From Obrimoposthia wandeli (Eukaryota): DNA of 64,000 nucleotides. Under the pieces are notes generated by a model. It worked only from the letters and a program-made list of their open reading frames with translations, ran no database searches and had not been told where the DNA came from. The stretch covers positions 1-64,000 of the forward strand of contig CDROCS010002105.1 in assembly GCA_977020255.1 (NCBI GenBank). The letters are read 5' to 3'. The number at the start of each line of letters is the position of its first letter. Positions within the stretch are counted from its first letter, which is position 1. Position numbers and translations under genes: made by a program. Shown here one piece after another: positions 1-64,000 of this stretch.

Positions 1-141
1 TTACGTTACAGGGTTATGATTTTAGTTACCTTTAGCGCCTGACTTGGTATTGGTTATCCACCGATTCTGTAGATGAAATATGAGCGAATTAACATAATGC
101 GCCTATCCCGCCCCTTGTTTTTAATCGTGGATAAATAAGTA

Positions 142-165
142 AAAAGGTCACGTCTGTGGCCTTTT
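142..165. terminator. Probable bidirectional intrinsic terminator hairpin
   Basis: aaaaggtcac-gtct-gtggcctttt stem-loop with A and T runs on either side. Confidence 0.55.
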
Positions 166-178
166 CTAGCTCATTTAT

Positions 179-210
179 GCCCCATTATTAGTTACTCCTA
201 ATAATGGGGC
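179..210. repeat. Perfect 12-bp inverted repeat (gccccattatta-N8-taataatggggc)
   Basis: Read directly from the sequence. Confidence 0.85.
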
Positions 211-311
211 TAGTTGGTAAGTATACAAATGAGTGGCCAATAATTGTTGTCCACTGCAATGTTAGGTTTGCTTAATTCTATTGATTTTTACTTTTTATCA
301 GTATAGTGTGT

Positions 312-330
312 AATGATAATCAATATCATT
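312..330. promoter_or_regulatory. Fur box
   Basis: AATGATAATCAATATCATT has one mismatch to the Fur consensus AATGATAATCATTATCATT. It lies just downstream of TTGATT(281)...TATAGT(302). Confidence 0.8.
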
Positions 331-354
331 TAAGGCTATCGTTAGAGGTATATC

Positions 355-441
355 ATGTCAGAATTAAGTCCTCTATTTCGGTGGGTCGCAATAGTATCTA
401 TTTCGTTTTTATTATTGCTGGTTATTATGCCCCCAGTTTGA
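355..441 (+). CDS. Small hydrophobic protein, 28 aa (MSELSPLFRWVAIVSISFLLLLVIMPPV), putatively Fur-regulated
   Basis: Hand-translated ORF below the track cutoff; AGAGG SD upstream; one TM-like stretch; Fur box 25 bp upstream. Confidence 0.6.
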   Translation: MSELSPLFRWVAIVSISFLLLLVIMPPV

Positions 442-688
442 TATTAAAATAAATATTTTTACGTAATTATAGTTATTTTAGACCGCTATACGTAAATAAA
501 TTATGAGCTTAATTTACTTATATTTCGCGCTTTATATCCACTAGGAATCATTTTAACAGCACAAAATGTGTAGTAGTTGAGAAATATTTACGACGACTCT
601 AGTAAATCAAAAAAGGTTAATATTAGGCAGCTTGTACTTCCTGCTTAGTGTTATGAGTCATAGCTACGAAATATAAAACGGAGGCTGG

Positions 689-967
689 ATGAAAAGGAAA
701 CATCAAATACAATGGTTGAAGCATAAGCGAAAAGGCTTTTTGTTTTATGTATTAACCTCTGGGATGCCATTTTCTATTCCTATGATATTGGGATCCGCAT
801 TTATTCAAAATGACTTTTATTTAGATGTCTTCTCTCCGGATTCTTTTTATCTGTATATCAAAGCAGTAATTATCGGCTTCTTTTATGCGGGAGCTACGTG
901 GCTAGCATATGGTTACATATATGTTCGATACAAAAAGAGTTTAGCTGTAGGAAAAAATGCATCATAA
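689..967 (+). CDS. Hypothetical 2-TM membrane protein, 92 aa
   Basis: ORF track; GGAGG SD upstream; two hydrophobic segments. Confidence 0.65.
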   Translation: MKRKHQIQWLKHKRKGFLFYVLTSGMPFSIPMILGSAFIQNDFYLDVFSPDSFYLYIKAVIIGFFYAGATWLAYGYIYVRYKKSLAVGKNAS

Positions 968-1689
968 AGTGACGTTTCCATAGCTAATAACTGAATTAGC
1001 AATATCACAGGCTCGTTTCTGTCCAAATCCATTTTTGATATTGGTTTTCTTCAAAAAATTCTACGTTCGGTAATTTATGTTTATCCAGTAATAGCCCCCT
1101 TGCTATTACGCTGTCACTGTTATTTCGTGTCATAAAATATACACGATTATTCATCTGTCCATCTAATAAATGTTAGAGATTAATTCTGAGGTGACAGCCA
1201 CATAGATACTCTAAATTCATAACCTATGTGGCGCAGACGGCATGGCATACGTAAGTGGCATGCTATTTTGTGATTGATGAACGGTCGTTAATTGCTAATG
1301 ACGATTAATTGGTTTTACGGACTGGTTTTATACTATTGATTGATATTACTTATTAAAGATGAAAGCAGACTTTTAACGATGGTTTTTGTGTGAGCTAAGG
1401 AGGGGAAAATTAAATATGTAAATCGAAAAATTCCGTAATAAATTTCCAACTCAAAAATAGTGTTTTTCTACTTGGGTTTGTTTGAAAAAGTGCTGTGCTA
1501 TAACGTTTCTTTTCGAAATGGCCATTTTTGCGAGTAATTCAGTATATTCAACATAATGGGCACTTCACGTACCGAATTTTGAGGCTCAGTATCACATATT
1601 GCTCAGTGTGGTGCGTGTAGCATATTGAGATGTGCGATCTTAGATCGTTGAATACAATGTTATGGCTTTTAGTGAGATAAAGAATTCTT

Positions 1690-1857
1690 ATGATAAAAAA
1701 TTTAGCTGCATTTTTCTTTGCTTGGGGCTTTTCTTGTGCGCTTGAAGTATTGTTTTTTTCTGGCGATGTTGCGTCAGTGAGTATGTATTTGAGATGTGGG
1801 ATTATCATTGCCATTGTTTTTTTGGTAGTAACCAAAAATACACAGAGTAAAAGATGA
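1690..1857 (+). CDS. Hypothetical small 2-TM protein, 55 aa (MIKNLAAFFFAWGFSCALEVLFF...IIIAIVFLVVTKNTQSKR)
   Basis: Hand-translated; two hydrophobic helices and a basic tail; more plausible than the overlapping minus-strand ORF. Confidence 0.45.
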   Translation: MIKNLAAFFFAWGFSCALEVLFFSGDVASVSMYLRCGIIIAIVFLVVTKNTQSKR

Positions 1858-1986
1858 AATTTTGGGGTTTCTGTTACGTTGTGCTATATCCCAATACCTG
1901 GTTTAAAGTTATAGATACACAACAGCCTGTCACGTCCGTATCTTTTTAGTTCTGCTGGTTTATCACTAACACATATTTGCCCCTTA

Positions 1987-2146
1987 TTGAGTTTTCTCAA
2001 TTACAACAATCAGTTGGCGAGACTGACGCCATGATTAAAGCACTCAACAAGCTAACAGGGCTAGGTATGCCCGAAACTCAATATATCGTTTAGAACACAG
2101 GCACTTTGGCTAGTATTCACTTCAAAACTGAATTCGGCAACAAAGC
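1987..2146 (+). mobile_element. IS5-family (IS903-like) remnant: transposase C-terminus plus right terminal inverted repeat
   Basis: Frameshifted peptide LSFLNYNNQ.GETDAMIKALNKLTGLGMPETQYIV* resembles IS903-group C-termini. gaattcggcaacaaagc (2130-2146) resembles their IR. Confidence 0.75.
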
Positions 2147-2267
2147 ATGCTTGAGGCAGTAAAATTATTGTTATCGCTGACAATTAATGACCTGTTGATA
2201 CAATAAATTTTCTTCACCTGGGTTAGAGTATCTGTTGAAAATACATGTCAAACGGTTGGTGTAAGAA

Positions 2268-2940
2268 ATGAAATATCGTATAGGTTTGTTGTTCTTGTGG
2301 TGCATTATCTACAGCAGGTGAGTTTTCTCCAGTAGACTCACCTGTAGAGTGGATGTCCGGGAAATTTTTACTCAGAAAGCCCGAGTTTTTGATATCGTGA
2401 CGATTTGCGCTGACCTCATCGGTAGCCAAAGATAAGCCAAGCATGCTGCAAATGTGGCAGCGCAATGGTTGACAATGATCAAAATGGACAGATTGACGAA
2501 CCCAGTCTTATCGCACCGTTGCGAAGCAATCATGCCACTTTTGTTAATGAGTAAATCCAGGCTTTAACGATAAAGTATTTGAGACCTTTGAACCTTACCT
2601 GATCATATGATTGACAAGATTTATCGACGAAACGACACCCGTTTTGGGCGGACGCGTTTTTGCAAGAGGAAATACATCATTTGATAGTGAATGCGGGTGG
2701 CAACCCAGCTTACTTTGCCTTCTGTTTTTAGTGATAAAAGCCAAACAAAGCGAGCTTTATAAACAGTGGCTAATTGCAGAAAAAAAGGGACTGTACAGCT
2801 ATGGTGACCTGACCTGTGATGATGCTTTTTCTGTAAAACAGTAGAGTTCTTTACTTAGCGACAGCGGCTTATCTGTTCAGGCGCAGATTTGGAAAGCAAA
2901 GTGATGAAATGCGAGTAAAAAGCCGCGAAGAGCTAAAATA
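2268..2940 (+). pseudogene. Possible decayed gene for a secreted protein
   Basis: Protein-like fragments in shifting frames (MKYRIGLLFLWCII..., VDNDQNGQIDEP, FWADAFLQEEIHHLIVNAGGNPAYF) broken by stops. Confidence 0.3.
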
Positions 2941-3270
2941 CTCGTGATTTAGCCTCATTAATGGAGTCTAATCGCTATCATTATCCAATTCATATATGGC
3001 CGGATGGTAATTATCGTTACTCAGGGAATATTACTTTAACGTCGGTTAAAGATGAGTGAAAAGACGCCTAATGTCGGTGGATAATAAAGTTTGTCACTTT
3101 TGGCTCTATCTGGGTGAGACGGACGGGGGGCAGGTAAGTTAAATGCTTCTGCCCCATTATCATTTAGATGCATTCTGCTACACTCATTTCATGCTCCTCC
3201 TTTGACCAAATTTTTATTATGATTCAATATGTGACCTATTAAAACTTCAATCAGGTACTAAACATGGAAC

Positions 3271-3304
3271 TGTAGTGGATGAGTAACTTTGGCCACCGGA
3301 TAAG
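3271..3304. mobile_element. Solitary IS3-family-like terminal inverted repeat remnant
   Basis: TGTAGTGGATGAGTAACTTTGGCCACCGGAT begins with TG and resembles my recollection of Vibrio IS3-family ends; no transposase follows. Confidence 0.4.
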
Positions 3305-3370
3305 AGCTTTGCAATACCTTAGATAATCCGATAAATGCTAATTTATAAAATGCACTGACACGGAAATGTC

Positions 3371-3424
3371 CAATGACGTGTCAACCGAGATCACGCTGAC
3401 ATGTGATCGGTTAACATGTTATTG
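3371..3424. repeat. 54-bp imperfect hairpin with a 2-nt bulge
   Basis: caatgacgtgtcaacc[ga]gatcac-N8-gtgatcggttaacatgttattg: 22 paired positions including 2 GU pairs and 1 mismatch. Confidence 0.7.
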
Positions 3425-3484
3425 CCTCAAAGCGTAATGGCGATGAAAGTAGAAACCGTGGAAATGAAAAGCCTTTTTCAGTCA

Positions 3485-3910
3485 TTATACAAACATGTAC
3501 GGTGGGATATTGAAACGGGCTGACAATGCTCTGATGTGTTGCAGGGTCATTGAGCGTTGTCCACTTAAAATCATTGATACGGATGATTTTCCGCCAATTT
3601 CAGCTTTGAAATCACTTTGTGTAAGCCCGTTCTGGTCAATGATTAGACGGAGCATTGAGACTGCCGGATTAATGCTGTCAATATGGGCATTAAACGCTTG
3701 GAATTCTTCACCTTTACTTTCATATTGCTCAATAACAGGAAACATTAAGTCAATAAGTGTCTGATTGGTATCGTAGTCTTCGACAAGCGAATCCATAAGT
3801 TCAATAAGCTCGTCGTACTGCTTTCTTGAAGTTATGCCATGGATCCAAGGCATAGTGGCCTCAATCTGTCTTGAGACCTCCTGCATTACTTCTACGTTCA
3901 TAACACTCAT
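3485..3910 (-). CDS. higA: HigA antitoxin (E. coli YgjM-like, C-terminal HTH_XRE)
   Basis: LRLIIDQNGLTQSDFKAEIGGKSSVSMILSGQRSMT HTH; directly downstream of higB. Confidence 0.88.
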   Translation of the reverse strand: MSVMNVEVMQEVSRQIEATMPWIHGITSRKQYDELIELMDSLVEDYDTNQTLIDLMFPVIEQYESKGEEFQAFNAHIDSINPAVSMLRLIIDQNGLTQSDFKAEIGGKSSVSMILSGQRSMTLQHIRALSARFNIPPYMFV

Positions 3911-3916
3911 AGTCTA

Positions 3917-4234
3917 TTACCTCTTAATCTTCTTGCTTCGATAACCTGCGGTTATCGTGTCGTACTCACTATGGGTCACAATGTGCTTAATAAAACACTT
4001 GCCACCAGAGAACTCGATAAACGCTATCAGGCGTAGGGTGTTTCCGCCAATATCAATGACGTACCATTTATCAACGTACTTGAAGTTATCCAGAGAGGGA
4101 AAGACGGCTTTCAATTCCTCTGGGGTTGTTGCCTGAGTCTTCTTCAAAGCCTTGTATGTGTCATCAAGCGCATCTGCACAATTGGGATATAACGTCTTTG
4201 CCGTATCGAATGGCTCTTTTCTTATTACGTGCAT
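3917..4234 (-). CDS. higB: HigB mRNA interferase toxin (E. coli YgjN-like)
   Basis: ELKAVFPSLDNFKY..WYVIDIGGN.LRL and THSEYD closely match E. coli HigB; toxin-first gene order. Confidence 0.9.
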   Translation of the reverse strand: MHVIRKEPFDTAKTLYPNCADALDDTYKALKKTQATTPEELKAVFPSLDNFKYVDKWYVIDIGGNTLRLIAFIEFSGGKCFIKHIVTHSEYDTITAGYRSKKIKR

Positions 4235-4248
4235 TCTACTTGTCGTTG

Positions 4249-4303
4249 GTTCACATTATGTGAACATCTTACCTGTGATTAGTGTAGTTCACAATATGTG
4301 AAC
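4249..4303 (-). promoter_or_regulatory. higBA promoter with two 17-bp operator palindromes
   Basis: GTTCACATTATGTGAAC (4249-4265) and GTTCACAATATGTGAAC (4287-4303); minus-strand TTGTGA-N17-TAAGAT. Confidence 0.75.
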
Positions 4304-4572
4304 CTGTGGTAATTTTAATCAAATCAATAGAGAGCAGTTCGTAGTGACGCTGATTCTATCGATTTTTTTTGTCGTGTTAGCGGCTTTTTTACGTCTGGTG
4401 TTTGTCCCGCCTAAAGTACGTTTTCCCTATAAACAAGATTAACGATATAAGGTAATCGAAACACATGAGGGTATGCCTGTTACTCTTGGTTCATGTATAA
4501 TGTGATCCAAGTTCTGCTGTAAGTGCACCTAGCCTAACAGTTTGTTTATTTTTCATATACCTGAGACGTCAA

Positions 4573-5835
4573 ATGTCATTCTCCAACCTTGGATTAAGCG
4601 ACCCGATTTTAAAAGCAGTAGCCGAATTAGGCTACGAGACCCCTACGCCGATTCAAGAGAAGGCGATTCCGGTCATCTTGACGGGTAAAAACCTGATTGC
4701 AGCCGCACAGACGGGTACAGGTAAAACGGCTAGTTTTGTACTGCCTCTATTAGAAAAATTCAGCGATATGCCGCCAATACGTGCAAAGCGTATTCGTGCC
4801 CTTATTCTTGTACCTACTCGCGAATTAGCAGTACAGGTTGACGCGAACATTACTCAGTATAGCAAGCACCTATCACTGACTTCGTTAGCGATGTACGGTG
4901 GTGTTGACTATAAAGATCAAAAGCAACGTCTGATTGACGGTGTTGATATTCTGGTTGCAACACCAGGACGACTTCTTGATATGTACACTCAAAGAGCGTT
5001 ACATTTTGACGAGTTAGAAGTATTGGTTTTGGATGAAGCCGATAGAATGCTCGACATGGGCTTTATCGAAGACATCAATAAAATCCTTGAACGTCTGCCA
5101 AAAGAAAGACAAAACCTACTGTTTTCAGCCACATTGTCTGCACAAGTTCGTATTTTAGCGAAAACAGCGGTTGAACGCCCAGTCGAAATATCGGTTTCAC
5201 CAGACAGTACAACAACGCCAAAAATTGACCAATGGCTTATCACCGTTGATAAAGATAAAAAATCCGCGTTGTTGAGCCATATGATTAAAGAAAATGAGTG
5301 GAAGCAAGCACTTATTTTCATTCAAACAAAGCACGGTGCAGCTAAATTAGTTGGCCAGCTTGAAAAGCGTGGTATCGCAGCAGAGGCTATTCACGGTGGC
5401 AGAAGCCAAGCTGTACGTGAAAAACTGTTGAATGACTTTAAATCAGGCGAACTTGGTTTATTGGTTGCAACAGGTATTGCTGCTCGTGGTATCGATATTG
5501 ATGATCTTACGCGTGTTATTAACTACGACTTGCCAGACCAAGCTGATGATTACGTTCACCGTATTGGCCGTACAGGCCGTGCTGGCGCAACGGGTGAGGC
5601 GATCTCGTTTGTATCTCGTGATGACTTCAGACACTTATGTGCGATTGAAACTCGCCTAGGCCATTTGATTGTTCGTAAAGAAATTGAAGGTTTTGTTCCT
5701 CAAAAAGAAGTACCAGCTTCTATTTTGAATTACGTGCCAGAAACGAAAATTGCAGCAAGACGTAAGAACTTCAAAAATAAGCAAAATGATCAAGATAAAT
5801 CACAGAGCCATGCAATACCGAAAGGTAGACGCTAA
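4573..5835 (+). CDS. DEAD-box RNA helicase (RhlE-like)
   Basis: Q motif, AQTGTGKT, PTRELA, LDEAD, SAT, HRIGRTGR. Confidence 0.95.
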   Translation: MSFSNLGLSDPILKAVAELGYETPTPIQEKAIPVILTGKNLIAAAQTGTGKTASFVLPLLEKFSDMPPIRAKRIRALILVPTRELAVQVDANITQYSKHLSLTSLAMYGGVDYKDQKQRLIDGVDILVATPGRLLDMYTQRALHFDELEVLVLDEADRMLDMGFIEDINKILERLPKERQNLLFSATLSAQVRILAKTAVERPVEISVSPDSTTTPKIDQWLITVDKDKKSALLSHMIKENEWKQALIFIQTKHGAAKLVGQLEKRGIAAEAIHGGRSQAVREKLLNDFKSGELGLLVATGIAARGIDIDDLTRVINYDLPDQADDYVHRIGRTGRAGATGEAISFVSRDDFRHLCAIETRLGHLIVRKEIEGFVPQKEVPASILNYVPETKIAARRKNFKNKQNDQDKSQSHAIPKGRR

Positions 5836-5927
5836 AGCGTAAAGCAAAACAGAATACAGATGGCCTGATAAAACAGTAATTTAATGGTTCGTCGAAAGGC
5901 TTATCCAAAAAGATTTATCGAACAATT

Positions 5928-5975
5928 CACCAATTCCTCTTCAAGCTATAAAGCTTAGGGGAGTTGGTGTTTTTT
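5928..5975 (+). terminator. Intrinsic terminator between the convergent helicase and T1SS genes
   Basis: caccaattcct...gggagttggtg stem followed by T7. Confidence 0.7.
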
Positions 5976-6014
5976 TGTTCTGTTCTGTTCTGTTCTTATC
6001 GGTTTTGAAGTGCC

Positions 6015-8156
6015 TTAACTCTTAATCGTCTGAATTACTTTATCTGGGAAGCCAAAGTATTTTTGTGCACCATCATGATCGAGTAATAAACAGCTATTTG
6101 AAGCCGCAATATAAGATTTGTCGTTAGTCGTGAAAATGACCGTCGCTTCTGCCAGTTTCTCGGTAAATAACTTATTAATATATTTCACGTATTCTTTTTC
6201 GCAGCCTACAAAAGGCTCATCAATAACAATGACCCCCTGATCACAACAACCAAGACCCAGTGCCATCCGTAGTGATTGTTGCACGCCATTAGGTAATTGC
6301 TCGACATAATTAGACGACATATGGGTATCAAGCCCATCGGGTAACCATGGGTGTAAGTCAAAGAAGTCGATAATTTCTTCCATCTGATGTTTCGCAATCA
6401 CACCGTCGTGAATCATGAAATTAGATTCAAGCGTTCCTTCAAAAATGTGTAATTCAAAGGGTATGTAGTTAATGGCTTTACGATAGCGGAAATTATTGAA
6501 CTGCTGGATGTTGTAGCCATCCAGTAACACACTGCCTTGATAGCGATCTTCTAATCCTGCCAAAATACTGAGCAGAGTGGTTTTACCTGAACCTGAAATA
6601 CCTGAGATCGAGACTTTGTCACCTGCTTGTACGCTAAAGGCAAGGTTAGTTAATCCCTGGGGTGCTCCTTGATAGCGATGGGTGAGACCATTAACGCTAA
6701 CCTTCCCTTTAAAATGTCGAATTGGGGGGCTTTTTTCTAACTGATTACGGTCGTCATTTAACGACATTAACGCGTTAATTTGTGTGCTGGCAGCCTTAAT
6801 GGTTTTGAACTTGGTAATGGAGTTATAAATGCCCATGATAGGTCCTAATGCTTTCCACACTAAGATAATGATGGCGAGCATTGCGCCAGCTTCTGTTTCA
6901 CCCGCCATTACGCCTAAGACAGCAGTGATAATACTGGCTGTACCAATGGCTTGAATTAACCCTTGCCCCATAGATTGGATTTTACCGTTGGTTATCGATA
7001 CACCTTTGGCATCATCCAAACTCTGGTTATGTGCGGCATGAAAACGAGAACGAATAACGCGCAGTAACGGTAACCCTTGAATGGTATTAATGCTGCGCAG
7101 TAGCTCATTCCATTGATAAGATACCATGGCATTGGCACGTGAACTTTTGGCGGTTGCTTGGGTGTAGATATAGCGTGAATACACGCAAAACACTAACATC
7201 AAAGCAATACCGGCTAATACGGTAAGCGCGGCAGATCCAGAAATAATGGTGATTGCTAAAATGAATATGATAACAAATGGCATGTCAAAGTAGCTGAGTG
7301 TTGATTCAGCCGTCACCAGTTTTCGCAGTTGGTCGATGTCTTTCAATCGTGCTAATTGCGATGAAACGCCTGCCGATGACGTCATTGAATAGGGCAGCCA
7401 TAGTAGCTTGCTGATGACATTTTTAGATATATGGGTGGCAAGATCCTTACCAGATGTTGCGAGTATATTCATCCGAATACGCTTGAATCCATATTCAGAA
7501 AAAGCCAAGAATATAGCTAATGCTGTTAGCCAGAAGAGAGTGGTTTCAGAGCCCGAGGTAAGCGCGAAACTATAAACACCCATGATAAAGAATGGCTGCA
7601 TGGCACCAAGCAGATTTATGATGAAACTAAGGATCACTAAACTTTTTATTTCATCGTTATAACGGTAGAACGCGTATTTGATCCAGTTGGATTTATCTTG
7701 AGATTCTGGTGGTGGTTCTCGGAATATTTTGGAGTATTCAGATATTTCACAGACTGTACATGCTTCATTGGTAAGCGCATGCTCAAGCAGTACATTGTTT
7801 CGGTAATCGAATAACTTTGCCATGCCGTTTTCAATACCTAAAAAGATAGTGCATACATTATCGAATTCGATAAAAGCAGGTACAGAAACGTCTTTCAACG
7901 GAAGCATCGTCGGGTAGTGTTGTTTGTTACATTCGTAATCTAACCGTGACAAGGTGCTGGCAAAGCTGTCGATGTCTTTGTCTTGCGGTATGAAGGCATC
8001 GGTTAAGATTTCGGGCGTACCTTCCCATTGCAGTGTGACCAAAGTATAAGCGATGCCTAATATGGTTGGAGAGTCGTGGTAGCGCTCTTTGAATTTTGCT
8101 GAACCGAAGTCGCCTAATCGTTCTTCGGTGTTGCTGAAATCGATTAATACACTCAT
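6015..8156 (-). CDS. T1SS ABC transporter subunit, 713 aa (N-terminal extension + TMD + degenerate NBD)
   Basis: HlyB-like TMD; Walker A GISGSGKT; Walker B VIVIDEP; non-canonical signature LPNGV. Confidence 0.85.
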   Translation of the reverse strand: MSVLIDFSNTEERLGDFGSAKFKERYHDSPTILGIAYTLVTLQWEGTPEILTDAFIPQDKDIDSFASTLSRLDYECNKQHYPTMLPLKDVSVPAFIEFDNVCTIFLGIENGMAKLFDYRNNVLLEHALTNEACTVCEISEYSKIFREPPPESQDKSNWIKYAFYRYNDEIKSLVILSFIINLLGAMQPFFIMGVYSFALTSGSETTLFWLTALAIFLAFSEYGFKRIRMNILATSGKDLATHISKNVISKLLWLPYSMTSSAGVSSQLARLKDIDQLRKLVTAESTLSYFDMPFVIIFILAITIISGSAALTVLAGIALMLVFCVYSRYIYTQATAKSSRANAMVSYQWNELLRSINTIQGLPLLRVIRSRFHAAHNQSLDDAKGVSITNGKIQSMGQGLIQAIGTASIITAVLGVMAGETEAGAMLAIIILVWKALGPIMGIYNSITKFKTIKAASTQINALMSLNDDRNQLEKSPPIRHFKGKVSVNGLTHRYQGAPQGLTNLAFSVQAGDKVSISGISGSGKTTLLSILAGLEDRYQGSVLLDGYNIQQFNNFRYRKAINYIPFELHIFEGTLESNFMIHDGVIAKHQMEEIIDFFDLHPWLPDGLDTHMSSNYVEQLPNGVQQSLRMALGLGCCDQGVIVIDEPFVGCEKEYVKYINKLFTEKLAEATVIFTTNDKSYIAASNSCLLLDHDGAQKYFGFPDKVIQTIKS

Positions 8157-9760
8157 ACGGCAACCTTCTTCATAAATTTATGTTTAACCAAGCGGGTGTC
8201 GAGTTGTCCTAACTTGTTGCTGACGATTACGCAGATGAAGTTGTTAGATTTCGGTGTAATACACGATAATAATAAACGGCCAAATTGTTCGTCGTACACC
8301 ATGTCGATATCGTCAATCATTAATACTGGCTTGTTACTGAGTAAGGCTCGAACAACCAATAATGCGAATAATACCTGACGCGAAAATGGCAACTGAGTAT
8401 GGCTTGATATTTGGGTATAAAAACCATTTTTTAACCCATCAATTTTGTTTTTTATCGCTAAGTTTTCGCATAGGGAAAAAGCGGCATTATTCAAGTGAGG
8501 GCGAAAACAGGTGAGGTTATCGATGATAGACCCTTCCACTAATGTCGTATTTTTATCGACTTTGATAATGTCATTTCGCCATGTGGCATAATCAATGTCT
8601 GTTTGTGGTTGTTCATTAACGTGAATCGTAATCGCATCATCGTGTGTATCACGCGTTAGGCACCGTAGATGGTGGCTTTTTCCCGTACCGCTCACGCCAG
8701 TGAAAAGGTGAATATTTCCCTTAGAGAGTACAATGTTTTGTGGGGGCGTTATTCTATCTGTTGGCTGAGTACTCAGCGTGAGAGTATTCACGGGCTGTAA
8801 GGGAATATCCTCATGGGCTGTGGCTTCCAATTCCAGTAATTCACAAATACGTTCAATGTGCATTTGGTTTACCCGCCAGCGACTCAAGGTTTTCATAACT
8901 TGCTGGTAAGGGGCAAAGTAGCGATTGGTAAGAAGAATAACGGCAGCCATGACCCCTTGGCTAATTTCCAGGTTGATTACAGCACGCGCACACAGCACCA
9001 CCACTAAGGCGACAGAGAGTTGTTGAATTAACTGTAACGTGAGGTTAAATGATGACTCAAGACGTTCGTACTCAATGCTTTGGGTTTCACGTTCGCCGAT
9101 CATTTCGACCATCACACTTTCTACGCGGTATTCCATGGTGCGGCTTTTAATGTCTAATGGATTGGAGACGATTTCGATGATTTTGGAGCTGGTAAGCCCT
9201 TCGATATCCGATCGTTGTGATAAAACATCGACACGCTTTTGAGCAAGAAAGCGTGCAGTAACAAATAAAATGCTTGAAGCGATGATCAACGCTAAGCCTG
9301 CCCACATATTAATTAAGAAAATGATTAATACAGTAATCGCGCTAGTGCCGCCGTTGATCAGGGCTTTGATCGATTCCCCCCCGAAAAACTGTTTAATATC
9401 AGGGATTGTCGAAATACGTTCGAGGTATTCCCCCATTTCCAGACGATTAAAACGTTCAATATTAGCAGCACAAATAGCAAGAAAAACACTGTTGGTAAGC
9501 TGGCTTTCAAACCGCTTCATAATGACAGACACCAAGTATTCTTCTTGGCGTTTTAATTGGTAGTCGATAAAGATAGCCGTCAAAATAACCGCAAACAACA
9601 ACATCAATGAGTTGGTGGATTGATTCGGTAAGATACGGTCAAAAATAATCAAAATAGAAAAAGGTAACACCAAACCGAGCAGCGTGGTCATGATGGTAGA
9701 AAAGACCAAGTACACTTTATCTATAGGGCTTATTTTACGAGTAAATAAATGACTTTTCAT
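8153..9760 (-). CDS. Second T1SS ABC transporter subunit, 535 aa (TMD + degenerate NBD)
   Basis: IFDRILPNQ TMD motif; Walker A GVSGTGKS; Walker B VLMIDD; 4-bp overlap with the next gene. Confidence 0.85.
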   Translation of the reverse strand: MKSHLFTRKISPIDKVYLVFSTIMTTLLGLVLPFSILIIFDRILPNQSTNSLMLLFAVILTAIFIDYQLKRQEEYLVSVIMKRFESQLTNSVFLAICAANIERFNRLEMGEYLERISTIPDIKQFFGGESIKALINGGTSAITVLIIFLINMWAGLALIIASSILFVTARFLAQKRVDVLSQRSDIEGLTSSKIIEIVSNPLDIKSRTMEYRVESVMVEMIGERETQSIEYERLESSFNLTLQLIQQLSVALVVVLCARAVINLEISQGVMAAVILLTNRYFAPYQQVMKTLSRWRVNQMHIERICELLELEATAHEDIPLQPVNTLTLSTQPTDRITPPQNIVLSKGNIHLFTGVSGTGKSHHLRCLTRDTHDDAITIHVNEQPQTDIDYATWRNDIIKVDKNTTLVEGSIIDNLTCFRPHLNNAAFSLCENLAIKNKIDGLKNGFYTQISSHTQLPFSRQVLFALLVVRALLSNKPVLMIDDIDMVYDEQFGRLLLSCITPKSNNFICVIVSNKLGQLDTRLVKHKFMKKVAV

Positions 9761-9772
9761 TGTTTACTCCTT

Positions 9773-11206
9773 TTATTGGACTAAGAGATGTAATGGAATA
9801 GGGGAGTCGGTTTTCTTGTCGCCTACGGGTGACATTTGTTCGGCTATTTTCCCAATCGTATTCATATTCAAGTTGCCAATCAGTTCGTTCAGTTGTACCA
9901 AAGTAATGATGTAGTCGTAGCGGGTGCTCTCATAATCACGGATGCTGCTAAATAACTTACTTTCAGCGGAAAGAAGATCGGTGATGGTTCGTGTACCCAG
10001 TTTATGGGCTTTTTGAATGCCATTATAAGAGGCGTAATTGGCTTGAATAATGGTTTTTAAACTGGCTAACGACATGGAATAGTCGTTAATGTTATATATG
10101 AATTCATCGAACCGCTGCTGGCTTTGATCTTTACTGTCTTGTAAGTCAATTTCGGTGCGTTCTATGTCGACTTTATTTTGTTCATAGCGGTAGTAATCAC
10201 GACCGCCATTTAAAATAGGCACATTGAGCTTTAAGGTGTAAACGGCTTCTTCTGTCACGCCATTATCGGGAAATAGGGTGGCTGAGGCGTCATTGGTATC
10301 GTCATAGGTATAGCCGATACTGCCTGTTACTGAAGGCACAAAAGTTGCCCCCGTTTCTTTTAAGGTCTGCCTGCTTTTTTTGACCTGTTGCTGAGCGATG
10401 AGTAAGTCATAACCTGAGCTATACAAGATGTCGTTTAAGCGACGTTCTCGATCTAATGGTATCTCGGTGAACTCTATCGTTGATTGCAGATCATAATCAG
10501 GATTTAAAGGGCGCTGAACAATTGTTTCAAGCTGAGTCAGTATGACTTTTTGATCTTTTTTCAAGGTACGTAATGTGTTCGCCGTGCCTTCTTTTTGGGC
10601 TAACACTTCGTATTTTTCTGTACCTGCCATATTGCCGAGTTCAACGTTACGCGTGATTAATTTTAAACGGGAGATCGACGAATTCAATTCTGCCTGAGTC
10701 GCGCGAATTTGGGCGCTACTTTTCAAATATTCAAAATAGGTTGTAGATGCATCTCGGATAATTGCTTGGCGTGTTTGGGCTGTTTTTAGGGTTTCAATAT
10801 CAATATTTGTTCGTGTATTGGTGTGCGAATAAATATCGCCCAAATTAAACAATGTTTGTGACAGTGTCACGTTTACGCCGTGGTTGTTATAACTGTTGTC
10901 GGTGTTAGGGCTTGATGTTTGATGTGTTGTACCATCATTCCAATTGGTATTGGCAGAGACATTTAGAGAAGGAAGAAACTTTCCACGGTTAATATCGAGA
11001 TCATATTGTGAGGATCGCAAACCTGTTTCAGTGCTGTTGAGTGACAAGTTTTCTTGCAATGCAATATCGACCACTTCCAATAAATCGGCAGCAGAGGCTG
11101 TTAAGGGCAGTGAGGTCCCCAATAATAAAGCACATGACACTGCGGTTGAAACGCTAACAGATTTTCTTAATTGCCATGTATTTTTTAATAACTTTAATGA
11201 TTTCAT
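9773..11206 (-). CDS. TolC-family outer-membrane protein (start taken at MKSL; longest ORF begins at 11296)
   Basis: Signal peptide ending ASA|ADL; LPSLNVSA; LNVPILNGG; GTRTITDLLSAE. Confidence 0.9.
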   Translation of the reverse strand: MKSLKLLKNTWQLRKSVSVSTAVSCALLLGTSLPLTASAADLLEVVDIALQENLSLNSTETGLRSSQYDLDINRGKFLPSLNVSANTNWNDGTTHQTSSPNTDNSYNNHGVNVTLSQTLFNLGDIYSHTNTRTNIDIETLKTAQTRQAIIRDASTTYFEYLKSSAQIRATQAELNSSISRLKLITRNVELGNMAGTEKYEVLAQKEGTANTLRTLKKDQKVILTQLETIVQRPLNPDYDLQSTIEFTEIPLDRERRLNDILYSSGYDLLIAQQQVKKSRQTLKETGATFVPSVTGSIGYTYDDTNDASATLFPDNGVTEEAVYTLKLNVPILNGGRDYYRYEQNKVDIERTEIDLQDSKDQSQQRFDEFIYNINDYSMSLASLKTIIQANYASYNGIQKAHKLGTRTITDLLSAESKLFSSIRDYESTRYDYIITLVQLNELIGNLNMNTIGKIAEQMSPVGDKKTDSPIPLHLLVQ

Positions 11207-13403
11207 CACTTTTATACGGCTTGCTGATGACATAGTCCATCCCTGCTTCAATACATGACTTGTGTTCTGCTGCACTGGTGAGTGCGGTTGCACCAATAAT
11301 GGTAGCGGGTTGATTGATATCTATTTCTTGTTCTCGCTGGCGAATTAATTTCGTGGCTTCTAGCCCCCCCATACCAGGCATAATACAGTCCATGAAGACG
11401 ATGTCGGCACCGTGCTCTTTCATGTATTCGACCGCTTGTGCGCCATCACTGACGGTGTGGGAATCATAATCTTGTTTGCTCAGTAACTTTTTCAATAAAA
11501 ATTGTTGTACGCGATCATCTTCAACAATCAAGAAAGTGCTTTGAGTTTGTGTATTGGTTTCTTCAGTCTCTTTGAGCGCTTCTGATAAGTTTGGAATGAA
11601 CTCATACGGTATTAATGGGGTATAGAACACGCGATCAACATACTCATGGGTATCTTGCACTGTGCTTGATTCTGATGCGGCCAAAAATAATTTCGTTTTA
11701 GCGGATTTTTTCAGACGTGAATGCAATGTCTTACAAAAGGATTTCAGCTGAATGCCTTTTAGCGTATCGGTAATAATAATGGCATCGTAATTACCGATGA
11801 CGGGCAGTGATTGGAAGATGTCATTGGCGGTACGGATAACCTCAACCGTTGCGCCATATTGCGTTAAAATATGTGTCATGATGTCGATCTGTAGCAGAGA
11901 GTCGGTACAAATCATGATGTGTTTATTTTCAAGTGAACGTTCAATGCGATAAAAACACTTTGGCGTGATATCAATGGCAATATGTAGCTGCTGAAAAGGC
12001 GGCATCGACAAGGCGTCGCTATGTACTGTCCGCGCTTGAAACCATAATGATTTAAAATGACTGACCTTGGTTAAAATAGCCTTAGACCATTCATCATTAA
12101 TCCCGCTTTTTTCATCGACAGAATCCCATGGTGTATCTTGAATACAGGCGAGATCTACGTTATCGGTTGGCAAGAATAAAATCTCAAAGATTAAACGGGT
12201 TTGCTCAACGTCTTCTGCCGCTTCAGTGCGGATCTTCAGTAATATGTGTTTTTCATTTTGTGCTGATATGGCATTAGAGAGTTGTAAGAATAGAACCCAA
12301 AATAAGCTGGTGGAATTCCCTTCTATTTCTTCTGGTAAGTTCTCGCCCAAGCTGCATTCTAAGCTACGTTGTGATTGTTGTGTTTTTGCGGTTAAGTGCA
12401 CGATCAATTCAGACATGAAAGGCAGAAAAGAGATTTTGCCAGTTTGAGCCTTATTACCGCCAGAAATTAATCGATTATAGTTATCAGCAAGATCGGACAA
12501 GGTATTCGTTGCCAAGGTGACATCACGGGCCATCACTGCACCATTTTCACCAGCATCTTGCGCCATTAAGCGCACTCCACCTTGAATGGTGTTAGTCATA
12601 CCGCGAATTTCATATCCAATAAGGGCATAAAGCTGGCGGTATAAATCGGCATTACGTTTTTGAAATTCAACATCTTGATACATGGATGAAAGATTGGCGA
12701 AGATACGCCTTTCTATCGGGGGTGTTTCAAGGTTATTCAGTAGTGCCTGAATACCTTTAGCATCGATGCTTTCAAGTTGGGTTGCAAGTTGTTCAACATC
12801 ATGATGGGTGTGAGTATTGCGCTTGTTAACCTTCTTCCGACGAAATGCTTGTATTAAGACGAGAACAATAGCTATGCCGGTACAGAGAGCAAATATCAGG
12901 AGCGTTTGATAAAAAAGTTGTTGTTGTGTGTGGTAATAATCGGCTTCTACAATATTGATGAGGTTCTGATGGGCAGCTTGTAGCGCGACATAACTGTTTA
13001 GTAACGATTGTTGAAACGAAGTGATATCACCCGTTGCCAAATATTTATCAATCGATACTTGCAACCGTGGGTGTACGACACTTCCCACTAAACTGACTTT
13101 AGACTTTTCAAAAGAAGCCTGGTGTTCAAAGTCTGTAATTTGCAGGCGCAGTGCGCTAATAGGTAAACCTAGGTGCGGCGAACTAGGTATGCATAGTGTT
13201 TTCTCACAACCTATTACTGTTAGCATTAGTGCTTCAGTTTTATTCACTAAGGCAGCTGAACTTTGTAGTAAATCCGATTGTAGGCTGGCGGTGTAATCGT
13301 CGTTATTATTCAGCCAACGCCAACCCATTAGGATTTGTGCGAATATAAACCCTATAAGTAAGACGAATGAGATTCTAGTGATTGTATTCTTTGACATATT
13401 CAC
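11154..13403 (-). CDS. Membrane-bound hybrid sensor: 2 TM, periplasmic domain, degenerate HisKA/HATPase, pseudo-REC, intact C-terminal REC
   Basis: H-box reads LIGYEIRGMTN; N-box remnant LSNAI with no recognisable G boxes; REC motifs LIVEDD, FMDCIMP, SKP. Confidence 0.85.
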   Translation of the reverse strand: MNMSKNTITRISFVLLIGFIFAQILMGWRWLNNNDDYTASLQSDLLQSSAALVNKTEALMLTVIGCEKTLCIPSSPHLGLPISALRLQITDFEHQASFEKSKVSLVGSVVHPRLQVSIDKYLATGDITSFQQSLLNSYVALQAAHQNLINIVEADYYHTQQQLFYQTLLIFALCTGIAIVLVLIQAFRRKKVNKRNTHTHHDVEQLATQLESIDAKGIQALLNNLETPPIERRIFANLSSMYQDVEFQKRNADLYRQLYALIGYEIRGMTNTIQGGVRLMAQDAGENGAVMARDVTLATNTLSDLADNYNRLISGGNKAQTGKISFLPFMSELIVHLTAKTQQSQRSLECSLGENLPEEIEGNSTSLFWVLFLQLSNAISAQNEKHILLKIRTEAAEDVEQTRLIFEILFLPTDNVDLACIQDTPWDSVDEKSGINDEWSKAILTKVSHFKSLWFQARTVHSDALSMPPFQQLHIAIDITPKCFYRIERSLENKHIMICTDSLLQIDIMTHILTQYGATVEVIRTANDIFQSLPVIGNYDAIIITDTLKGIQLKSFCKTLHSRLKKSAKTKLFLAASESSTVQDTHEYVDRVFYTPLIPYEFIPNLSEALKETEETNTQTQSTFLIVEDDRVQQFLLKKLLSKQDYDSHTVSDGAQAVEYMKEHGADIVFMDCIMPGMGGLEATKLIRQREQEIDINQPATIIGATALTSAAEHKSCIEAGMDYVISKPYKSDEIIKVIKKYMAIKKIC

Positions 13404-13409
13404 AACTCT

Positions 13410-14768
13410 TTACCTCTCATCAAATGCGTCTTCCATGGCGCTCATTACCGGTTTTAATGCGTAATCAATGGCGTAGCGTGAACCCGTCTTTATATCGGCA
13501 GTGAATTCCATGTAAGGGGATAAAGTGTATTTTGCGCCAGATTTTTCAAGAAAATCCTGTTGAATAGTGATCTTCGCAATATAGAATTCATTCTCTTCTT
13601 CTTTATATGATGAACGACTAATAGAGTTAATCGTGCCAGAAATAAATCCGTATTTTGCAAAGTTATAGGTGTCAAACTTCAATTTCACTTCCTGACCTAT
13701 CTCAACAAATCCCATGTCTTTCTTTGGTATTTTTGCTTCGCCGTGAAGCGTGTTTTTGATTGGAGAAATGTCAGCAATACTTTCATTCGGAGGAATAACG
13801 GCTGATTTAAAGTTGAAGTGTACTTTGTCGACTACGCCGTCGACAGGCGAATACACCGTTAAGCGCTCTACTTTGTCGGTATGCTGGGGTAGTTGTGCTT
13901 TTTTCAGCGAGAGATCTTTTTCAAGTTGGTTGATTTGTGTTTGGTACTCGGCATTACGATTGGCTATGGTGTCATTCAGTTGTTTTTCCAGTCGTGCGGA
14001 TTGAAACTGCTCGTTCATTACGGCTTCATCTAGGTTTTCTATCTCTCGTAACATGTTTGTTTCTTGTACTTGCATATTGAGTACATCGATATAAGACGCC
14101 ATTTCTTCTTTATAGAGGGTTTCTTTGATTGATAGCTGCTTTTTGATTAACCCTAATTGCTTGCGTGAGCTGTTAATACGGTTTTTCATTGAGACGATAA
14201 GGCGATTCTTGTGTTCAATATCAAGGCTCATTAGTTCTTGATTTGAGGTGTTTTTCTGAAATTCTTTTTGCCATGACTCAATATTTTGTGTGATCAGCGT
14301 GGGATAAGCACTAAACGATGAAAAGTCAGGAAGTGTTTGTTTAATTAGCCCCAAATAACGGGTGATTTCAATTTCTAACCCAACGATATCTAATGTCGCT
14401 GATTCGAGTTGGGTATTTCGATCAACCGATTTAAGCCGAGCAATGGGTTGGCCTGCGTAAACGTAATCGCCAGTTTTGACTAAGAGTGTGTCGAGAATTC
14501 CGCCTTCCAAATGCTGTACGCGCTCAATGTCTGAATCGAGCAGCATTTCGCCGCGAGATGATACAACTATGTCAATTTGGGCTTGCGATGCTAATACGAT
14601 AAGTAACATAAAAGCGGCAAACATAAAGAGCAACGACTTATGCACGGTTGTCATTGCGCTCTTGATATAGACATTATTTTCTATTTCTATATCATTTTTG
14701 TGCTTAGATTCCACTAATGCTTTTTTTATGTGTTTTTCTATACCCACTGCATCGACTCCTTGAAACAA
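13410..14768 (-). CDS. HlyD-family T1SS membrane fusion protein
   Basis: VQHLEGGIL, VKTGDYV.AGQ, VYSPVDGVV, GQEVKLKFDTYNFAKYG. Confidence 0.93.
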   Translation of the reverse strand: MFQGVDAVGIEKHIKKALVESKHKNDIEIENNVYIKSAMTTVHKSLLFMFAAFMLLIVLASQAQIDIVVSSRGEMLLDSDIERVQHLEGGILDTLLVKTGDYVYAGQPIARLKSVDRNTQLESATLDIVGLEIEITRYLGLIKQTLPDFSSFSAYPTLITQNIESWQKEFQKNTSNQELMSLDIEHKNRLIVSMKNRINSSRKQLGLIKKQLSIKETLYKEEMASYIDVLNMQVQETNMLREIENLDEAVMNEQFQSARLEKQLNDTIANRNAEYQTQINQLEKDLSLKKAQLPQHTDKVERLTVYSPVDGVVDKVHFNFKSAVIPPNESIADISPIKNTLHGEAKIPKKDMGFVEIGQEVKLKFDTYNFAKYGFISGTINSISRSSYKEEENEFYIAKITIQQDFLEKSGAKYTLSPYMEFTADIKTGSRYAIDYALKPVMSAMEDAFDER

Positions 14769-14778
14769 TGACCTTCTG

Positions 14779-15105
14779 CTATACCGTTAACGTTAGAACC
14801 TGTTGGTTAACTCTAGCGACTTCTTCTAAGGCTTCATCCAGAAGCTGTAGATTCGGTTTTTCACCGTGCTTACATAAGTTTTCGATGGTTTCTAGTTGTA
14901 ATGTGGCTTTCTCTTCACAAAGCGTCAGTAATACGCCTCGAAGGGAATGTATGGTGTGAAACAACCCATCAATATCTTGGTTTGCATATTGATTCTGTAT
15001 CACACGTATATCATCCCCGTGTTCTTCACTATAAAGTTCGATAATCATCGAAATCATGTCGCTATCATCGCCCATAGAGGTACTGAAATCCGTGTAATTT
15101 ATCAT
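14779..15105 (-). CDS. Stand-alone Hpt (histidine phosphotransfer) protein
   Basis: LFHTIHSLRG Hpt motif in a ~108-aa helical protein; SD AAGGGAGA before MINY. Confidence 0.85.
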   Translation of the reverse strand: MINYTDFSTSMGDDSDMISMIIELYSEEHGDDIRVIQNQYANQDIDGLFHTIHSLRGVLLTLCEEKATLQLETIENLCKHGEKPNLQLLDEALEEVARVNQQVLTLTV

Positions 15106-15416
15106 GATATCTCTCCCTTTTTTCCCCAGATTGAAACGTAGCACTTAGAATATAAAACGGCTTTCTAACAATAATTTATGGTCTAGGTTTGACTATATAT
15201 CAAGACAAAATTTAAATTATTGAACTTTCTTATTTCGAACAATATTCCACATGTAAAACGGTCATTTTTTTGACGCTAAGTATGCGTAATATCACTTTTT
15301 ATTTATTTAAAAGTGAATCACTCTCAATATATTTGCCAAATCATTTTTGTTGTTCTTATGTATATATATGAAAGTTTGTTTTGTACATAAATGACAACAT
15401 TGTATGGAGTTCTCAA

Positions 15417-18400
15417 ATGGCGAAAAATAAGAGCGATAAACATCAGGATAAAAAGAATGATGACAACAATGAATTGAATGATGCTGTTGAGAATATTGCT
15501 ACGCCGAATGAAGGGACTGATGATACTCGTGGTCATGATAGACAGAACTTGCAAAATACAGTTGCAGCAGCCACAGCTACCGGTGCTGAGTCATCAGGTT
15601 TAGCCGATGAAATCAATGCCGCCATGAATGACAATCCTTCCGGTGCGGGTCGAGAAGCGCGAGGGGGGCAGCGTCGCGCAGAAGAAAAAAATGCGAACGA
15701 TGATGATAAATCACAAGGGCGTGGTGGTAATAAGCAGGCACAAGAACCAATAAATAATGGTCGTGATAATAATAATGATGCGACGGGAGGAACGGCACCA
15801 CAATCTGTTGGTGGTAACACGCCACAAGGGGATCCTTCTGGTAGTGGTAATGATACGCCTCAATCAAAAACGGATACAAGCCCTGAGCAACAGAGTGCTG
15901 GGGGGGCTGGTGGCGGTAGAGGAGGTCAGGCTCGCAACCAAGAGGTAGACACGGCAACAACCAGTGAAACATTTGAAGTCGATGTGGCGGATGCGATAGC
16001 TGCTGATTTATCTGTTGAAGATGAATTTGATACTAAAAGCAGCTCAGAAACGTTAGAAGTTCAAGTTAATAACGTGAACGACGAAGTCGTTATTGATGAT
16101 GAAATTGCACCTATGTTTGATGGTGTCGAAGATACTCAGATTGTATTTACTGAAGCTGAACTATTGGCAAATGCGAGTGATGTCGATGGTGATGATTTAA
16201 GTGTTGAAAATCTAAGTATCGATAATGCGACGTTTGCCATTGAAATTGATCCTGAAACGGGTGAAAAATCCTTTGTTGTTACGCCAAATGAAAATGTAAA
16301 TGGAGAATTGAAAGTAACGTTTGATGTGTCGGATCAGAATGGCAGCGAAGTTGCCTCTGGTGCAACACTGAATATTGCAGCCGTCAATGATGCGGCGGTT
16401 GTAACTGACACTGATATTGGTGGCACCGAAGATACCGCCATTACCTTTACCCAAGAGATGCTGCTACAAAATGCGACGGATATCGACAGTGATGATCTGA
16501 CCGCACTTAACCTGAGTATTGATGCCGAATACGGCGCAGTTGTTGATAATGAAGATGGCACCTTTACCTTCACCCCAACGGCCGATTATAACGGCGACGT
16601 GCCTTTCACCTTCGATGTTGATGATAACGATGGCGCAGTCACGCAAGCCTCGGGTAGTCTCGATGTCGCGGCAGTGAATGATGCGGCGGTTGTAACCGAT
16701 GCCCGACACTGATATTGATGGCACTTGAAGATGCCGCCATCACCTTTTTACCCAAGAGATGCTGCTACAAAATGCGACGGATATCGACAGTGATAATCTG
16801 ACCCTAATCGCGCTTAACTTGAGTATTGATGCCGAATACGGCGCTGTTAAGTGATAATGAAGATGGCACCTTTAGTTTCACACCTACTCTGGCTGATTAT
16901 AACGGTGATGTGCCTTTCACCTTCGATAATCGATGACAATGATGGTGCGGTAACGCAAGCCTCGGGCACCCTTGATATTGCAGCCGTCAATGATGCGGCG
17001 GTTGTAACTGACACTGATATTGATGGCACTGAAGATACCGCCATCACCTTTACCCAAGAGATGCTGCTGCAAGTTACAAAATTACTTGCGACGGATATCG
17101 ACAGTGATAATCTGACCGCGCTTAACTTGAGTATTGATGCCGAATACGGCGCTGTTGTTGATAATGAAGATGGCACCTTTAGTTTCACACCTACCGGCGA
17201 TTATAACGGTGATGTGCCTTTCACCTTCGATGTCGATGACAATGATGGTGCGGTAACGCAAGCCTCGGGCACCCTTGATATTGCAGCCGTCAATGATGCG
17301 GCGGTTGTAACTGACACTGATATTGGTGGCACTGAAGATACAACCATCACCTTTACCCAAGAGATGCTGCTACAAAATGCGACGGATATCGACAGTGATA
17401 ATCTGACCGCGCTTAACTTGAGTATTGATGCTGAATACGGTGCTGTTGTTGATAATGAAGATGGCACCTTTACTTTTACACCCACTCTACGATTATATAA
17501 TGCACCATGATGTACCTTTCACCTTCGATGTCGATGATAATGATGGTGCGGTAACGCAAGCCTCTGGGCACCCTTTGATATTGCAGCCGTCAACAATGAT
17601 GCGGCGGTTGTAACTGACACTGATATTGGTACCGAAGATACCAAAGCATTACCTTTACCCAAGAGATGTTGCTACAAAATGCGACATTTGATATCGACAG
17701 TGATAATCTGACCGCACTTAACTTGAGTATTGATGCTGAATACGGCGCAGTTGTTGATAACGAAGATGGCACCTATACCTTTACACCTACTGGTGATTAT
17801 AACGGCGATGTGCCTTTCACCTTCGATGTCGATGACAATGATGGTGCGGTAACGCAAGCCTCGGGCACTAGTCTCGATATTGGTGGCAGTAAACGATGCG
17901 CAGTCATGTAACACGCCCACTGATATTGGGCACTGAAGATACCGCCATCACCTTTACCCAAGAGATGCTGCTACAAAATGCGACGGATATCGACAGTGAT
18001 AATCTGACCGCGCTTAACTTGAGTATTGATGCTGAATACGGTGCTGTTGTTGATAATGAAGATGGCACCTTTACTTTTACACCTACCGGCGATTATAACG
18101 GCGATGTACCTTTCACCTTCGATGTCGATGATAATGATGGTGCGGTAACGCAAGCCTCGGGCACCCTTGATATTGCAGCCGTCAATGATGCGGCGGTTGT
18201 AACTGACACTGATATTGATGGCACTGAAGATACCGCCATCACCTTTACCCAAGAGATGCTGCTACAAAATGCGACGGATATCGACAGTGATAATCTGACC
18301 GCACTTAACTTGAGTATTGATGCCGAATACGGCGCCGTTGTTGATAATGAAGATGGCACCTTTACTTTCACACCGACCGGCGATTATAACGGCGATGTAC

Positions 18401-21400
18401 CTTTCACCTTCGATGTCGATGACAATGATGGTGCGGTAACGCAAGCCTCGGGCACCCTTGATATTGCAGCCGTCAATGATGCGGCGGTTGTAACTGACAC
18501 TGATATTGGTGGCACCGAAGATACCGCCATCACCTTTACCCAAGAGATGCTGCTACAAAATGCGACGGATATCGACAGTGATGATCTGACCGCGCTTAAC
18601 TTGAGTATTGATGCCGAATACGGCGCCGTTGTTGATAATGAAGATGGCACTTTTACCTTTACACCTACCGGCGATTATAACGGCGATGTGCCTTTCACCT
18701 TCGATGTCGATGACAATGATGGTGCAGTAACGCAAGCCTCGGGCACCCTCGATATTGCGGCAGTGAATGATGCGGCGGTTGTAACTGACACTGATATTGA
18801 TGGCTCCGAAGATGCCGCCATCACCTTTACCCAAGAGATGTTGCTACAAAATGCGACGGATATCGACAGTGATAATCTGACCGCGCTTAACTTGAGTATT
18901 GATGCCGAATACGGCGCTGTTGTTGATAATGAAGATGGCACCTTTAGTTTCACACCTACCGGCGATTATAACGGTGATGTGCCTTTCACCTTCGATGTCG
19001 ATGACAATGATGGTGCGGTAACGCAAGCCTCGGGCACCCTTGATATTGCGGCGGTGAATGATGCCCCCGTGCTTGCCGAAACCTCGTACGAGGTGAATGA
19101 AGATGGCAGCATCGTGATCACTGAAGCCTCGCTAGTTGATAATGCTACAGACGTTGATAACGATGTGTTATCAGTGGCAAGCATTACCTCCGATGGACAT
19201 GGCACGGTCACTCAAAATGAGGGCGGCGATTGGGTGTATACCCCCAATGCTGATTACAGTGGTGACGCCAAGTTAACCATTACCTTGAATGACGGCACGG
19301 TGGATGCCGAATTTACAGCCCCCGTTACGATTACGCCCGATGCCGATGTGCCGTCGTTAACCGTGTCACTGACTGACATGAGCTTAATTGATTACGGTGT
19401 GGGTCAAGACAGCGCCCTCACAGGCTGGCAGACCGATAATCACAATAACCATATCGAAATTCATCAAGATCATGTCTACGGGGTCGGTGATAACCGCGGT
19501 GGGGTGATTGAACTTGAAGCCAATCGGGGTGATGAGTCTAACTTATACACCAACCTTGATGTGCAAGCCGGCGATGTGGTGACTTTATCGTTTGATATGT
19601 CTGCTCGATTGCATCATGAAGGGGCAGACTCGCAAGTTGATATTTACTTTGAAGGGGTGTTGATTGATTCATTGGCCCCAGAAGACGCGGGATGGGAAAG
19701 CCATACCTATCAGTTGACGGCGACAACGGATAATCCACGATTAGAATTTGATTCCCCCGATGATAACAGCCTAGGTGGGCTGCTCGATGCCATCACTGTC
19801 GTCAACGATATTATTGAAGATCAGGCTGTGCCTATCGTGATTGATAGCGCGGTACTGGATGCTGATGACTCTGAATCCCTACAATCGGTCGTTATCGATA
19901 ACTTACCTGATGGCGCCACGCTAACGGATGGGGTAAACACCTTTACCGCCAACGGTGACGATAACAGTGCCGATGTACTGGGTTGGGATCTTAGTAGTTT
20001 AAGCTTCCAAGGTGCCGAGAATTTCAATGGTCCAGTGTCATTAGCCATTACCTCTACCACGGTCGAAAACAGCACCAGTAATGATGAAACACCCGAAACG
20101 GCTTCAACGACCAGCAAGTTGGAGTTTGAAGTACAAGCAGTGAACGATGCGGTTGTGATTGATGCCGACAGCGTACCGCAGTTTAACACCGATGAAGATG
20201 CCGAAATCATCATCACAGAGGCGGCTTTATTAGCCAATGCCAGCGATGTCGACGGTGATGATTTAATCATTACCAACTTGAATATCGACAATGCCAGCTT
20301 TACAACCGTGATTGACAGTGAAACGGGGGATAAGTCATTTGTTGTCACCCCGAATCAAGACGTGAACGGTGATTTGAACATCACGTTTAATGTGTCCGAT
20401 CAAAACGGCAGTCTTGTTGCTTCTGATGGCACATTGACGGTTGCGGCAGTGAATGATGCAGCAGTAGTCACCCCAACAGATATTGGTGGCACCGAAGATA
20501 CCGCCATCACCTTTACCCAAGAGATGTTGCTACAAAATGCGACGGATATCGACAGTGATAATCTGACCGCACTTAACCTGAGTATTGATGAGCAATACGG
20601 CGCTGTTGTTGATAATGAAGATGGCACCTTTAGTTTCACACCCTAAGCGGTGCAACGGTGATGTGCCTTTCACCTTCGATGTCGATGATAATGATGGAGC
20701 GGTAACGCAAGCCTCGGGCACCCTTGATATTGCGGCAGTAAACGATGCAGCAGTCATCACGCCCACTGATATCGACGGGACTGAAGATACCGCCATCACC
20801 TTTACCCAAGAGATGTTGCTACAAAATGCGACGGATATCGACAGTGATAATCTGACCGCACTTAACCTGAGTATTGATGAGCAATACGGCGCTGTTGTTG
20901 ATAATGAAGATGGCACCTTTAGTTTCACACCTACCGGCGATTATAACGGTGATGTGCCTTTCACCTTCGATGTCGATGATAATGATGGAGCGGTAACGCA
21001 AGCCTCGGGCACCCTTGATATTGCGGCAGTAAACGATGCAGCAGTCATCACGCCCACTGATATCGACGGGACTGAAGATACCGCCATCACCTTTACCCAA
21101 GAGATGCTGCTACAAAATGCGACGGATATCGACAGTGATAATCTGACCGCGCTTAACTTGAGTATTGATGCTGAATACGGTGCTGTTGTTGATAATGAAG
21201 ATGGCACCTTTACTTTTACACCTACCGGCGATTATAACGGCGATGTACCTTTCACCTTCGATGTCGATGATAATGATGGTGCGGTAACGCAAGCCTCGGG
21301 CACCCTTGATATTGCAGCCGTCAATGATGCGGCGGTTGTAACTGACACTGATATTGATGGCACTGAAGATACCGCCATCACGCTTTACAGAAGATGCTGC

Positions 21401-24400
21401 TACAAAATGCGACGGATATCGACGGTGATGATCTGACCGTACAGCAACTGAAGTATTGATGCCGAATACGGCGCCGTTACTGATAATGAAGATGGCACTT
21501 TTACCTTCACCTCATAAGCGATTATAACGGCGATGTACGCTCACCTTCGATGTCGATGACAATGATGGTGCAGTAACGCAAGCCTCGGGCACCCTCGATA
21601 TTGCGGCAGTGAATGATGCGGCGGTTGTAACTGACACTGATATTGATGGCTCCGAAGATGCCGCCATCACCTTTACCCAAGAGATGTTGCTACAAAATGC
21701 GACGGATATCGACAGTGATAATCTGACCGCGCTTAGCAGGTATTGATGCCGAATACGGCGCCGTTGTTGATAATGAAGATGGCACCTTTAGTTTCACACC
21801 CTCTGCGGCGATTATAACGGCGATGTGCCTTTCACCTTCGATGTCGATGACAATGATGGTGCGGTAACGCAAGCCTCGGGCACCCTTGATATTGCGGCGG
21901 TGAATGATGCCCCCGTGCTTGCCGAAACCTCGTACGAGGTGAATGAAGATGGCAGCATCGTGATCACTGAAGCCTCGCTAGTTGATAATGCTACAGACGT
22001 TGATAACGATGTGTTATCAGTGGCAAGCATTACCTCCGATGGACATGGCACGGTCACTCAAAATGAGGACGGCGATTGGGTGTATACCCCCAATGCTGAT
22101 TACAGTGGTGACGCCAAGTTAACCATTACCTTGAATGACGGCACGGTGGATGCCGAATTTACAGCCCCCGTTACGATTACGCCCGATGCCGATGTGCCGT
22201 CGTTAACCGTGTCACTGACTGACATGAGCTTAATTGATTACGGTGTGGAGTCCGAACAGCGCCCTCACAGGCTGGCAGACCGATAATCACAATAACCATA
22301 TCGAAATTCATCAAGATCATGTCTACGGGGTCGGTGATAACCGCGGTGGGGTGATTGAACTTGAAGCCAATCGGGGTGATGAGTCTAACTTATACACCAA
22401 CCTTGATGTGCCAAAGTAAACGATGTGAGTGACTTTATCGTTTGATATGTCTGCTCGATTGCATCATGAAGGGGCAGACTCGCAAGTTGATATTTACTTT
22501 GAAGGGGTGTTGATTGATTCATTGGCCCCAGAAGACGCGGGATGGGAGAAAGCCATACCTATCGGTTTGACGGCGACAACGGATAATCCACGATTAAAAT
22601 TTGATTCCCCCGATGATAACAGCCTAGATGGCTGCTCGATGCCATCACTGTCGTCAACGATATTATTGAAGATCAGGCTGTGCCTATCGTGATTGATAGC
22701 GCGGTACTGGATGCTGATGACTCTGAATCCTACAATCGGTCGTTATCGATAACTTACCTGATGGCGCCACGCTAACGGATAGGGTAAACACCTTTACCGC
22801 CAACGGTGACGATAACAGTGCCGATGTACTGGGTTGGGATCTTAGTAGTTTAAGCTTCAAGGTGCCGAGAATTTCAATGGTCCAGTGTCATTAGCCATTA
22901 CCTCTACCACGGTCGAAAACAGCACCAGTAATGATGAAACACCCGAAACGGCTTCAACGACCAGCAAGTTGGAGTTTGAAGTACAAGCAGTAGACGATGC
23001 GGTTGTGATTGATGCCAAACAGCGTACCGCAGTTTAACACCGATGAAGATGCCGAAAATCATCATCACAGAGGCGGCTTTATTAGCCAATGCCAGCGATG
23101 TCGACGGTGATGATTTAATCATTACCAACTTGAATATCGACAATGCCAGCTTTACAACCGTGATTGACAGTGAAACGGGGGATAAGTCATTTGTTGTCAC
23201 CCCGAATCAAGACGTGAACGGTGATTTGAACATCACGTTTAATGTGTCCGATCAAAACGGCAGTCTTGTTGCTTCTGATGGCACATTGACGGTTGCGGCA
23301 GTGAATGATGCAGCAGTAGTCACCCCAACAGATATTGGTGGCACCGAAGATACCGCCATCACCTTTACCCAAGAGATGTTGCTACAAAATGCGACGGATA
23401 TCGACAGTGATAATCTGACCGCACTTAACCTGAGTATTGATGAGCAATACGGCGCTGTTGTTGATAATGAAGATGGCACCTTTAGTTTCACACCTACCGG
23501 CGATTATAACGGTGATGTGCCTTTCACCTTCGATGTCGATGATAATGATGGAGCGGTAACGCAAACTCGAGCACCCTTGATATTGCGGCGGTAAAACGTG
23601 CAGCAGTCATCGCCCATTGATATCGACGGCACTGAAGATACAGCCATTACCTTTACCCAAGAGATGCTGCTGCAAAATGCGACCGACATCGATAGCGATG
23701 ATCTGACCGCGCTTAACCTGAGTATTGATGCTGAATACGGCGCAGTTGTTGATAATGAAGATGGCACCTTTACCTTCACCCCAACCGGCGATTATAACGG
23801 CGATGTACCTTTCACCTTCGATGTTGATGACAACGATGGCGCGGTAACGCAAGCCTCGGGCACCCTCGATATTGCGGCAGTGAATGATGCGGCGGTTGTA
23901 ACTGACACTGATATTGATGGCTCCGAAGATGCCGCCATCACCTTTACCCAAGAGATGTTGCTACAAAATGCGACGGATATCGACAGTGATAATCTGACCG
24001 CGCTTAACTTGAGTATTGATGCTGAATACGGCGCAGTTGTTGATAATGAAGATGGCACCTTTACCTTCACCCCAACCGGCGATTATAACGGCGATGTACC
24101 TTTCACCTTCGATGTTGATGACAACGATGGCGCGGTAACGCAAGCCTCTGGCACCCTCGATATTGCGGCGGTGAATGATGCCGCAGTGGTGGATGATCAA
24201 GCTTTTACTATTAATGAAGACGGTACTATTACGTTCACCGATGATCAGCTGTTAACAGGCGCTTCGGATGTCGAACAGGATGATGTAACCGTCGATTCTG
24301 TGACGTACGGTGGAGCGGATGGTGTGTTCACCGATCATGGTAACGGCACATATACCTTTGCACCGAATGAAAATTTTAACGGGGACGTTGATCTAAGTTT

Positions 24401-27400
24401 TACTGTTAGTGATGGCACAGCCTTAACCCCTGCAAATATCGACATTCATGTTGAAGCTGTTAATGATATTCCTGTTGCTGGTTCTACTTCTTACTCTGTT
24501 AACGAAGACGGTATTCTCACTTTTACTGATGCCCAATTGCTTGCTAATTCCAGTGATGTAGAAGGCGGGGTCAGTATTGATGCAGTTACGTATTCAGGAA
24601 CAGACGGCATACTGACCAATAATGGTAATGGTACATACTCTTTTGCCCCTAACCCTAATTTTGAAGGGCATGTTGCATTTGATGTGACAGTAAAAGATGA
24701 AGAGGGCGCAACAGCAACGACTAGCGCAGAGGTTGATGTACTTGCTGTAAACGATACGCCAGTTGTAACGGGAAATGTGGCGTATAACGTAAACGAAGAT
24801 GGCACGATTACGCTGACGCAAGCACAGTTACTGATGCATGCATCAGACGTGGATGGCGACGATTTAACAGCAGTCAATCTACACTTAGAAGCCTTCGGTT
24901 CAGTTGAAAAGCATGACGATGGTTCGTTTACCATCACGCCTGCAGAGAACTTCAATGGTGATTTGCAGTTAACCTTCGATGTAACTGATGGACAAGAAAC
25001 CGTCTCTACAGGGCTCGATTTAACCGTTAACCCGGTGAATGATCCGGTGGTAGCACAAGATGATAGTCGTCTTGATGGAATGGATCCGCTTATTCGTTTA
25101 GATGCCGCACCAGAACATGGTTCGGTGCAGTATCTGAATGAAGACGGTGAATGGGCAGATATGGTTATTGGCTTAACATATCCAGCCGATACTCAAGTAC
25201 AGTTTACCCCTAATACCGAAGAAATTCAGGCTGACACGCGAGATATTCGTGTGGGTAGTTTTGACAATGATACGTCAACGCGCATTTTTGATGGTACAGC
25301 TACAGTAGAAGATTGGGGTACCGTTGATGGTGATACTGCGGTCTATGTTGAAGACGGCGTCACTATTACGACTCAAGTGAATACAGGAGAGTTGGCAACT
25401 TGGAATGGTGCAGGAACTGCAACCGGAGCTGGTATAGGTAATGACTCTCGCCAAGGGTTAGACACCAATGAAATGCTAACAGTGACGGTTGAGGGGGAAG
25501 ATGTTAATCAGATCACCTTTCAGCTTGACGGTTTGGGTGGATATTTTGATAACACCAGTAGTCATGCGACAGAAGTGAACATCAAGGCTTACGATGCCGA
25601 TGGTAATTTAATTGATACCCAAGGTGGATACCGAGATTCTGGCGAATATCAAGATACTTACGCGTTTACGACAGATGTTCCCGTTCATCACTTTACCCTT
25701 GGTACAACAGGCAGTGATGGTACCTATGTAGTCCAAAACATGACGGTGTCACGCACCATGTCTGAAGAAATTCAGATGACGACGATTCAGTCTGACGGTA
25801 GCGAAATCAGTCATGCTTTAAACCTCGACCTTAATCACAGCACTGCAGATCAAACTCTTGATGTCACCGAACAGTTAATTGACATCAACGAAGGGATTAC
25901 ATCTCGTGCCATTGAAGTGGAAGAAGACGGTCAGCTTGTTATTCAAGCAGCAGACTTACTGCTTAACGACAATGATGTCGATGGCGATATTTTATCTATT
26001 TCAGCGGTTAGCGCGACAGATGATACTCATGGTGAGGTATCACTAGACGAAGATGGCAATGTAGTATTTACGCCTGAAGCCGATTATAACGGCCCTGCTT
26101 CTTTTACTTATACCGTAACTGACGGTAATGGTTCTTACGATACGGCAACCGTGTCGGTAAACGTTACCCCAGTAGATGATCTTCCTGTTGCTCCAAGCTT
26201 GAGTCTTAATGTTGATGAAGATCAGGTATTGGTCATTGACCCTGCTTATATTTTAAGTCAAGCCAGTGATGTGGATGGCAATCAACTCTCGCTAGAAAGC
26301 CTTTCGCTAAAACAGCCTCAAAACGGCAGTTTACAGTTACAACAAGATGGTATGTACCACCTCATTACACCACCTGACTTTAATGGGTTAATCGAGCTAG
26401 ATTACCAAGTGTCTGATGGTAACAATGTGGTTGATGGCGGTATGAAAGTCGACGTGTTGCCGGTTAATGATGCCCCGTTTAATGGTGGCAATGCGCATTT
26501 AACCACTTACGAAGACGGTGCTTTCACTTTTAATGCTAATGATATGTTGGATTTGTTTGGTGATATTGATGGCGATGACTTAGTTATTTCTCGCATCATT
26601 AATGCTGACGGTGACGAAAGCGGAACCCTTGAAGATAATGAAGATGGAACATGGACATTTACCCCAACAGATGATTATGCAGGAACCGCTGAACTGCAAA
26701 TAGAAGTGAGTGACCCTGATGGATTAACCACCTTGCTGACCATGCCTGTTTTTGTCCGCCCTGTTGCCGATGGTGCGGTGATAACAACAGATCATGATGG
26801 ACCTCTTGTTTTTGACGAAGATACCACGGGTTTACTGGGTTTGAATGTCGATATGATCGACTCGTCGGAAGTATTAAGTCATTTAGTGATTACTGGCTTC
26901 CCTGTCGGGTTTGAAGTCTCTGATGGTGTACATTCTGTAATGATCACAGAGCTGGGGCAAATTGTTGATGTTACCGAGTGGAGTTTCAATGATCTTTCGA
27001 TTACTCCACCACAAGATTTCTCTGGTAACTTTTTCATTACCGTTTCAGCAACGACGGCAGATTATGGTGAAACAGCGTCAAGCCAAGTGACACAACCGAT
27101 AGAGAACTATACAGATTTCGATGTGGTTGAAAGCGGTACGCTAACCCTGACCATTGCCGATCTTTTAGCAATGGCTGGCGACATTGAAACATCACCCTCA
27201 GATGAAATACACGGTGTACACCTTATTGATCGCAGCCAAGGAGAGCTGGTTGATAACGGGGATGGCACATGGCTATTTACCCCAGCTGATGGGATGAACG
27301 GTAACGTTGATTTTGCTTATCAGGTAAATCATGACGGTGAAAAGAGTGATGTGCAAAGCTCTATTGCTGTTAATGATGCTGAACCAACGAATACAGCTTC

Positions 27401-28622
27401 GATAAATACAGCTCCGATAAATACAGCCCCAGTCGTTGATGCTGTTGTAACAAAAGAAATAGAATCCGGAAACAGCCTCACTTTTAATGACGACGATATG
27501 CTGGCCCAGCTGTCAGACGCACAAGGCGATACACTTAGCATCGAATCAGTTCAATTAATTACAGGACAAGGTGTGTTAGAAACCAACAGTGAAGGAACGT
27601 ACACGTTTACTCCCGCTGAAGGTTATACAGGTGAAGCGCATATAGCCTTCGTTGCGACTGATGGTGAAGAGAGTGTTCGCAGCCATTTCACTGTTGCTAT
27701 CAATGAAGCAGAAGACGATTCCTCCCAACAAAGCAACGGTTTCACACTGAATGAATTCGGCGCTTTAAATCTGGTTGAAAATGATATTTTGGCTGAGTTG
27801 AATCTCGATCTATCATTGGATGTTACGTCGGTGGATTACAATGGTGATGACGGTACTTTGGTCGAGAACGGTGACGATAATTGGGTATTCTGGACTGATG
27901 ATGACTTCAGTGGTCCGTTGGATCTTGATGTCAGCACGACAGACGGTGAAAGTGTGGCGATGCATTCGTTACAACTTGATGTAGCTGAATATGAAGATCC
28001 TGAAGCTCCTTCACCAGCCGCACGTCAAGCTGATGAATCTTCTACACAAGAGAATCATGATACACAGACTGTTACGTTAGATGTACAAGCAGCGCAAGAT
28101 AACGATTCAACCAACGACAGTGAGGCTGATATAACAGCGGCACCGGGTAGTACGGTACGGATTGATATTCCTGATGATGTGACAGCTAACTCCGATGTTG
28201 AACAAGTTGAAATCAGTAATTTGCCAGAGGGCGCGACTATTTCAAACGGCATTTTGAATGACGACGGTTCGTATACGATCAGTGGTAATTTATCGCGCCC
28301 GGTGAAAATAGAGCTTGCCGATAAAAATGAAGGAAAAGAAGACATTACTTTTGAAGGGCAGTCAGAAATGGGTACACCGATTGAAGGTGCTACTGGTACG
28401 GTAACGATTGAAGTGAATGATGACCATGCCATGCAGTCGGGGCATCGAGGCAATGATAATCCTCGTGGTATGCATGATGAAGACGACTCAAAGGGAGACT
28501 GGATGCAGGGCGATAACCGCGACCAAGGCGTTGATGCTATGGATGACAGTGCATCGTATGAAAACGATGAACATACAGCTCAACAAGATGATTCTAACGT
28601 CATGGACGACAATTACTCATAG
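15417..28622 (+). CDS. Giant (~4400 aa) acidic cadherin-like/tandem-95 repeat adhesin, the likely T1SS substrate; appears frameshifted in the repeat arrays
   Basis: GGAG SD and ATG at 15417. Consecutive ORF pieces (15381, 16851, 17896, 20585, 21825, 23043, 23598) encode the same VNDA..EDT..TF..LL.NA.D.D.D repeats. Divergent from the T1SS operon. Confidence 0.88.
16384..19053 (+). repeat. Array 1: nine ~291-bp (97-aa) coding repeats
   Basis: Unit starts at about 16384, 16675, 16986, 17289, 17589, 17889, 18181, 18472, 18763. Confidence 0.88.
19054..20448 (+). repeat. ~1.4-kb unique block, copy 1 (contains a galactose-binding-like/DUF642-like insert)
   Basis: Near-identical to 21900-23300, offset about 2846 bp. 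Confidence 0.88.
20449..21899 (+). repeat. Array 2: five ~291-bp repeats
   Basis: Unit starts at about 20449, 20738, 21029, 21320, 21609. Confidence 0.85.
21900..23300 (+). repeat. ~1.4-kb unique block, copy 2 (with scattered 1-2 bp indels)
   Basis: Same sequence as 19054-20448. Confidence 0.85.
23301..24170 (+). repeat. Array 3: three ~291-bp repeats
   Basis: Unit starts at about 23301, 23591, 23880. Confidence 0.85.
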
Positions 28623-28666
28623 CGACGTGTTACTTATAATATAGGTAATTAGACGAGGTGAATTAA

Positions 28667-28710
28667 AGAAACAGCTATACGCTTAGCAGTGTGTAGTTGT
28701 TTTTTCTTTT
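28667..28710 (+). terminator. Intrinsic terminator of the adhesin gene
   Basis: aacagctatacgct-tagc-agtgtgtagttgtt followed by a T run. Confidence 0.75.
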
Positions 28711-28795
28711 ATTATATGAATGTCTCAATACTTGACGGTACGATTATATATTGTTTATTTATAATGGCTTAAGATAGGGTGACATAAATAAAACA

Positions 28796-29425
28796 TTGGA
28801 TATGAATATGTTGGCTCGATTAGGAATGGTTATACAAGCACTATTAGCGACCTCAATATTCTATTTGGGTTACACCATTTATTCATTCACCAGTGCGGTG
28901 ACTACGGTTGTAGATAGTTATCCTCAATTAATGACCGATTTAAATGAAACTGCAGATAAACTGGAAATAGATCAGTGGCTACTGGTAGCAAAGACGTTTG
29001 AAGAAATCACACCACAGGCATTAACACTTGTCGACGAGCTGAAAAATACGATCAATGATGTTAATCAAACTGTTTCTTCGGTCGATCAAAAAATTCCGTT
29101 GGTATTAGAAGAAGTTAAAGTAATCAGGATTGAGACAATTCCAGCAGTGCTACAAGTGGTAAATACGTTAAATAACAAAACGATACCACAAACGTTAGTG
29201 GAATTAGAGGGCTACCGCAAAGACGTGATTCCAGCAGTGTTGAGTGAATCAGAACAATTGCGTAGAGACGTTCCGATTGTTGTTGCAAAAGTAGATGAAA
29301 TCGTTGAAAAAAGTGAGCAACTTACACAGCAAGCCACACAAGGTGCAGTGAAAGGGGTAATATTATCGCCTATAAACTTAATCCGTGAAGCGGGTACAGA
29401 ACTTAAATCGAAAGTGAATGAGTAG
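28796..29425 (+). CDS. Hypothetical N-anchored helical protein with 15-residue IP repeats
   Basis: N-terminal TM segment and amphipathic helices; true start may be ATG 28802 or 28808. Confidence 0.8.
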   Translation: MDMNMLARLGMVIQALLATSIFYLGYTIYSFTSAVTTVVDSYPQLMTDLNETADKLEIDQWLLVAKTFEEITPQALTLVDELKNTINDVNQTVSSVDQKIPLVLEEVKVIRIETIPAVLQVVNTLNNKTIPQTLVELEGYRKDVIPAVLSESEQLRRDVPIVVAKVDEIVEKSEQLTQQATQGAVKGVILSPINLIREAGTELKSKVNE

Positions 29426-29440
29426 GACGGGCTAGGTTAG

Positions 29441-29812
29441 ATGGCTTCTCTTATTCGATTCGTTTTCAAATATTGGATTATTGTTACGCTTTTTCTCCTA
29501 TTCATTATTACGTTTCTTTCGCTCAGCCCACAGCCGAGTTTACCTGATGTTCCGGGTACGGATAAAACGCATCATTTCATCGCTTATGCTGCACTTATGT
29601 TTGGGGTTGCGTTAAGGAAACCCAAACATTGGCTCTTTATTGCTTTGCTCTTTATCTGTTGGAGTGGGGGGATCGAGTTAATACAACCCTATGTTAACCG
29701 TTTCAGCGAGTGGCTTGATTTAGCTGCCAATGTCGGCGGTCTTATGTGTGGGATTATATTGGCGAATATTATTAATTGGGTGTTTCCGCTTACTTCTAGT
29801 GTGAATAAATAG
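29441..29812 (+). CDS. VanZ-family membrane protein
   Basis: DKTHHFIAYAAL, GGIELIQPYVNR..EWLDLAAN motifs. Confidence 0.88.
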   Translation: MASLIRFVFKYWIIVTLFLLFIITFLSLSPQPSLPDVPGTDKTHHFIAYAALMFGVALRKPKHWLFIALLFICWSGGIELIQPYVNRFSEWLDLAANVGGLMCGIILANIINWVFPLTSSVNK

Positions 29813-30176
29813 CTTTGAATAAAATTAACCACCTTTATTGTAAGGCTTATTTTCTGAACATTAAAGCAACTAAAGTATTAAGTGCTTTATATTTGCACTG
29901 TGAGTGTAATTGCAGTGCTGGATATTGAATATTAAAAGAATAATAACGTCCAAGTATTCACGGAATGTTTAATGGACGCTAATTTCATTTATAATAAAAA
30001 GTTCGAGTTATGACTAAACTTTTTATCAAAGCTGCCGTTACATTTATAGAAGTTAGTTATGTTTTAGTTATTATAAAATAAAAAATGCTTGTGTAATAAT
30101 AACTTATTAAAGACTAGTTAAAAATCCTAATGATTTATTTTACAGCCTTTATTGTGAAGTTGAGAGTACGTACTAA

Positions 30177-32006
30177 ATGAAAATAAAAAATAAATTACTT
30201 TGTTTGACAGGGTTGTCGGTGCTTGCCTTGTTGTTAGTGTTAACGGTAACCAACTTTGCTAATGAACGTATCATGAAAGTTGATAAAACAATTACAGATG
30301 TTAAATCGTTAGAAGTTTCACTGCTTACTTTACGTCGAAATGAAAAAGATTTTTTGGCGCGTTTAGACCTGAAATATCAAAATAAATTTTTGGACAATTA
30401 TTCTGTGTTTGAAAATAAGACACAAAATTTGAGTGCCGAACTGGATGAGTTATCAATAAATGTACCAAGCTTGAATAACTTAATGCCTAAGATGCAAAAT
30501 TATAAAACGAGTTATCTTGAGCTGATTAGAAGTTACCAAACCCTTGGCTTGAAACATTCTGAGGGACAGTATAAAGCGATGTTTGAACAGTCTGATAGTC
30601 TGGTGGAGCATGCTGTTCATGAAGGTGTAAACGAGAATGTTGTTTATTCATTGATCCTTAAAGCAGAGTTGTTTGCGTTTTCAAATGAACGTAAATATTC
30701 TGATGAGTACCATGATTTATATAAGAAGCTTGGTAACATTCAAGATTTCGACCTAAAAGAAGCGCTTGTACAGTTTAACCATACATTTAATCAGATGAGT
30801 GAGCAAAAGGCGCTGATTGGTTTTGCCCATGATGAAGGGTTACGAGGCCAGATCCGTACGGCCTCTCATCAGGTTGAAGCAATGTTCTCTGAACTGGAAA
30901 AACAGCTAGATAGCGAGTTAACAGAAGCTAAAAGCCGTGTAATGACCATAATAACGGTTACTGTTGTGATAGTGGTTATCATGTTGGCTGTGTTGTCATT
31001 GTTTATTAGTAACGGTATTCAACGAAGCATCAACAATCTCAGTAACTTGATGTCAGATATTTCCAGTAGCCATGACTTAACCCGTGTAGCAGATGAGAGC
31101 GGTAAAGATGAGCTGGCCGAGATGGCGTCTAATTTTAATGGTCTTTTAGCGAGTGTTCGTCAGCTAATTGGTAACGTTCAATCAACGATCACCGAGTTGG
31201 GTGCTGCCTCTGAGCAGTTACAGCAAAATAGTCAGGCGACAGAATCCGCTTTAGCTCAACAGCAGTTAGAGACAGATTCGGTAGCCACGGCAGTGACTGA
31301 GATGGGAGAAACGGTCAAGGAGATCGCATCCACGACAGAAGGTGCAGCCGCTAATGCCAATAGAAGTAATCAAGCTGCGGATTCCGGTCTCGCTGAAATC
31401 AAATTAACGAAAGAGCATATTACTTCACTGTCTGGTGAGTTAGCTAAAACAAGTGATGAAATTATTAGCTTGTCAGAGCTTTCAGTAAATATTGGCACAG
31501 TGCTGGAAGTGATCCGTGGCATTGCAGAACAAACCAACCTATTGGCACTGAATGCAGCCATAGAGGCGGCACGAGCTGGCGAACAGGGGAGAGGGTTTGC
31601 AGTTGTGGCAGATGAAGTGCGTACACTTGCTTCCCGTACTCAGCAATCTACCGAAGAAATTTCAGCTATTATTAGTTCGGTTCAAAATCAGACAGGGGTT
31701 GTTGTTGAGCAAATTGCAAGTTGTCGCACGCAAGGTGAACAGAGTGTTGAGCGGGCTAGTAGCGCTGAAATTAAGATTGAACAAATCATGGATGATATGC
31801 AGCAGGTATTGGACAATAGCCTCCAAATTGCAGCCGCAGTAGAGCAGCAAAGTATTGTGGCAGCCGATATTAGCCAGAATGTAACGTCTATTCGTGATAT
31901 CACCGAAGATAATTCAAATGCTGTACATCAGAACTCTCAGGCTGCCAGTGCGATTGCAGAGCAAACGAGAGAACTAGATAAAGCCATTGCCAGCTTTAAT
32001 GTTTAG
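30177..32006 (+). CDS. Methyl-accepting chemotaxis protein
   Basis: 2 [40 protein letters not shown]. Confidence 0.96.
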
Positions 32007-32054
32007 GTAATGACATTACCTTGGTAAAGCACTTCTCAAATACGTAATCATCGG

Positions 32055-32080
32055 AAAGGTCGCCTCAGGCGGCCTTTTTT
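32055..32080 (+). terminator. Intrinsic terminator
   Basis: aaaggtcgcc-tca-ggcggcc followed by T6. Confidence 0.8.
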
Positions 32081-32319
32081 GTATTGTTCGATCTCCACCT
32101 TTCCATCAGCTGTGTGTTAAAACGCATTGGCGTACTGATACCTTGCCATCGTAAATTGCTCTCGATGTTTCAAACACTGCATTGTTGTTAACGTATTTTT
32201 CCGTCCAATGGGGTTTTCGTCCCCTTACAGTTGTTTTTTCGTGACTATGTCCTAAAAAATCAGCAAGATAAATGATGTCAGCGCTGGCGTTTTTTCAGTA
32301 TTTAAGAAGAGATCTGACT

Positions 32320-33501
32320 ATGAACGCTAAATCAATAAACAAACATCTTCCTTTTTTTATCGAAAAACGACTAGATTCCTTCATTCAGGATCTAATTGAG
32401 CCAAATGAGAACAAGAAGCACCTAGTGTTAGGGAAAAGGCCGCCTGAAGGGGCAGTGGTTATGCAAAGTAACGATTATCTTTCTTTGTCTCATAACCAAT
32501 ATATCCAGTCTGCACATCGGAAGGCGATCTCAGAGCATGATGATAACGTCGTCATGTCTGCGATATTCCAGCAAGATCAGAGTTCTAAACCCGAATTTGA
32601 AACGCAGCTGGCCCAATATCTAGGAATGGGGAGTTGCTTGTTGTCCCAGTCTGGTTGGGCTGCCAATGTGGGGTTGCTCCAAACCATATGTGCTCCAAAG
32701 ATACCGGTGTATATCGACTTCTTTGCCCATATGTCTTTGTGGGAAGGTGCGCGTATTTCTGGTGCTGACATTCATCCATTCAGGCACAACAATGTCGCTC
32801 ACCTGCGCAAGCAGATCCAGCGGTATGGTGAAGGCATTATCTTAGTAGATTCTGTCTACAGTACTATCGGAACCATCGCCCCTCTAGAGGCTATCTACGA
32901 AGTAGCAGAAGAATATGGCTGTGCGTTGGTTGTTGACGAATCTCACTCGCTGGGGACACATGGCCCCAATGGTTCAGGGTTAATCAACGAACTTGGAATA
33001 CGGGATCGCGTTAACTTTGTAACCGTAAGCCTAGCAAAAACGTTCGCCTATCGTGCGGGTGCGATTTTGGGGCCAGAAAAGTTGGCTCAAACCCTGCCAT
33101 TTATTGCTTACCCTGCAATATTCAGTTCAACGGTTTTACCTCAAGAGGTTACTAGACTGGAATCAACACTGAAGGTAATTCAACATGCTGATGAAAAACG
33201 TAGGCGGTTGTTTGAGCGGGCAAACGCATTAAGGGTCGGTCTTAAACAGATTGGCTTCACTATTCGCAGCGAATCACAAATTATTGCTTTGGAATGTGGC
33301 AGCGAGAGAAACACCGAGCGGGTCCGAGATTTTCTTGAAGACCGCAATGTATTTGGTGCTGTATTCTGCCGCCCAGCAACTGGCAAAAACAGAAATATAA
33401 TCCGACTATCCGTTAATGCTGACATGACGGAAAAGGATGTTGACCACGTACTGACGGTATGCCAAGCAGCTTTTGATAGTTCGGCGTTGGAATTTATTTG
33501 A
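32320..33501 (+). CDS. cqsA: CAI-1 autoinducer synthase (PLP-dependent)
   Basis: HLVLGKRP, QSNDYL, SQSGW.AN, DFFAHMSLWEG, VDESHSLGTHG, SLAKTFAYRAG; adjacent to cqsS. Confidence 0.96.
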   Translation: MNAKSINKHLPFFIEKRLDSFIQDLIEPNENKKHLVLGKRPPEGAVVMQSNDYLSLSHNQYIQSAHRKAISEHDDNVVMSAIFQQDQSSKPEFETQLAQYLGMGSCLLSQSGWAANVGLLQTICAPKIPVYIDFFAHMSLWEGARISGADIHPFRHNNVAHLRKQIQRYGEGIILVDSVYSTIGTIAPLEAIYEVAEEYGCALVVDESHSLGTHGPNGSGLINELGIRDRVNFVTVSLAKTFAYRAGAILGPEKLAQTLPFIAYPAIFSSTVLPQEVTRLESTLKVIQHADEKRRRLFERANALRVGLKQIGFTIRSESQIIALECGSERNTERVRDFLEDRNVFGAVFCRPATGKNRNIIRLSVNADMTEKDVDHVLTVCQAAFDSSALEFI

Positions 33502-33521
33502 TTAAGCAATAGCCCCTCCCC

Positions 33522-33556
33522 AAAAAAAAGGACCTGCATAACGCAGGTCCCTTCTT
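33522..33556. terminator. Shared terminator between convergent cqsA and cqsS
   Basis: A8-ggacctgc-ataac-gcaggtcc-cttctt. Confidence 0.75.
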
Positions 33557-33557
33557 A

Positions 33558-35624
33558 TTAAACTAAGTTGGCAATTTTTTTTAACAGCAGATCTTTGTCT
33601 GCGGGCTTAACGATATAGTCTGAAATGCCTGATAACTTGATTGAATCTAGAGCGATTAGCGATACATTCCCTGTATGGGCAATGATTGGTACTGTCGAAA
33701 ACCCCTTACTTGATGCTCGGATAAGGCGCGAAGCTTCTATACCGTCTAGTTCTGGCATCTCGATGTCCATGAGGATTAGGTCAACAGGATCGGTATCTAA
33801 GGCTTCAATGGCTTGCCTTCCTCCTTCAAACTGGATGACATCAAAACCTTGCTTTTCCAATAACACGGCCGTGAGTTTGCGTAAAGACTCGCTGTCATCC
33901 ACTACCATGATAGTGCGTTTAGCGTGTTCTACTGTATTTTGAGGTTGAGCTGGTTCACTTATATCTTCATGGGAATTAAACAGCAAACCATTAATGATTG
34001 AGTCGGCATTCTTTAGCCACGTTTTTGTTTCTATCCAGACTGGGGGGAACTCCGGTTTTTTATAGCGTTTTATTGGGTGATGGAGTAAGCAAACAATGTT
34101 GGATTCGGTAGATGACAGCAATGACTCGATCCGATCTAGATGATTGTGCCGTGAGTCCATACTATCGAAATCAATAAGAAGAAGATCATATTCATGCTCC
34201 TTTTTATTCAGCATGGCTGCTACATCTAGCACTATAAGCTCAAAACCCAGAGTGCGGCTTAAATCTTGATTTCTGGCTATCAGGCTCTCATTGTCACTCA
34301 CCAGTAAAACGGACTTCTGACTGATTAGCTCACCCTGAATTTCTTTGATGGCTTTTGACTGAACAGATGGGAATGTCATCGTAAATTGGCACCCTTCACC
34401 AGGCTCTGATTTGCATTGAATGTGGCCACCAAATGACACTATCATCTTTTTACAAAATGGTAATCCCAATCCAATATTACCTGTCTTGCCTGTGGTATAA
34501 AAATCTTGAAATATCTTTCCGATGACATCTGGAGTGATACCAATACCGTTGTCTATCACCACGATTTGGTTTTCCTCTTTCCCCACCTTAAGTATCACAT
34601 GTATATAGAAATCGTCAGAATTACGGTGATGGAAAGCATTTTTAAACAAATTGAACATGACGTATCGAAGCAATGTACCGTTACCCAAAAACTCAAAATC
34701 GCTGCATACATCCAAAGAAATGGCTAATCGATCTTTCGATTGTTTGTAGCTATAACTTTCTATAGCACTTTCCACGACCGCCAAGGCAGAATGATGCCTG
34801 AATGTTGAACGAGACACGGCGCTTTCATCAACGGAGGCAAGAAGCAAATCGATGGTCTCATTCCCGCCATGGATGATTTTCATTGCAGCATCACTGACAT
34901 TCTGCAGTAATGAAACGTCCTCTGCGGAGAGCTGATATGTTGCTTTTTTCTCTTCTTTTTGGGTGGGAATAAGCGATTGGATGACGTTAACTGACGAGTA
35001 CAGACCACTCAGTGGGTTTCGCATTTCATGGGCAATTCCGGCACCGAACATTTTGGCTATCGATACCTTGTTTTCATGCTCTACTTGATTACGTAAATAG
35101 AATGCGTTCCCGAATATGTAGATAAAGAAGAATATCGGTATATGACTCCAATCAAGTGCAATATCCAGACTGAAGTCTTTTGCTATCCACGCGCAGATAA
35201 CGGCAAGTGTTATTCCTATGATTGTCTGGGTGAACATCACTCGGGTGATATGCACCAGCAAGATATGCAGGAAAATGGCTGACATAAATGACATAAGCCA
35301 GACTGTTGACCAATTGTTCATTATCAACATATAAAAAAAGAAGAATGGTAGGCACAGTGTTATTACCACCTGATAGTACAGGTGCATACGAGTACGCCAT
35401 TTACGTTTAAGTTTTTTGCGGACAATGATCCCCAAAAAAAGCAACGAACAGGCAAGTCTCAACGTCAGACTTTCATAGGGTTGGGGGAAAATGTACGTCC
35501 ATATGACATAGTAGAGGGGAAAACCAATAAAACCCATCCAGCCTACCAGAGAAAGGTTAGGTTCTGCATATTGATAAACTGTTTGTATTGCTGTTTTGAC
35601 ACTCATAAATGACAACCATCCCAA
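33558..35624 (-). CDS. cqsS: CAI-1 sensor hybrid histidine kinase (start may be M7)
   Basis: VYQYAEPNL N-terminus, 6 TM, GAGIAHEMRNPLS, GIGI/GLGL boxes, C-terminal REC (LMDIEMP). Confidence 0.96.
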   Translation of the reverse strand: MGWLSFMSVKTAIQTVYQYAEPNLSLVGWMGFIGFPLYYVIWTYIFPQPYESLTLRLACSLLFLGIIVRKKLKRKWRTRMHLYYQVVITLCLPFFFFYMLIMNNWSTVWLMSFMSAIFLHILLVHITRVMFTQTIIGITLAVICAWIAKDFSLDIALDWSHIPIFFFIYIFGNAFYLRNQVEHENKVSIAKMFGAGIAHEMRNPLSGLYSSVNVIQSLIPTQKEEKKATYQLSAEDVSLLQNVSDAAMKIIHGGNETIDLLLASVDESAVSRSTFRHHSALAVVESAIESYSYKQSKDRLAISLDVCSDFEFLGNGTLLRYVMFNLFKNAFHHRNSDDFYIHVILKVGKEENQIVVIDNGIGITPDVIGKIFQDFYTTGKTGNIGLGLPFCKKMIVSFGGHIQCKSEPGEGCQFTMTFPSVQSKAIKEIQGELISQKSVLLVSDNESLIARNQDLSRTLGFELIVLDVAAMLNKKEHEYDLLLIDFDSMDSRHNHLDRIESLLSSTESNIVCLLHHPIKRYKKPEFPPVWIETKTWLKNADSIINGLLFNSHEDISEPAQPQNTVEHAKRTIMVVDDSESLRKLTAVLLEKQGFDVIQFEGGRQAIEALDTDPVDLILMDIEMPELDGIEASRLIRASSKGFSTVPIIAHTGNVSLIALDSIKLSGISDYIVKPADKDLLLKKIANLV

Positions 35625-35744
35625 CTAACAAAACTTAACCATTAAACATATCAAGGTAACCATGACCCTCATGGCGTGGTATTACCCATCAATAAACTGA
35701 TGAGTATCGTCGCAGGGAAACAAGTATTTCCACGACTGAAAAAT

Positions 35745-35775
35745 GAGTGCAGCATCTTGAGGTAACTTGGGTATA
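35745..35775. repeat. End of a Vibrionaceae ERIC-like/MITE repeat
   Basis: gcatcttgaggtaacttgggtata is shared with 57378-57400 and, inverted, with 45546-45569. Confidence 0.7.
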
Positions 35776-36438
35776 TAATATAATGCATTAAATGTTAGAC
35801 AATAAACGGTGATATATTCAACCCTTCCTCAAACATGCGACGATACACACAAAAAATTCCGTTTTGACCTTAAAACATCAGCCGAATATCATCCAGATAT
35901 CACTATCAACACGTTCATCATATTGCCAATGTTAGAAATAAAAAAACAATACTTTTTGTTATCCTCCGCTCCACTTTATGGTATGTGACCAATTATCCAC
36001 AGTCGTTATTTTCCTTCTCCTGATTTTTAGTTTCAGATTTTTAGCCTCAAATCCCAGTTTGATATCAAAGCTGTTTTCTTGCGTTTTCTCAACATCTTTT
36101 GTGGCGAGAATACAGTCGTTCTATAACTCGTTAGTCGGTTCGTTCAATAGATAAAAAATGGATCAAGCGATCAGGCTCTTACTCAATGTTAATGGAGGCT
36201 GGTAAACACTGATCATTTGACAATTTAAAATCATAGTTCGTATCAATATAGTTGAACAAACGCATGATAAGTTGTTTTCGACACAAAACATTTCAATTAA
36301 ATTCCGGCTTTCTCGTATCACAAGCATTACTTTACTAATCATTGCCTTATGTTTTGATCTTGAATTTTGATGCTTGTGAAAATCATTACTGCACGAAACA
36401 TTTTTTTGACTTACCTTTGAGAAGATGTAAGTCTATTT

Positions 36439-36458
36439 TTAATTAAACGTTCAATTAA
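36439..36458. promoter_or_regulatory. BetI operator
   Basis: TTAATTAAACGTTCAATTAA has one mismatch to the perfect TTAATTGAACGTTCAATTAA palindrome; 20 bp upstream of betI. Confidence 0.85.
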
Positions 36459-36478
36459 AAAACATTTGAGTAACATTT

Positions 36479-37072
36479 ATGCCGAAGGTAGGGATGCCAG
36501 AAATACGTCGACCTCAGCTTGTCGAGGCCACAATGAGCGTTATTGATGAGGTTGGATTATCGAATGCAAGTGTCGCCTTGATTAGTCGAAAGGCAGGTGT
36601 ATCTCCAGGGATCATTAATCACTATTTTGGTGGTAAACATGGTTTGTTGGAAGAAACAATGCGTACGGTGTTACGTCAGTTATCGACCTCATCAATCGAG
36701 CATCTTCGTGCTGTTGACCGTAATGATGTAAAGGCAAGAATCAAGGCAATTGTCGCCGCTAATTTCGATAGCTATCAAGTCGAAAGCAAAGTTGTTAAGA
36801 CATGGGTGGCATTTTGGGCACAGTCAATGCACGATGGCGATCTGCATCGACTCCAGCGTGTTAACGAACGCCGCCTCTTGTCACACCTTAGCTATGAACT
36901 CAAGCAAGTTTTACCCGCTGAACAAGCCCTCTTTGTCGCGCAGGGAATTGCCGCACTAATCGATGGGATCTGGCTGCGAGGCGCGCTGAATCCTAAAGGG
37001 ATTTGCCCCGATAAAGCACAACAGATCATTTCCGATTATCTGGAAAAGCAACTCGCCCCTTACTTGGACTGA
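36479..37072 (+). CDS. betI: Choline-responsive TetR-family repressor
   Basis: [15 protein letters not shown]-terminus; [11 protein letters not shown]. Confidence 0.96.
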
Positions 37073-37112
37073 CGCGCAATATCATAATAAAAATACTAAT
37101 TATCAAGGCATT

Positions 37113-38576
37113 TTGATGAAAATGAAGTCCCTTTACATCCATGGTCAAGCAACTGATGTTTCATCAGGTGAAACCTTTATAACCGCTAACCCTGCAACGG
37201 GCGAACAATTGGCTGAAATCGGTCAAGCATCAACTCAAGATGTTGATCGTGCTATTGCATCAGCGCAAGCTGGCTTCAAAGTGTGGTCAGCAATGAGTGG
37301 TATTGAACGCGGTCGTATCTTGATGCGTGCGGTGGCCATTCTTAGAGAGCGTAATGACGAGCTGGCTGAATTAGAAGTTAAAGATACAGGTAAACCGATC
37401 CAAGAAGCGATCGAGGTCGATATTGTTACGGGTACGGATGTTATCGAGTATTACGCGGGGCTTGCCGCTGCGATTCAAGGGCAGCAACAAGATTTGGGGC
37501 ATGGTCAGTTTTTCTATACCCGCCGTGAACCACTAGGCGTTTGTGCTGGTATCGGCGCGTGGAATTACCCTATTCAGATTGCAATGTGGAAATCGGCACC
37601 AGCATTGGCGGCGGGTAATGCGATGGTGTTTAAGCCTTCGGAAGAAACGCCGTTGTCGGTATTGAAATTAGCAGAAATCTTCACCGAGGCTGGTGTGCCT
37701 GATGGCGTTTTTAACGTTGTACAGGGGGATTATCGTGTCGGTCAAATGCTGTCTCGTCACCCAGACATTGCCAAAATTTCGTTCACTGGTGAGTCAGGCA
37801 CTGGTAAGAAAGTAATGGCAGATGCTGCCGGTACGCTCAAAGATATTACGATGGAGCTGGGTGGGAAATCACCACTGATTGTGTTTGATGATGCCAAGCT
37901 AGATAACGCGGTTTCTGCCGCTATGTTAGCTAATTTTTACACCCAAGGCGAAGTCTGCACCAATGGTACCCGTGTGTTTGTACATGATGCCATTTACGAT
38001 GATTTCATAGAACAACTAGCACACCGAACCAACAAATTGGTTATCGGTAATCCTGCTGATATGTCGACCCAAATCGGTGCGCTTATCTCTGGTGAACACC
38101 TGGGAAAAGTACTCGGTTTTATTCAAGCGGGTAAAGAGTCTGGCGCGCGTCTTATCTGCGGGGGTAGCCGTGAAACGGGCAACGGACTCGATAAGGGATA
38201 TTTTGTTCAACCGACCATTTTTGCCGATTGTACTGATGACATGCCTCAGGTACAGGAAGAGATTTTTGGTCCTGTAATGTCGATACTGCGATTTACTGAT
38301 GAAGATGAAGTAATCGAGCGAGCAAATGCAACGCAGTACGGACTTGCCGCTGGGCTATTTACCCAAAACCTTTCTCGCGCTCATCGTGTTATTGCTCAAA
38401 TAGACGCGGGAATTTGTTGGGTGAACACTTGGGGCGGTTCGCCGGCTCAAATGCCAGTGGGTGGCTACAAACAATCTGGCATTGGTCGTGAAAATGGCAT
38501 AGACACACTTAACCATTACACCCAGAACAAGAGCGTAATGATTGAGCTTGGCGATCTTGAGTGTCCTTACGATTAA
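37113..38576 (+). CDS. betB: Betaine aldehyde dehydrogenase
   Basis: [31 protein letters not shown]. Confidence 0.96.
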
Positions 38577-38593
38577 ACTGAAAGGGAAATCAA

Positions 38594-40288
38594 ATGAACA
38601 CAACGTATGATTACATCATTGTCGGCGCGGGATCTGCTGGCTGTGTGCTGGCCGACCGTTTAAGCGCTTCGGGCGAACACCATATCCTACTGCTTGAAGC
38701 AGGTGGAAGTGACAAAAGCATCTTCATTCAAATGCCAACCGCATTGTCATACCCAATGAACAGTGAAAAATATGCATGGCAATTCGAAACCCAACCTGAG
38801 GCTGGTCTTGATAACCGAAGCCTACATTGTCCGCGAGGGCGTGTACTGGGTGGTAGTTCTTCGATTAATGGCATGGTGTATGTGCGTGGCCATGCTTGCG
38901 ATTATGATGAGTGGGTAGAGCAGGGTGCTGCGGGCTGGAGTTATCAAGAGTGTCTGCCGTATTTCCGCCGTGCTGAATCATGGATTCGTGGAGAAAATGC
39001 CTACCGCGGAGGCGATGGTCCTGTTGGCACATGTAATGGTAACGACATGGAACTTAACCCGCTGTATCAAGCCTTTATTGATGCAGGGCAACAAGCTGGC
39101 TACCCGAAAACTGATGACTATAACGGTTATCAGCAAGAAGGTTTTGGTCCTATGCATATGACGGTCGATAAAGGTGTACGAGCCTCTACCTCAAATGCCT
39201 ACCTGCGCCGCGCTATGAAGCGCAGTAACCTAACCGTGAAAAAAGGTGTGGTAACCCGCAAGGTACTGATCAAAAACAAGCAAGCGATAGGTGTTGAAAT
39301 AGAAATCAGCGGCAAAGTGCAGTCTGTTTATGCTAACACTGAAGTGCTGCTGTCGGCGGGCTCTGTCGGTTCCCCTCAGCTTCTTCAGTTATCAGGTATT
39401 GGTCCTAAAGCGGTATTAGAACAAGCAGGAATTGCTGTTGAACAAGACTTGCCGGGTGTTGGTGAGAACCTGCAAGATCACCTTGAAGTTTATTTCCAAT
39501 ATGCCTGTCACCAGCCAATTACTCTAAACAGTAAGCTGGGGCTGATTAGCAAAGGTTTAATTGGCACGCGTTGGATACTGAAAAAAGATGGTTTAGGCGC
39601 AACCAACCACTTTGAATCATGCGCCTTTATTCGCTCTCGTGCGGGGCTGAAATGGCCAAACATTCAATATCACTTCTTACCTGCAGCTATGCGATATGAC
39701 GGCCAAGCCGCCTTTGATGGTCATGGTTTCCAAGTGCATGTAGGTCCGAATAAACCGCAAAGCCGTGGTCGTATTTGGATAACATCGGCCGATCCGCACC
39801 AAAAACCAAAGATTGAATTCAACTACATCAGCACCGAACAAGATAAGCAAGACTGGCGCGATTGCATTCGCCTAACGCGTGAAATATTGGCTCAGCCAGC
39901 CATGGACGATTATCGTGGCGAAGAGATTCAGCCTGGGATTGATATTACCAGTGATGAAGCGATGGATGCTTGGGTTCGCCAAAATGTAGAAAGCGCCTAC
40001 CACCCGTCTTGCACCTGCAAAATGGGAGCAGATAACGATCCAATGACAGTGCTTAATCAAGATTGCCAAGTTCGAGGAATCGAGTCTTTACGAGTGATCG
40101 ACTCTTCTGTTTTCCCGACAATACCTAATGGCAACCTTAATGCCCCGACCATCATGGTAGCCGAAAAGGCAGCAGATGCCATCTTAGGAAATTCACCACT
40201 GGCACCATCAAGCGCACCGACGTGGATCGCACCGCAATGGGAAACAGAACAACGTAATGGTGCCGCTCAACGCCCAGCGTTTCCTTAA
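38594..40288 (+). CDS. betA: Choline dehydrogenase (GMC oxidoreductase)
   Basis: [42 protein letters not shown]. Confidence 0.97.
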
Positions 40289-40456
40289 CAAAGAAAATAA
40301 TTACTTAATTACTTAACTAACTAGCGACAAGACTTGGTTGGGAACGTTTTTACGTTTCCCTCGGGTTACTACAGCCTAAAAATGGATAGTTACATCAAAA
40401 AACGAATAGCTGCATGAATCAGCTTCAGCATAAAAATATGGATAAAAGGAAAAGTC

Positions 40457-41407
40457 ATGAAGACGAATATAGCCATTAAACACACAATTATCGGTAGTAC
40501 AGCTTTATTATTAAGTTTTTCTGCATCAACGGCCTTTGCCGCTCAATGCGACACGGTACGTTTCTCTGATGTAGGTTGGACAGATATTACTGCAACAACC
40601 GCGATTACCAGCGAAGTGCTTAAAGGGCTTGGTTACCAAACATCAACGCAGCTGCTGTCTGTACCTGTCACCTATTCTTCTATGGCAAACAAAGATATCG
40701 ATGTTTTTTTAGGTAACTGGATGCCGACAATGGAAGCAGACATTGCCAAATATCACAAAGATGGTTCAGTTGAAACCGTTCGCGCTAACTTAGAAGGGGC
40801 GAAATACACCCTTGCTGTACCCAAGTATGTTTACGATGCTGGTGTACGTAGCTTTGCCGACCTAGCAAAACACAAAGATGAATTCCGCGGGCGTATCTAT
40901 GGTATCGAACCGGGTAACGATGGTAATCGCCTGATCCAAGACATGCTCGATCAGAATGCATTTGATCTGAAAAGCTTCCGCTTAGTCGAATCAAGTGAAG
41001 CAGGCATGATGTCGCAAGTAAAACGTTCGGTTAACCGCGAGCAATGGATCGCCTTTTTAGGCTGGGCACCTCACCCAATGAACAGCAACTTTGACATGGT
41101 TTATCTAGACGGCGGTGATGACTTCTTTGGTCCTAATTATGGTGGGGCGAGTGTCCATACCAATGTTCGCCAAGGCTATTTGGAAACGTGTTCGAATGTT
41201 GGTCAACTATTGCAAAACTTGAGCTTTAGTTTGGAAATGGAAAGCCAATTGATGGGTAACATTTTAGACGACAAAGCTAAACCAGAGGCTGCCGCAAAAG
41301 CGTGGCTAAAAGCTAACCCGCAAGTATTAGAACAATGGCTAAATAAAGTAACGGCGCGTGATGGCAGCAATGCTGATGAAGCTGTGAAGACTTATCTGAA
41401 TATTTAA
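40457..41407 (+). CDS. proX: Choline/glycine betaine ABC transporter substrate-binding protein (ChoX-like)
   Basis: DVGWTDI, FLGNWMP, YGIEPGNDGN, FLGWAPHPMN. Confidence 0.92.
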   Translation: MKTNIAIKHTIIGSTALLLSFSASTAFAAQCDTVRFSDVGWTDITATTAITSEVLKGLGYQTSTQLLSVPVTYSSMANKDIDVFLGNWMPTMEADIAKYHKDGSVETVRANLEGAKYTLAVPKYVYDAGVRSFADLAKHKDEFRGRIYGIEPGNDGNRLIQDMLDQNAFDLKSFRLVESSEAGMMSQVKRSVNREQWIAFLGWAPHPMNSNFDMVYLDGGDDFFGPNYGGASVHTNVRQGYLETCSNVGQLLQNLSFSLEMESQLMGNILDDKAKPEAAAKAWLKANPQVLEQWLNKVTARDGSNADEAVKTYLNI

Positions 41408-41420
41408 TACAAAGCCCAAT

Positions 41421-41461
41421 GCTGGCTCTGCTGCCACCGTAATGCGTGGCAGCAAGTCGGC
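41421..41461 (+). other. Intercistronic stem-loop after the binding-protein gene
   Basis: tgctgccac-N8-gtggcagca with an extendable stem and no U tract. Confidence 0.55.
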
Positions 41462-41535
41462 GCTATCGTTACATACAGAACGACCTAAAATACCAATACA
41501 TATACAAAAACAATATGGACCATTAAGGAGTAACA

Positions 41536-42384
41536 ATGGACTTTATTACAGAGCACAAGATCCCATTAGGCGATTGGATGGCAACCTTCGTGGATTGGCT
41601 AACCTATAATGCCGCAGGATTTTTTGACTCGCTTTCATACACCCTTGAATCAATAATCATGCTATTGGTTGAACTGTTCAAATGGTTCCCGCCAGCAGTG
41701 CCCATTGTCATGACTGCCTTGTTGGCGTGGTTTCTTCATCGAAGCCTTTCATTGGTCATCTTTGTTGTTGCAGCATTACTACTGATCATGAACCTTGGTT
41801 ACTGGGAAGAAATGCTAGAGACCCTTGTTCTGGTATTAAGTGCGACGATGATTTCGTTATTGGTGGGAGTGCCCGTAGGGATTGTGGCGGCACATAAACC
41901 TTGGGTGTATACCGTTTTGCGCCCGATACTTGATTTAATGCAGACAATACCGACATTTGTTTATCTTATTCCCACCTTGGTGCTGTTTGGTTTAGGGGTT
42001 GTTCCCGGCCTTATCTCTACCATTATTTTTGCCATTGCCGCCCCAATACGCCTGACCTATCTAGGCATTAGCCGAGTACCGGAAGAACTGGTCGAGGCGG
42101 GTAAAGCGTTCGGTGCCAGCCGAATGAAGTTGTTGTTCAAGGTTGAGCTTCCGGCGGCAATGCCAAACATTATGGCAGGGGTAACGCAGTGTATTATGTT
42201 ATCGCTGTCTATGGTGGTGATTTCGGCACTGGTTGGTGCTGATGGTTTGGGCAAACCAGTCGTTCGCGCCCTAAACACCGTGAATATTTCTCAGGGATTT
42301 GAAGCAGGGCTCGCTATCGTTTTGGTTGCGATTATCTTGGATCGCCTATGTAAAACACCAACCAGTCAGCGCAGAGAGGGATAA
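41536..42384 (+). CDS. proW: Choline/betaine ABC permease
   Basis: LDLMQT.PTFVYLIP; EAGKAFGA (EAA motif). Confidence 0.93.
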   Translation: MDFITEHKIPLGDWMATFVDWLTYNAAGFFDSLSYTLESIIMLLVELFKWFPPAVPIVMTALLAWFLHRSLSLVIFVVAALLLIMNLGYWEEMLETLVLVLSATMISLLVGVPVGIVAAHKPWVYTVLRPILDLMQTIPTFVYLIPTLVLFGLGVVPGLISTIIFAIAAPIRLTYLGISRVPEELVEAGKAFGASRMKLLFKVELPAAMPNIMAGVTQCIMLSLSMVVISALVGADGLGKPVVRALNTVNISQGFEAGLAIVLVAIILDRLCKTPTSQRREG

Positions 42385-42386
42385 CC

Positions 42387-43589
42387 ATGAGTGCTATTAG
42401 TATTAAAAATTTGGATGTCATCTTTGGTCAACAGACAACCCAATCATTAGCCTTGCTAGATAATGGCAAAAGCCGTCAGGAAATTATTGATGCTACCGGC
42501 GATGTGGTGGGCGTGCATGATGTTAGCCTTGATATCGAAAAGGGGGAAATCTGCGTATTGATGGGCTTATCGGGTTCAGGAAAATCGAGCTTACTGCGTG
42601 CGATTAATGGATTAAATACCGTAACCCGCGGCTCGCTGAATGTTCAGGATGGCGACCAGTTTATTAATCTCGCGAATTGCGACAAGACAGCGTTGCGTCA
42701 CTTGCGTACGAATCGTATTTCGATGGTCTTTCAGAAATTTGCCTTAATGCCTTGGCTGTCAGTTTTAGATAACGCCGCATTTGGTCTGGAGATGCAAGGG
42801 ATCAGCAAAGCAGAGCGCCGTCGCCGTGCAGAAGAAATGCTGGAAATGGTTGGCTTGGCTGAATGGAAAGATAACTATCCTCACGAGTTGTCGGGGGGCA
42901 TGCAACAACGAGTAGGATTGGCGCGCGCATTTACTATGGATAGCGATATCTTGCTGATGGATGAACCTTTTTCTGCGCTTGATCCCCTGATTAGAAGTCA
43001 ACTTCAGGATGAGCTGCTCGAATTGCAGCGTCAGCTGAATAAAACCATCGTATTCGTCAGCCACGATTTGGATGAAGCGCTGAAGCTGGGTAATAAAATT
43101 GCCATTATGGAGTCGGGTCGTTTGATCCAGCACGGTAAACCGGAAGAGATCGTACTTAACCCGAATTCAGCATACGTTGCGGAGTTTGTGGCCCACACTA
43201 ACCCGTTGAATGTGTTATGTGGTCGTTCTTTGATGACAGATGCAGCTACGCTGGAACGACAGGATAGTAAACTGGTGCTAAGCCAGCATGATCAAACCTA
43301 TATCGGCACTGATCATCAAGGACATGTTACTTCGGTTACCCGTCAAGGTAAGGCATTACCATTGCATTTATGGCAAGCGGGAGACTGCTTTGAGGGATTG
43401 AAACAAGATAGCCTAGTGATAACCAATCCGGATATATCAATGCGGGAAGGTTTGGAAATTCGTTATCGAACGGGGCAACCTGTTCTGTTGGCCGAGGATG
43501 GGCCATTGATTGGTGTATTGGGAGACAATGATTTCTATCACGCTTTGTTAGGTAAACATATCTCATTAGAAACCGAAACCAGCACATAA
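42387..43589 (+). CDS. proV: Choline/betaine ABC ATP-binding protein
   Basis: GLSGSGKS, LSGGMQQRV, LMDEPFSALD, FVSHD. Confidence 0.94.
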   Translation: MSAISIKNLDVIFGQQTTQSLALLDNGKSRQEIIDATGDVVGVHDVSLDIEKGEICVLMGLSGSGKSSLLRAINGLNTVTRGSLNVQDGDQFINLANCDKTALRHLRTNRISMVFQKFALMPWLSVLDNAAFGLEMQGISKAERRRRAEEMLEMVGLAEWKDNYPHELSGGMQQRVGLARAFTMDSDILLMDEPFSALDPLIRSQLQDELLELQRQLNKTIVFVSHDLDEALKLGNKIAIMESGRLIQHGKPEEIVLNPNSAYVAEFVAHTNPLNVLCGRSLMTDAATLERQDSKLVLSQHDQTYIGTDHQGHVTSVTRQGKALPLHLWQAGDCFEGLKQDSLVITNPDISMREGLEIRYRTGQPVLLAEDGPLIGVLGDNDFYHALLGKHISLETETST

Positions 43590-43766
43590 CTCGACCCCTA
43601 CGATCGAAAGCGCGGAGTATGCCTCAATAGCCCTTAAATATACGGGGAAGGTTTACCTGCGCGTTACCTAAGAGGTGACTTTTATCTGTCGCCTAGCGGT
43701 AAGAATAATCGCCCTCAGCAAGACACATTTTGGATATATAGACGGAACCCAAGGAATTAACAATCG

Positions 43767-45545
43767 ATGGGAAACATATTTAGTCGTCAACAAAATTTAC
43801 CAATAATGCCGGTGCCTGCATTAGATGAAACATGTCATAAACTGATTGAATGGGCAGAGCCTTTATTAACACAAGAAGAGCATATCAGAAGCAGAAAAGT
43901 CATTGAACAGTTTATTCAGCCTGGCGGAGAAGGTGAAGTATTACAAAATGAGCTGATTGAATGGGCTAATTGTCACACTCACTCTAATTGGTCTGCACCC
44001 GCTTGGCGAGCTCTTTATCTGGAATCTCGAGATTCTCTGGCGATTAACAGCAACGTATTTTATTACCTAAAAAGTAGGCATGATGAAAAGGCCTGCACAC
44101 AGGCAAATATCGCCGCCGCGCTTATTGTTAGCATTTATAATTTTATCTCTTTGGTTGATAAAAAAGAGCTCACGGTTGACATGCAAAAAGATATGCCGCT
44201 TTGCATGAATCAGTACAACAATCTTTTTTCCTCAACAAGAATAGCGCAGCAGGGGATGGATGAACTCAAAGTGTCATCGTCTAGACAGCATATTGTGATA
44301 ATGCATAAACAGCGTATATATAAAGTTGATATTCTGGATGAAAAAGGAAATATCAGGTCGCTCTCAGCGATTGAATCCGATCTTGATTACATTGTCGCTA
44401 TCCCAGAGAAAGGACAAAACGTAGGCGTTCTAACCACAATGCCACGAGATGCTTGGGCAGAAAGCAGGGCAAACTTGCTTCAGACATCGGTTAATAATAG
44501 AGACGCGATGACAGCCATTGAAGACGCAGCTTTTGCTTTGTGTCTGGATGAAAATACCCCAGAAGAGATAACCGAAGTATCAAAACAGTTACTGCATGGC
44601 GATGGCAAGGATCGCTTTTTCGATAAGTCGCTGCAATTTATCGTCTTTAAAAATGGTAAAACGGGGATCAATTTTGAGCATACAGGGGTGGATGGCTCCG
44701 TTATGCTTCGTTTGGTTGCACATATCTATGACACTATTGACAAGGTTTGTTTTGATGAAAAGGATGTTTCTGCTAAGACTGAGGGGGGGCTGGCCCCGAG
44801 TGTTGAAGAAATTGAGTTTGATTTAGATGATGTATTGGTACAGACGATTCGTGCAGCCATCGATTTGTTCATTCAACACTCGGCCAATAATCAGATTAGG
44901 GTTTTGAATTTCACTCAGTTTGGTAAAAATCAGATCAAGCAATTTGGCGTGAGTCCCGATGCATTCGTTCAGTTGGCGTTACAATTAGCAGAACATAAGA
45001 TTTATGGAAAGTGCTACAGTGCTTATGAAGCCGTAATGACCAGAACGTTTATTGACGGGCGTCTTGATGTTTTGTATACCGTTACGCCTGAGTCAATGGC
45101 GTTTATTCACAAAATAAGTGACCCCGATTGTAGCGTTCAGGCTAAGATCGATTCACTCATTCAGGCAACACGAACGCACGTTGAAAGGGCAAATGAGTGT
45201 CGATTGGGCCATGGGATTTACACCCATTTACTCGCGCTTAAATACCGTTATAAAGTAGCAGGCCGTGACATCGGAATTGATACGCTTCCAGAGATATTTA
45301 CCAAAGGAGGATATCAGGCTCTGACTCACAGTGTGGTTTGTACTAGTACCACGTCAGAATACGGCGTAGAGCTCGCAGGTTACGGGCCAATTGTCGATGA
45401 TGGTTACGGAATCAGATACTTTAAGCGAAATGATTCCATCTGCTTCAATATAACAAGTCGAACCGATATGCAGGACAAACTCGAGCAGATGAGAATCTAT
45501 ATCGAGCAATCGCTGCTTGAAATGGCAGATTTGATGCGAAGCTGA
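43767..45545 (+). CDS. Choline/carnitine O-acyltransferase family protein; residue pattern is choline-acetyltransferase-like
   Basis: LP.MPVP.L, RFFDKSLQFIV, FEHTGVDG (catalytic His305), SPDAFVQLALQLA, CTS, YGPIVDDGYG. Confidence 0.9.
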   Translation: MGNIFSRQQNLPIMPVPALDETCHKLIEWAEPLLTQEEHIRSRKVIEQFIQPGGEGEVLQNELIEWANCHTHSNWSAPAWRALYLESRDSLAINSNVFYYLKSRHDEKACTQANIAAALIVSIYNFISLVDKKELTVDMQKDMPLCMNQYNNLFSSTRIAQQGMDELKVSSSRQHIVIMHKQRIYKVDILDEKGNIRSLSAIESDLDYIVAIPEKGQNVGVLTTMPRDAWAESRANLLQTSVNNRDAMTAIEDAAFALCLDENTPEEITEVSKQLLHGDGKDRFFDKSLQFIVFKNGKTGINFEHTGVDGSVMLRLVAHIYDTIDKVCFDEKDVSAKTEGGLAPSVEEIEFDLDDVLVQTIRAAIDLFIQHSANNQIRVLNFTQFGKNQIKQFGVSPDAFVQLALQLAEHKIYGKCYSAYEAVMTRTFIDGRLDVLYTVTPESMAFIHKISDPDCSVQAKIDSLIQATRTHVERANECRLGHGIYTHLLALKYRYKVAGRDIGIDTLPEIFTKGGYQALTHSVVCTSTTSEYGVELAGYGPIVDDGYGIRYFKRNDSICFNITSRTDMQDKLEQMRIYIEQSLLEMADLMRS

Positions 45546-45660
45546 TATACCCAAACCACCTCAAGATACGAGATTCAGAGTTTCCGCTGGAAATTTAATT
45601 CAAACGAAATGTGTATAGGAATGGCAGCCAGAACAAACTTAATGAAAACTCGAGTTTTCA
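45546..45660. repeat. ERIC-like/MITE element starting immediately after the acyltransferase stop codon
   Basis: tatacccaaaccacctcaagatac..ttcag matches the family end; the distal boundary is uncertain. Confidence 0.65.
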
Positions 45661-45737
45661 GTGGTAACGCTTTGCTCTTATACAGGACATAGTCTTGCGT
45701 TAGTGCTTGATCCAGCACGGTATGTTTTTAATAGTCT

Positions 45738-45766
45738 AAAAAAAGCCGCATTATGCGGCTTTTTTA
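45738..45766. terminator. Bidirectional intrinsic terminator
   Basis: A7-gccgca-ttat-gcggc-T6. Confidence 0.85.
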
Positions 45767-45782
45767 TTGTAGAAAATAAAGC

Positions 45783-46583
45783 TTATAAGCCTTTGATATT
45801 TTCTGCTTCTAGCTCTTTAAAGTACTTCACTGTTTTCACTTTAAGCTCTTGTTGTGCTGCTTCGTCAGCAACCATAACCGCTTTAGTGTGAAGTTGAAGT
45901 GCAGATATCGTCCACATGTGGTTTACGCTACCTTCAATTGCCGCCTGAAGAGAAAGTGCTTTGTTATGACCTTGAATTAAGATCATCACTTCTTCAGAAT
46001 CTAATAGTGTTGCAACACCAATAGTTAGTGCGTATTTAGGCACCTGTGTGATGTCGCCACCAAAGAAGCGAGAGTTTGCAATACGTGTATCTTCAGTCAG
46101 TGTTTTAATACGTGTACGAGAAGATAGTGATGATGCAGGTTCGTTAAATGCGATGTGACCATCGTTGCCTACGCCACCCATGAATAAGTTGATTTTACCG
46201 TAAGACTTAATCTTATCTTCGTATGCTTTGCAGTGACCATCGATATCGTCAGTTTGACCATCTAATAGGTTAATATTTTCTGCTTTAATATCAACATGGT
46301 TGAAGAAGTTAGTGTGCATGAATGTACGGTAAGATTCTGGATGGTTTGGTTCAATACCCACGTACTCATCCATGTTGAATGTAACAACGTTTTCAAAGCT
46401 AACTTCGCCTGCTTTGTACAGTTCGATTAATATTTTATAAGTCGATAGAGGCGTGCTGCCTGTAGGTAAACCCAGGACAAAAGGGCGATCTGCTGTTGGA
46501 TTAAAATCATTGATACGCTTAACGATATGACGAGCTGCCCATGCGCCAACTTGAGTAGCATTACTTAATGGAATTAATCTCAC
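45783..46583 (-). CDS. nagB: Glucosamine-6-phosphate deaminase
   Basis: [29 protein letters not shown]. Confidence 0.98.
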
Positions 46584-46620
46584 TTTGATACCTCTATAAA
46601 CAGAATATTAAATTTAAAAT

Positions 46621-46643
46621 CATTATTTGCATTGTAAAATAAG
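46621..46643. promoter_or_regulatory. Putative NagC operator
   Basis: CATTATTTGCATTGTAAAATAAG is a 23-bp AT-rich quasi-palindrome about 40 bp upstream of nagB. Confidence 0.55.
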
Positions 46644-46898
46644 TTTTGAATTAGCGCCAATGATTTAAAACAAAAAAAGCGATCTATTGTGAAACGTTCA
46701 CATTTTATATTCGCAAACAGTAACGGCTTACGGTTAATTATATGCATTTAAGGCTTTAACTTTAGGGGTATTGCCGTGAGGGTATGCAAGGGGGCTATTC
46801 GAGCTGATGAGGATATTATTCGAGTAGAAAGGGTACTTTCGGGTTTTGATGGAACAAGGAAATAAGCAGAGTCTAAAAACCATCCATGGAGTTAAGAA

Positions 46899-47429
46899 TC
46901 AAAATGGACTATCACGATCAAGCTCATTACAGATGCCAGCAATAGCAAGAGCAAGCGCTGACTTAATGATCTGCTCTTGACGAGCTAACTGCATTTGATA
47001 AAAAATAAGGTCAACATCGTCACCTGGAGAGGCAATTTCAAGTTGTACCACGCCCATGTTTTGTACCGCATGCATTTTTTTGATGGGTTGTAATATTTTA
47101 GGGTCAGTAAAACAGTAATCATTACCATCGCTGTTAAGAAAATCACGCAGTTTAAGAAAAGCATCGATATCTTGGTAAATATTGTGTGAAACAACGCCTA
47201 ACCCCAGCAATAGCTTAAGGCGAACCGTTATTTCACCTAAGGGTCCAGAGTTATCCAGTAAAGGGCCGACCACAGACTTAACTGCGAAATCGTCTTTACG
47301 AAATACTCGTTGGATTAAGCTATCGACAGCTTCTTCAAACACTTCGACAGAAGTGATAATGAAACCTCGCACATTAGATGTATCACTTAATCGTTCAAGG
47401 ATGTCTGACTCTTGGTCACTTTGTGCCAT
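46899..47429 (-). CDS. mtlR: Mannitol operon repressor
   Basis: VFRKDDFAVKSVVGPLL..SGPL...VRLKLL; follows mtlD. Confidence 0.93.
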   Translation of the reverse strand: MAQSDQESDILERLSDTSNVRGFIITSVEVFEEAVDSLIQRVFRKDDFAVKSVVGPLLDNSGPLGEITVRLKLLLGLGVVSHNIYQDIDAFLKLRDFLNSDGNDYCFTDPKILQPIKKMHAVQNMGVVQLEIASPGDDVDLIFYQMQLARQEQIIKSALALAIAGICNELDRDSPF

Positions 47430-47533
47430 AACCTGTGTATTCTCTTTCGTAACAGGGAAGGGCAGTTATTGCCCTTCCAAGTCTTTCCACATTCGGATTT
47501 GAGTAAATATCTTTACTTAATCACGATGAGTAA

Positions 47534-48679
47534 TCAGCTCAATTGTAGAAAAATAGTTTCAATAGTCTTCGCTTCCTTGCTGTCAGCGTCGATACCTGTG
47601 TAATGCGCCAATGTTGGGCGAAGGCCTTTCTCTTTTAACGAGGTTTGTAGCTCGACTGCCTGTGGATCTGATTCGTTGGTGTACATAAATGCAGCAGCAA
47701 TACCTTTAAGTAAGGTTTTGTTCTCTGTTCCGTATTCAATTGTACCTAGCAATGGTTTGATTAATCTATCATTTTCTCCTAATTTACGGATTGGTTGACG
47801 GCCAACACGGTCAATTTCGTCACGTAAATAAGGGTTTGCGAAGCGACCTAGAATTTTTTCAATGTAGGCATCGTGCACTTCACGCTCAAAACCATAACGT
47901 TTGATTAATACTTCGCCACTTTCTTGCATTGCTGCTTTTACTTGCTCACGAATCTCACTGTCTTCAATGGCATCACGTATGGTTTCATGACCTTTTAATG
48001 CGCCTAGGTAGGCTGTCATGATGTGACCAGTATTTAGCGTAAACAATTTACGCTCAACGAATGCCATCAAATTGTCAGTCATTTCCATCCCTTCAATCGC
48101 TGGGATATCACCTTTGAATTGCTGTTTATCAACGATCCACTCGCTGAAGCTTTCAACGGTAACCTCTAACGGGTCATTCGCTGCTTCTGAAGGTGGAACG
48201 ATACGGTCTACTGCAGAATCAACGAAGCCAACTAACGCGTCTGCACGAGCGTGATATTGCTTATCAAGGTGTTTATATACTTCATTTTTTAGGTGTGTCG
48301 TCCCACGTACCATGTTCTCACAAGCTATGATGTTTAATGATTTATCATTGCTTGCCTCAAAGCGCTGTGTAAGACCTGTTGCGATTGTTTTCGCAATGAT
48401 ATCGAGTACGTTAGGTCCAACAGCCGTCGTTACTAAATCTGTGTACACAATGCGATCGATAACGTCTTGGCTTGCTGAGTTAACAGCTGTTACGTGAGTG
48501 ACTGTGTCAACTTGGCATTGGCTGCCAACCACTTTTACTTTGTAAGATTGATCATGACTTAATTGATCAACAAGTGGTTTATCAACGTCTGCAAATGTAA
48601 CCGCTACATTTGCATCAGAAAGTAATTTACCAATAAAACCACGACCGATATTACCTGCGCCAAAATGAACTGCTTTCAT
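47534..48679 (-). CDS. mtlD: Mannitol-1-phosphate 5-dehydrogenase
   Basis: [40 protein letters not shown]. Confidence 0.97.
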
Positions 48680-48770
48680 AATCTTTACCTACCAATAATT
48701 AATTTTAAAAAGTAATTTTAGAATGGGGTGAGGCTAAACTGGGTGTCTAACCTCGGGGTCACTCAGCGTA

Positions 48771-50723
48771 TTAAGCGGCTTTTTGGCCAGCAAGAATACT
48801 TAGCACTTCGTTGACATCTGTCGTGCTAGTTAGACGCTCGATAGCATCTGGATCGTCGAGTGCATTCGTGATGGTAGTGATGACTTGAATGTGTTCATCG
48901 TTCTTCGCTGCAATACCAATTACTAGCTTTGCTAGGTCGTCTTCATCATCGCTGAATAGAACACCTGCAGGGTACTGACAAATTACGATACCAGTTTTGA
49001 TAACACGGTCTTTTGCTTCAACTGTACCGTGTGGAACCGCGATAGATTCGCCTAAGTATGTTGATACGAGTTTTTCACGGTCGAACATCGCGTTTACGTA
49101 GTCTGGTTCTGCGTAACCGAGTTTAACCAGTTGTTCGCCAGCATAACGTATTGCTTGTTCTTTCGTTGTTGCAGTACATCCAAGGTGAATATTTTCAGCT
49201 TGAATTTGAAATACTTGCTTCTCTTGTGGCTCAAAACTATCTTCGTTTGCAGCAACAGGTGATACTTTTACCATTGCAGAGTCGTTTGCTGCGTCAGGGC
49301 TGTTCGCTGCCACAATGCTCGTGACTAAATCGTTGTAGATTTGGCTATCTAGGAAGTTAGTTAGTGAAATATGTTTCGCGTTTGCAGCATGTTTACGAGC
49401 ACGGTCTGTTAAATCTTTATGAGTAATCACGATATCTACCTCTTGCGGCAAGCTATTAATGGCACAGTTAGTTACGCTAATCTTGAGTCCAGCATCTTGA
49501 ATTTTCTTACGCAGCAGGCTTGCACCCATTGCACTCGAACCCATGCCTGCATCACAAGCAACAATGATGTTGCGTACGTCAGCCATGTTTATGTTGCTTT
49601 TATCTTTAGCTGTAACTTCAGCGGAGTTGCCTTTAGCGCCTGCTTTCATGCCCTTCATTTTTGAAGTTGCAGAAGCAAGGGTTGTATCGTCGTCTTCATC
49701 GGTTGTGCGTTGTGTTTTCATTAGTAATGCAGCAACAGAGAATGAAACAGCTGTTGACGCGATTACTGACAGAATAACGCCAACAAATGAGGCTTTCGGT
49801 GTCATCAATAAGATGGCGAAGATTGAACCAGGAGATGCTGGTGAAACAATGCCTGCGTTGAATAATGTAAGCGTGAATACACCCGTCATACCGCCAGCAA
49901 TTACCGCTAGAATCAAACGTGGATTCATCAGGATGTACGGGAAGTAAATTTCGTGGATACCACCGAAGAAGTGGATAATCGATGCGCCACCAGCAGTTTG
50001 CTTTGCAGTACCGCGACCGAATACAGTGTAAGCAAGCAAAACACCAAGGCCAGGACCTGGATTTGCTTCAATCAAGAAGAAAATTGATTGACCGGTTTCG
50101 TTAGCCTGTTGGATACCTAACGGCGAGAAGATACCGTGGTTAATCGCGTTATTTAGGAATAGAATTTTTGCTGGTTCAACAAAGATTGAAGTTAAAGGTA
50201 ACAAACCTGCTTCTACAAGGAAGTTAACACCGCCCGCCAAACCACCAGATAAGATTTTTACAAATGGACCAATCATGTAAAACGCGATGATTGCGCAGAT
50301 CATACCTACAATACCGGCAGAGAAGTTGTTTACTAACATCTCGAAACCGCTTTTTACTTTACCGTCTACCCAGTTATCGAACTTCTTGATTGCCCAGCCA
50401 CCCATAGGGCCGACCATCATTGCGCCCATGAACATTGGGATGTCTGTACCGACAATAACACCAATTGTTGTTATTGCACCGACAACCGCACCACGGTCAC
50501 CGCCCACTAATTTACCACCGGTATAACCGATTAGAAGTGGTAATAAGTATGTAATCATAGGGCCAACAAGTTTTGCTAATTCCTCGTTTGGAAACCAGCC
50601 TGTTGGAATGAATAAAGCAGTGATAAAGCCCCATGCGATGAACGCACCGATATTAGGCATTACCATATTAGATAAGAAGCGACCAAAATTTTGTACCTTG
50701 ATCTTTGCATCTGGTGATATCAT
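48771..50723 (-). CDS. mtlA: PTS mannitol EIICBA
   Basis: FGRFLSNMVMPNIGAF, GGIHEIYFPY, VACDAGMGSSA, IAVPHG. Confidence 0.97.
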   Translation of the reverse strand: MISPDAKIKVQNFGRFLSNMVMPNIGAFIAWGFITALFIPTGWFPNEELAKLVGPMITYLLPLLIGYTGGKLVGGDRGAVVGAITTIGVIVGTDIPMFMGAMMVGPMGGWAIKKFDNWVDGKVKSGFEMLVNNFSAGIVGMICAIIAFYMIGPFVKILSGGLAGGVNFLVEAGLLPLTSIFVEPAKILFLNNAINHGIFSPLGIQQANETGQSIFFLIEANPGPGLGVLLAYTVFGRGTAKQTAGGASIIHFFGGIHEIYFPYILMNPRLILAVIAGGMTGVFTLTLFNAGIVSPASPGSIFAILLMTPKASFVGVILSVIASTAVSFSVAALLMKTQRTTDEDDDTTLASATSKMKGMKAGAKGNSAEVTAKDKSNINMADVRNIIVACDAGMGSSAMGASLLRKKIQDAGLKISVTNCAINSLPQEVDIVITHKDLTDRARKHAANAKHISLTNFLDSQIYNDLVTSIVAANSPDAANDSAMVKVSPVAANEDSFEPQEKQVFQIQAENIHLGCTATTKEQAIRYAGEQLVKLGYAEPDYVNAMFDREKLVSTYLGESIAVPHGTVEAKDRVIKTGIVICQYPAGVLFSDDEDDLAKLVIGIAAKNDEHIQVITTITNALDDPDAIERLTSTTDVNEVLSILAGQKAA

Positions 50724-50727
50724 TAGG

Positions 50728-50850
50728 ATTCCCCGTTTGATGTTCTATTTTTATATTCTGTTGTAAGTAACGGTTCGCCAAAACCGTCGATTGCTTAGTA
50801 CCCAATTAATTTACCATAGATATTGAAATTAGGACTGATGACGGGGTTTT
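50728..50850 (+). ncRNA. Possible MtlS-like cis-antisense sRNA over the mtlA 5' UTR; boundaries approximate
   Basis: Plus-strand extended -10 TGaTATCAT (50715-50723) overlaps the mtlA start codon; geometry matches V. cholerae MtlS. Confidence 0.4.
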
Positions 50851-51078
50851 TGTGATCAGTGTCAAATTAATTTTGGGCTCTACCAATTTATAGTGTGAGC
50901 ATTGTCTCATTAATCTCTTGTAAGTAAGTTACATTGGTTGCAAATGTGAAATTACAATCGAAATATTAAGCTTAACATCTCATTTTTAAATAAATCTATT
51001 TTTGATTGTGAGTGACCTTTATCACGCTTTGGTTATTTCCCTTTTAAATAGTAGGAGTGTTTAGTGATGCAGATCACT
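50851..51078. promoter_or_regulatory. Four CRP-like sites upstream of mtlA
   Basis: TGTGA-N6-TCAAA (50851), TGTGA-N6-TCTCA (50894), AGTGA-N6-TCACG (51011), AGTGA-N6-TCACT (51063). Confidence 0.7.
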
Positions 51079-51383
51079 CTTCATATTTAATTCATATCGT
51101 GAAATTATTCGGCGATTTTTGATTTTAATATTTTGTTGCAAAATTACATATGCAATCACATGTGAAAACGATAGTAACCCTCCTCTTTGATTTCAACTTT
51201 TGCTCATTCTACATAGCCTTTGTTAAGCACCATTTCCCTTTTATTGATAAGTGTATTGTTTGTTAAGTAAGCGATAAGCATGAAATCACGTATGTTCAAG
51301 TAATTAAACGTTAGTTAAGTCACTAAAATATAATAATTTCCTGACTACACTAGAGTAATAACTGTCATATAAGAGGGACGCAT

Positions 51384-53756
51384 ATGCCAATTAAACCCCT
51401 AAGCGGTGACAAGCTGTATCGAGCATCTGAATTGAATGGGCTAGATGCTGATTGCAAATCAACGAAGCATTTAACACCATTAGATGAAATTGTGGGCCAA
51501 GAAAGGGCGCAGCAGGCGGTTGAGTTTGCTATGTCGATTAAAGAGAAAGGTTATAACATCTATGCGATAGGTCGAAATGGCCTAGGTAAACGTACGATGG
51601 TGATGCGTTATTTAAATCGTCATGAGCCGAATGATAAAGAAAGCCATCTATATGATTGGTGTTATGTGGTTAATTTTGAAGAAACCCGTAGCCCGAAAGT
51701 TTTGATGCTACCTGCAGGAACAGGTATTCAATTTAAAAAAGACATTGAAAAGCTCATGCAGCGTTTAGTCAAAGGTATGCCACTCGCTTTTGATAATGAA
51801 ATGTATTACTCCCGAGCTGAAACACTTAAAAATCAGCTGGCTGAAAAGCAAGAGGGTGCTCTCGCTAATTTAACGAAGCAGGCTAAAGAAAAAGGCATTA
51901 GCCTATCGCTAACCACGCAGGGTGATTATCAATTAGTTGCCATGAATGGTGAAGACTTACACACCGAAGAAACGTTTGAACAATTAACTGAAGAAGAAAG
52001 AAATCAGTTTGACGAGAATATCAATCAGTTCGAAGTGAAATTGCGTGGCATTGTTCGTCAGCTAACGGAGTGGGAAGAAAGCTATACCGATAAACAGCAG
52101 AAGCTGAATGAAGAAATAGCCTCTGAAGTTATTGTACATTCGATCAAAGAAATAAAAGATAAATACCAACGTCAGCCAGAAGTGAAACAACATTTGGCGG
52201 CGCTGGAAAAAGATATTCTTGAAAATTTGGATATTTTTTTAGAGGAAAATGAAGAGCAAGTTGCATTAGCCTACGCTGCATTAGACAAGAAGATGCCGCG
52301 TCGCTATCAAGTGAATGTGCTCGTTAGCCAAGATGATAATAAATTTCCGATCGTGGTTGAAGAAAATCCGAATTATCACGCTATCTTTGGTTATGTTGAA
52401 AATGCGACATTTAAAGGTACCGTTTTTACCGATTTCTCATTGATCCGTCCTGGTAGTTTGCACCGTGCAAATGGTGGCGTGTTAATGATGGATGCGGTGA
52501 AAGTGCTTGAGCGGCCGTATGTATGGGATGGTTTGAAGCGTGCGCTTCGTTCACGTAAATTGAATTTGAGCTCACTAGAGCGTGAAGTAACGCTTTCTGG
52601 TACGATTTCGTTGGATCCTGAACCGATACCGTTAGATGTAAAAATCATCTTGTTTGGTGATTATCAGACGTATCAGTTGCTACAGCATTATGATCCTGAA
52701 TTTAGTGAACTGTTTCGTGTAACGGCTGATTTTGAAGATGAGATGGTGCGTACCGATGAATCGGAAGAGCACTATGCGCGCTTCATTTCTAGCATTGTTC
52801 ACGATAACAATATGTTGCATTGCGACCGTAAAGCGATTGCACGTGTGATTGAATACAGTTCTCGCCGAGCTGATGATCAGAATAAATTATCTCTGCATTC
52901 TGCCGATATTGCGAACTTACTCCGTGAAACTAATTACTGTGCGCGATCGTCGAATGCCACGATGATCCGAACGCATCATGTTGAACAAGCATTACAGAAT
53001 CAAGAGAAGCGGGTGAGCCGTTTAAAAGATCATGTTATGCACAGTTTCGTTACGGGTACGACACTGCTTGATACTGAAGGTGCAACTGTTGGGCAAGTTA
53101 ATGCATTGGCCGTTATTGCGACGTCAGATTATCAGTTTGGGTCACCTAACCGAATTACGGCGACCACTGCATTTGGCGAAGGCGATGTTTTCGACATTGA
53201 ACGCAAAGTGGAATTAGGGGGAAGTATTCACTCGAAAGGGGTGATGATCCTATCTGCTTATTTAGCGTCAGTGTTTGGTAAAACATCTAAAATCCCATTA
53301 ACCACACATTTAACCTTTGAGCAGTCGTACGGTGGTGTTGATGGTGATAGTGCATCAATGGCTGAGTTGTGTGCCATTGTTTCAGCTTTTTCTCAACAAC
53401 CGATTCGTCAAGATGTGGCGATTACAGGTTCAATGAACCAGTTTGGTGATGCGCAACCGATTGGAGGTGTTAACGAGAAAATCGAAGGCTTCTTTGATGT
53501 GTGTGTCATCAAGGGGCGTAAACCCACTCAAGGGGTAATTATCCCAGCATCGAATGCGCATAATTTGATGCTACGTAAAGATATTGTTGAGGCGGTAGAA
53601 AAAGGCAATTTCCAGATATGGGCAATTAGCCATGTTAAAGAAGCTATCGAAATTCTTATGGGGATGAAAGCCGGCATGCTAACAGAGCATGGTAATTATG
53701 ATCTTGATTCTATCTTTGGTATTGCGCAGATCAAGTTGAACGCGTTAAGAAAGTAA
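51384..53756 (+). CDS. Lon-family (LonB/YcbZ-like) ATP-dependent protease
   Basis: GRNGLGKRT, PGSLHRANGG, VDGDSAS catalytic Ser, GGVNEKIEGF catalytic Lys. Confidence 0.92.
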   Translation: MPIKPLSGDKLYRASELNGLDADCKSTKHLTPLDEIVGQERAQQAVEFAMSIKEKGYNIYAIGRNGLGKRTMVMRYLNRHEPNDKESHLYDWCYVVNFEETRSPKVLMLPAGTGIQFKKDIEKLMQRLVKGMPLAFDNEMYYSRAETLKNQLAEKQEGALANLTKQAKEKGISLSLTTQGDYQLVAMNGEDLHTEETFEQLTEEERNQFDENINQFEVKLRGIVRQLTEWEESYTDKQQKLNEEIASEVIVHSIKEIKDKYQRQPEVKQHLAALEKDILENLDIFLEENEEQVALAYAALDKKMPRRYQVNVLVSQDDNKFPIVVEENPNYHAIFGYVENATFKGTVFTDFSLIRPGSLHRANGGVLMMDAVKVLERPYVWDGLKRALRSRKLNLSSLEREVTLSGTISLDPEPIPLDVKIILFGDYQTYQLLQHYDPEFSELFRVTADFEDEMVRTDESEEHYARFISSIVHDNNMLHCDRKAIARVIEYSSRRADDQNKLSLHSADIANLLRETNYCARSSNATMIRTHHVEQALQNQEKRVSRLKDHVMHSFVTGTTLLDTEGATVGQVNALAVIATSDYQFGSPNRITATTAFGEGDVFDIERKVELGGSIHSKGVMILSAYLASVFGKTSKIPLTTHLTFEQSYGGVDGDSASMAELCAIVSAFSQQPIRQDVAITGSMNQFGDAQPIGGVNEKIEGFFDVCVIKGRKPTQGVIIPASNAHNLMLRKDIVEAVEKGNFQIWAISHVKEAIEILMGMKAGMLTEHGNYDLDSIFGIAQIKLNALRK

Positions 53757-53789
53757 TTAGCATACAACACTAATTATCTAAACGGGCAG

Positions 53790-53825
53790 AGCTGCATGGT
53801 GTTGATATACCATGCGGTTTTTTTT
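53790..53825 (+). terminator. Intrinsic terminator
   Basis: gctgcatggt...accatgcggt followed by a T run. Confidence 0.75.
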
Positions 53826-53867
53826 CTAATCAATCCAACAACGTTGGCTAAAACATGTTTGGAACGG

Positions 53868-56069
53868 TCATATAGTTAGGACTACATTTTCATTTTTTAT
53901 TACACTGTCGTTTTTGATTATACTGTTGTAGCTCGAAATACTGTTTCGTTGCTGATTTTTACCAAAGTATAAGGCTTGGTCCGTAAATTGAATCAGCGTG
54001 TTTAGCGTCATATTTTCTGTGTTTTCAACGTTGCTTTGTGGCTGCCAACAATAAGTACCAATCGTTAATGACAGGCGATCAGAACAACAGGATTTTGGGT
54101 GCATAATCAATGCGTCAGATAGTTTAATTTGTAACTTAGTGGCTTTAGCGTAAGCCTCTTCCTGAGATTGGTTATAAAGCAATATTAAAAACTCATCGCC
54201 ACCATATCTAAATACATAATCATCATCAGAATTAAAAATAGACCGAAAAAAAGTGGCAAGAATTTTCAATACTTCGTCACCTTTGTGGTGTCCGAAATAA
54301 TCATTAAAGTCTTTGTAGTAGTCTATATCGATCATCAAACAACTGAGTGGTTGCTTTCTATTGGTTGCTTGGTTTATTAAGTGAGGTACAACGGCTTCCA
54401 ATTCATAACGATTCCATAACCCTGTTAGAGGGTCTTGGCGTGATATTGTATCTAGCTTTTTATTGATTTCTTTAAGTTCTAGCTGCTGACGTTTTAATTT
54501 GAGTGTTTGGCGTTGGTTCTCTAAAGAGACGGCAATAAAGCTAGCCAATTGCTGAGCGAGTTCACAATGATAATGCTGGTACGCATACGGAGTATGGTGC
54601 TCAAGAAAGAGCACGCCAGTAATAACCCCATTTAATATTATTGGGGTAATAATGGCTGACTGACAAGTGTCTCCTTCCCCAAAGTACATTTGAGAGTCCA
54701 TTTCTTCTGGGTTTACATACACTGCAATATCTTTTTCTGAGTTGGTGTTGAGGTGAATAGTTTCGCCGTGTTTAATGCAATAGCTACCAATACTCGACAT
54801 ATTGTTACACCCGATCACGAACTTCGGCAATATTTGATGTTTCTCAATAAAATAATCGTAATTGAGCTGATTTTTTTGTTTGTCATGAAAAGCGATGCCA
54901 AAAATATCAATGGGGATAATGGTATTTAACTGGGTATAAATATCGTTAAGGCAATTTTCTATCTTACGTGCTGTCGCTATCTGCTGACCAATTTGTGTGA
55001 TTACCTTTAGGTTGTTATGCAGCATATGTAGCATGTCGTGCTCGCGTTTCTCTGCCCCTAATTTTAAGATGTTCTCTATATAATGGGTTTCTTTTTTTGC
55101 AGCACGCTGTAGCTCTGTATTGGCTTCTTTTACTTGTAAAGCAATCACATCCCGCTCTTGCTGTAATTTACCTTGTTCACGATAAATTTCAGCTTCAAGT
55201 TCGTGAAGTTTTGACTGTGCATTATAATTATTTTCTTGGCCAAGAAGTGCTTTTGCTTCACTACATTTTATGAGTGCCTGCTCTGTGCGTCCGCCGACTA
55301 GCAGTAATTTGGCATAGTGATATAGGTTTTCTGAATGACCAAAAAATTCATAAGATTCTTGAAAATATTCGCAAGCGTGCTCATATTTTTGCTCAGCTAA
55401 TTCAAATTGATGGTTAAAGGTTAGAATTTGAGCCCAATAAGACCAAGCGAACCCCATATTTCTAGGGCAGTCCGTTTCTTTAGCAACGTCGATACTTTTA
55501 TTTATCCATTTGAAAGCGCGATCAAGCTTCCCTCTATGAGCTAAGGCTAAGGCGATGTTCATTTGGCTAAGTGCTAAACATGTTTTGTCTTGAATTGCGT
55601 TTGCTATTTTCTCTGCTTTTCTACAATGCTGTTCGGCACGTGTGAAGTCAGATAATAATAAGTAAGCATCACCAATATTAAGATTGAGCAAAAGATGAAA
55701 ATTATCATCTTTAAGTGATGTGTTTTCGTAAGCTGTTAAGAAGTGCTTCAAGGCTTGATGCGAGTATCCAAGCAAAGAGTAAATAGTACCGAGATGCAGA
55801 TCGCAATATAGGTGGAGTACACAGTTATCCTGTTTCTTACTTAGCATTTTACTGTGCAAAAAGCCTGGAATTGCATCTTCAATGTTGTAGGTGCGGTATG
55901 CTTGATAAGCACTTAAAAAATGTTCGTATTCTGCTGGAAGAGTAATGCCAGTATTCGACACCATGTCATCAATTTTAACTCGCACATTATCAATAGCATC
56001 TCGACCTTTATAGTGTTGAAGTCGAGTTAGCATTGAAAGTATTTGAGGTAGTATTTGCTTGTCTGACAT
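53868..56069 (-). CDS. Diguanylate cyclase with TPR-like and GAF domains
   Basis: DPLTGLWNR, MIDIDYYKDFNDYFGHHKGD, RYGGDEF; helical TPR-like N-terminus; GAF (SAIITPII..G...GVL). Confidence 0.9.
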   Translation of the reverse strand: MSDKQILPQILSMLTRLQHYKGRDAIDNVRVKIDDMVSNTGITLPAEYEHFLSAYQAYRTYNIEDAIPGFLHSKMLSKKQDNCVLHLYCDLHLGTIYSLLGYSHQALKHFLTAYENTSLKDDNFHLLLNLNIGDAYLLLSDFTRAEQHCRKAEKIANAIQDKTCLALSQMNIALALAHRGKLDRAFKWINKSIDVAKETDCPRNMGFAWSYWAQILTFNHQFELAEQKYEHACEYFQESYEFFGHSENLYHYAKLLLVGGRTEQALIKCSEAKALLGQENNYNAQSKLHELEAEIYREQGKLQQERDVIALQVKEANTELQRAAKKETHYIENILKLGAEKREHDMLHMLHNNLKVITQIGQQIATARKIENCLNDIYTQLNTIIPIDIFGIAFHDKQKNQLNYDYFIEKHQILPKFVIGCNNMSSIGSYCIKHGETIHLNTNSEKDIAVYVNPEEMDSQMYFGEGDTCQSAIITPIILNGVITGVLFLEHHTPYAYQHYHCELAQQLASFIAVSLENQRQTLKLKRQQLELKEINKKLDTISRQDPLTGLWNRYELEAVVPHLINQATNRKQPLSCLMIDIDYYKDFNDYFGHHKGDEVLKILATFFRSIFNSDDDYVFRYGGDEFLILLYNQSQEEAYAKATKLQIKLSDALIMHPKSCCSDRLSLTIGTYCWQPQSNVENTENMTLNTLIQFTDQALYFGKNQQRNSISSYNSIIKNDSVIKNENVVLTI

Positions 56070-56264
56070 GTATTGCCTTATACAAAAAAGGAAAGTGCAT
56101 TGACGGTTGCTATTAATAGCGCACTATACAGTAACCAGTCATTAAGCGTAAAATGCACTAGTCTAAAAGATAGAAATAAAAGTCAAGTTCACAATAACTT
56201 GTATGTTAAACGCAATAGCTAAAGGTAAAAGTGATAGCACTCTAATACCAAAGGATTGAGCGCA

Positions 56265-57158
56265 TTATGCTCTCTTTTTATCTTTACTAAACCACCAACA
56301 CAGCAGTGAAGACAGCGTCACCATTGCCACACCTTGCCAAAAACGCGTTGTTAATGAAATATCTAAAATCCATGCGGATAAGAACGTCGAAAATATTGGC
56401 GTAAAGTACGATAGTGTAGCCAATAACATCATGTTTCCCCCAATGATGCCGATATTCCACAACGCGTAACCGCTACCCATTACAATACCGGCTAATAATA
56501 AATCAATCACGGATTGTGTGGTGAATACCAATGCCCCTTCATCACTAAAGAAGTACTTGATCCATAACGCGATAGCTGTCGCAATAAAAAACCACGTAAT
56601 GGCATTTTTTCCATTAGAAAGGTGTTTGGTAACATTACAATATATTGCCCACAAGAAGGCACCAATTAAGGCCATTGAATAACTTGCAGGGTTACTTGCT
56701 ACATTGCTAACTAAGCGTTCAAGGGAAAGGCCCTGATCACCGCTCATTGTCCACGCTACCCCAAAGAATGACAGCAAAATGGATGGGTAGATAACAACAT
56801 TGACTTTCTTCTTGCTGGCAAGAACGGCTAATAGCACCGTTAAAGAGGGCCATAAATAATTCACAATACTAACTTCAATGGCTTGAAGGCGATTATTCGC
56901 CATCCCTAGAGCTAAAGATAAGCAGATCTCATAACTTACAAATAAACCGCCGCCAATCAATAGGTAGCGAGTAGAGAATGAAGGCAAGCGTGGCGCACCT
57001 AATGTCACAATCAAAAAAAGCGAACTGACTGTGTAAATCATCGCCGCCCCACCAATCGGACCAAGTTGTTCTGCAACATTTCGGAGCAAACCCACGGTTA
57101 AACTCCACAGCACAATAGCTGCGCATCCAGCGAGGGTGAATTTGTAGGGGTTGGTCAC
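56265..57158 (-). CDS. yddG: EamA/DMT-family exporter (aromatic amino-acid exporter-like)
   Basis: GTG start with GAGG SD; AIVLWS..VGL.R.V.E.LGP.GGAA; NYLWP; LSYFTP. Confidence 0.8.
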   Translation of the reverse strand: MTNPYKFTLAGCAAIVLWSLTVGLLRNVAEQLGPIGGAAMIYTVSSLFLIVTLGAPRLPSFSTRYLLIGGGLFVSYEICLSLALGMANNRLQAIEVSIVNYLWPSLTVLLAVLASKKKVNVVIYPSILLSFFGVAWTMSGDQGLSLERLVSNVASNPASYSMALIGAFLWAIYCNVTKHLSNGKNAITWFFIATAIALWIKYFFSDEGALVFTTQSVIDLLLAGIVMGSGYALWNIGIIGGNMMLLATLSYFTPIFSTFLSAWILDISLTTRFWQGVAMVTLSSLLCWWFSKDKKRA

Positions 57159-57255
57159 ATATAACCTCAGAAATACAGCAAGATAGAGAGTAATTAGATC
57201 ATGATGCAGAGGGGAGGGCAAGGGGATAAAGATTGTATTCTAATTAAATACGCTG

Positions 57256-57400
57256 AATCACTCCCGAAGGGCGAGTTTTGTTGGGCTCTATGCGGTGTTA
57301 CTTATTTTCAACGTAGAACGACTAGGTCTATAAATAAGTGCCTTGCCTAGAGCCCAGCAAATTCTCGCTGAAACGAGTATCTTGAGGTAACTTGGGTATA
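57256..57400. repeat. ERIC-like/MITE element with a long internal hairpin
   Basis: gcgagttttgttgggctcta...tagagcccagcaaattctcgc stem; ends atcttgaggtaacttgggtata. Confidence 0.75.
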
Positions 57401-57446
57401 CAAGGTGCTTTCGTTTTAATACGGTTATATGGCGCGTACAACTGGC

Positions 57447-58154
57447 TTAGTTAAGCTTTTCATCATTTACTACTTTTCCATCTTTAATGCTAAGAATACG
57501 TTTAGTGCGGCGTGCTAAGGCGTTATCGTGGGTCACAATAATTAAGGTGCAGCCTTCTTGGTGCAACGTATTAAATAGCATTTCAATCTCGGCGCCTGAT
57601 TTTGAATCTAACGCCCCTGTTGGTTCATCTGCCAGTATGATTTGCGGGTCATTAACGAGGGCGCGAGCAATGGCAACCCGTTGTTTTTGACCACCAGAAA
57701 GCTGGTTGGGTTTGTGGTTCATACGGTCGCCCAAGCCTACACGTTTTAATAGTTCTGTCGCTTTTGCTCGGCGTGTTTTTGCATTTACGCCAGCATAGAC
57801 CAGTGGCAGTGCGACATTTTCTAATGCTGTGGCGTATTCCAGTAAATTAAAACTTTGGAATACAAAACCAATTTTACTGTTACGAATGGCAGAAAGTTGG
57901 GTACTGCTTAAGGCTGACACATCACTATTGTCTAGTCGGTAAGTACCCGCCGTCGGTTTATCTAAACATCCGAGTACATTCATAAGCGTCGACTTACCCG
58001 ACCCTGATGGGCCGAGAATTGATAAAAATTCACCTTTATGAATGGTTAGGTCTACACCATCGAGTGCGTAAACCTCTTCATCACCATTTTTATAGTGCTT
58101 GCTAATGCTATTCAGCTGAACGAGAGGTTTGGCGTGTGTCGAAATAGGGTTCAT
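57447..58154 (-). CDS. ABC ATP-binding protein (MacB/LolD-type NBD)
   Basis: GPSGSGKS, LSGGQKQRV, LADEPTG, VTHD. Confidence 0.95.
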   Translation of the reverse strand: MNPISTHAKPLVQLNSISKHYKNGDEEVYALDGVDLTIHKGEFLSILGPSGSGKSTLMNVLGCLDKPTAGTYRLDNSDVSALSSTQLSAIRNSKIGFVFQSFNLLEYATALENVALPLVYAGVNAKTRRAKATELLKRVGLGDRMNHKPNQLSGGQKQRVAIARALVNDPQIILADEPTGALDSKSGAEIEMLFNTLHQEGCTLIIVTHDNALARRTKRILSIKDGKVVNDEKLN

Positions 58155-58160
58155 GAATGC

Positions 58161-59441
58161 TTACTCACTTTGCAATGCTTCTAATGGTGTAATACTGGCG
58201 GCGTGACGAGTGGGAAACCATGCTGCTGCAATACCAACAATACTTAATGCTAAAATAACGAGGCTAACGATAGGGAGTGATAATTCAGGAATGGGTTGCC
58301 CGAGATAATCATATAATCCATTACCTTGAAGAGGAATGTTTTGTAGTAGGCTTACTAAGCCGTATGTTAGCCCTAGCCCAATCAGACCTCCGGCAGCGAT
58401 GGTGATAAAGGCTTGAGTCAAATAATGTAATTTGATGTCGTTAGGTGTTGCGCCAACAGCCATTCTGACTCCGATATCACGTGTGGCTCGCTTCACGGTC
58501 GCATACATAACGTTGGCAATACCAATACCCGCCACGGCTAATGTAACGAGCCCAATAATACCTAAAAAGCTTTGTAAACCGATTAAAAATTGGCGCATGG
58601 TTTTTTGCCTTAATAACATGTCTTGCGTCTGAACGAGTTGTTCATCATCCATGCTTGCACCGTATTTTCGTGCAATTACGTGTTTAGCCGTTGTAGCGAC
58701 TTTTTCACGATCTACGCCTTCTGTGGGCTTAATATTAATCGCACCAATGGGTGAATTAGCATTGAAGCGGGACCATGTTGTAAAGGGAACAAAAATAGCA
58801 AAGTTAATCGGTGTGCCATCTTCTATATTGGAGGTATTAGGTTTTAACACGCCAATTACCGCGAAATTCTCTTCGCCGACTTTTACTTGTTTTCCGACGG
58901 GAGAGGCTGCTAAATCGGGTATGTTATCCCAATCGAAGTCATCATCTTTATTGAATAGACTGACTGCTGCATTGTGGCCGAGAACAATGACTTTACGTTG
59001 TTCTTTCATGTCTAAAGGATTGAACCAACGACCGCCAGAGGCGATTTCTAAACCCGTTAATGCTTGGTATTGAGGATAAACGGCTAAGGGTTGCTGCCAT
59101 GTACCGTTATCGTTATACCTAACATCTTCTGCCCATGTTGCACTTGGCTCGGCGTATTCAATCGAAGGCAGTGCACGTAGTACATTCACATCATCCGGTT
59201 TAAGGTTGAGCTGTTTCCCTTTTGAAAATTGGCCATAGTCTTTCGTCGCAAAACCACCCGTTAACATGATGAGATTACCGTTACCATTGCTGGTAGTACG
59301 AATAAGCCCTTGGCGTAAACCTTCACCAATGGCGAGCATAGATGCGATAGAAACTGTTGCCCATACAATGGCTAAAATCGTTAGCCCTAGGCGCATTTTC
59401 TCTGCGGTCATTTCATGTATTATTTGTCGTAATGGCAGCAT
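58161..59441 (-). CDS. MacB/FtsX-type ABC permease
   Basis: GIANVMYATV..ATRDIGVRMAVGA. Confidence 0.92.
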   Translation of the reverse strand: MLPLRQIIHEMTAEKMRLGLTILAIVWATVSIASMLAIGEGLRQGLIRTTSNGNGNLIMLTGGFATKDYGQFSKGKQLNLKPDDVNVLRALPSIEYAEPSATWAEDVRYNDNGTWQQPLAVYPQYQALTGLEIASGGRWFNPLDMKEQRKVIVLGHNAAVSLFNKDDDFDWDNIPDLAASPVGKQVKVGEENFAVIGVLKPNTSNIEDGTPINFAIFVPFTTWSRFNANSPIGAINIKPTEGVDREKVATTAKHVIARKYGASMDDEQLVQTQDMLLRQKTMRQFLIGLQSFLGIIGLVTLAVAGIGIANVMYATVKRATRDIGVRMAVGATPNDIKLHYLTQAFITIAAGGLIGLGLTYGLVSLLQNIPLQGNGLYDYLGQPIPELSLPIVSLVILALSIVGIAAAWFPTRHAASITPLEALQSE

Positions 59442-59442
59442 G

Positions 59443-60660
59443 TTATGCCCTCGCACTTAACGCGATAACAGGCGTAAGGTTCGATGCTCGGCGTGCCGGA
59501 AAGAAAGACGCTAATAACGCTAAAATAGCGGTAACAAACAGCGCCATCATGATGGCATCCAAGGTCATTATCGGGTCGCCAAGCCATTCTGGTAATCCTA
59601 TTTGATTCATTAGTGCAACCACGGCGTAAGAAATGCTAACGCCTAGTACGGTGCCCATTGCCACTAAAATGCCGCCTTCAAGTAAAAATTGTACCAGAAT
59701 ATTATTGGGTGTAGCGCCAATGGCCAGCCTTACGCCAATTTCACGTGTACGCTCGGTAACGGATAAAAACATGATATTAGCGACGCCTAAGGCTCCAACC
59801 GCTAAGGTCATTGCGCCACTTGCCCCAAGAAACATTTGGATACCCCGTAGCAAAGCGGTAAAAAATTTTGCATCTTGGCTAAAGTCAGGTAACCAAACCG
59901 CTCGTTTATCTGTTGGGTCAAAATGTTTTTGGTTAGCAAAGAATGACAATAAATTTTGACGAAGAATAACGCCTGAAATGCCTTCCGCTGGCGTCACCAT
60001 AATTTGACTGGGTTTATCGCTCCACAGATCAGAGAAGGTCGTATTGGGAATGATCACTTGGTTATCTTCCCGCCCCATTGATATTCCCCCTTCACTTTGC
60101 TGAGTAATGCCAGACACTAAGAAAGGAATGCCATTTACCTTTAACTTATCACCGAGTCTTAAATTGCCTTGTTTTGCTAACTGCCAACCGATGATGGCAA
60201 TGCGGTTATGGTTGTTAAGGTCACTTTTACTGATGTTACGCGACCCTAGTACGAGTTTTACTTTACGCATATCAACATAGTGATTATCAACACCACGCAC
60301 ATAACCGGGTAAGGTATGCCCCGTGATGTCTGTGACGCTGGCATCCCATTTTCGGTATAAAACTGATACTGCTTTTATCGCTGATTGTTTTTCTAATAAC
60401 CGAAATTCAGGTTCAGAGAGTGAGATTTGGCGCCGTGCGGGTAATCCTTGCCAAGGCTTACTGGTCATTTCTGGCACGGCTAGCTGTGTGTCACTCATTA
60501 ATAATGAAAATGATTTGGCGTTTACCTGATAAAAACCTTCACCTAATGCCATTAGTACTAAGACAGATACGATTCCCCACACAATCGCAATAATGGCAAG
60601 TAGGCTACGAAGTCGGTGGGCAAACAGCATTTGCACGATTTGCTGTAACATTGGCATCAT
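59443..60660 (-). CDS. MacB/FtsX-type ABC permease
   Basis: GVANIMFLSVTERTREIGVRLAIGA. Confidence 0.93.
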   Translation of the reverse strand: MMPMLQQIVQMLFAHRLRSLLAIIAIVWGIVSVLVLMALGEGFYQVNAKSFSLLMSDTQLAVPEMTSKPWQGLPARRQISLSEPEFRLLEKQSAIKAVSVLYRKWDASVTDITGHTLPGYVRGVDNHYVDMRKVKLVLGSRNISKSDLNNHNRIAIIGWQLAKQGNLRLGDKLKVNGIPFLVSGITQQSEGGISMGREDNQVIIPNTTFSDLWSDKPSQIMVTPAEGISGVILRQNLLSFFANQKHFDPTDKRAVWLPDFSQDAKFFTALLRGIQMFLGASGAMTLAVGALGVANIMFLSVTERTREIGVRLAIGATPNNILVQFLLEGGILVAMGTVLGVSISYAVVALMNQIGLPEWLGDPIMTLDAIMMALFVTAILALLASFFPARRASNLTPVIALSARA

Positions 60661-62015
60661 GCTGCAAGTGCTCTTGATATTTGTTTTATTGTTTCATCAT
60701 CCAGCTTTCCTACCGATTTCAAGAGCGAAACACGGTGTTGCCAGTATTGATAAAGCAATGACTGTAGGCTGTTTTTACTGCTGAATAGGTTGTTATGCGC
60801 CGTTATAATATCGGTTGCATCTACTAAACCAGCGTCATAAACGGTTTGCTTACTTTTTAAGGCTCTTTCACGTGATGCGACTTGTTGTTGGGCTATTTCG
60901 ACACGTTGCCAATCGAGCTTTACCTGATTAAAACGACTCTGAATGGTTTGCTTTATATTGATTTCTACAATGCGGATATCTTGCTTTGCTTGGTTAAGCG
61001 TTAAACTTGAGCGATCGACACTTGCACGTGTTGAACCATTTAAATCGATAGGAATATTTAATGTAATACCCGCACTTAAATCATCACTATTACGGCGGTC
61101 GTTATCGCGGTAATTAATAGAACCTGCAACTGTTGGGTAGTATCCGGATTTTGCTTGGTCATATTGGAATTGGTTAGCTTTCAATGTTTGTTGGGCAGCC
61201 AGTAACTCAGGGCTGTTATCGCGCGCAAGTGCTAACCATTCTTTCTCGCTATTCACTTGCATTACAGGTTGTTTCAGCGATGTTGTACTTATTTCATTGA
61301 TAGAGTTAGGTACTTGATTGATTAAAGCGGTTAACGCGGCTTGCAATGTATCGATACCAGAGCGGTTTTGTAGAATCAACGCTTGTTCATCAATATGATT
61401 CGCGCGCATATCTTCCACTTCGGTAATCATGATACTGCCAGCAGCATAGCGTTGCTCGGTGATAATGAGCATTTTCTGCCCTTCATCCAGTTTCTGCTGT
61501 GCTAAGCGTAAATCCCCATTTGCTTGCGCTAAATTGAGGTAAGCGGTGATCAATTTTTCGGCAAGGTCGTTGTGAGCTTGGCGTTCTTGTAATTGCGAAG
61601 ACACATAAAAAGCTTCTGAGGCATTTAAGCCAGACCACTTAGCACTGTCCCAAATGGTTTGGCTTAACCCCACCGAGTAACCATTGGTGTTTTTGCCGTC
61701 ATCATTCCAACTTGATGTGGCGCTTGCGTTAAGGCCAGGCAGTAAATCGCTGCGGCTTGAACGAATATTCGTTTCACTTATTTGAGTATCAATTTGTGCT
61801 TTTTGATAACTAGGATCAAAGGTTTTAGAGGCTTCCCATGCTTGTTCAATCGTAATGGCATACGTGGGGGTTGCCATGCCAATAAGAAATACACCGCCTA
61901 CAATTCGATAAGTCTTTTGCAAGAGTATAGCTACGTGCTGCAAGAATATGTCTACGCGTAGTAACAGACTATTTCTAGGTGCAGTACCAACAGTGGTTTG
62001 TATCAGCTTAGGCAT
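60657..62015 (-). CDS. TolC-family outer-membrane efflux protein (true start probably later)
   Basis: LLPGLNASA, AKSGYYPTV, LNIPI, DIITA. Confidence 0.9.
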   Translation of the reverse strand: MPKLIQTTVGTAPRNSLLLRVDIFLQHVAILLQKTYRIVGGVFLIGMATPTYAITIEQAWEASKTFDPSYQKAQIDTQISETNIRSSRSDLLPGLNASATSSWNDDGKNTNGYSVGLSQTIWDSAKWSGLNASEAFYVSSQLQERQAHNDLAEKLITAYLNLAQANGDLRLAQQKLDEGQKMLIITEQRYAAGSIMITEVEDMRANHIDEQALILQNRSGIDTLQAALTALINQVPNSINEISTTSLKQPVMQVNSEKEWLALARDNSPELLAAQQTLKANQFQYDQAKSGYYPTVAGSINYRDNDRRNSDDLSAGITLNIPIDLNGSTRASVDRSSLTLNQAKQDIRIVEINIKQTIQSRFNQVKLDWQRVEIAQQQVASRERALKSKQTVYDAGLVDATDIITAHNNLFSSKNSLQSLLYQYWQHRVSLLKSVGKLDDETIKQISRALAA

Positions 62016-63150
62016 TGGGTATAGCCCCCATCATGCTGAAATCAACAATTTCTTCGCCCTGTTCTAAACCAGAAAGTACTTCAACATTGATACCATCAGA
62101 CAAGCCTAATTTTACTGGTGCGGTATGGAAGCCCTGTTCTGATTGATCAGGGATCAATACTTCAGGGTTATTGCCTGTAAATTGCAAAGCGCGTTCTGGA
62201 ATTGTTGTGATTTTGTCCGCTTTTTTGAGAGTGATTTGCGCGGTTGCAGAAAAACCAGAACGGATAGTGAGACCTTCTGGAAACAGAATCTTATTTACTT
62301 CAACTTGGAAACCATTATCAAAACTGCGCTGTGCGGTTGTTGTGGTTTGTTGTGATGAATTCAGTTTTTCAGATTGCACCGCTACTTTGCTTAATATACC
62401 GATAATTTCTATTTCTGGGTAAGGGGCTAATGTCATGGTAACGGGCATACCGACGTGCAATTGCGCTGCGTCATGTTCACTCACACTGCCTTTAAATATC
62501 ATGTCGTTCATATTGGCTAGCGACATCATCTGCGTGGCAGATTGACTTGATTCTGTTGAAATAATGGGTTCGCCCACTTCAACATTTAAGCTCAATACTG
62601 TGCCTGTAATCGGAGCAACAATGGTCGAGGTCAATTTGGATTCACCCACTGATGATTCACCGCTGCGGATCAAATCTAAGTTCTGCTGTTTTTGCTGTAG
62701 GTTGGCGTTGTTTTGGCGTACATCAGCTTTGGCTTGAATATAGTCACCGTAATTTTTAGGAATCACTTGGTTTTTGACTAGGCGTTCAAGGTTAGCGAGC
62801 TTTTGTTTCGATGATTCTAATTGTGCCTGACTCGACATTAATTCAGTAATGGCTTGGGTTAATCGTTGCGGTGTCGGGTTCGGACGTATTTTAATTAGCG
62901 GTGTACCCGCTTTTACTTCTTCACCCACATGATGAAAAATCTCGCCAACAATACCTTCAATTTGAGATTTAATTTGAACAGAATGTGCCGGAACAATTTG
63001 CCCAACTGCGATTGCTTGCTTTTCGATAGTACCTATTTCAGCAGTAATCAGAGGCAGTGAAGGTGTACTGCCATCTTTAGTGCTGAAGTAATAGCCAGCA
63101 CCTACCGTGATCGCTGTTGTAATAGCAGCCGCAATCCAGCGTTTTTTCAT
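62008..63150 (-). CDS. MacA-like membrane fusion protein
   Basis: IKSQIEGIV, IVAPITGTV, VSEHD, VKLGLSDG. Confidence 0.92.
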   Translation of the reverse strand: MKKRWIAAAITTAITVGAGYYFSTKDGSTPSLPLITAEIGTIEKQAIAVGQIVPAHSVQIKSQIEGIVGEIFHHVGEEVKAGTPLIKIRPNPTPQRLTQAITELMSSQAQLESSKQKLANLERLVKNQVIPKNYGDYIQAKADVRQNNANLQQKQQNLDLIRSGESSVGESKLTSTIVAPITGTVLSLNVEVGEPIISTESSQSATQMMSLANMNDMIFKGSVSEHDAAQLHVGMPVTMTLAPYPEIEIIGILSKVAVQSEKLNSSQQTTTTAQRSFDNGFQVEVNKILFPEGLTIRSGFSATAQITLKKADKITTIPERALQFTGNNPEVLIPDQSEQGFHTAPVKLGLSDGINVEVLSGLEQGEEIVDFSMMGAIPNA

Positions 63151-63408
63151 AATATTATCCGTTTAAAGGCGAGTATTCATAGGGTTATTGGGATATCAGA
63201 CCTTAGCGCCTGATTAAAGTTCACGTCAATAATACATCGTGCAATATTGAAGTGTACAATAATGTTCCATGCAAAAATAGATGTCATGTATGAATGTGAA
63301 AAAAGTGAAGTAATAGAATTCTTGCTAAATCAATGTTCAGAAACTTTAATCGCAAAATGAGTAGGTACTTGTCACGATTGATATTGATAGGGTGTTGATA
63401 AGATGAAT

Positions 63409-63429
63409 TACGCCCCAGATAGGGGCGTA
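63409..63429 (-). terminator. GC-rich hairpin downstream of the ABC ATPase gene
   Basis: tacgcccc-agata-ggggcgta; weak U tract. Confidence 0.4.
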
Positions 63430-63463
63430 GAATAATGTTGCCATTTATCGTGTTAAAGATAAT

Positions 63464-64000
63464 TTACGCATCAGAAGGCAATAAGAAGATTCCTGTGGGG
63501 TTAACCGTCAAATAAGCATGGTCAGATAAATTGGCATCAAATTGTGACGAGTTCAGTTGCAGCAATAATTCTTGATCATGCCATGTTACAGAAACTTCGT
63601 ACATTGAGCCCATGTACACCACATTATTAACGATACATTGTTGGCTGGGTTCGCCCTCGTTGGTTAATAAAATAGCTTCAGGCCTTATTCCTATTTGATA
63701 ATCACCTTCAGCTTTGCCTTGAACAACTTCTGGGTCGGCTGGAATGCAGTAACCGTTGATGTTTAATTGCCCACCGTCAAAACGGCCCGTAAAAATGTTC
63801 GCATCACCCATGAAGTTTGCCATGAACATTGATGAGGGTGTTTTATATAAATCATCCGGAGAGCCTTGCTGCATGATCTCGCCGTCTTTCATTACGATAA
63901 CGGTATCAGAGACAGCGAAAGCTTCTGTTTGATCATGCGTTACGTATAAAGAGGTAATATTGAAACGCTGCTGAAGATCGCGGATTGTCTCGCGCATACT
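63464..64000 (-). CDS. C-terminal part of an FbpC/AfuC-like ABC ATP-binding protein (truncated at the window edge)
   Basis: ITSLYVTHDQTEAFAVSD, P.S.FMANFMG, IRPE, TOBE-like end. Confidence 0.85.
   Translation of the reverse strand, partial: SMRETIRDLQQRFNITSLYVTHDQTEAFAVSDTVIVMKDGEIMQQGSPDDLYKTPSSMFMANFMGDANIFTGRFDGGQLNINGYCIPADPEVVQGKAEGDYQIGIRPEAILLTNEGEPSQQCIVNNVVYMGSMYEVSVTWHDQELLLQLNSSQFDANLSDHAYLTVNPTGIFLLPSDA

Follow-up and report, generated by a model that had tools for sequence, protein, structure and literature searches.

The window, a 64,000-nucleotide stretch of an Obrimoposthia wandeli contig with no N letters, carries on its minus strand 6 genes in the order Hpt, HlyD, a 749-aa membrane protein (hereafter the sensor), TolC, ABC1, and ABC2. 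The first of these (14779 to 15105) encodes an Hpt phosphotransfer protein of 108 aa from the ATG at 15105, which is preceded by a AAGGGAGAG ribosome site. Its match to Pfam PF01627 (E 4.9e-8, 33.5 bits) was above the cut-off of 24.6, and reading of the motif confirmed the histidine that the first-pass annotation had claimed in HSLRG (His53), a motif of the HxxKG type. After a 10-nt gap, a HlyD-family type I secretion membrane fusion protein (13410 to 14768) was identified with TIGR01843 at 286 bits, exceeding the cut-off of 208.65, followed after another 6 nt by the gene of the sensor (11154 to 13403), a histidine pseudokinase with a C-terminal receiver. The TolC-family outer membrane factor (9773 to 11296) matched Pfam OEP (E 2e-47) and scored 169.5 bits against TIGR01844, under the cut-off of 225.15. 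Its start is uncertain, with in-frame candidates at 11140 (GTG, 13 nt past the sensor stop), 11233, and 11296, the last 2 overlapping the sensor gene; the true start is probably 11140 or 11233.

The 2 ABC permease/ATPase genes complete the series. ABC1 (8153 to 9760; 535 aa), 12 nt from TolC, had an ABC_membrane match and a weak ABC_tran match in Pfam, and its nucleotide-binding domain is degenerate, with an intact Walker A, PFSRQV as the signature, DDID without the Glu as Walker B, and SNK at the H-loop. ABC2 (6015 to 8156; 713 aa) overlaps ABC1 by 4 nt and has an N-terminal extension, Pfam ABC_tran (E 2.5e-17) and ABC_membrane domains, and intact Walker A and IDEP motifs; its top NCBIfam model was TIGR03375 (type I secretion LssB), with a score under the cut-off of that model. 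TolC and both ABC proteins therefore have Pfam matches, yet fall below NCBIfam subfamily cut-offs. The gene coordinates agree with the order Hpt-hlyD-sensor-tolC-ABC-ABC and the tight gaps or overlaps first annotated here, and this spacing suggests translational coupling.

Divergently transcribed on the plus strand, a giant cadherin-like/tandem-95-repeat adhesin (15381 to 28622; NF012211, Cadherin_4, Cadherin_5, and Big_9) is the presumed substrate, although frame breaks in this assembly split the region into at least 8 open pieces. With the ABC, MFP, and OMF set all encoded together and a candidate substrate adjacent, the locus has the composition of a type I secretion system (T1SS). No true kinase adjoins the operon in the window. 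A hybrid kinase at 33558 to 35624 is near the operon by position only and is just 23–25% identical to the kinases that adjoin the operon elsewhere in the family. The operon encodes no transglutaminase-like protease partner and no LapG; a LapG-family gene lies on the same contig, approximately 180 kb from the window end.

Domain architecture of the sensor

The sensor consists, in order, of a transmembrane helix (residues 8 to 30), a four-helix periplasmic bundle, a second transmembrane helix (162 to 187), DHp-like and CA-like regions, a pseudo-receiver, and a receiver. Searches with Pfam identified neither HisKA nor HATPase_c and recognized only the C-terminal receiver (residues 625 to 739, E 4e-25), with no output domain. 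No HAMP or GGDEF-EAL domains were found with Pfam and NCBIfam, which sets the protein apart from LapD-type receptors. The periplasmic domain (residues 31 to 161; minus strand, 12921 to 13313) was all-helical in the AF2 model (pLDDT 76), and its Foldseek matches, to the sensor domains of Tsr, Vc1313, QseE, and NarQ, were weak (E 0.02–0.07).

The cytoplasmic part, encoded further along the same strand, begins with the DHp-like helices (residues 247 to 322; 12438 to 12665), placed by hhalign, BLASTP, and MAFFT and drawn by AF2 as a single long helix at low confidence (pLDDT 52–63). The CA-like domain (residues 323 to 482; 11958 to 12437), a Bergerat fold with Asn377 in the N-box, was identified with AF2, Foldseek, and VIA-align, with pLDDT mostly 72–94 and 1 block down to 66; the model of residues 225 to 615 had a pLDDT of 80. 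The best Foldseek match of the sensor model was full-length ShkA (E 2.5e-12), followed by ZraS, RetS, and GacS and including CpxA and YycG, and VIA-align to the CA and REC1 domains of ShkA gave a Z of 18.1 over 251 residues. Foldseek, VIA-align, and hhalign thus identify a DHp plus Bergerat-fold CA architecture, the DHp model being of low pLDDT.

The pseudo-receiver (residues 490 to 612; 11568 to 11936) has a receiver fold, with VIA-align Z values of 16–17 and an rmsd of about 1.9 Å to many receiver domains, and the alignment shows CTDS in place of the acidic pair DD and the Thr of YTP in place of the conserved Lys of KP. The receiver that follows (residues 622 to 745; 11169 to 11540; PF00072) is intact, with Asp629/Asp630, Asp672, Thr706, and Lys728 and the motifs EDD, FMDCIMP, and SKP, so that fold alignment and motifs bear out the earlier call of a pseudo-receiver before a true one. 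The best solved relatives of this receiver are those of the hybrid kinases RcsC, SLN1, and AHK5, which are Hpt-partnered, and it belongs to the same Hpt-partnering class.

Aligning the family profile with 9 true hybrid kinases in hhalign (probability 96.6%, E 4.8e-10, 351 columns) placed GYEIRG, from the LIGYEIRG motif of the sensor, on SHE.RtP, with Tyr264 (GTG-start numbering; codon TAT, 12612 to 12614) on the phospho-His. The same register was obtained by BLASTP against a true kinase and in a MAFFT alignment with Marinobacter kinases, as the first-pass reading of the H-box had it. That reading was equally correct in describing an N-box remnant without G1 and G2 boxes: LSNAI retains Asn377, neither DxGxG nor GxGxG follows it in the sensor, and every family member has gaps opposite the DTGVGI and GAGLGL of true kinases. 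Of the phospho-His, the G1/G2 boxes, and the N-box Asn of a functional HisKA kinase, the sensor has the last. These alignments support a histidine-kinase homologue that would be unable to work as a canonical kinase, and we infer that it cannot autophosphorylate. Judged by sequence alone, the N-box Asn, retained in 55 of 68 species, may allow residual nucleotide binding.

Conservation across the family

We surveyed the family in 68 species, including members of Photobacterium, Vibrio, Aliivibrio, Shewanella, Oleiphilaceae, Psychromonas, and others. The H-box position was occupied by Tyr in 63 species, Phe in 4, Asn in 1, and His in none, and the Glu at H+1 was present in all 68. The 13 species without the N-box Asn had Ser, Asp, Glu, Arg, or Lys instead, and both G1 and G2 were gapped in 68 of 68; no species had a His or G boxes. 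The receiver pocket was conserved wherever the position was present, with Asp629 and Asp630 in 68/68, Asp672 in 67/67, Thr or Ser at 706 in 67/67, and Lys728 in 66/66, and FMDCIMPGMGG was nearly invariant. Between the window and 15 distant members, identity was 69% in the receiver, 63% in the DHp-like region, 46% in the pseudo-receiver, 39% in the CA-like domain, and 23% in the periplasmic domain, in which Cys66 and Cys71 were each present in 65 of 68 species. Only the receiver is thus better conserved than the Tyr-bearing DHp-like helix. In each of the 68 loci, the sensor gene came immediately after the HlyD gene, TolC and 2 ABC genes were identified in nearly all complete loci, and an adjacent cadherin-repeat adhesin homologue was present in nearly all.

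The survey supports an ancient and conserved loss of kinase features, neither strain-specific nor a sequencing error. The fold is kept, the His is gone, the loss is conserved, and selection is purifying, as in a histidine pseudokinase. Real degeneration, as first proposed from the missing G boxes, was not borne out, with 63% identity in the DHp-like helix vs. 23% in the periplasmic domain; from this pattern, the sensor is best described as a repurposed domain, not decay.

The Hpt partner was more variable. Its histidine was present in 30 species, including the O. wandeli contig, an upstream Hpt-like ORF with Lys or Tyr at that position was identified in 21, and several Vibrio loci had no credible Hpt ORF. 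By these ORFs, the Hpt route is not universal across the family, and where the histidine or the Hpt is missing, the receiver would be fed otherwise or never phosphorylated. True hybrid kinases adjoining ABC2 were identified in the Vibrio splendidus clade, Aliivibrio fischeri, Thaumasiovibrio, Psychromonas, Shewanella, Paraferrimonas, and Vibrio sp. SCSIO 43135.

Comparison with known systems

In Caulobacter crescentus, the histidine pseudokinase DivL carries a Tyr where the phospho-His would be (PMC4211667). The sensor resembles it in the HisKA-type DHp-CA fold, this replacement of the phosphorylatable residue, the membrane anchor, and, as proposed here by analogy, a kinase core repurposed to sense a phosphorylated receiver. 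The 2 proteins have no specific sequence relationship past their shared superfamily, and unlike the sensor, DivL receives its input through PAS domains, lacks both receivers and an Hpt partner, and acts on CckA in cell-cycle control rather than on a secretion system. DivL keeps its ATP-binding CA domain, whereas the G boxes of the sensor are deleted.

The best structural match, ShkA of Caulobacter, is a DHp-CA-pseudo-receiver-receiver hybrid kinase that feeds the Hpt ShpA (PDB 6qrj), and its pseudo-receiver binds c-di-GMP through R324, Y338, R344, and S347 (PMC6969517). It shares with the sensor the order of the 4 cytoplasmic domains and a stand-alone Hpt partner; unlike the sensor, it is soluble, has His23, and binds AMPPNP, being a true kinase. 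Sequence identity between them is 8–11%, too low for transferring the c-di-GMP sites. PsmA of Streptomyces is a hybrid histidine-kinase-like pseudokinase (PMC12963549), also with a hybrid-kinase layout, no H-box His, and an ATP lid incompatible with ATP binding, and it works by protein-protein contact, a mode that may apply to the sensor by analogy. The residue at its His position varies (Glu, Asp, Gln, Val, or Tyr), whereas Tyr is nearly fixed in the sensor family. PsmA also differs from the sensor in its cytoplasmic, polar location, its binding of DivIVA, and the absence of any link to secretion or an Hpt.

In Pseudomonas aeruginosa, the membrane sensor RetS carries tandem receiver-type domains and acts on GacS, modulating the phosphorelay of that other kinase. 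It was among the top structural matches of the DHp-CA part (PDB 6dk7 and 7n0e; Foldseek E 1.6e-8, 16–22% identity) and differs from the sensor in having the H-box His and a 7TMR-DISMED2 input and in lying outside a secretion operon. Adhesin T1SSs can have accessory regulators at the inner membrane, such as LapD/LapG (PMC6890996) and SiiA/SiiB of Salmonella SPI4 (10.1101/641415). Like the sensor, LapD and SiiAB are extra inner-membrane proteins encoded with the ABC/MFP/OMF set, and they control the fate of a giant adhesin, LapD with degenerate signalling domains and SiiAB with a borrowed motor. The sensor has neither the HAMP-GGDEF-EAL domains of the one nor the MotAB-like parts of the other, its likeness to LapD is a functional analogy only, and its currency would be phosphoryl transfer vs. 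c-di-GMP for LapD or proton flux for SiiAB.

Proposed role and alternative readings

We lean modestly toward a conserved pseudokinase in a dedicated T1SS module for the giant cadherin-repeat adhesin, with an Hpt-fed receiver that tunes export or retention. The receiver would be phosphorylated from outside through the Hpt, the donor being a true hybrid kinase encoded elsewhere; many relatives have one directly beside ABC2. By analogy with DivK~P on DivL, the phosphorylated receiver would dock on the conserved Tyr-bearing DHp-like helices and thereby set the conformation of the membrane protein, tuning adhesin export or surface retention. Gene order suggests that the protein could do so through contact with the MFP, ABC, and TolC components translated together with it. 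The signal might also run the opposite way, the pseudokinase conveying the status of the secretion apparatus by making its receiver more or less available as a drain for Hpt~P. From the gene and domain content, we infer both a phosphorelay and a gating of secretion.

A gated sink or branch point for phosphate that affects transcription alone and leaves the secretion machinery untouched is unlikely but deserves consideration. Its receiver would drain Hpt~P under control of the periplasmic bundle, which would govern access to the receiver, and so set the phosphate reaching a separate DNA-binding response regulator of adhesin or biofilm genes. The pseudokinase has a receiver without an output domain, an Hpt in the same operon, and a ShkA-like layout, in which the pseudo-receiver controls access to the terminal receiver (PMC6969517), and in some species (locus L004, for example) the operon has true hybrid kinases and additional receiver proteins as neighbours, all of which would suit a sink. 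However, a place between MFP and OMF in nearly all complete loci and after HlyD in every species, with coupling-like spacing, is uncommon for a protein that regulates transcription alone; the locus has no conserved DNA-binding regulator, and a simple sink needs no strong conservation of the DHp-like helix.

We regard as improbable a structural or scaffolding subunit of the secretion machine without phospho-signalling, in which the kinase and receiver folds offer surfaces for interaction, with structure or metal binding accounting for the conserved receiver pocket. Loss of the Hpt His in 21 species that retain the remainder of the module is consistent with such a scaffold, as is the presence of another degenerate part at the locus, the ABC1 nucleotide-binding domain. 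The 5 pocket residues, kept wherever their positions are present, and the near-invariant FMDCIMPGMGG argue against it, as this pattern is typical of phosphorylatable receivers and absent from the pseudo-receiver of the same protein.

An atypical active kinase, in which Tyr264 itself is phosphorylated (as first proposed for DivL) or nucleotide is bound in another mode, would fit the prevalence of the Tyr, the universal Glu at H+1, and the frequent N-box Asn, but we give it very little credence, as Phe (4 species) or Asn (1 species) replaces the Tyr in otherwise intact modules, the G1 Asp and G2 lid are deleted in all members, and HATPase_c was not matched by Pfam. A last reading, an ordinary hybrid kinase altered by strain-specific decay or by a sequencing error, for which a single base change from His to Tyr and the frame breaks of the adjoining adhesin gene in this assembly might speak, was ruled out by the homologue survey (His or G boxes in 0 of 68 species), and the open frame of the sensor is intact and 89–90% identical to frames of 3 Photobacterium species.

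No published description of a pseudokinase in an adhesin secretion operon was found in the literature. Because some 70 species of marine bacteria share the arrangement, the gene of the 749-aa protein is unlikely to have decayed and probably encodes a regulator of adhesin secretion that has yet to be described.

The secretion operon and its adhesin gene

Six tightly packed genes were identified on the minus strand of the window, spanning 6015-15105. These encode an Hpt protein (14779-15105; Pfam Hpt E 4.9e-8, above cut-off) with a likely ATG start at 15105, preceded by AAGGGAGAG, a HlyD-family membrane fusion protein (13410-14768; TIGR01843, 286 bits against a cut-off of 209), a 749-aa membrane protein, hereafter the sensor (11154-13403), a TolC-family protein (9773-11296), and 2 ABC permease/ATPases, ABC1 (8153-9760) and ABC2 (6015-8156), whose genes overlap by 4 nt. 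The TolC gene has in-frame starts at 11140, 11233, and 11296; depending on which is used, it is separated from the sensor gene by 13 nt or overlaps it. The window contains no N, and each motif quoted in the first-pass annotation was found at its position, including the Tyr264 codon at 12612-12614. ABC1 retains Walker A, with the signature PFSRQV, a Walker B of DDID from which the catalytic Glu is absent, and the H-loop SNK; ABC2 keeps Walker A and IDEP, with the signature LPNGVQQ and the H-loop TND. Because this asymmetric pattern is conserved across 65 loci, it suggests that ABC1 and ABC2 pair as a type I secretion ABC heterodimer in which one ATP site is dead.

A giant cadherin-like, tandem-95-repeat adhesin gene (15381-28622, plus strand) diverges from the secretion operon. 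It is broken into at least 8 open pieces, with at least 4 reading-frame changes inside a single repeat unit at 16660-16900, whereas the neighboring 9 kb of secretion genes is intact; the adhesin of relatives is one long open frame of 1815 to more than 2660 aa. Judged from their placement, the single-base indels, which are densely packed and restricted to the tandem repeats, resemble assembly or polishing noise more than natural decay. Inspection of the adhesin N-terminus by eye revealed no obvious retention module of the LapA type. The same contig also carries a LapG-family (Peptidase_C93) match (CDROCS010002105.1:244686-245021, minus strand), about 180 kb past the end of the window. The size of the assembly (1.35 Gb), its 6912 contigs, and its 13 LapG-family matches indicate that the window lies on a Photobacterium-like contig, one part of a mixed assembly of far greater size.

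A one-genome-per-species scan yielded 79 loci, with a sensor homologue (a family member) in 68 species. The HlyD gene is directly upstream of the sensor gene in every family locus, TolC, ABC1, and ABC2 are also present at nearly all complete loci, and a cadherin-repeat adhesin adjoins nearly all complete loci, mostly in divergent orientation. None of the homologues surveyed lies outside a secretion-operon context, and the linkage of the sensor to secretion genes is obligatory. A second family copy in the same assembly, on another contig (C506:526597-528765), shares 35% identity, carries LLGYEVRG, and has HlyD upstream and TolC downstream. Directly after the adhesin in the window, we also identified a 209-aa ORF (28796-29425, plus strand) with an N-terminal membrane helix, IPxVL-type repeats, and no Pfam match; it is conserved at the corresponding position in Photobacterium loci, among them that of Photobacterium profundum (L007:50-769), and may be part of the module.

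Kinase ancestry and loss of the catalytic residues

Pfam recognized only the C-terminal receiver of the sensor (residues 625-739), neither Pfam nor NCBIfam supplied a family-specific name, and no HisKA or HATPase_c call was made in any of 38 full-length relatives collected by word-index search. A family-profile search of solved-structure sequences likewise returned receivers only, without picking up the kinase-like part, which was detected through structure prediction and profile-profile comparison. BLASTP against a true PAS-HisKA-HATPase kinase placed ALIGYEIRG on ANVSHEVRT and LSNAI on CSNAIKF. Residues 225-615 of 24 family members, compared as a profile with 9 true hybrid kinases, matched with a probability of 96.6% (E 4.8e-10, 351 columns) in the same register, with Tyr264 on the phospho-His, LSNAI on the N-box, and unrelated residues opposite DTGIGI (G1) and GTGLGL (G2); MAFFT alignment with Marinobacter hybrid kinases left gaps opposite both G boxes. 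Mean pLDDT is 80 in the AF2 model of this region, with lower values of 52-63 across the DHp helices. Foldseek ranked full-length ShkA first (E 2.5e-12, 375 columns) and ZraS, RetS, and GacS next, and VIA-align superposed the model on the ShkA CA and REC1 domains with Z 18.1 (rmsd 3.9 Å, 251 residues). Pairwise alignment, profile comparison, and the structure model together show the sensor to be a kinase homologue by descent.

In VIA-align, residues 492-615 superpose on many receiver domains (Z 16-17, rmsd about 1.9 Å); they lack the acidic pair and the Lys, which makes this domain a pseudo-receiver. The N-terminal 235 residues were modeled as a TM, a four-helix bundle, and a TM (AF2, pLDDT 76); the periplasmic bundle bears a conserved Cys pair, and its matches to the sensor domains of Tsr, Vc1313, QseE, and NarQ are too weak (Foldseek E 0.02-0.07) for a ligand to be proposed. 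The predicted layout is thus TM, four-helix bundle, TM, DHp with Tyr, CA with no lid, pseudo-receiver, and receiver.

At the Tyr264 position, Tyr was found in 63 of the 68 species, Phe in 4 (Oleiphilaceae and a Pseudomonadales MAG), Asn in 1 (Colwellia), and His in none, so the loss of the histidine is old and fixed. The next residue, a Glu, does not vary; all 68 species lack G1 and G2, and the N-box Asn is retained in 55. In the receiver, where the position is present, the pocket is complete: Asp629 and Asp630 in 68/68, Asp672 in 67/67, Thr/Ser706 in 67/67, and Lys728 in 66/66. The closest solved relatives of this receiver are the Hpt partners RcsC, SLN1, and AHK5, and membership tests placed the sensor neither with functional histidine kinases nor with LapD. 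On these alignments, the sensor core is predicted to be kinase-dead, and its receiver is shown to be intact and of the hybrid-kinase type. The first-pass annotation had already proposed a kinase-dead sensor with Tyr264 on the phospho-His, no G boxes, and a pseudo-receiver preceding an intact receiver, and the sequence and its homologues bear this out; no homologue has the His or the G boxes, whose presence it had named as refuting its reading. Its further claim of real degeneration does not hold: identity between the window sensor and 15 Vibrio, Aliivibrio, and Shewanella members is 69% in the receiver, 63% in the DHp-like helices, 46% in the pseudo-receiver, 39% in the CA-like domain, and 23% in the periplasmic domain, and such strong constraint on the Tyr-bearing helix points to repurposing rather than decay.

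Hpt proteins and candidate phosphodonors

The upstream Hpt histidine, which the earlier annotation had reported as kept, is retained in 30 species, including the lineage of the window and all Photobacterium, Shewanella, Oleiphilaceae, and Psychromonas members found, but not throughout the family: Lys occupies the position in 18 species of the Vibrio harveyi and splendidus clades and Tyr in 3, and no credible upstream Hpt ORF was found at several Vibrio loci. True hybrid kinases (HisKA, HATPase_c, and 1 or 2 receivers) directly adjoin ABC2 in many lineages. In Vibrio sp. SCSIO 43135 (L004:17429-21908), the upstream Hpt is missing, and ABC2 is followed by a receiver protein (548 aa), a His-bearing Hpt (111 aa), and a true hybrid kinase (816 aa), which would amount to a complete phosphorelay attached to the secretion module. 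Within the window, a single true hybrid kinase lies nearby, a 688-aa protein (33558-35624, minus strand; weak HisKA, HATPase_c, and receiver) encoded about 5 kb beyond the adhesin gene, from which it is separated by an MCP gene (30177-32006) and an aminotransferase gene (32272-33501). The kinases that adjoin the operon in other species are not orthologous to it, and its generic 23-25% identity to them leaves it a candidate phosphodonor by position only.

Signaling models and biological significance

Type I secretion operons are taught as consisting of ABC, MFP, and OMF genes only. We found no published description of a kinase-like protein inside such an operon, although literature coverage was incomplete and novelty is not proven thereby; papers on Aeromonas MbpS/MbpD and Vibrio cholerae LapDG describe different systems. 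The known accessory regulators of giant adhesins, LapD/LapG (PMC6890996) and SiiAB (10.1101/641415), are counterparts of the sensor as accessories to adhesin type I secretion but use other signals, c-di-GMP and a proton channel, respectively. Among kinase-like proteins, DivL likewise carries Tyr in place of the histidine and has a core turned to a new use, reading DivK~P (PMC4211667); ShkA has the same cytoplasmic layout, which in our family is carried on a membrane sensor (PMC6969517); and PsmA likewise lacks the phospho-His and the lid (PMC12963549).

We consider it somewhat probable that a separate kinase loads the sensor receiver through Hpt, that the conserved DHp-like helices sense its phosphorylation state, as DivL does with DivK~P, and that the outcome would be relayed to, or received from, the co-translated secretion machinery. 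The main rival, a gated phosphate sink acting only on transcription, appears rather unlikely. It is improbable, though conceivable, that the module signals inside-out, as a LapD counterpart driven by phosphorylation: Hpt~P would load the receiver, which would clamp the Tyr-bearing helices with a DivL-like reversal of signal flow, and the change would travel outward via TM2 to the periplasmic bundle and its Cys pair, which might engage the MFP, TolC, or adhesin as a retention/release switch or open the asymmetric ABC heterodimer. A scaffold free of signaling is a distinctly doubtful account. An atypical active kinase is very improbable, as the family contains natural variants with Phe or Asn, which speak against a requirement for the Tyr hydroxyl and so against phosphorylation of the Tyr as a general mechanism. 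Strain-specific decay is scarcely credible when no species retains the His.

In about 70 species, a predicted kinase-dead hybrid sensor and an Hpt are fixed within a type I secretion operon. Among the carriers are Aliivibrio fischeri and Vibrio harveyi, both genetically tractable, and species of the Vibrio splendidus clade associated with oysters. The family would add a well-populated, easily testable group to the few known bacterial histidine pseudokinases, and its near-fixed Tyr with natural Phe and Asn variants is a ready-made test of the role of this residue. If the LapD-like reading were true, the module would be the first case of a two-component phosphorelay directly gating type I secretion. 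If export or surface display is under the control of the sensor, phosphorelay signaling would be tied directly to adhesion and biofilm in marine bacteria.

What the first reader, a model, noticed from the sequence alone, without database searches (positions are those of the whole stretch)
43767..45545. Candidate bacterial choline acetyltransferase: eukaryote-type acyltransferase lacking the carnitine-binding residues
Seen: a 592-aa carnitine/choline acyltransferase-family protein with catalytic FEHTGVDG (His305, codon at 44679), YEAVMTRTFIDGRLDV, GHGIYTHLLAL, CTS and AGYGPIV. Established: in CrAT/CPT the carnitine carboxylate is held by the Ser of YES, the Thr of GRT(D/E)T and the Arg of DRHL. 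ChAT has GRVDN and DNHL instead, and swapping these positions shifts ChAT toward carnitine. Here all three positions are lost (Ala422, Leu433, Thr486), and Tyr539 matches the ChAT YGP. Inference: the enzyme prefers choline or another uncharged amino-alcohol. It could make acetylcholine, or run in reverse to harvest acetyl-CoA plus choline from host acetylcholine. The family is mostly eukaryotic with sporadic bacterial members, and I know of no characterised Vibrio enzyme.
Basis: partly seen in the sequence, partly recalled or inferred. Interest (0 to 1): 0.88.

Follow-up and report, generated by a model that had tools for sequence, protein, structure and literature searches.

The report
Bacterial choline-type acyltransferase in bet operon
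A marine bacterium (Photobacterium-like, sitting as a contig in an animal genome assembly) carries a member of the carnitine/choline acyltransferase family. It has lost the carnitine-gripping residues independently of animal ChAT and is wired into the choline uptake and oxidation operon, so it probably interconverts choline and acyl-choline esters, a step not yet described in bacterial choline metabolism.

Summary
Window 43767-45545 encodes an intact 592-aa PF00755 enzyme (E 1e-167) with the catalytic His, the oxyanion Ser and the CoA-binding lysines. It lacks CrAT Thr465 (here Leu433) and Arg518 (here Thr486).

The gene belongs to a small monophyletic bacterial clade of marine Gammaproteobacteria and anaerobic Bacillota. 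Four positions separate this clade from all other bacterial members: Thr465 to I/L/M, Arg469 to Y/H, Arg518 to T/S/G/A, and Ser552 to Cys.

An AU test rejects grouping the clade with ChAT (p 9e-5), so the resemblance is convergent.

Context points to choline:
- betA, betB, betI or a CudC regulator lies within 10 kb in 20 of 38 clade loci and 0 of 39 others.
- At least five gene arrangements occur across two phyla.
- The window's "ProX" is a ChoX choline/acetylcholine-binding orthologue.
- A carnitine-type homologue on another bacterial contig of the same assembly sits beside a gamma-butyrobetaine dioxygenase-like gene.

Choline as the substrate is well supported. The direction (ester salvage or acetylcholine synthesis) and the acyl length are not settled. 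I found no characterised bacterial member.

The parts
36442..36455 (.). BetI operator-like palindrome ATTAAACGTTCAAT, 37 nt upstream of the betI start
   Evidence: The same box stands upstream of betI in Photobacterium loci L004-L007, L014 and L033.
36479..37072 (+). betI, choline-binding TetR-type repressor
   Evidence: NCBIfam NF001978 and TIGR03384 equivalogs, 268 and 241 bits.
37113..38576 (+). betB, betaine-aldehyde dehydrogenase
   Evidence: NF009725 equivalog, 843 bits.
38594..40288 (+). betA, choline dehydrogenase
   Evidence: TIGR01810 equivalog, 785 bits. Pfam GMC_oxred_N and GMC_oxred_C.
40457..41407 (+). choX (annotated proX in vibrios): periplasmic choline-binding protein of the ABC importer
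   Evidence: TIGR03414 choline ABC substrate-binding protein, 477 bits against a cut-off of 379. Matches S. meliloti ChoX structures 2reg/2rin at E 1.5e-122.
41536..42384 (+). choW/proW, ABC permease
   Evidence: Pfam BPD_transp_1.
42387..43589 (+). choV/proV, ABC ATPase
   Evidence: Pfam ABC_tran.
43590..43766 (+). 177-nt spacer between choV and the acyltransferase, consistent with read-through from the operon (not shown)
   Evidence: The consensus scan found no sigma-70-like promoter here. The scan for the BetI-box consensus (up to 2 mismatches) found no box here. The weak hairpin with a T-run at 43663-43679 is shared only by L033 and is absent from L004, L006, L007, L008 and L014. The spacer is only about 80 nt in L014.
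43767..45545 (+). 592-aa choline-type member of the carnitine/choline O-acyltransferase family
44679..44681 (+). His305 codon, catalytic base (CrAT His343)
   Evidence: Invariant in alignment A1.
44925..44939 (+). Lys387 to Lys391 (FGKNQIK), equivalent to the CrAT CoA-phosphate ligands Lys419 and Lys423
   Evidence: Alignment. Nearly invariant in A1.
45030..45032 (+). Ala422 (CrAT Ser454). Not diagnostic.
45063..45077 (+). Leu433 to Tyr437 (GRLDVLY). Leu433 replaces Thr465 and Tyr437 replaces Arg469.
   Evidence: Position 433 is I/L/M in 38 of 38 clade members and Thr in 29 of 29 other bacterial members compared. Position 437 is Y/H in the clade and Arg in 29 of 29 others.
45222..45224 (+). 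Thr486, in place of the carboxylate-pairing Arg518
   Evidence: T/S/G/A in 38 of 38 clade members and Arg in 26 of 29 others. ChAT has Asn here.
45339..45347 (+). Cys525-Thr526-Ser527 (CrAT Ser552-Thr553-Ser554). The oxyanion Ser is kept and Ser552 is replaced by Cys.
   Evidence: Cys in 38 of 38 clade members, Ser in 29 of 29 others.
45375..45383 (+). Ala537-Gly538-Tyr539: the acyl-gate residues plus the Tyr shared with ChAT
   Evidence: Aligns to CrAT Met564-Phe565-Phe566, ChAT Cys-Cys-Tyr and CPT2 Gly-Gly-Phe.
45738..45766 (.). Bidirectional intrinsic terminator (A-run, GCCGC-ATTAT-GCGGC, T-run) shared with the convergent downstream gene
   Evidence: Read directly from the sequence.

Best explanation
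The gene encodes a cytoplasmic, CoA-dependent choline O-acyltransferase that catalyses acyl-CoA + choline <-> acyl-choline + CoA. It uses the family's His-base mechanism (His305, oxyanion Ser527, CoA lysines 387 and 391).

The pocket for the trimethylammonium head is kept. The pocket for the carnitine carboxylate has been filled in and stripped of two arginines.

The gene is the last gene of, and probably co-transcribed with, the choline-inducible betIBA-choXWV operon.

Most likely physiological role (inferred): the enzyme runs in the ester-cleaving direction. It takes imported acetylcholine or other short- to medium-chain choline esters, passes the acyl group to CoA, and releases free choline for BetA and BetB to oxidise to glycine betaine. 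This would be a thiolytic counterpart of choline sulfatase BetC in betICBA operons.

My sub-confidences are:
- acceptor is choline or a near analogue: about 0.65-0.7
- net direction is salvage, given that: about 0.6
For: Shown:
- The catalytic apparatus and fold are intact.
- Thr465 and Arg518 are lost, and Arg469 and Ser552 are also changed. These are the only sharply discriminating polar or charged columns between this clade and 29 other bacterial homologues.
- The trimethylammonium-pocket equivalents are retained (Trp80, Tyr84, Tyr539, Ile542).
- The clade is monophyletic.
- Under strict thresholds, betA, betB, betI or CudC lies within 10 kb in 20 of 38 clade loci against 0 of 39 non-clade loci. 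Any choline or quaternary-amine gene is present in 28 of 38 against 5 of 39.
- At least five different arrangements occur: betIBA-choXWV-ACT; betIBA-BCCT-like-ACT; divergent BCCT-like/betA/betB(/betI) <> ACT; BCCT-like next to ACT alone; and, in Clostridia, opuAC>ACT>cudC.
- The regulator next to ACT in Clostridia is a CudC equivalog.
- The window's binding protein is a ChoX orthologue. ChoX binds choline with high affinity and acetylcholine with medium affinity (PMC2635726).
- BetI-box-like palindromes lie upstream of the gene in two Shewanella loci that have no bet genes nearby.
- Counter-example that fits the rule: the carnitine-type homologue on contig C2843 keeps GRTE and ERY and sits beside a gamma-butyrobetaine dioxygenase-like gene and an OpuA-type transporter.

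Inferred: the BetC precedent for a choline-ester-processing enzyme encoded with bet genes (PMC5870055, PMC12442346). An operon that both oxidises and acylates choline makes more sense if the acyl step lies upstream of choline.
Against: - No biochemical data exist for any bacterial member.
- Four of five Clostridial carriers searched have no BetB orthologue, so feeding glycine-betaine synthesis cannot be the universal role.
- Bacteria usually free choline or carnitine from esters with hydrolases (PMC13631058), and the ChAT equilibrium favours ester formation (my own knowledge).
- In two Vibrio genomes the gene follows a pdu operon instead.
- Ten of the 38 clade loci show no choline-related neighbour.
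- The window itself has no BetI box directly upstream of the gene, and co-transcription is not shown.
Confidence: 0.45

Rival explanations
1. Net synthase. The enzyme makes acetylcholine (or another acyl-choline) from imported choline and acyl-CoA. The product would serve as a signal to the animal host, as a sink that buffers the acetyl-CoA/CoA ratio as CrAT does in mitochondria, or as a store of choline.
For: - The residue evidence for choline is the same as for the best explanation.
- The ChAT reaction equilibrium favours synthesis (my own knowledge).
- Clostridial carriers mostly lack a choline-oxidation route, so acylation of imported choline could be the end point there.
- Bacterial acetylcholine production from choline is real and host-relevant, although the known enzymes are hexapeptide-repeat proteins (PMC13391359).
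- The carriers are animal-associated or sediment bacteria.
Against: - The enzyme would compete with BetA for choline inside one operon.
- A cationic ester is a poor compatible solute.
- No exporter is conserved next to the gene.
- The open acyl gate (Ala-Gly) is not what an acetyl-specific enzyme needs.
Confidence: 0.2
2. The acceptor is another hydroxylated compound that is not choline. This would parallel fungal PKS-linked carnitine-acyltransferase domains, which acylate polyols. The linkage to choline genes would then reflect shared regulation or transport only.
For: - Loss of the carboxylate site shows only what is not bound.
- Fungal cAT domains show that the fold accepts non-quaternary alcohols (PMC10901484).
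- Ten of the 38 clade loci lack choline-related neighbours, and two follow a pdu operon.
Against: - The trimethylammonium-pocket residues are conserved.
- The linked genes are choline-specific equivalogs (BetI, BetA, ChoX, CudC), in two phyla and in several arrangements.
Confidence: 0.12
3. It is still a carnitine acyltransferase (or acts on another carboxylated hydroxy-betaine) and binds the carboxylate through different residues.
For: - Automatic annotation reads 'carnitine O-acetyltransferase'.
- The best PDB sequence hits are CrAT and CPT2.
- The clade gained several Lys or Arg residues whose location in the fold I could not check.
- OpuAC and BCCT systems often carry carnitine as well.
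Against: - Thr465 and Arg518 co-occur in most other bacterial members (26 of 29) and in most of the best family-wide representatives sampled.
- Both are lost together only here and in ChAT, along with some deviant lineages that I did not study.
- No carnitine-pathway gene lies near any clade member. By contrast, a carnitine-type homologue sits beside a GBBH-like gene.
- A hydrophobic Leu/Ile at position 465 mirrors the ChAT Val.
Confidence: 0.08

Closest known systems
Animal choline O-acetyltransferase (ChAT, EC 2.3.1.6; PDB 1q6x, 1t1u, 2fy2)
   Same: - Same fold and family (TM about 0.88-0.91).
- Same catalytic His and STS Ser.
- A hydrophobic residue replaces Thr465 (Val in ChAT, Leu/Ile here).
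- A non-basic residue replaces Arg518 (Asn in ChAT, Thr/Ser/Gly/Ala here).
- Tyr stands in the (F/Y)GP motif.
   Different: - Only 28% identical, no closer than CrAT, CPT2 or COT.
- Phylogenetically separate: the AU test rejects a joint clade at p 9e-5, so the resemblance is convergent.
- ChAT keeps YES, Arg469 and Ser552. This enzyme has YEA, Tyr437 and Cys525.
- The acyl gate is Cys-Cys in ChAT and Ala-Gly here.
- This enzyme sits in a bacterial operon; ChAT is neuronal.
Carnitine acetyl-, octanoyl- and palmitoyl-transferases (CrAT, COT, CPT1/2)
   Same: - Best sequence and fold matches (E about 1e-73, TM up to 0.94 to CPT2).
- Same mechanism and CoA site.
- YEA as in CPT1.
- Small gate residues as in CPT2 and COT.
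   Different: - Lacks Thr465 and Arg518, the carboxylate ligands of carnitine, and also lacks Arg469.
- Linked to choline genes, not to carnitine genes.
Carnitine-type bacterial PF00755 proteins (Desulfobacterales, Synergistota, Campylobacterota and others; uncharacterised), including the copy on contig C2843 of this assembly
   Same: - Nearest relatives in the tree.
- 29-41% identical.
- Often next to OpuAC-type ABC importers.
   Different: - They keep GRTE and (D/E)R(H/Y).
- None has betA, betB, betI or cudC nearby (0 of 39).
- The C2843 copy neighbours a gamma-butyrobetaine dioxygenase-like gene.
Bacterial hexapeptide-repeat choline acetyltransferases BbChAT and PpChAT (Bifidobacterium, Pediococcus; PMC13391359)
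   Same: The proposed chemistry is the same (acetyl-CoA + choline), and it depends on choline.
   Different: The fold is unrelated: left-handed beta-helix of the Maa/LacA type against the two-domain CAT-like fold. [quoted passage not shown]
Choline-O-sulfatase BetC in betICBA operons
   Same: It has the same operon logic: an enzyme encoded with bet genes that turns a choline ester into choline for BetA and BetB (PMC5870055, PMC12442346).
   Different: BetC is a hydrolytic sulfatase of the alkaline-phosphatase superfamily. The step proposed here is a CoA-dependent transfer that conserves the acyl group.

Membership tests
Pfam PF00755 choline/carnitine O-acyltransferase family | Full-length match to the family profile above the curated cut-off | tested here: met
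   559 bits against a cut-off of 22.3; residues 14-580 on profile positions 1-573 of 574.
Pfam PF00755 choline/carnitine O-acyltransferase family | Catalytic His in the EH motif, oxyanion Ser of STS, and CoA-phosphate lysines | tested here: met
   His305, Ser527, Lys387 and Lys391 align to His343, Ser554, Lys419 and Lys423 of mouse CrAT. They are invariant or nearly invariant in A1.
Pfam PF00755 choline/carnitine O-acyltransferase family | Two-domain CrAT-like fold | tested here: met
   AF2 model with pLDDT 88 and pTM 0.88. Foldseek TM 0.88-0.94 to CrAT, CPT2, COT and ChAT.
Carnitine acyltransferases (CrAT/COT/CPT) | Thr of GRT(D/E)T (Thr465) hydrogen-bonding the carnitine carboxylate | tested here: not met
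   Leu433 in the window protein; I/L/M in 38 of 38 clade members.
Carnitine acyltransferases (CrAT/COT/CPT) | Arg of DRHL (Arg518) pairing with the carboxylate | tested here: not met
   Thr486 in the window protein; T/S/G/A in 38 of 38 clade members.
Carnitine acyltransferases (CrAT/COT/CPT) | Ser of YES (Ser454) | tested here: inconclusive
   Ala422 here. However, CPT1-like and carnitine-type bacterial sequences also have Ala, so the position does not discriminate.
Animal ChAT (EC 2.3.1.6) | Specificity signature: hydrophobic residue at 465, non-basic residue at 518, Tyr in YGP | tested here: met
   Leu433, Thr486 and Tyr539 against Val, Asn and Tyr in 1t1u and 2fy2.
Animal ChAT (EC 2.3.1.6) | Common descent with ChAT (orthology) | tested here: not met
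   The protein nests in bacterial carnitine-type lineages. The tree holding the clade together with a ChAT-type sequence is 73.6 lnL units worse, p-AU 9e-5.
Animal ChAT (EC 2.3.1.6) | Acetyl-CoA:choline transferase activity | not testable with these tools
   This needs an enzyme assay.
Hexapeptide-repeat bacterial ChATs (BbChAT/PpChAT) | Left-handed beta-helix fold of the Maa/LacA clade | tested here: not met
   Pfam gives only PF00755, and the fold matches are CrAT-like.
BetI/choline regulon | Operon or divergon linkage with bet or choline-uptake genes, conserved across taxa | tested here: met
   20 of 38 against 0 of 39 loci, in at least five arrangements and two phyla.
BetI/choline regulon | BetI operator controlling the gene; induction by choline | tested here: inconclusive
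   In the window the box lies only at betI (36442-36455). Boxes lie upstream of the gene in L012 and L016 and in the shared divergent regions of L010, L013 and L015. No expression data with and without choline were available.

The most novel reading that the evidence does not exclude
A second, evolutionarily independent bacterial route to acetylcholine. Under this reading a PF00755 enzyme has converged on the ChAT active site, is induced by choline through BetI or CudC, and lets animal-associated marine bacteria (Photobacterium, Vibrio, Shewanella, Psychromonas) and gut or sediment Clostridia either make or thiolytically consume the host neurotransmitter and other acyl-cholines. Cholinergic chemistry would then be tied directly to osmoprotection.
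Probability: 0.2. Interest if true: 0.85.

Novelty: new variant of a known kind. Interest (0 to 1): 0.68.

Why it matters
- **A missing step in bacterial choline metabolism.** Described routes to free choline are hydrolytic (sulfatase, phosphatase, esterase). A CoA-dependent choline/acyl-choline transferase built into bet operons would add an energy-conserving entry or exit step and a new class of osmoprotectant precursors.
- **A natural experiment in specificity.** The same two carboxylate ligands were lost in animals (ChAT) and in bacteria. Carnitine-type sister enzymes and matching gene neighbourhoods (bet against GBBH-like) serve as built-in controls.
- **Relevance to host-microbe cholinergic signalling.** The only bacterial ChATs characterised so far belong to an unrelated fold.
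- **Annotation.** The clade is currently labelled only 'choline/carnitine O-acyltransferase' or 'carnitine O-acetyltransferase', and NCBIfam has no model for it.

Tried and rejected
- **YEA as evidence.** Rejected. CPT1-like host exons and carnitine-type bacterial enzymes share it.
- **First synteny count.** The initial count treated ALDH and Fe-ADH hits in L022 and L023 as betB and gbsB. Pfam showed they are pduP and pduQ of a standard pduOPQSTUVW operon. Counts were redone with strict score thresholds.
- **CutC or EutB next to that Vibrio copy.** Not adjacent.
- **BetI box or promoter directly upstream of the gene in the window.** None found. The hairpin at 43663-43679 is shared only by L033 and is not conserved in the other Photobacterium loci.
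- **Compensating basic residue in three dimensions.** Not testable, because model coordinates are not exposed. Only a list of clade-specific Lys/Arg gains could be made.
- **Expression.** No isolate RNA-seq was served. Two marine-sediment metatranscriptomes hold short contigs over the gene, mostly 95-98% identical in X19 and mostly below 95% in X22. Contigs in an RNA library do not prove transcription or co-transcription.
- **Literature.** The structural papers on CrAT and ChAT could not be fetched. Statements about which CrAT residues touch carnitine, and about the Cronin ChAT-to-carnitine swap, rest on my own knowledge. Searches for a characterised bacterial PF00755 enzyme found none.
- **Universal coupling to glycine-betaine synthesis.** Rejected. 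Four of five Clostridial carriers lack a BetB orthologue.
- **Origin of the family.** Whether it arose in eukaryotes or bacteria, and the direction of the Bacillota/Gammaproteobacteria transfer, were left unresolved because there is no reliable root.
Full report
**1. What is there**

Window 43767-45545 (+) is an intact ATG-started ORF of 592 codons with an AAGGAA ribosome-binding site. It matches Pfam PF00755 (Carn_acyltransf) end to end at E 1.4e-167.

Its best solved relatives are mouse and human CrAT, rat CPT2, rat and human ChAT and mouse COT, all at E 1e-56 to 1e-73. An AlphaFold2 model built on a 17-sequence alignment has mean pLDDT 88. The model superposes on all four animal paralogues with TM 0.88-0.94 at 24-28% identity, so it is not specifically closer to ChAT.

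NCBIfam has no model for the protein. Public names are automatic: 'choline/carnitine O-acyltransferase' or 'carnitine O-acetyltransferase'.

**2. The residues**

The HMMER alignment to CrAT can be indexed exactly, because the engineered M564G and F565A chains show where residues 564 and 565 lie.

| Window protein | Mouse CrAT | Role or comment |
|---|---|---|
| His305 | His343 | catalytic base |
| Asp309 | Glu347 | |
| Lys387, Lys391 | Lys419, Lys423 | CoA phosphate ligands |
| Tyr420 | Tyr452 | |
| Ala422 | Ser454 | carboxylate ligand in CrAT |
| Leu433 | Thr465 | carboxylate ligand in CrAT |
| Tyr437 | Arg469 | |
| Thr486 | Arg518 | carboxylate partner in CrAT |
| Cys525-Thr526-Ser527 | Ser552-Thr553-Ser554 | oxyanion Ser kept |
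| Ala537-Gly538-Tyr539 | Met564-Phe565-Phe566 | acyl gate and (F/Y)GP |
| Ile542 | Val569 | |
| Trp80, Tyr84 | Trp102, Tyr107 | |

The chemistry and the CoA site are therefore intact. The aromatic and hydrophobic cradle for a trimethylammonium head is kept.

I obtained tool-derived comparators from the host animal's own exons in the same assembly and from PDB chains:
- ChAT reads YES / GRVDN / DNHL / (F)CCYGP.
- CrAT reads YES / GRTDT / DRHL / MFFGP.
- CPT1-like exons read YEA(S/C) / GRTET / DRHL.

YEA, however, occurs in genuine carnitine enzymes and carries no weight.

**3. A discrete bacterial clade**

A pattern scan of one genome per species returned 77 bacterial loci. In their alignment the window protein groups with 37 others:
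- Gammaproteobacteria: Photobacterium, Vibrio, Shewanella, Psychromonas, Moritella, Agarivorans.
- Anaerobic Bacillota: Inediibacterium, Clostridiaceae, Anaerophilus, Wukongibacter, Acidaminobacter, Eubacteriaceae, Coprobacillaceae.

All of these share YEA / GR(I/L/M)(D/E)V / non-Arg before HL / CTST / (A/V)G(Y/W)GP. Most other bacterial lineages keep GRTE and (D/E)RH. These include Desulfobacterales, Synergistota, Campylobacterota, Oscillospiraceae and cyanobacteria.

A column scan finds only a handful of positions that separate the two sets cleanly:

| Position (window / CrAT) | Clade (38) | Other bacterial members compared (29) |
|---|---|---|
| 433 / Thr465 | I/L/M, 38 of 38 | Thr, 29 of 29 |
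| 437 / Arg469 | Y/H, 38 of 38 | Arg, 29 of 29 |
| 486 / Arg518 | T/S/G/A, 38 of 38 | Arg, 26 of 29 |
| 525 / Ser552 | Cys, 38 of 38 | Ser, 29 of 29 |

Two arginines and a hydroxyl are lost together around the old carboxylate site, and position 486 drifts among small residues. That pattern fits a site no longer under selection to bind an anion.

The clade is one side of a branch (SH-aLRT 87) nested among carnitine-type bacteria. The gammaproteobacterial members are nested among Bacillota.

In a family-wide sample of 50%-identity representatives there were 1,406 hits at E<=1e-30. Among the best 150, only four clusters carry this signature and one carries the ChAT signature (V/N). That one best matches solved ChATs. 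The bacterial clade stays monophyletic in a 144-sequence tree. The tree that forces it together with the ChAT-type sequence is worse by 73.6 lnL units, p-AU 9e-5. The ChAT-like active site is therefore convergent.

**4. Genomic context**

In the window the gene is the last of seven co-oriented genes:
- betI, preceded at 36442-36455 by the palindrome ATTAAACGTTCAAT
- betB
- betA
- an ABC importer (three genes)
- the acyltransferase

The importer's binding protein is a choline-specific ChoX orthologue (TIGR03414 at 477 bits; E 1.5e-122 to S. meliloti ChoX). ChoX binds choline with high affinity and acetylcholine with medium affinity (PMC2635726).

The 177-nt spacer has no consensus promoter or BetI box. 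Its weak hairpin is shared only by L033 and is not conserved in the other Photobacterium loci compared. A strong bidirectional terminator follows the gene.

Across the clade the gene is found in these arrangements:
- after betIBA-choXWV
- after betIBA plus a 405-aa BCCT-like transporter
- divergent from BCCT-like/betA/betB with or without betI
- next to the BCCT-like gene alone
- in Clostridia, between an OpuAC binding protein and a CudC-type choline regulator (NF047500 equivalog), sometimes followed by a full Opu ABC system

With strict score thresholds, betA, betB, betI or cudC lies within 10 kb in 20 of 38 clade loci and in 0 of 39 other loci. The clade has a single origin, so these counts are not independent events. 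The variety of arrangements in two phyla nevertheless argues for repeatedly maintained linkage.

BetI-box-like palindromes also lie upstream of the gene in two Shewanella loci that have no bet genes nearby. I estimate the chance expectation at about 0.003 per 800-nt region.

A useful contrast comes from the same assembly. A second bacterial contig (C2843, Campylobacterota-like) carries a carnitine-type homologue (GRTEC, GIERYF; 29% identical). It sits beside an OpuA-type importer and a gamma-butyrobetaine dioxygenase-like gene (TIGR02409 at 405 bits, just under the 415 cut-off). Carnitine-type residues thus go with a carnitine-forming neighbour, and choline-type residues go with choline-oxidising neighbours.

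Exceptions:
- Two Vibrio genomes place the gene after pduOPQSTUVW.
- One Clostridial MAG places it before a membrane glycerophosphodiester phosphodiesterase.
- Ten clade loci show nothing choline-related.

**5. Mechanism and role**

Shown:
- The catalytic and CoA-binding apparatus is intact.
- The carboxylate ligands are lost.
- The linkage is to choline-specific genes.

Inferred:
- The acceptor or leaving alcohol is choline.
- The acyl group is uncertain. The gate residues are Ala-Gly. CrAT (acetyl) has Met-Phe, ChAT has Cys-Cys, and CPT2 (long-chain) has Gly-Gly. The CrAT Asp356 position is variable within the clade. Short to medium chains seem accessible.
- The direction is also inferred. 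An enzyme that consumes choline would compete with BetA inside one operon. An enzyme that releases choline from imported esters would sit logically upstream of BetA and BetB, as BetC does for choline-O-sulfate (PMC5870055, PMC12442346), and it would save the acyl group as acyl-CoA.

Against a universal salvage-to-betaine role, four of five Clostridial carriers lack a BetB orthologue. Known bacterial ester routes are hydrolytic (PMC13631058). Net synthesis of acetylcholine or acyl-choline therefore remains a serious rival.

**6. Distribution and setting**

- The family is rare in bacteria. PF00755 is absent from the 14 control genomes and present in 18 of 301 Vibrionaceae species genomes sampled.
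- The window is part of a 591-kb bacterial contig in a 1.35-Gb eukaryotic assembly, whose own CrAT, ChAT and CPT genes appear exon by exon. The bacterium is a contaminant or associate of that animal, not part of its genome.
- Near-identical DNA occurs in the source organism's runs. Related DNA occurs in food, invertebrate-gut, ice, sediment and seawater metagenomes.
- Sediment metatranscriptome contigs, mostly 95-98% identical in one run (X19), cover much of the gene. This is weak evidence of expression.

**7. Novelty**

The literature I could search holds no characterised bacterial PF00755 enzyme:
- A review of Vibrionaceae compatible-solute systems does not mention the gene.
- The 2026 study that identified bacterial ChATs found hexapeptide-repeat enzymes. 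It states that the pathway had been undetermined and that no mammalian-ChAT homologue was present in the B. breve genome.
- A 2026 preprint on PF00755 evolution treats opisthokonts only.

I class this as a new variant of a known enzyme kind. The substrate assignment rests on good comparative evidence, and the biochemistry is untested.

Noticed in passing
whole window; G000 contigs C2105 and C2843: The 'genome' is a 1.35-Gb, 6,912-contig eukaryotic assembly. The window is the start of a 591-kb Photobacterium-like contig. A 122-kb Campylobacterota-like contig is also present. Both are bacterial associates or contaminants rather than host DNA.
   Followed up: partly
L090 (G000:C2843:3001-13000) 2986-9320: A candidate bacterial carnitine module on C2843: a gamma-butyrobetaine dioxygenase-like gene, an OpuA-type ABC importer (ATPase, permease, OpuAC), and a convergent carnitine-type PF00755 acyltransferase that keeps GRTEC and ERY.
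   Followed up: partly
L003:4724-5944 (-) and 14 other loci (cluster c6): A conserved 405-aa membrane protein that only weakly matches BCCT (Pfam 30 bits; the Atlas calls it 'BCCT family / choline transporter'). It accompanies betA/betB and the acyltransferase in 15 loci. It may be a short choline or choline-ester transporter.
   Followed up: partly
L022 and L023, 1943-11779: In two Vibrio genomes the acyltransferase directly follows a pdu microcompartment operon (pduO, P, Q, S, T, U, V, W) in the position of pduX. A link to propionyl-CoA is possible, or the adjacency may be chance.
   Followed up: partly
L060-L065 (Hyphomicrobiales and other Alphaproteobacteria MAGs); L053-L054: Another divergent bacterial lineage has lost the YE motif (it reads QN) and reads GRVQS and EQH, that is Val at position 465 and Gln at 518. 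It sits beside HpcH-type aldolase, rhodanese and EamA genes. The Methyloligellaceae copies keep GRTE but read EQH. The substrates are unknown.
   Followed up: no
L045, L046, L039 (Synergistota): Carnitine-type homologues lie downstream of ETF alpha and beta, an FAD-linked oxidase and an Asp/Glu-racemase-like gene. This suggests an anaerobic hydroxy-acid or quaternary-amine pathway.
   Followed up: no
tree: The gammaproteobacterial copies are nested within Bacillota copies. Within the gammas the tree mixes Shewanella, Psychromonas, Moritella and Photobacterium. This points to lateral transfer among cold or deep-sea, animal- or sediment-associated bacteria.
   Followed up: partly
window 45783-50723 (-): Downstream on the opposite strand lie a NagB/6-phosphogluconolactonase-like gene and a mannitol operon: mtlR, mtlD and the PTS mtlA (EIICBA).
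   Followed up: no
L030:11884-13659: In a Clostridiaceae MAG the acyltransferase is followed by a membrane-anchored glycerophosphodiester phosphodiesterase. Such an enzyme could release choline from glycerophosphocholine.
   Followed up: no
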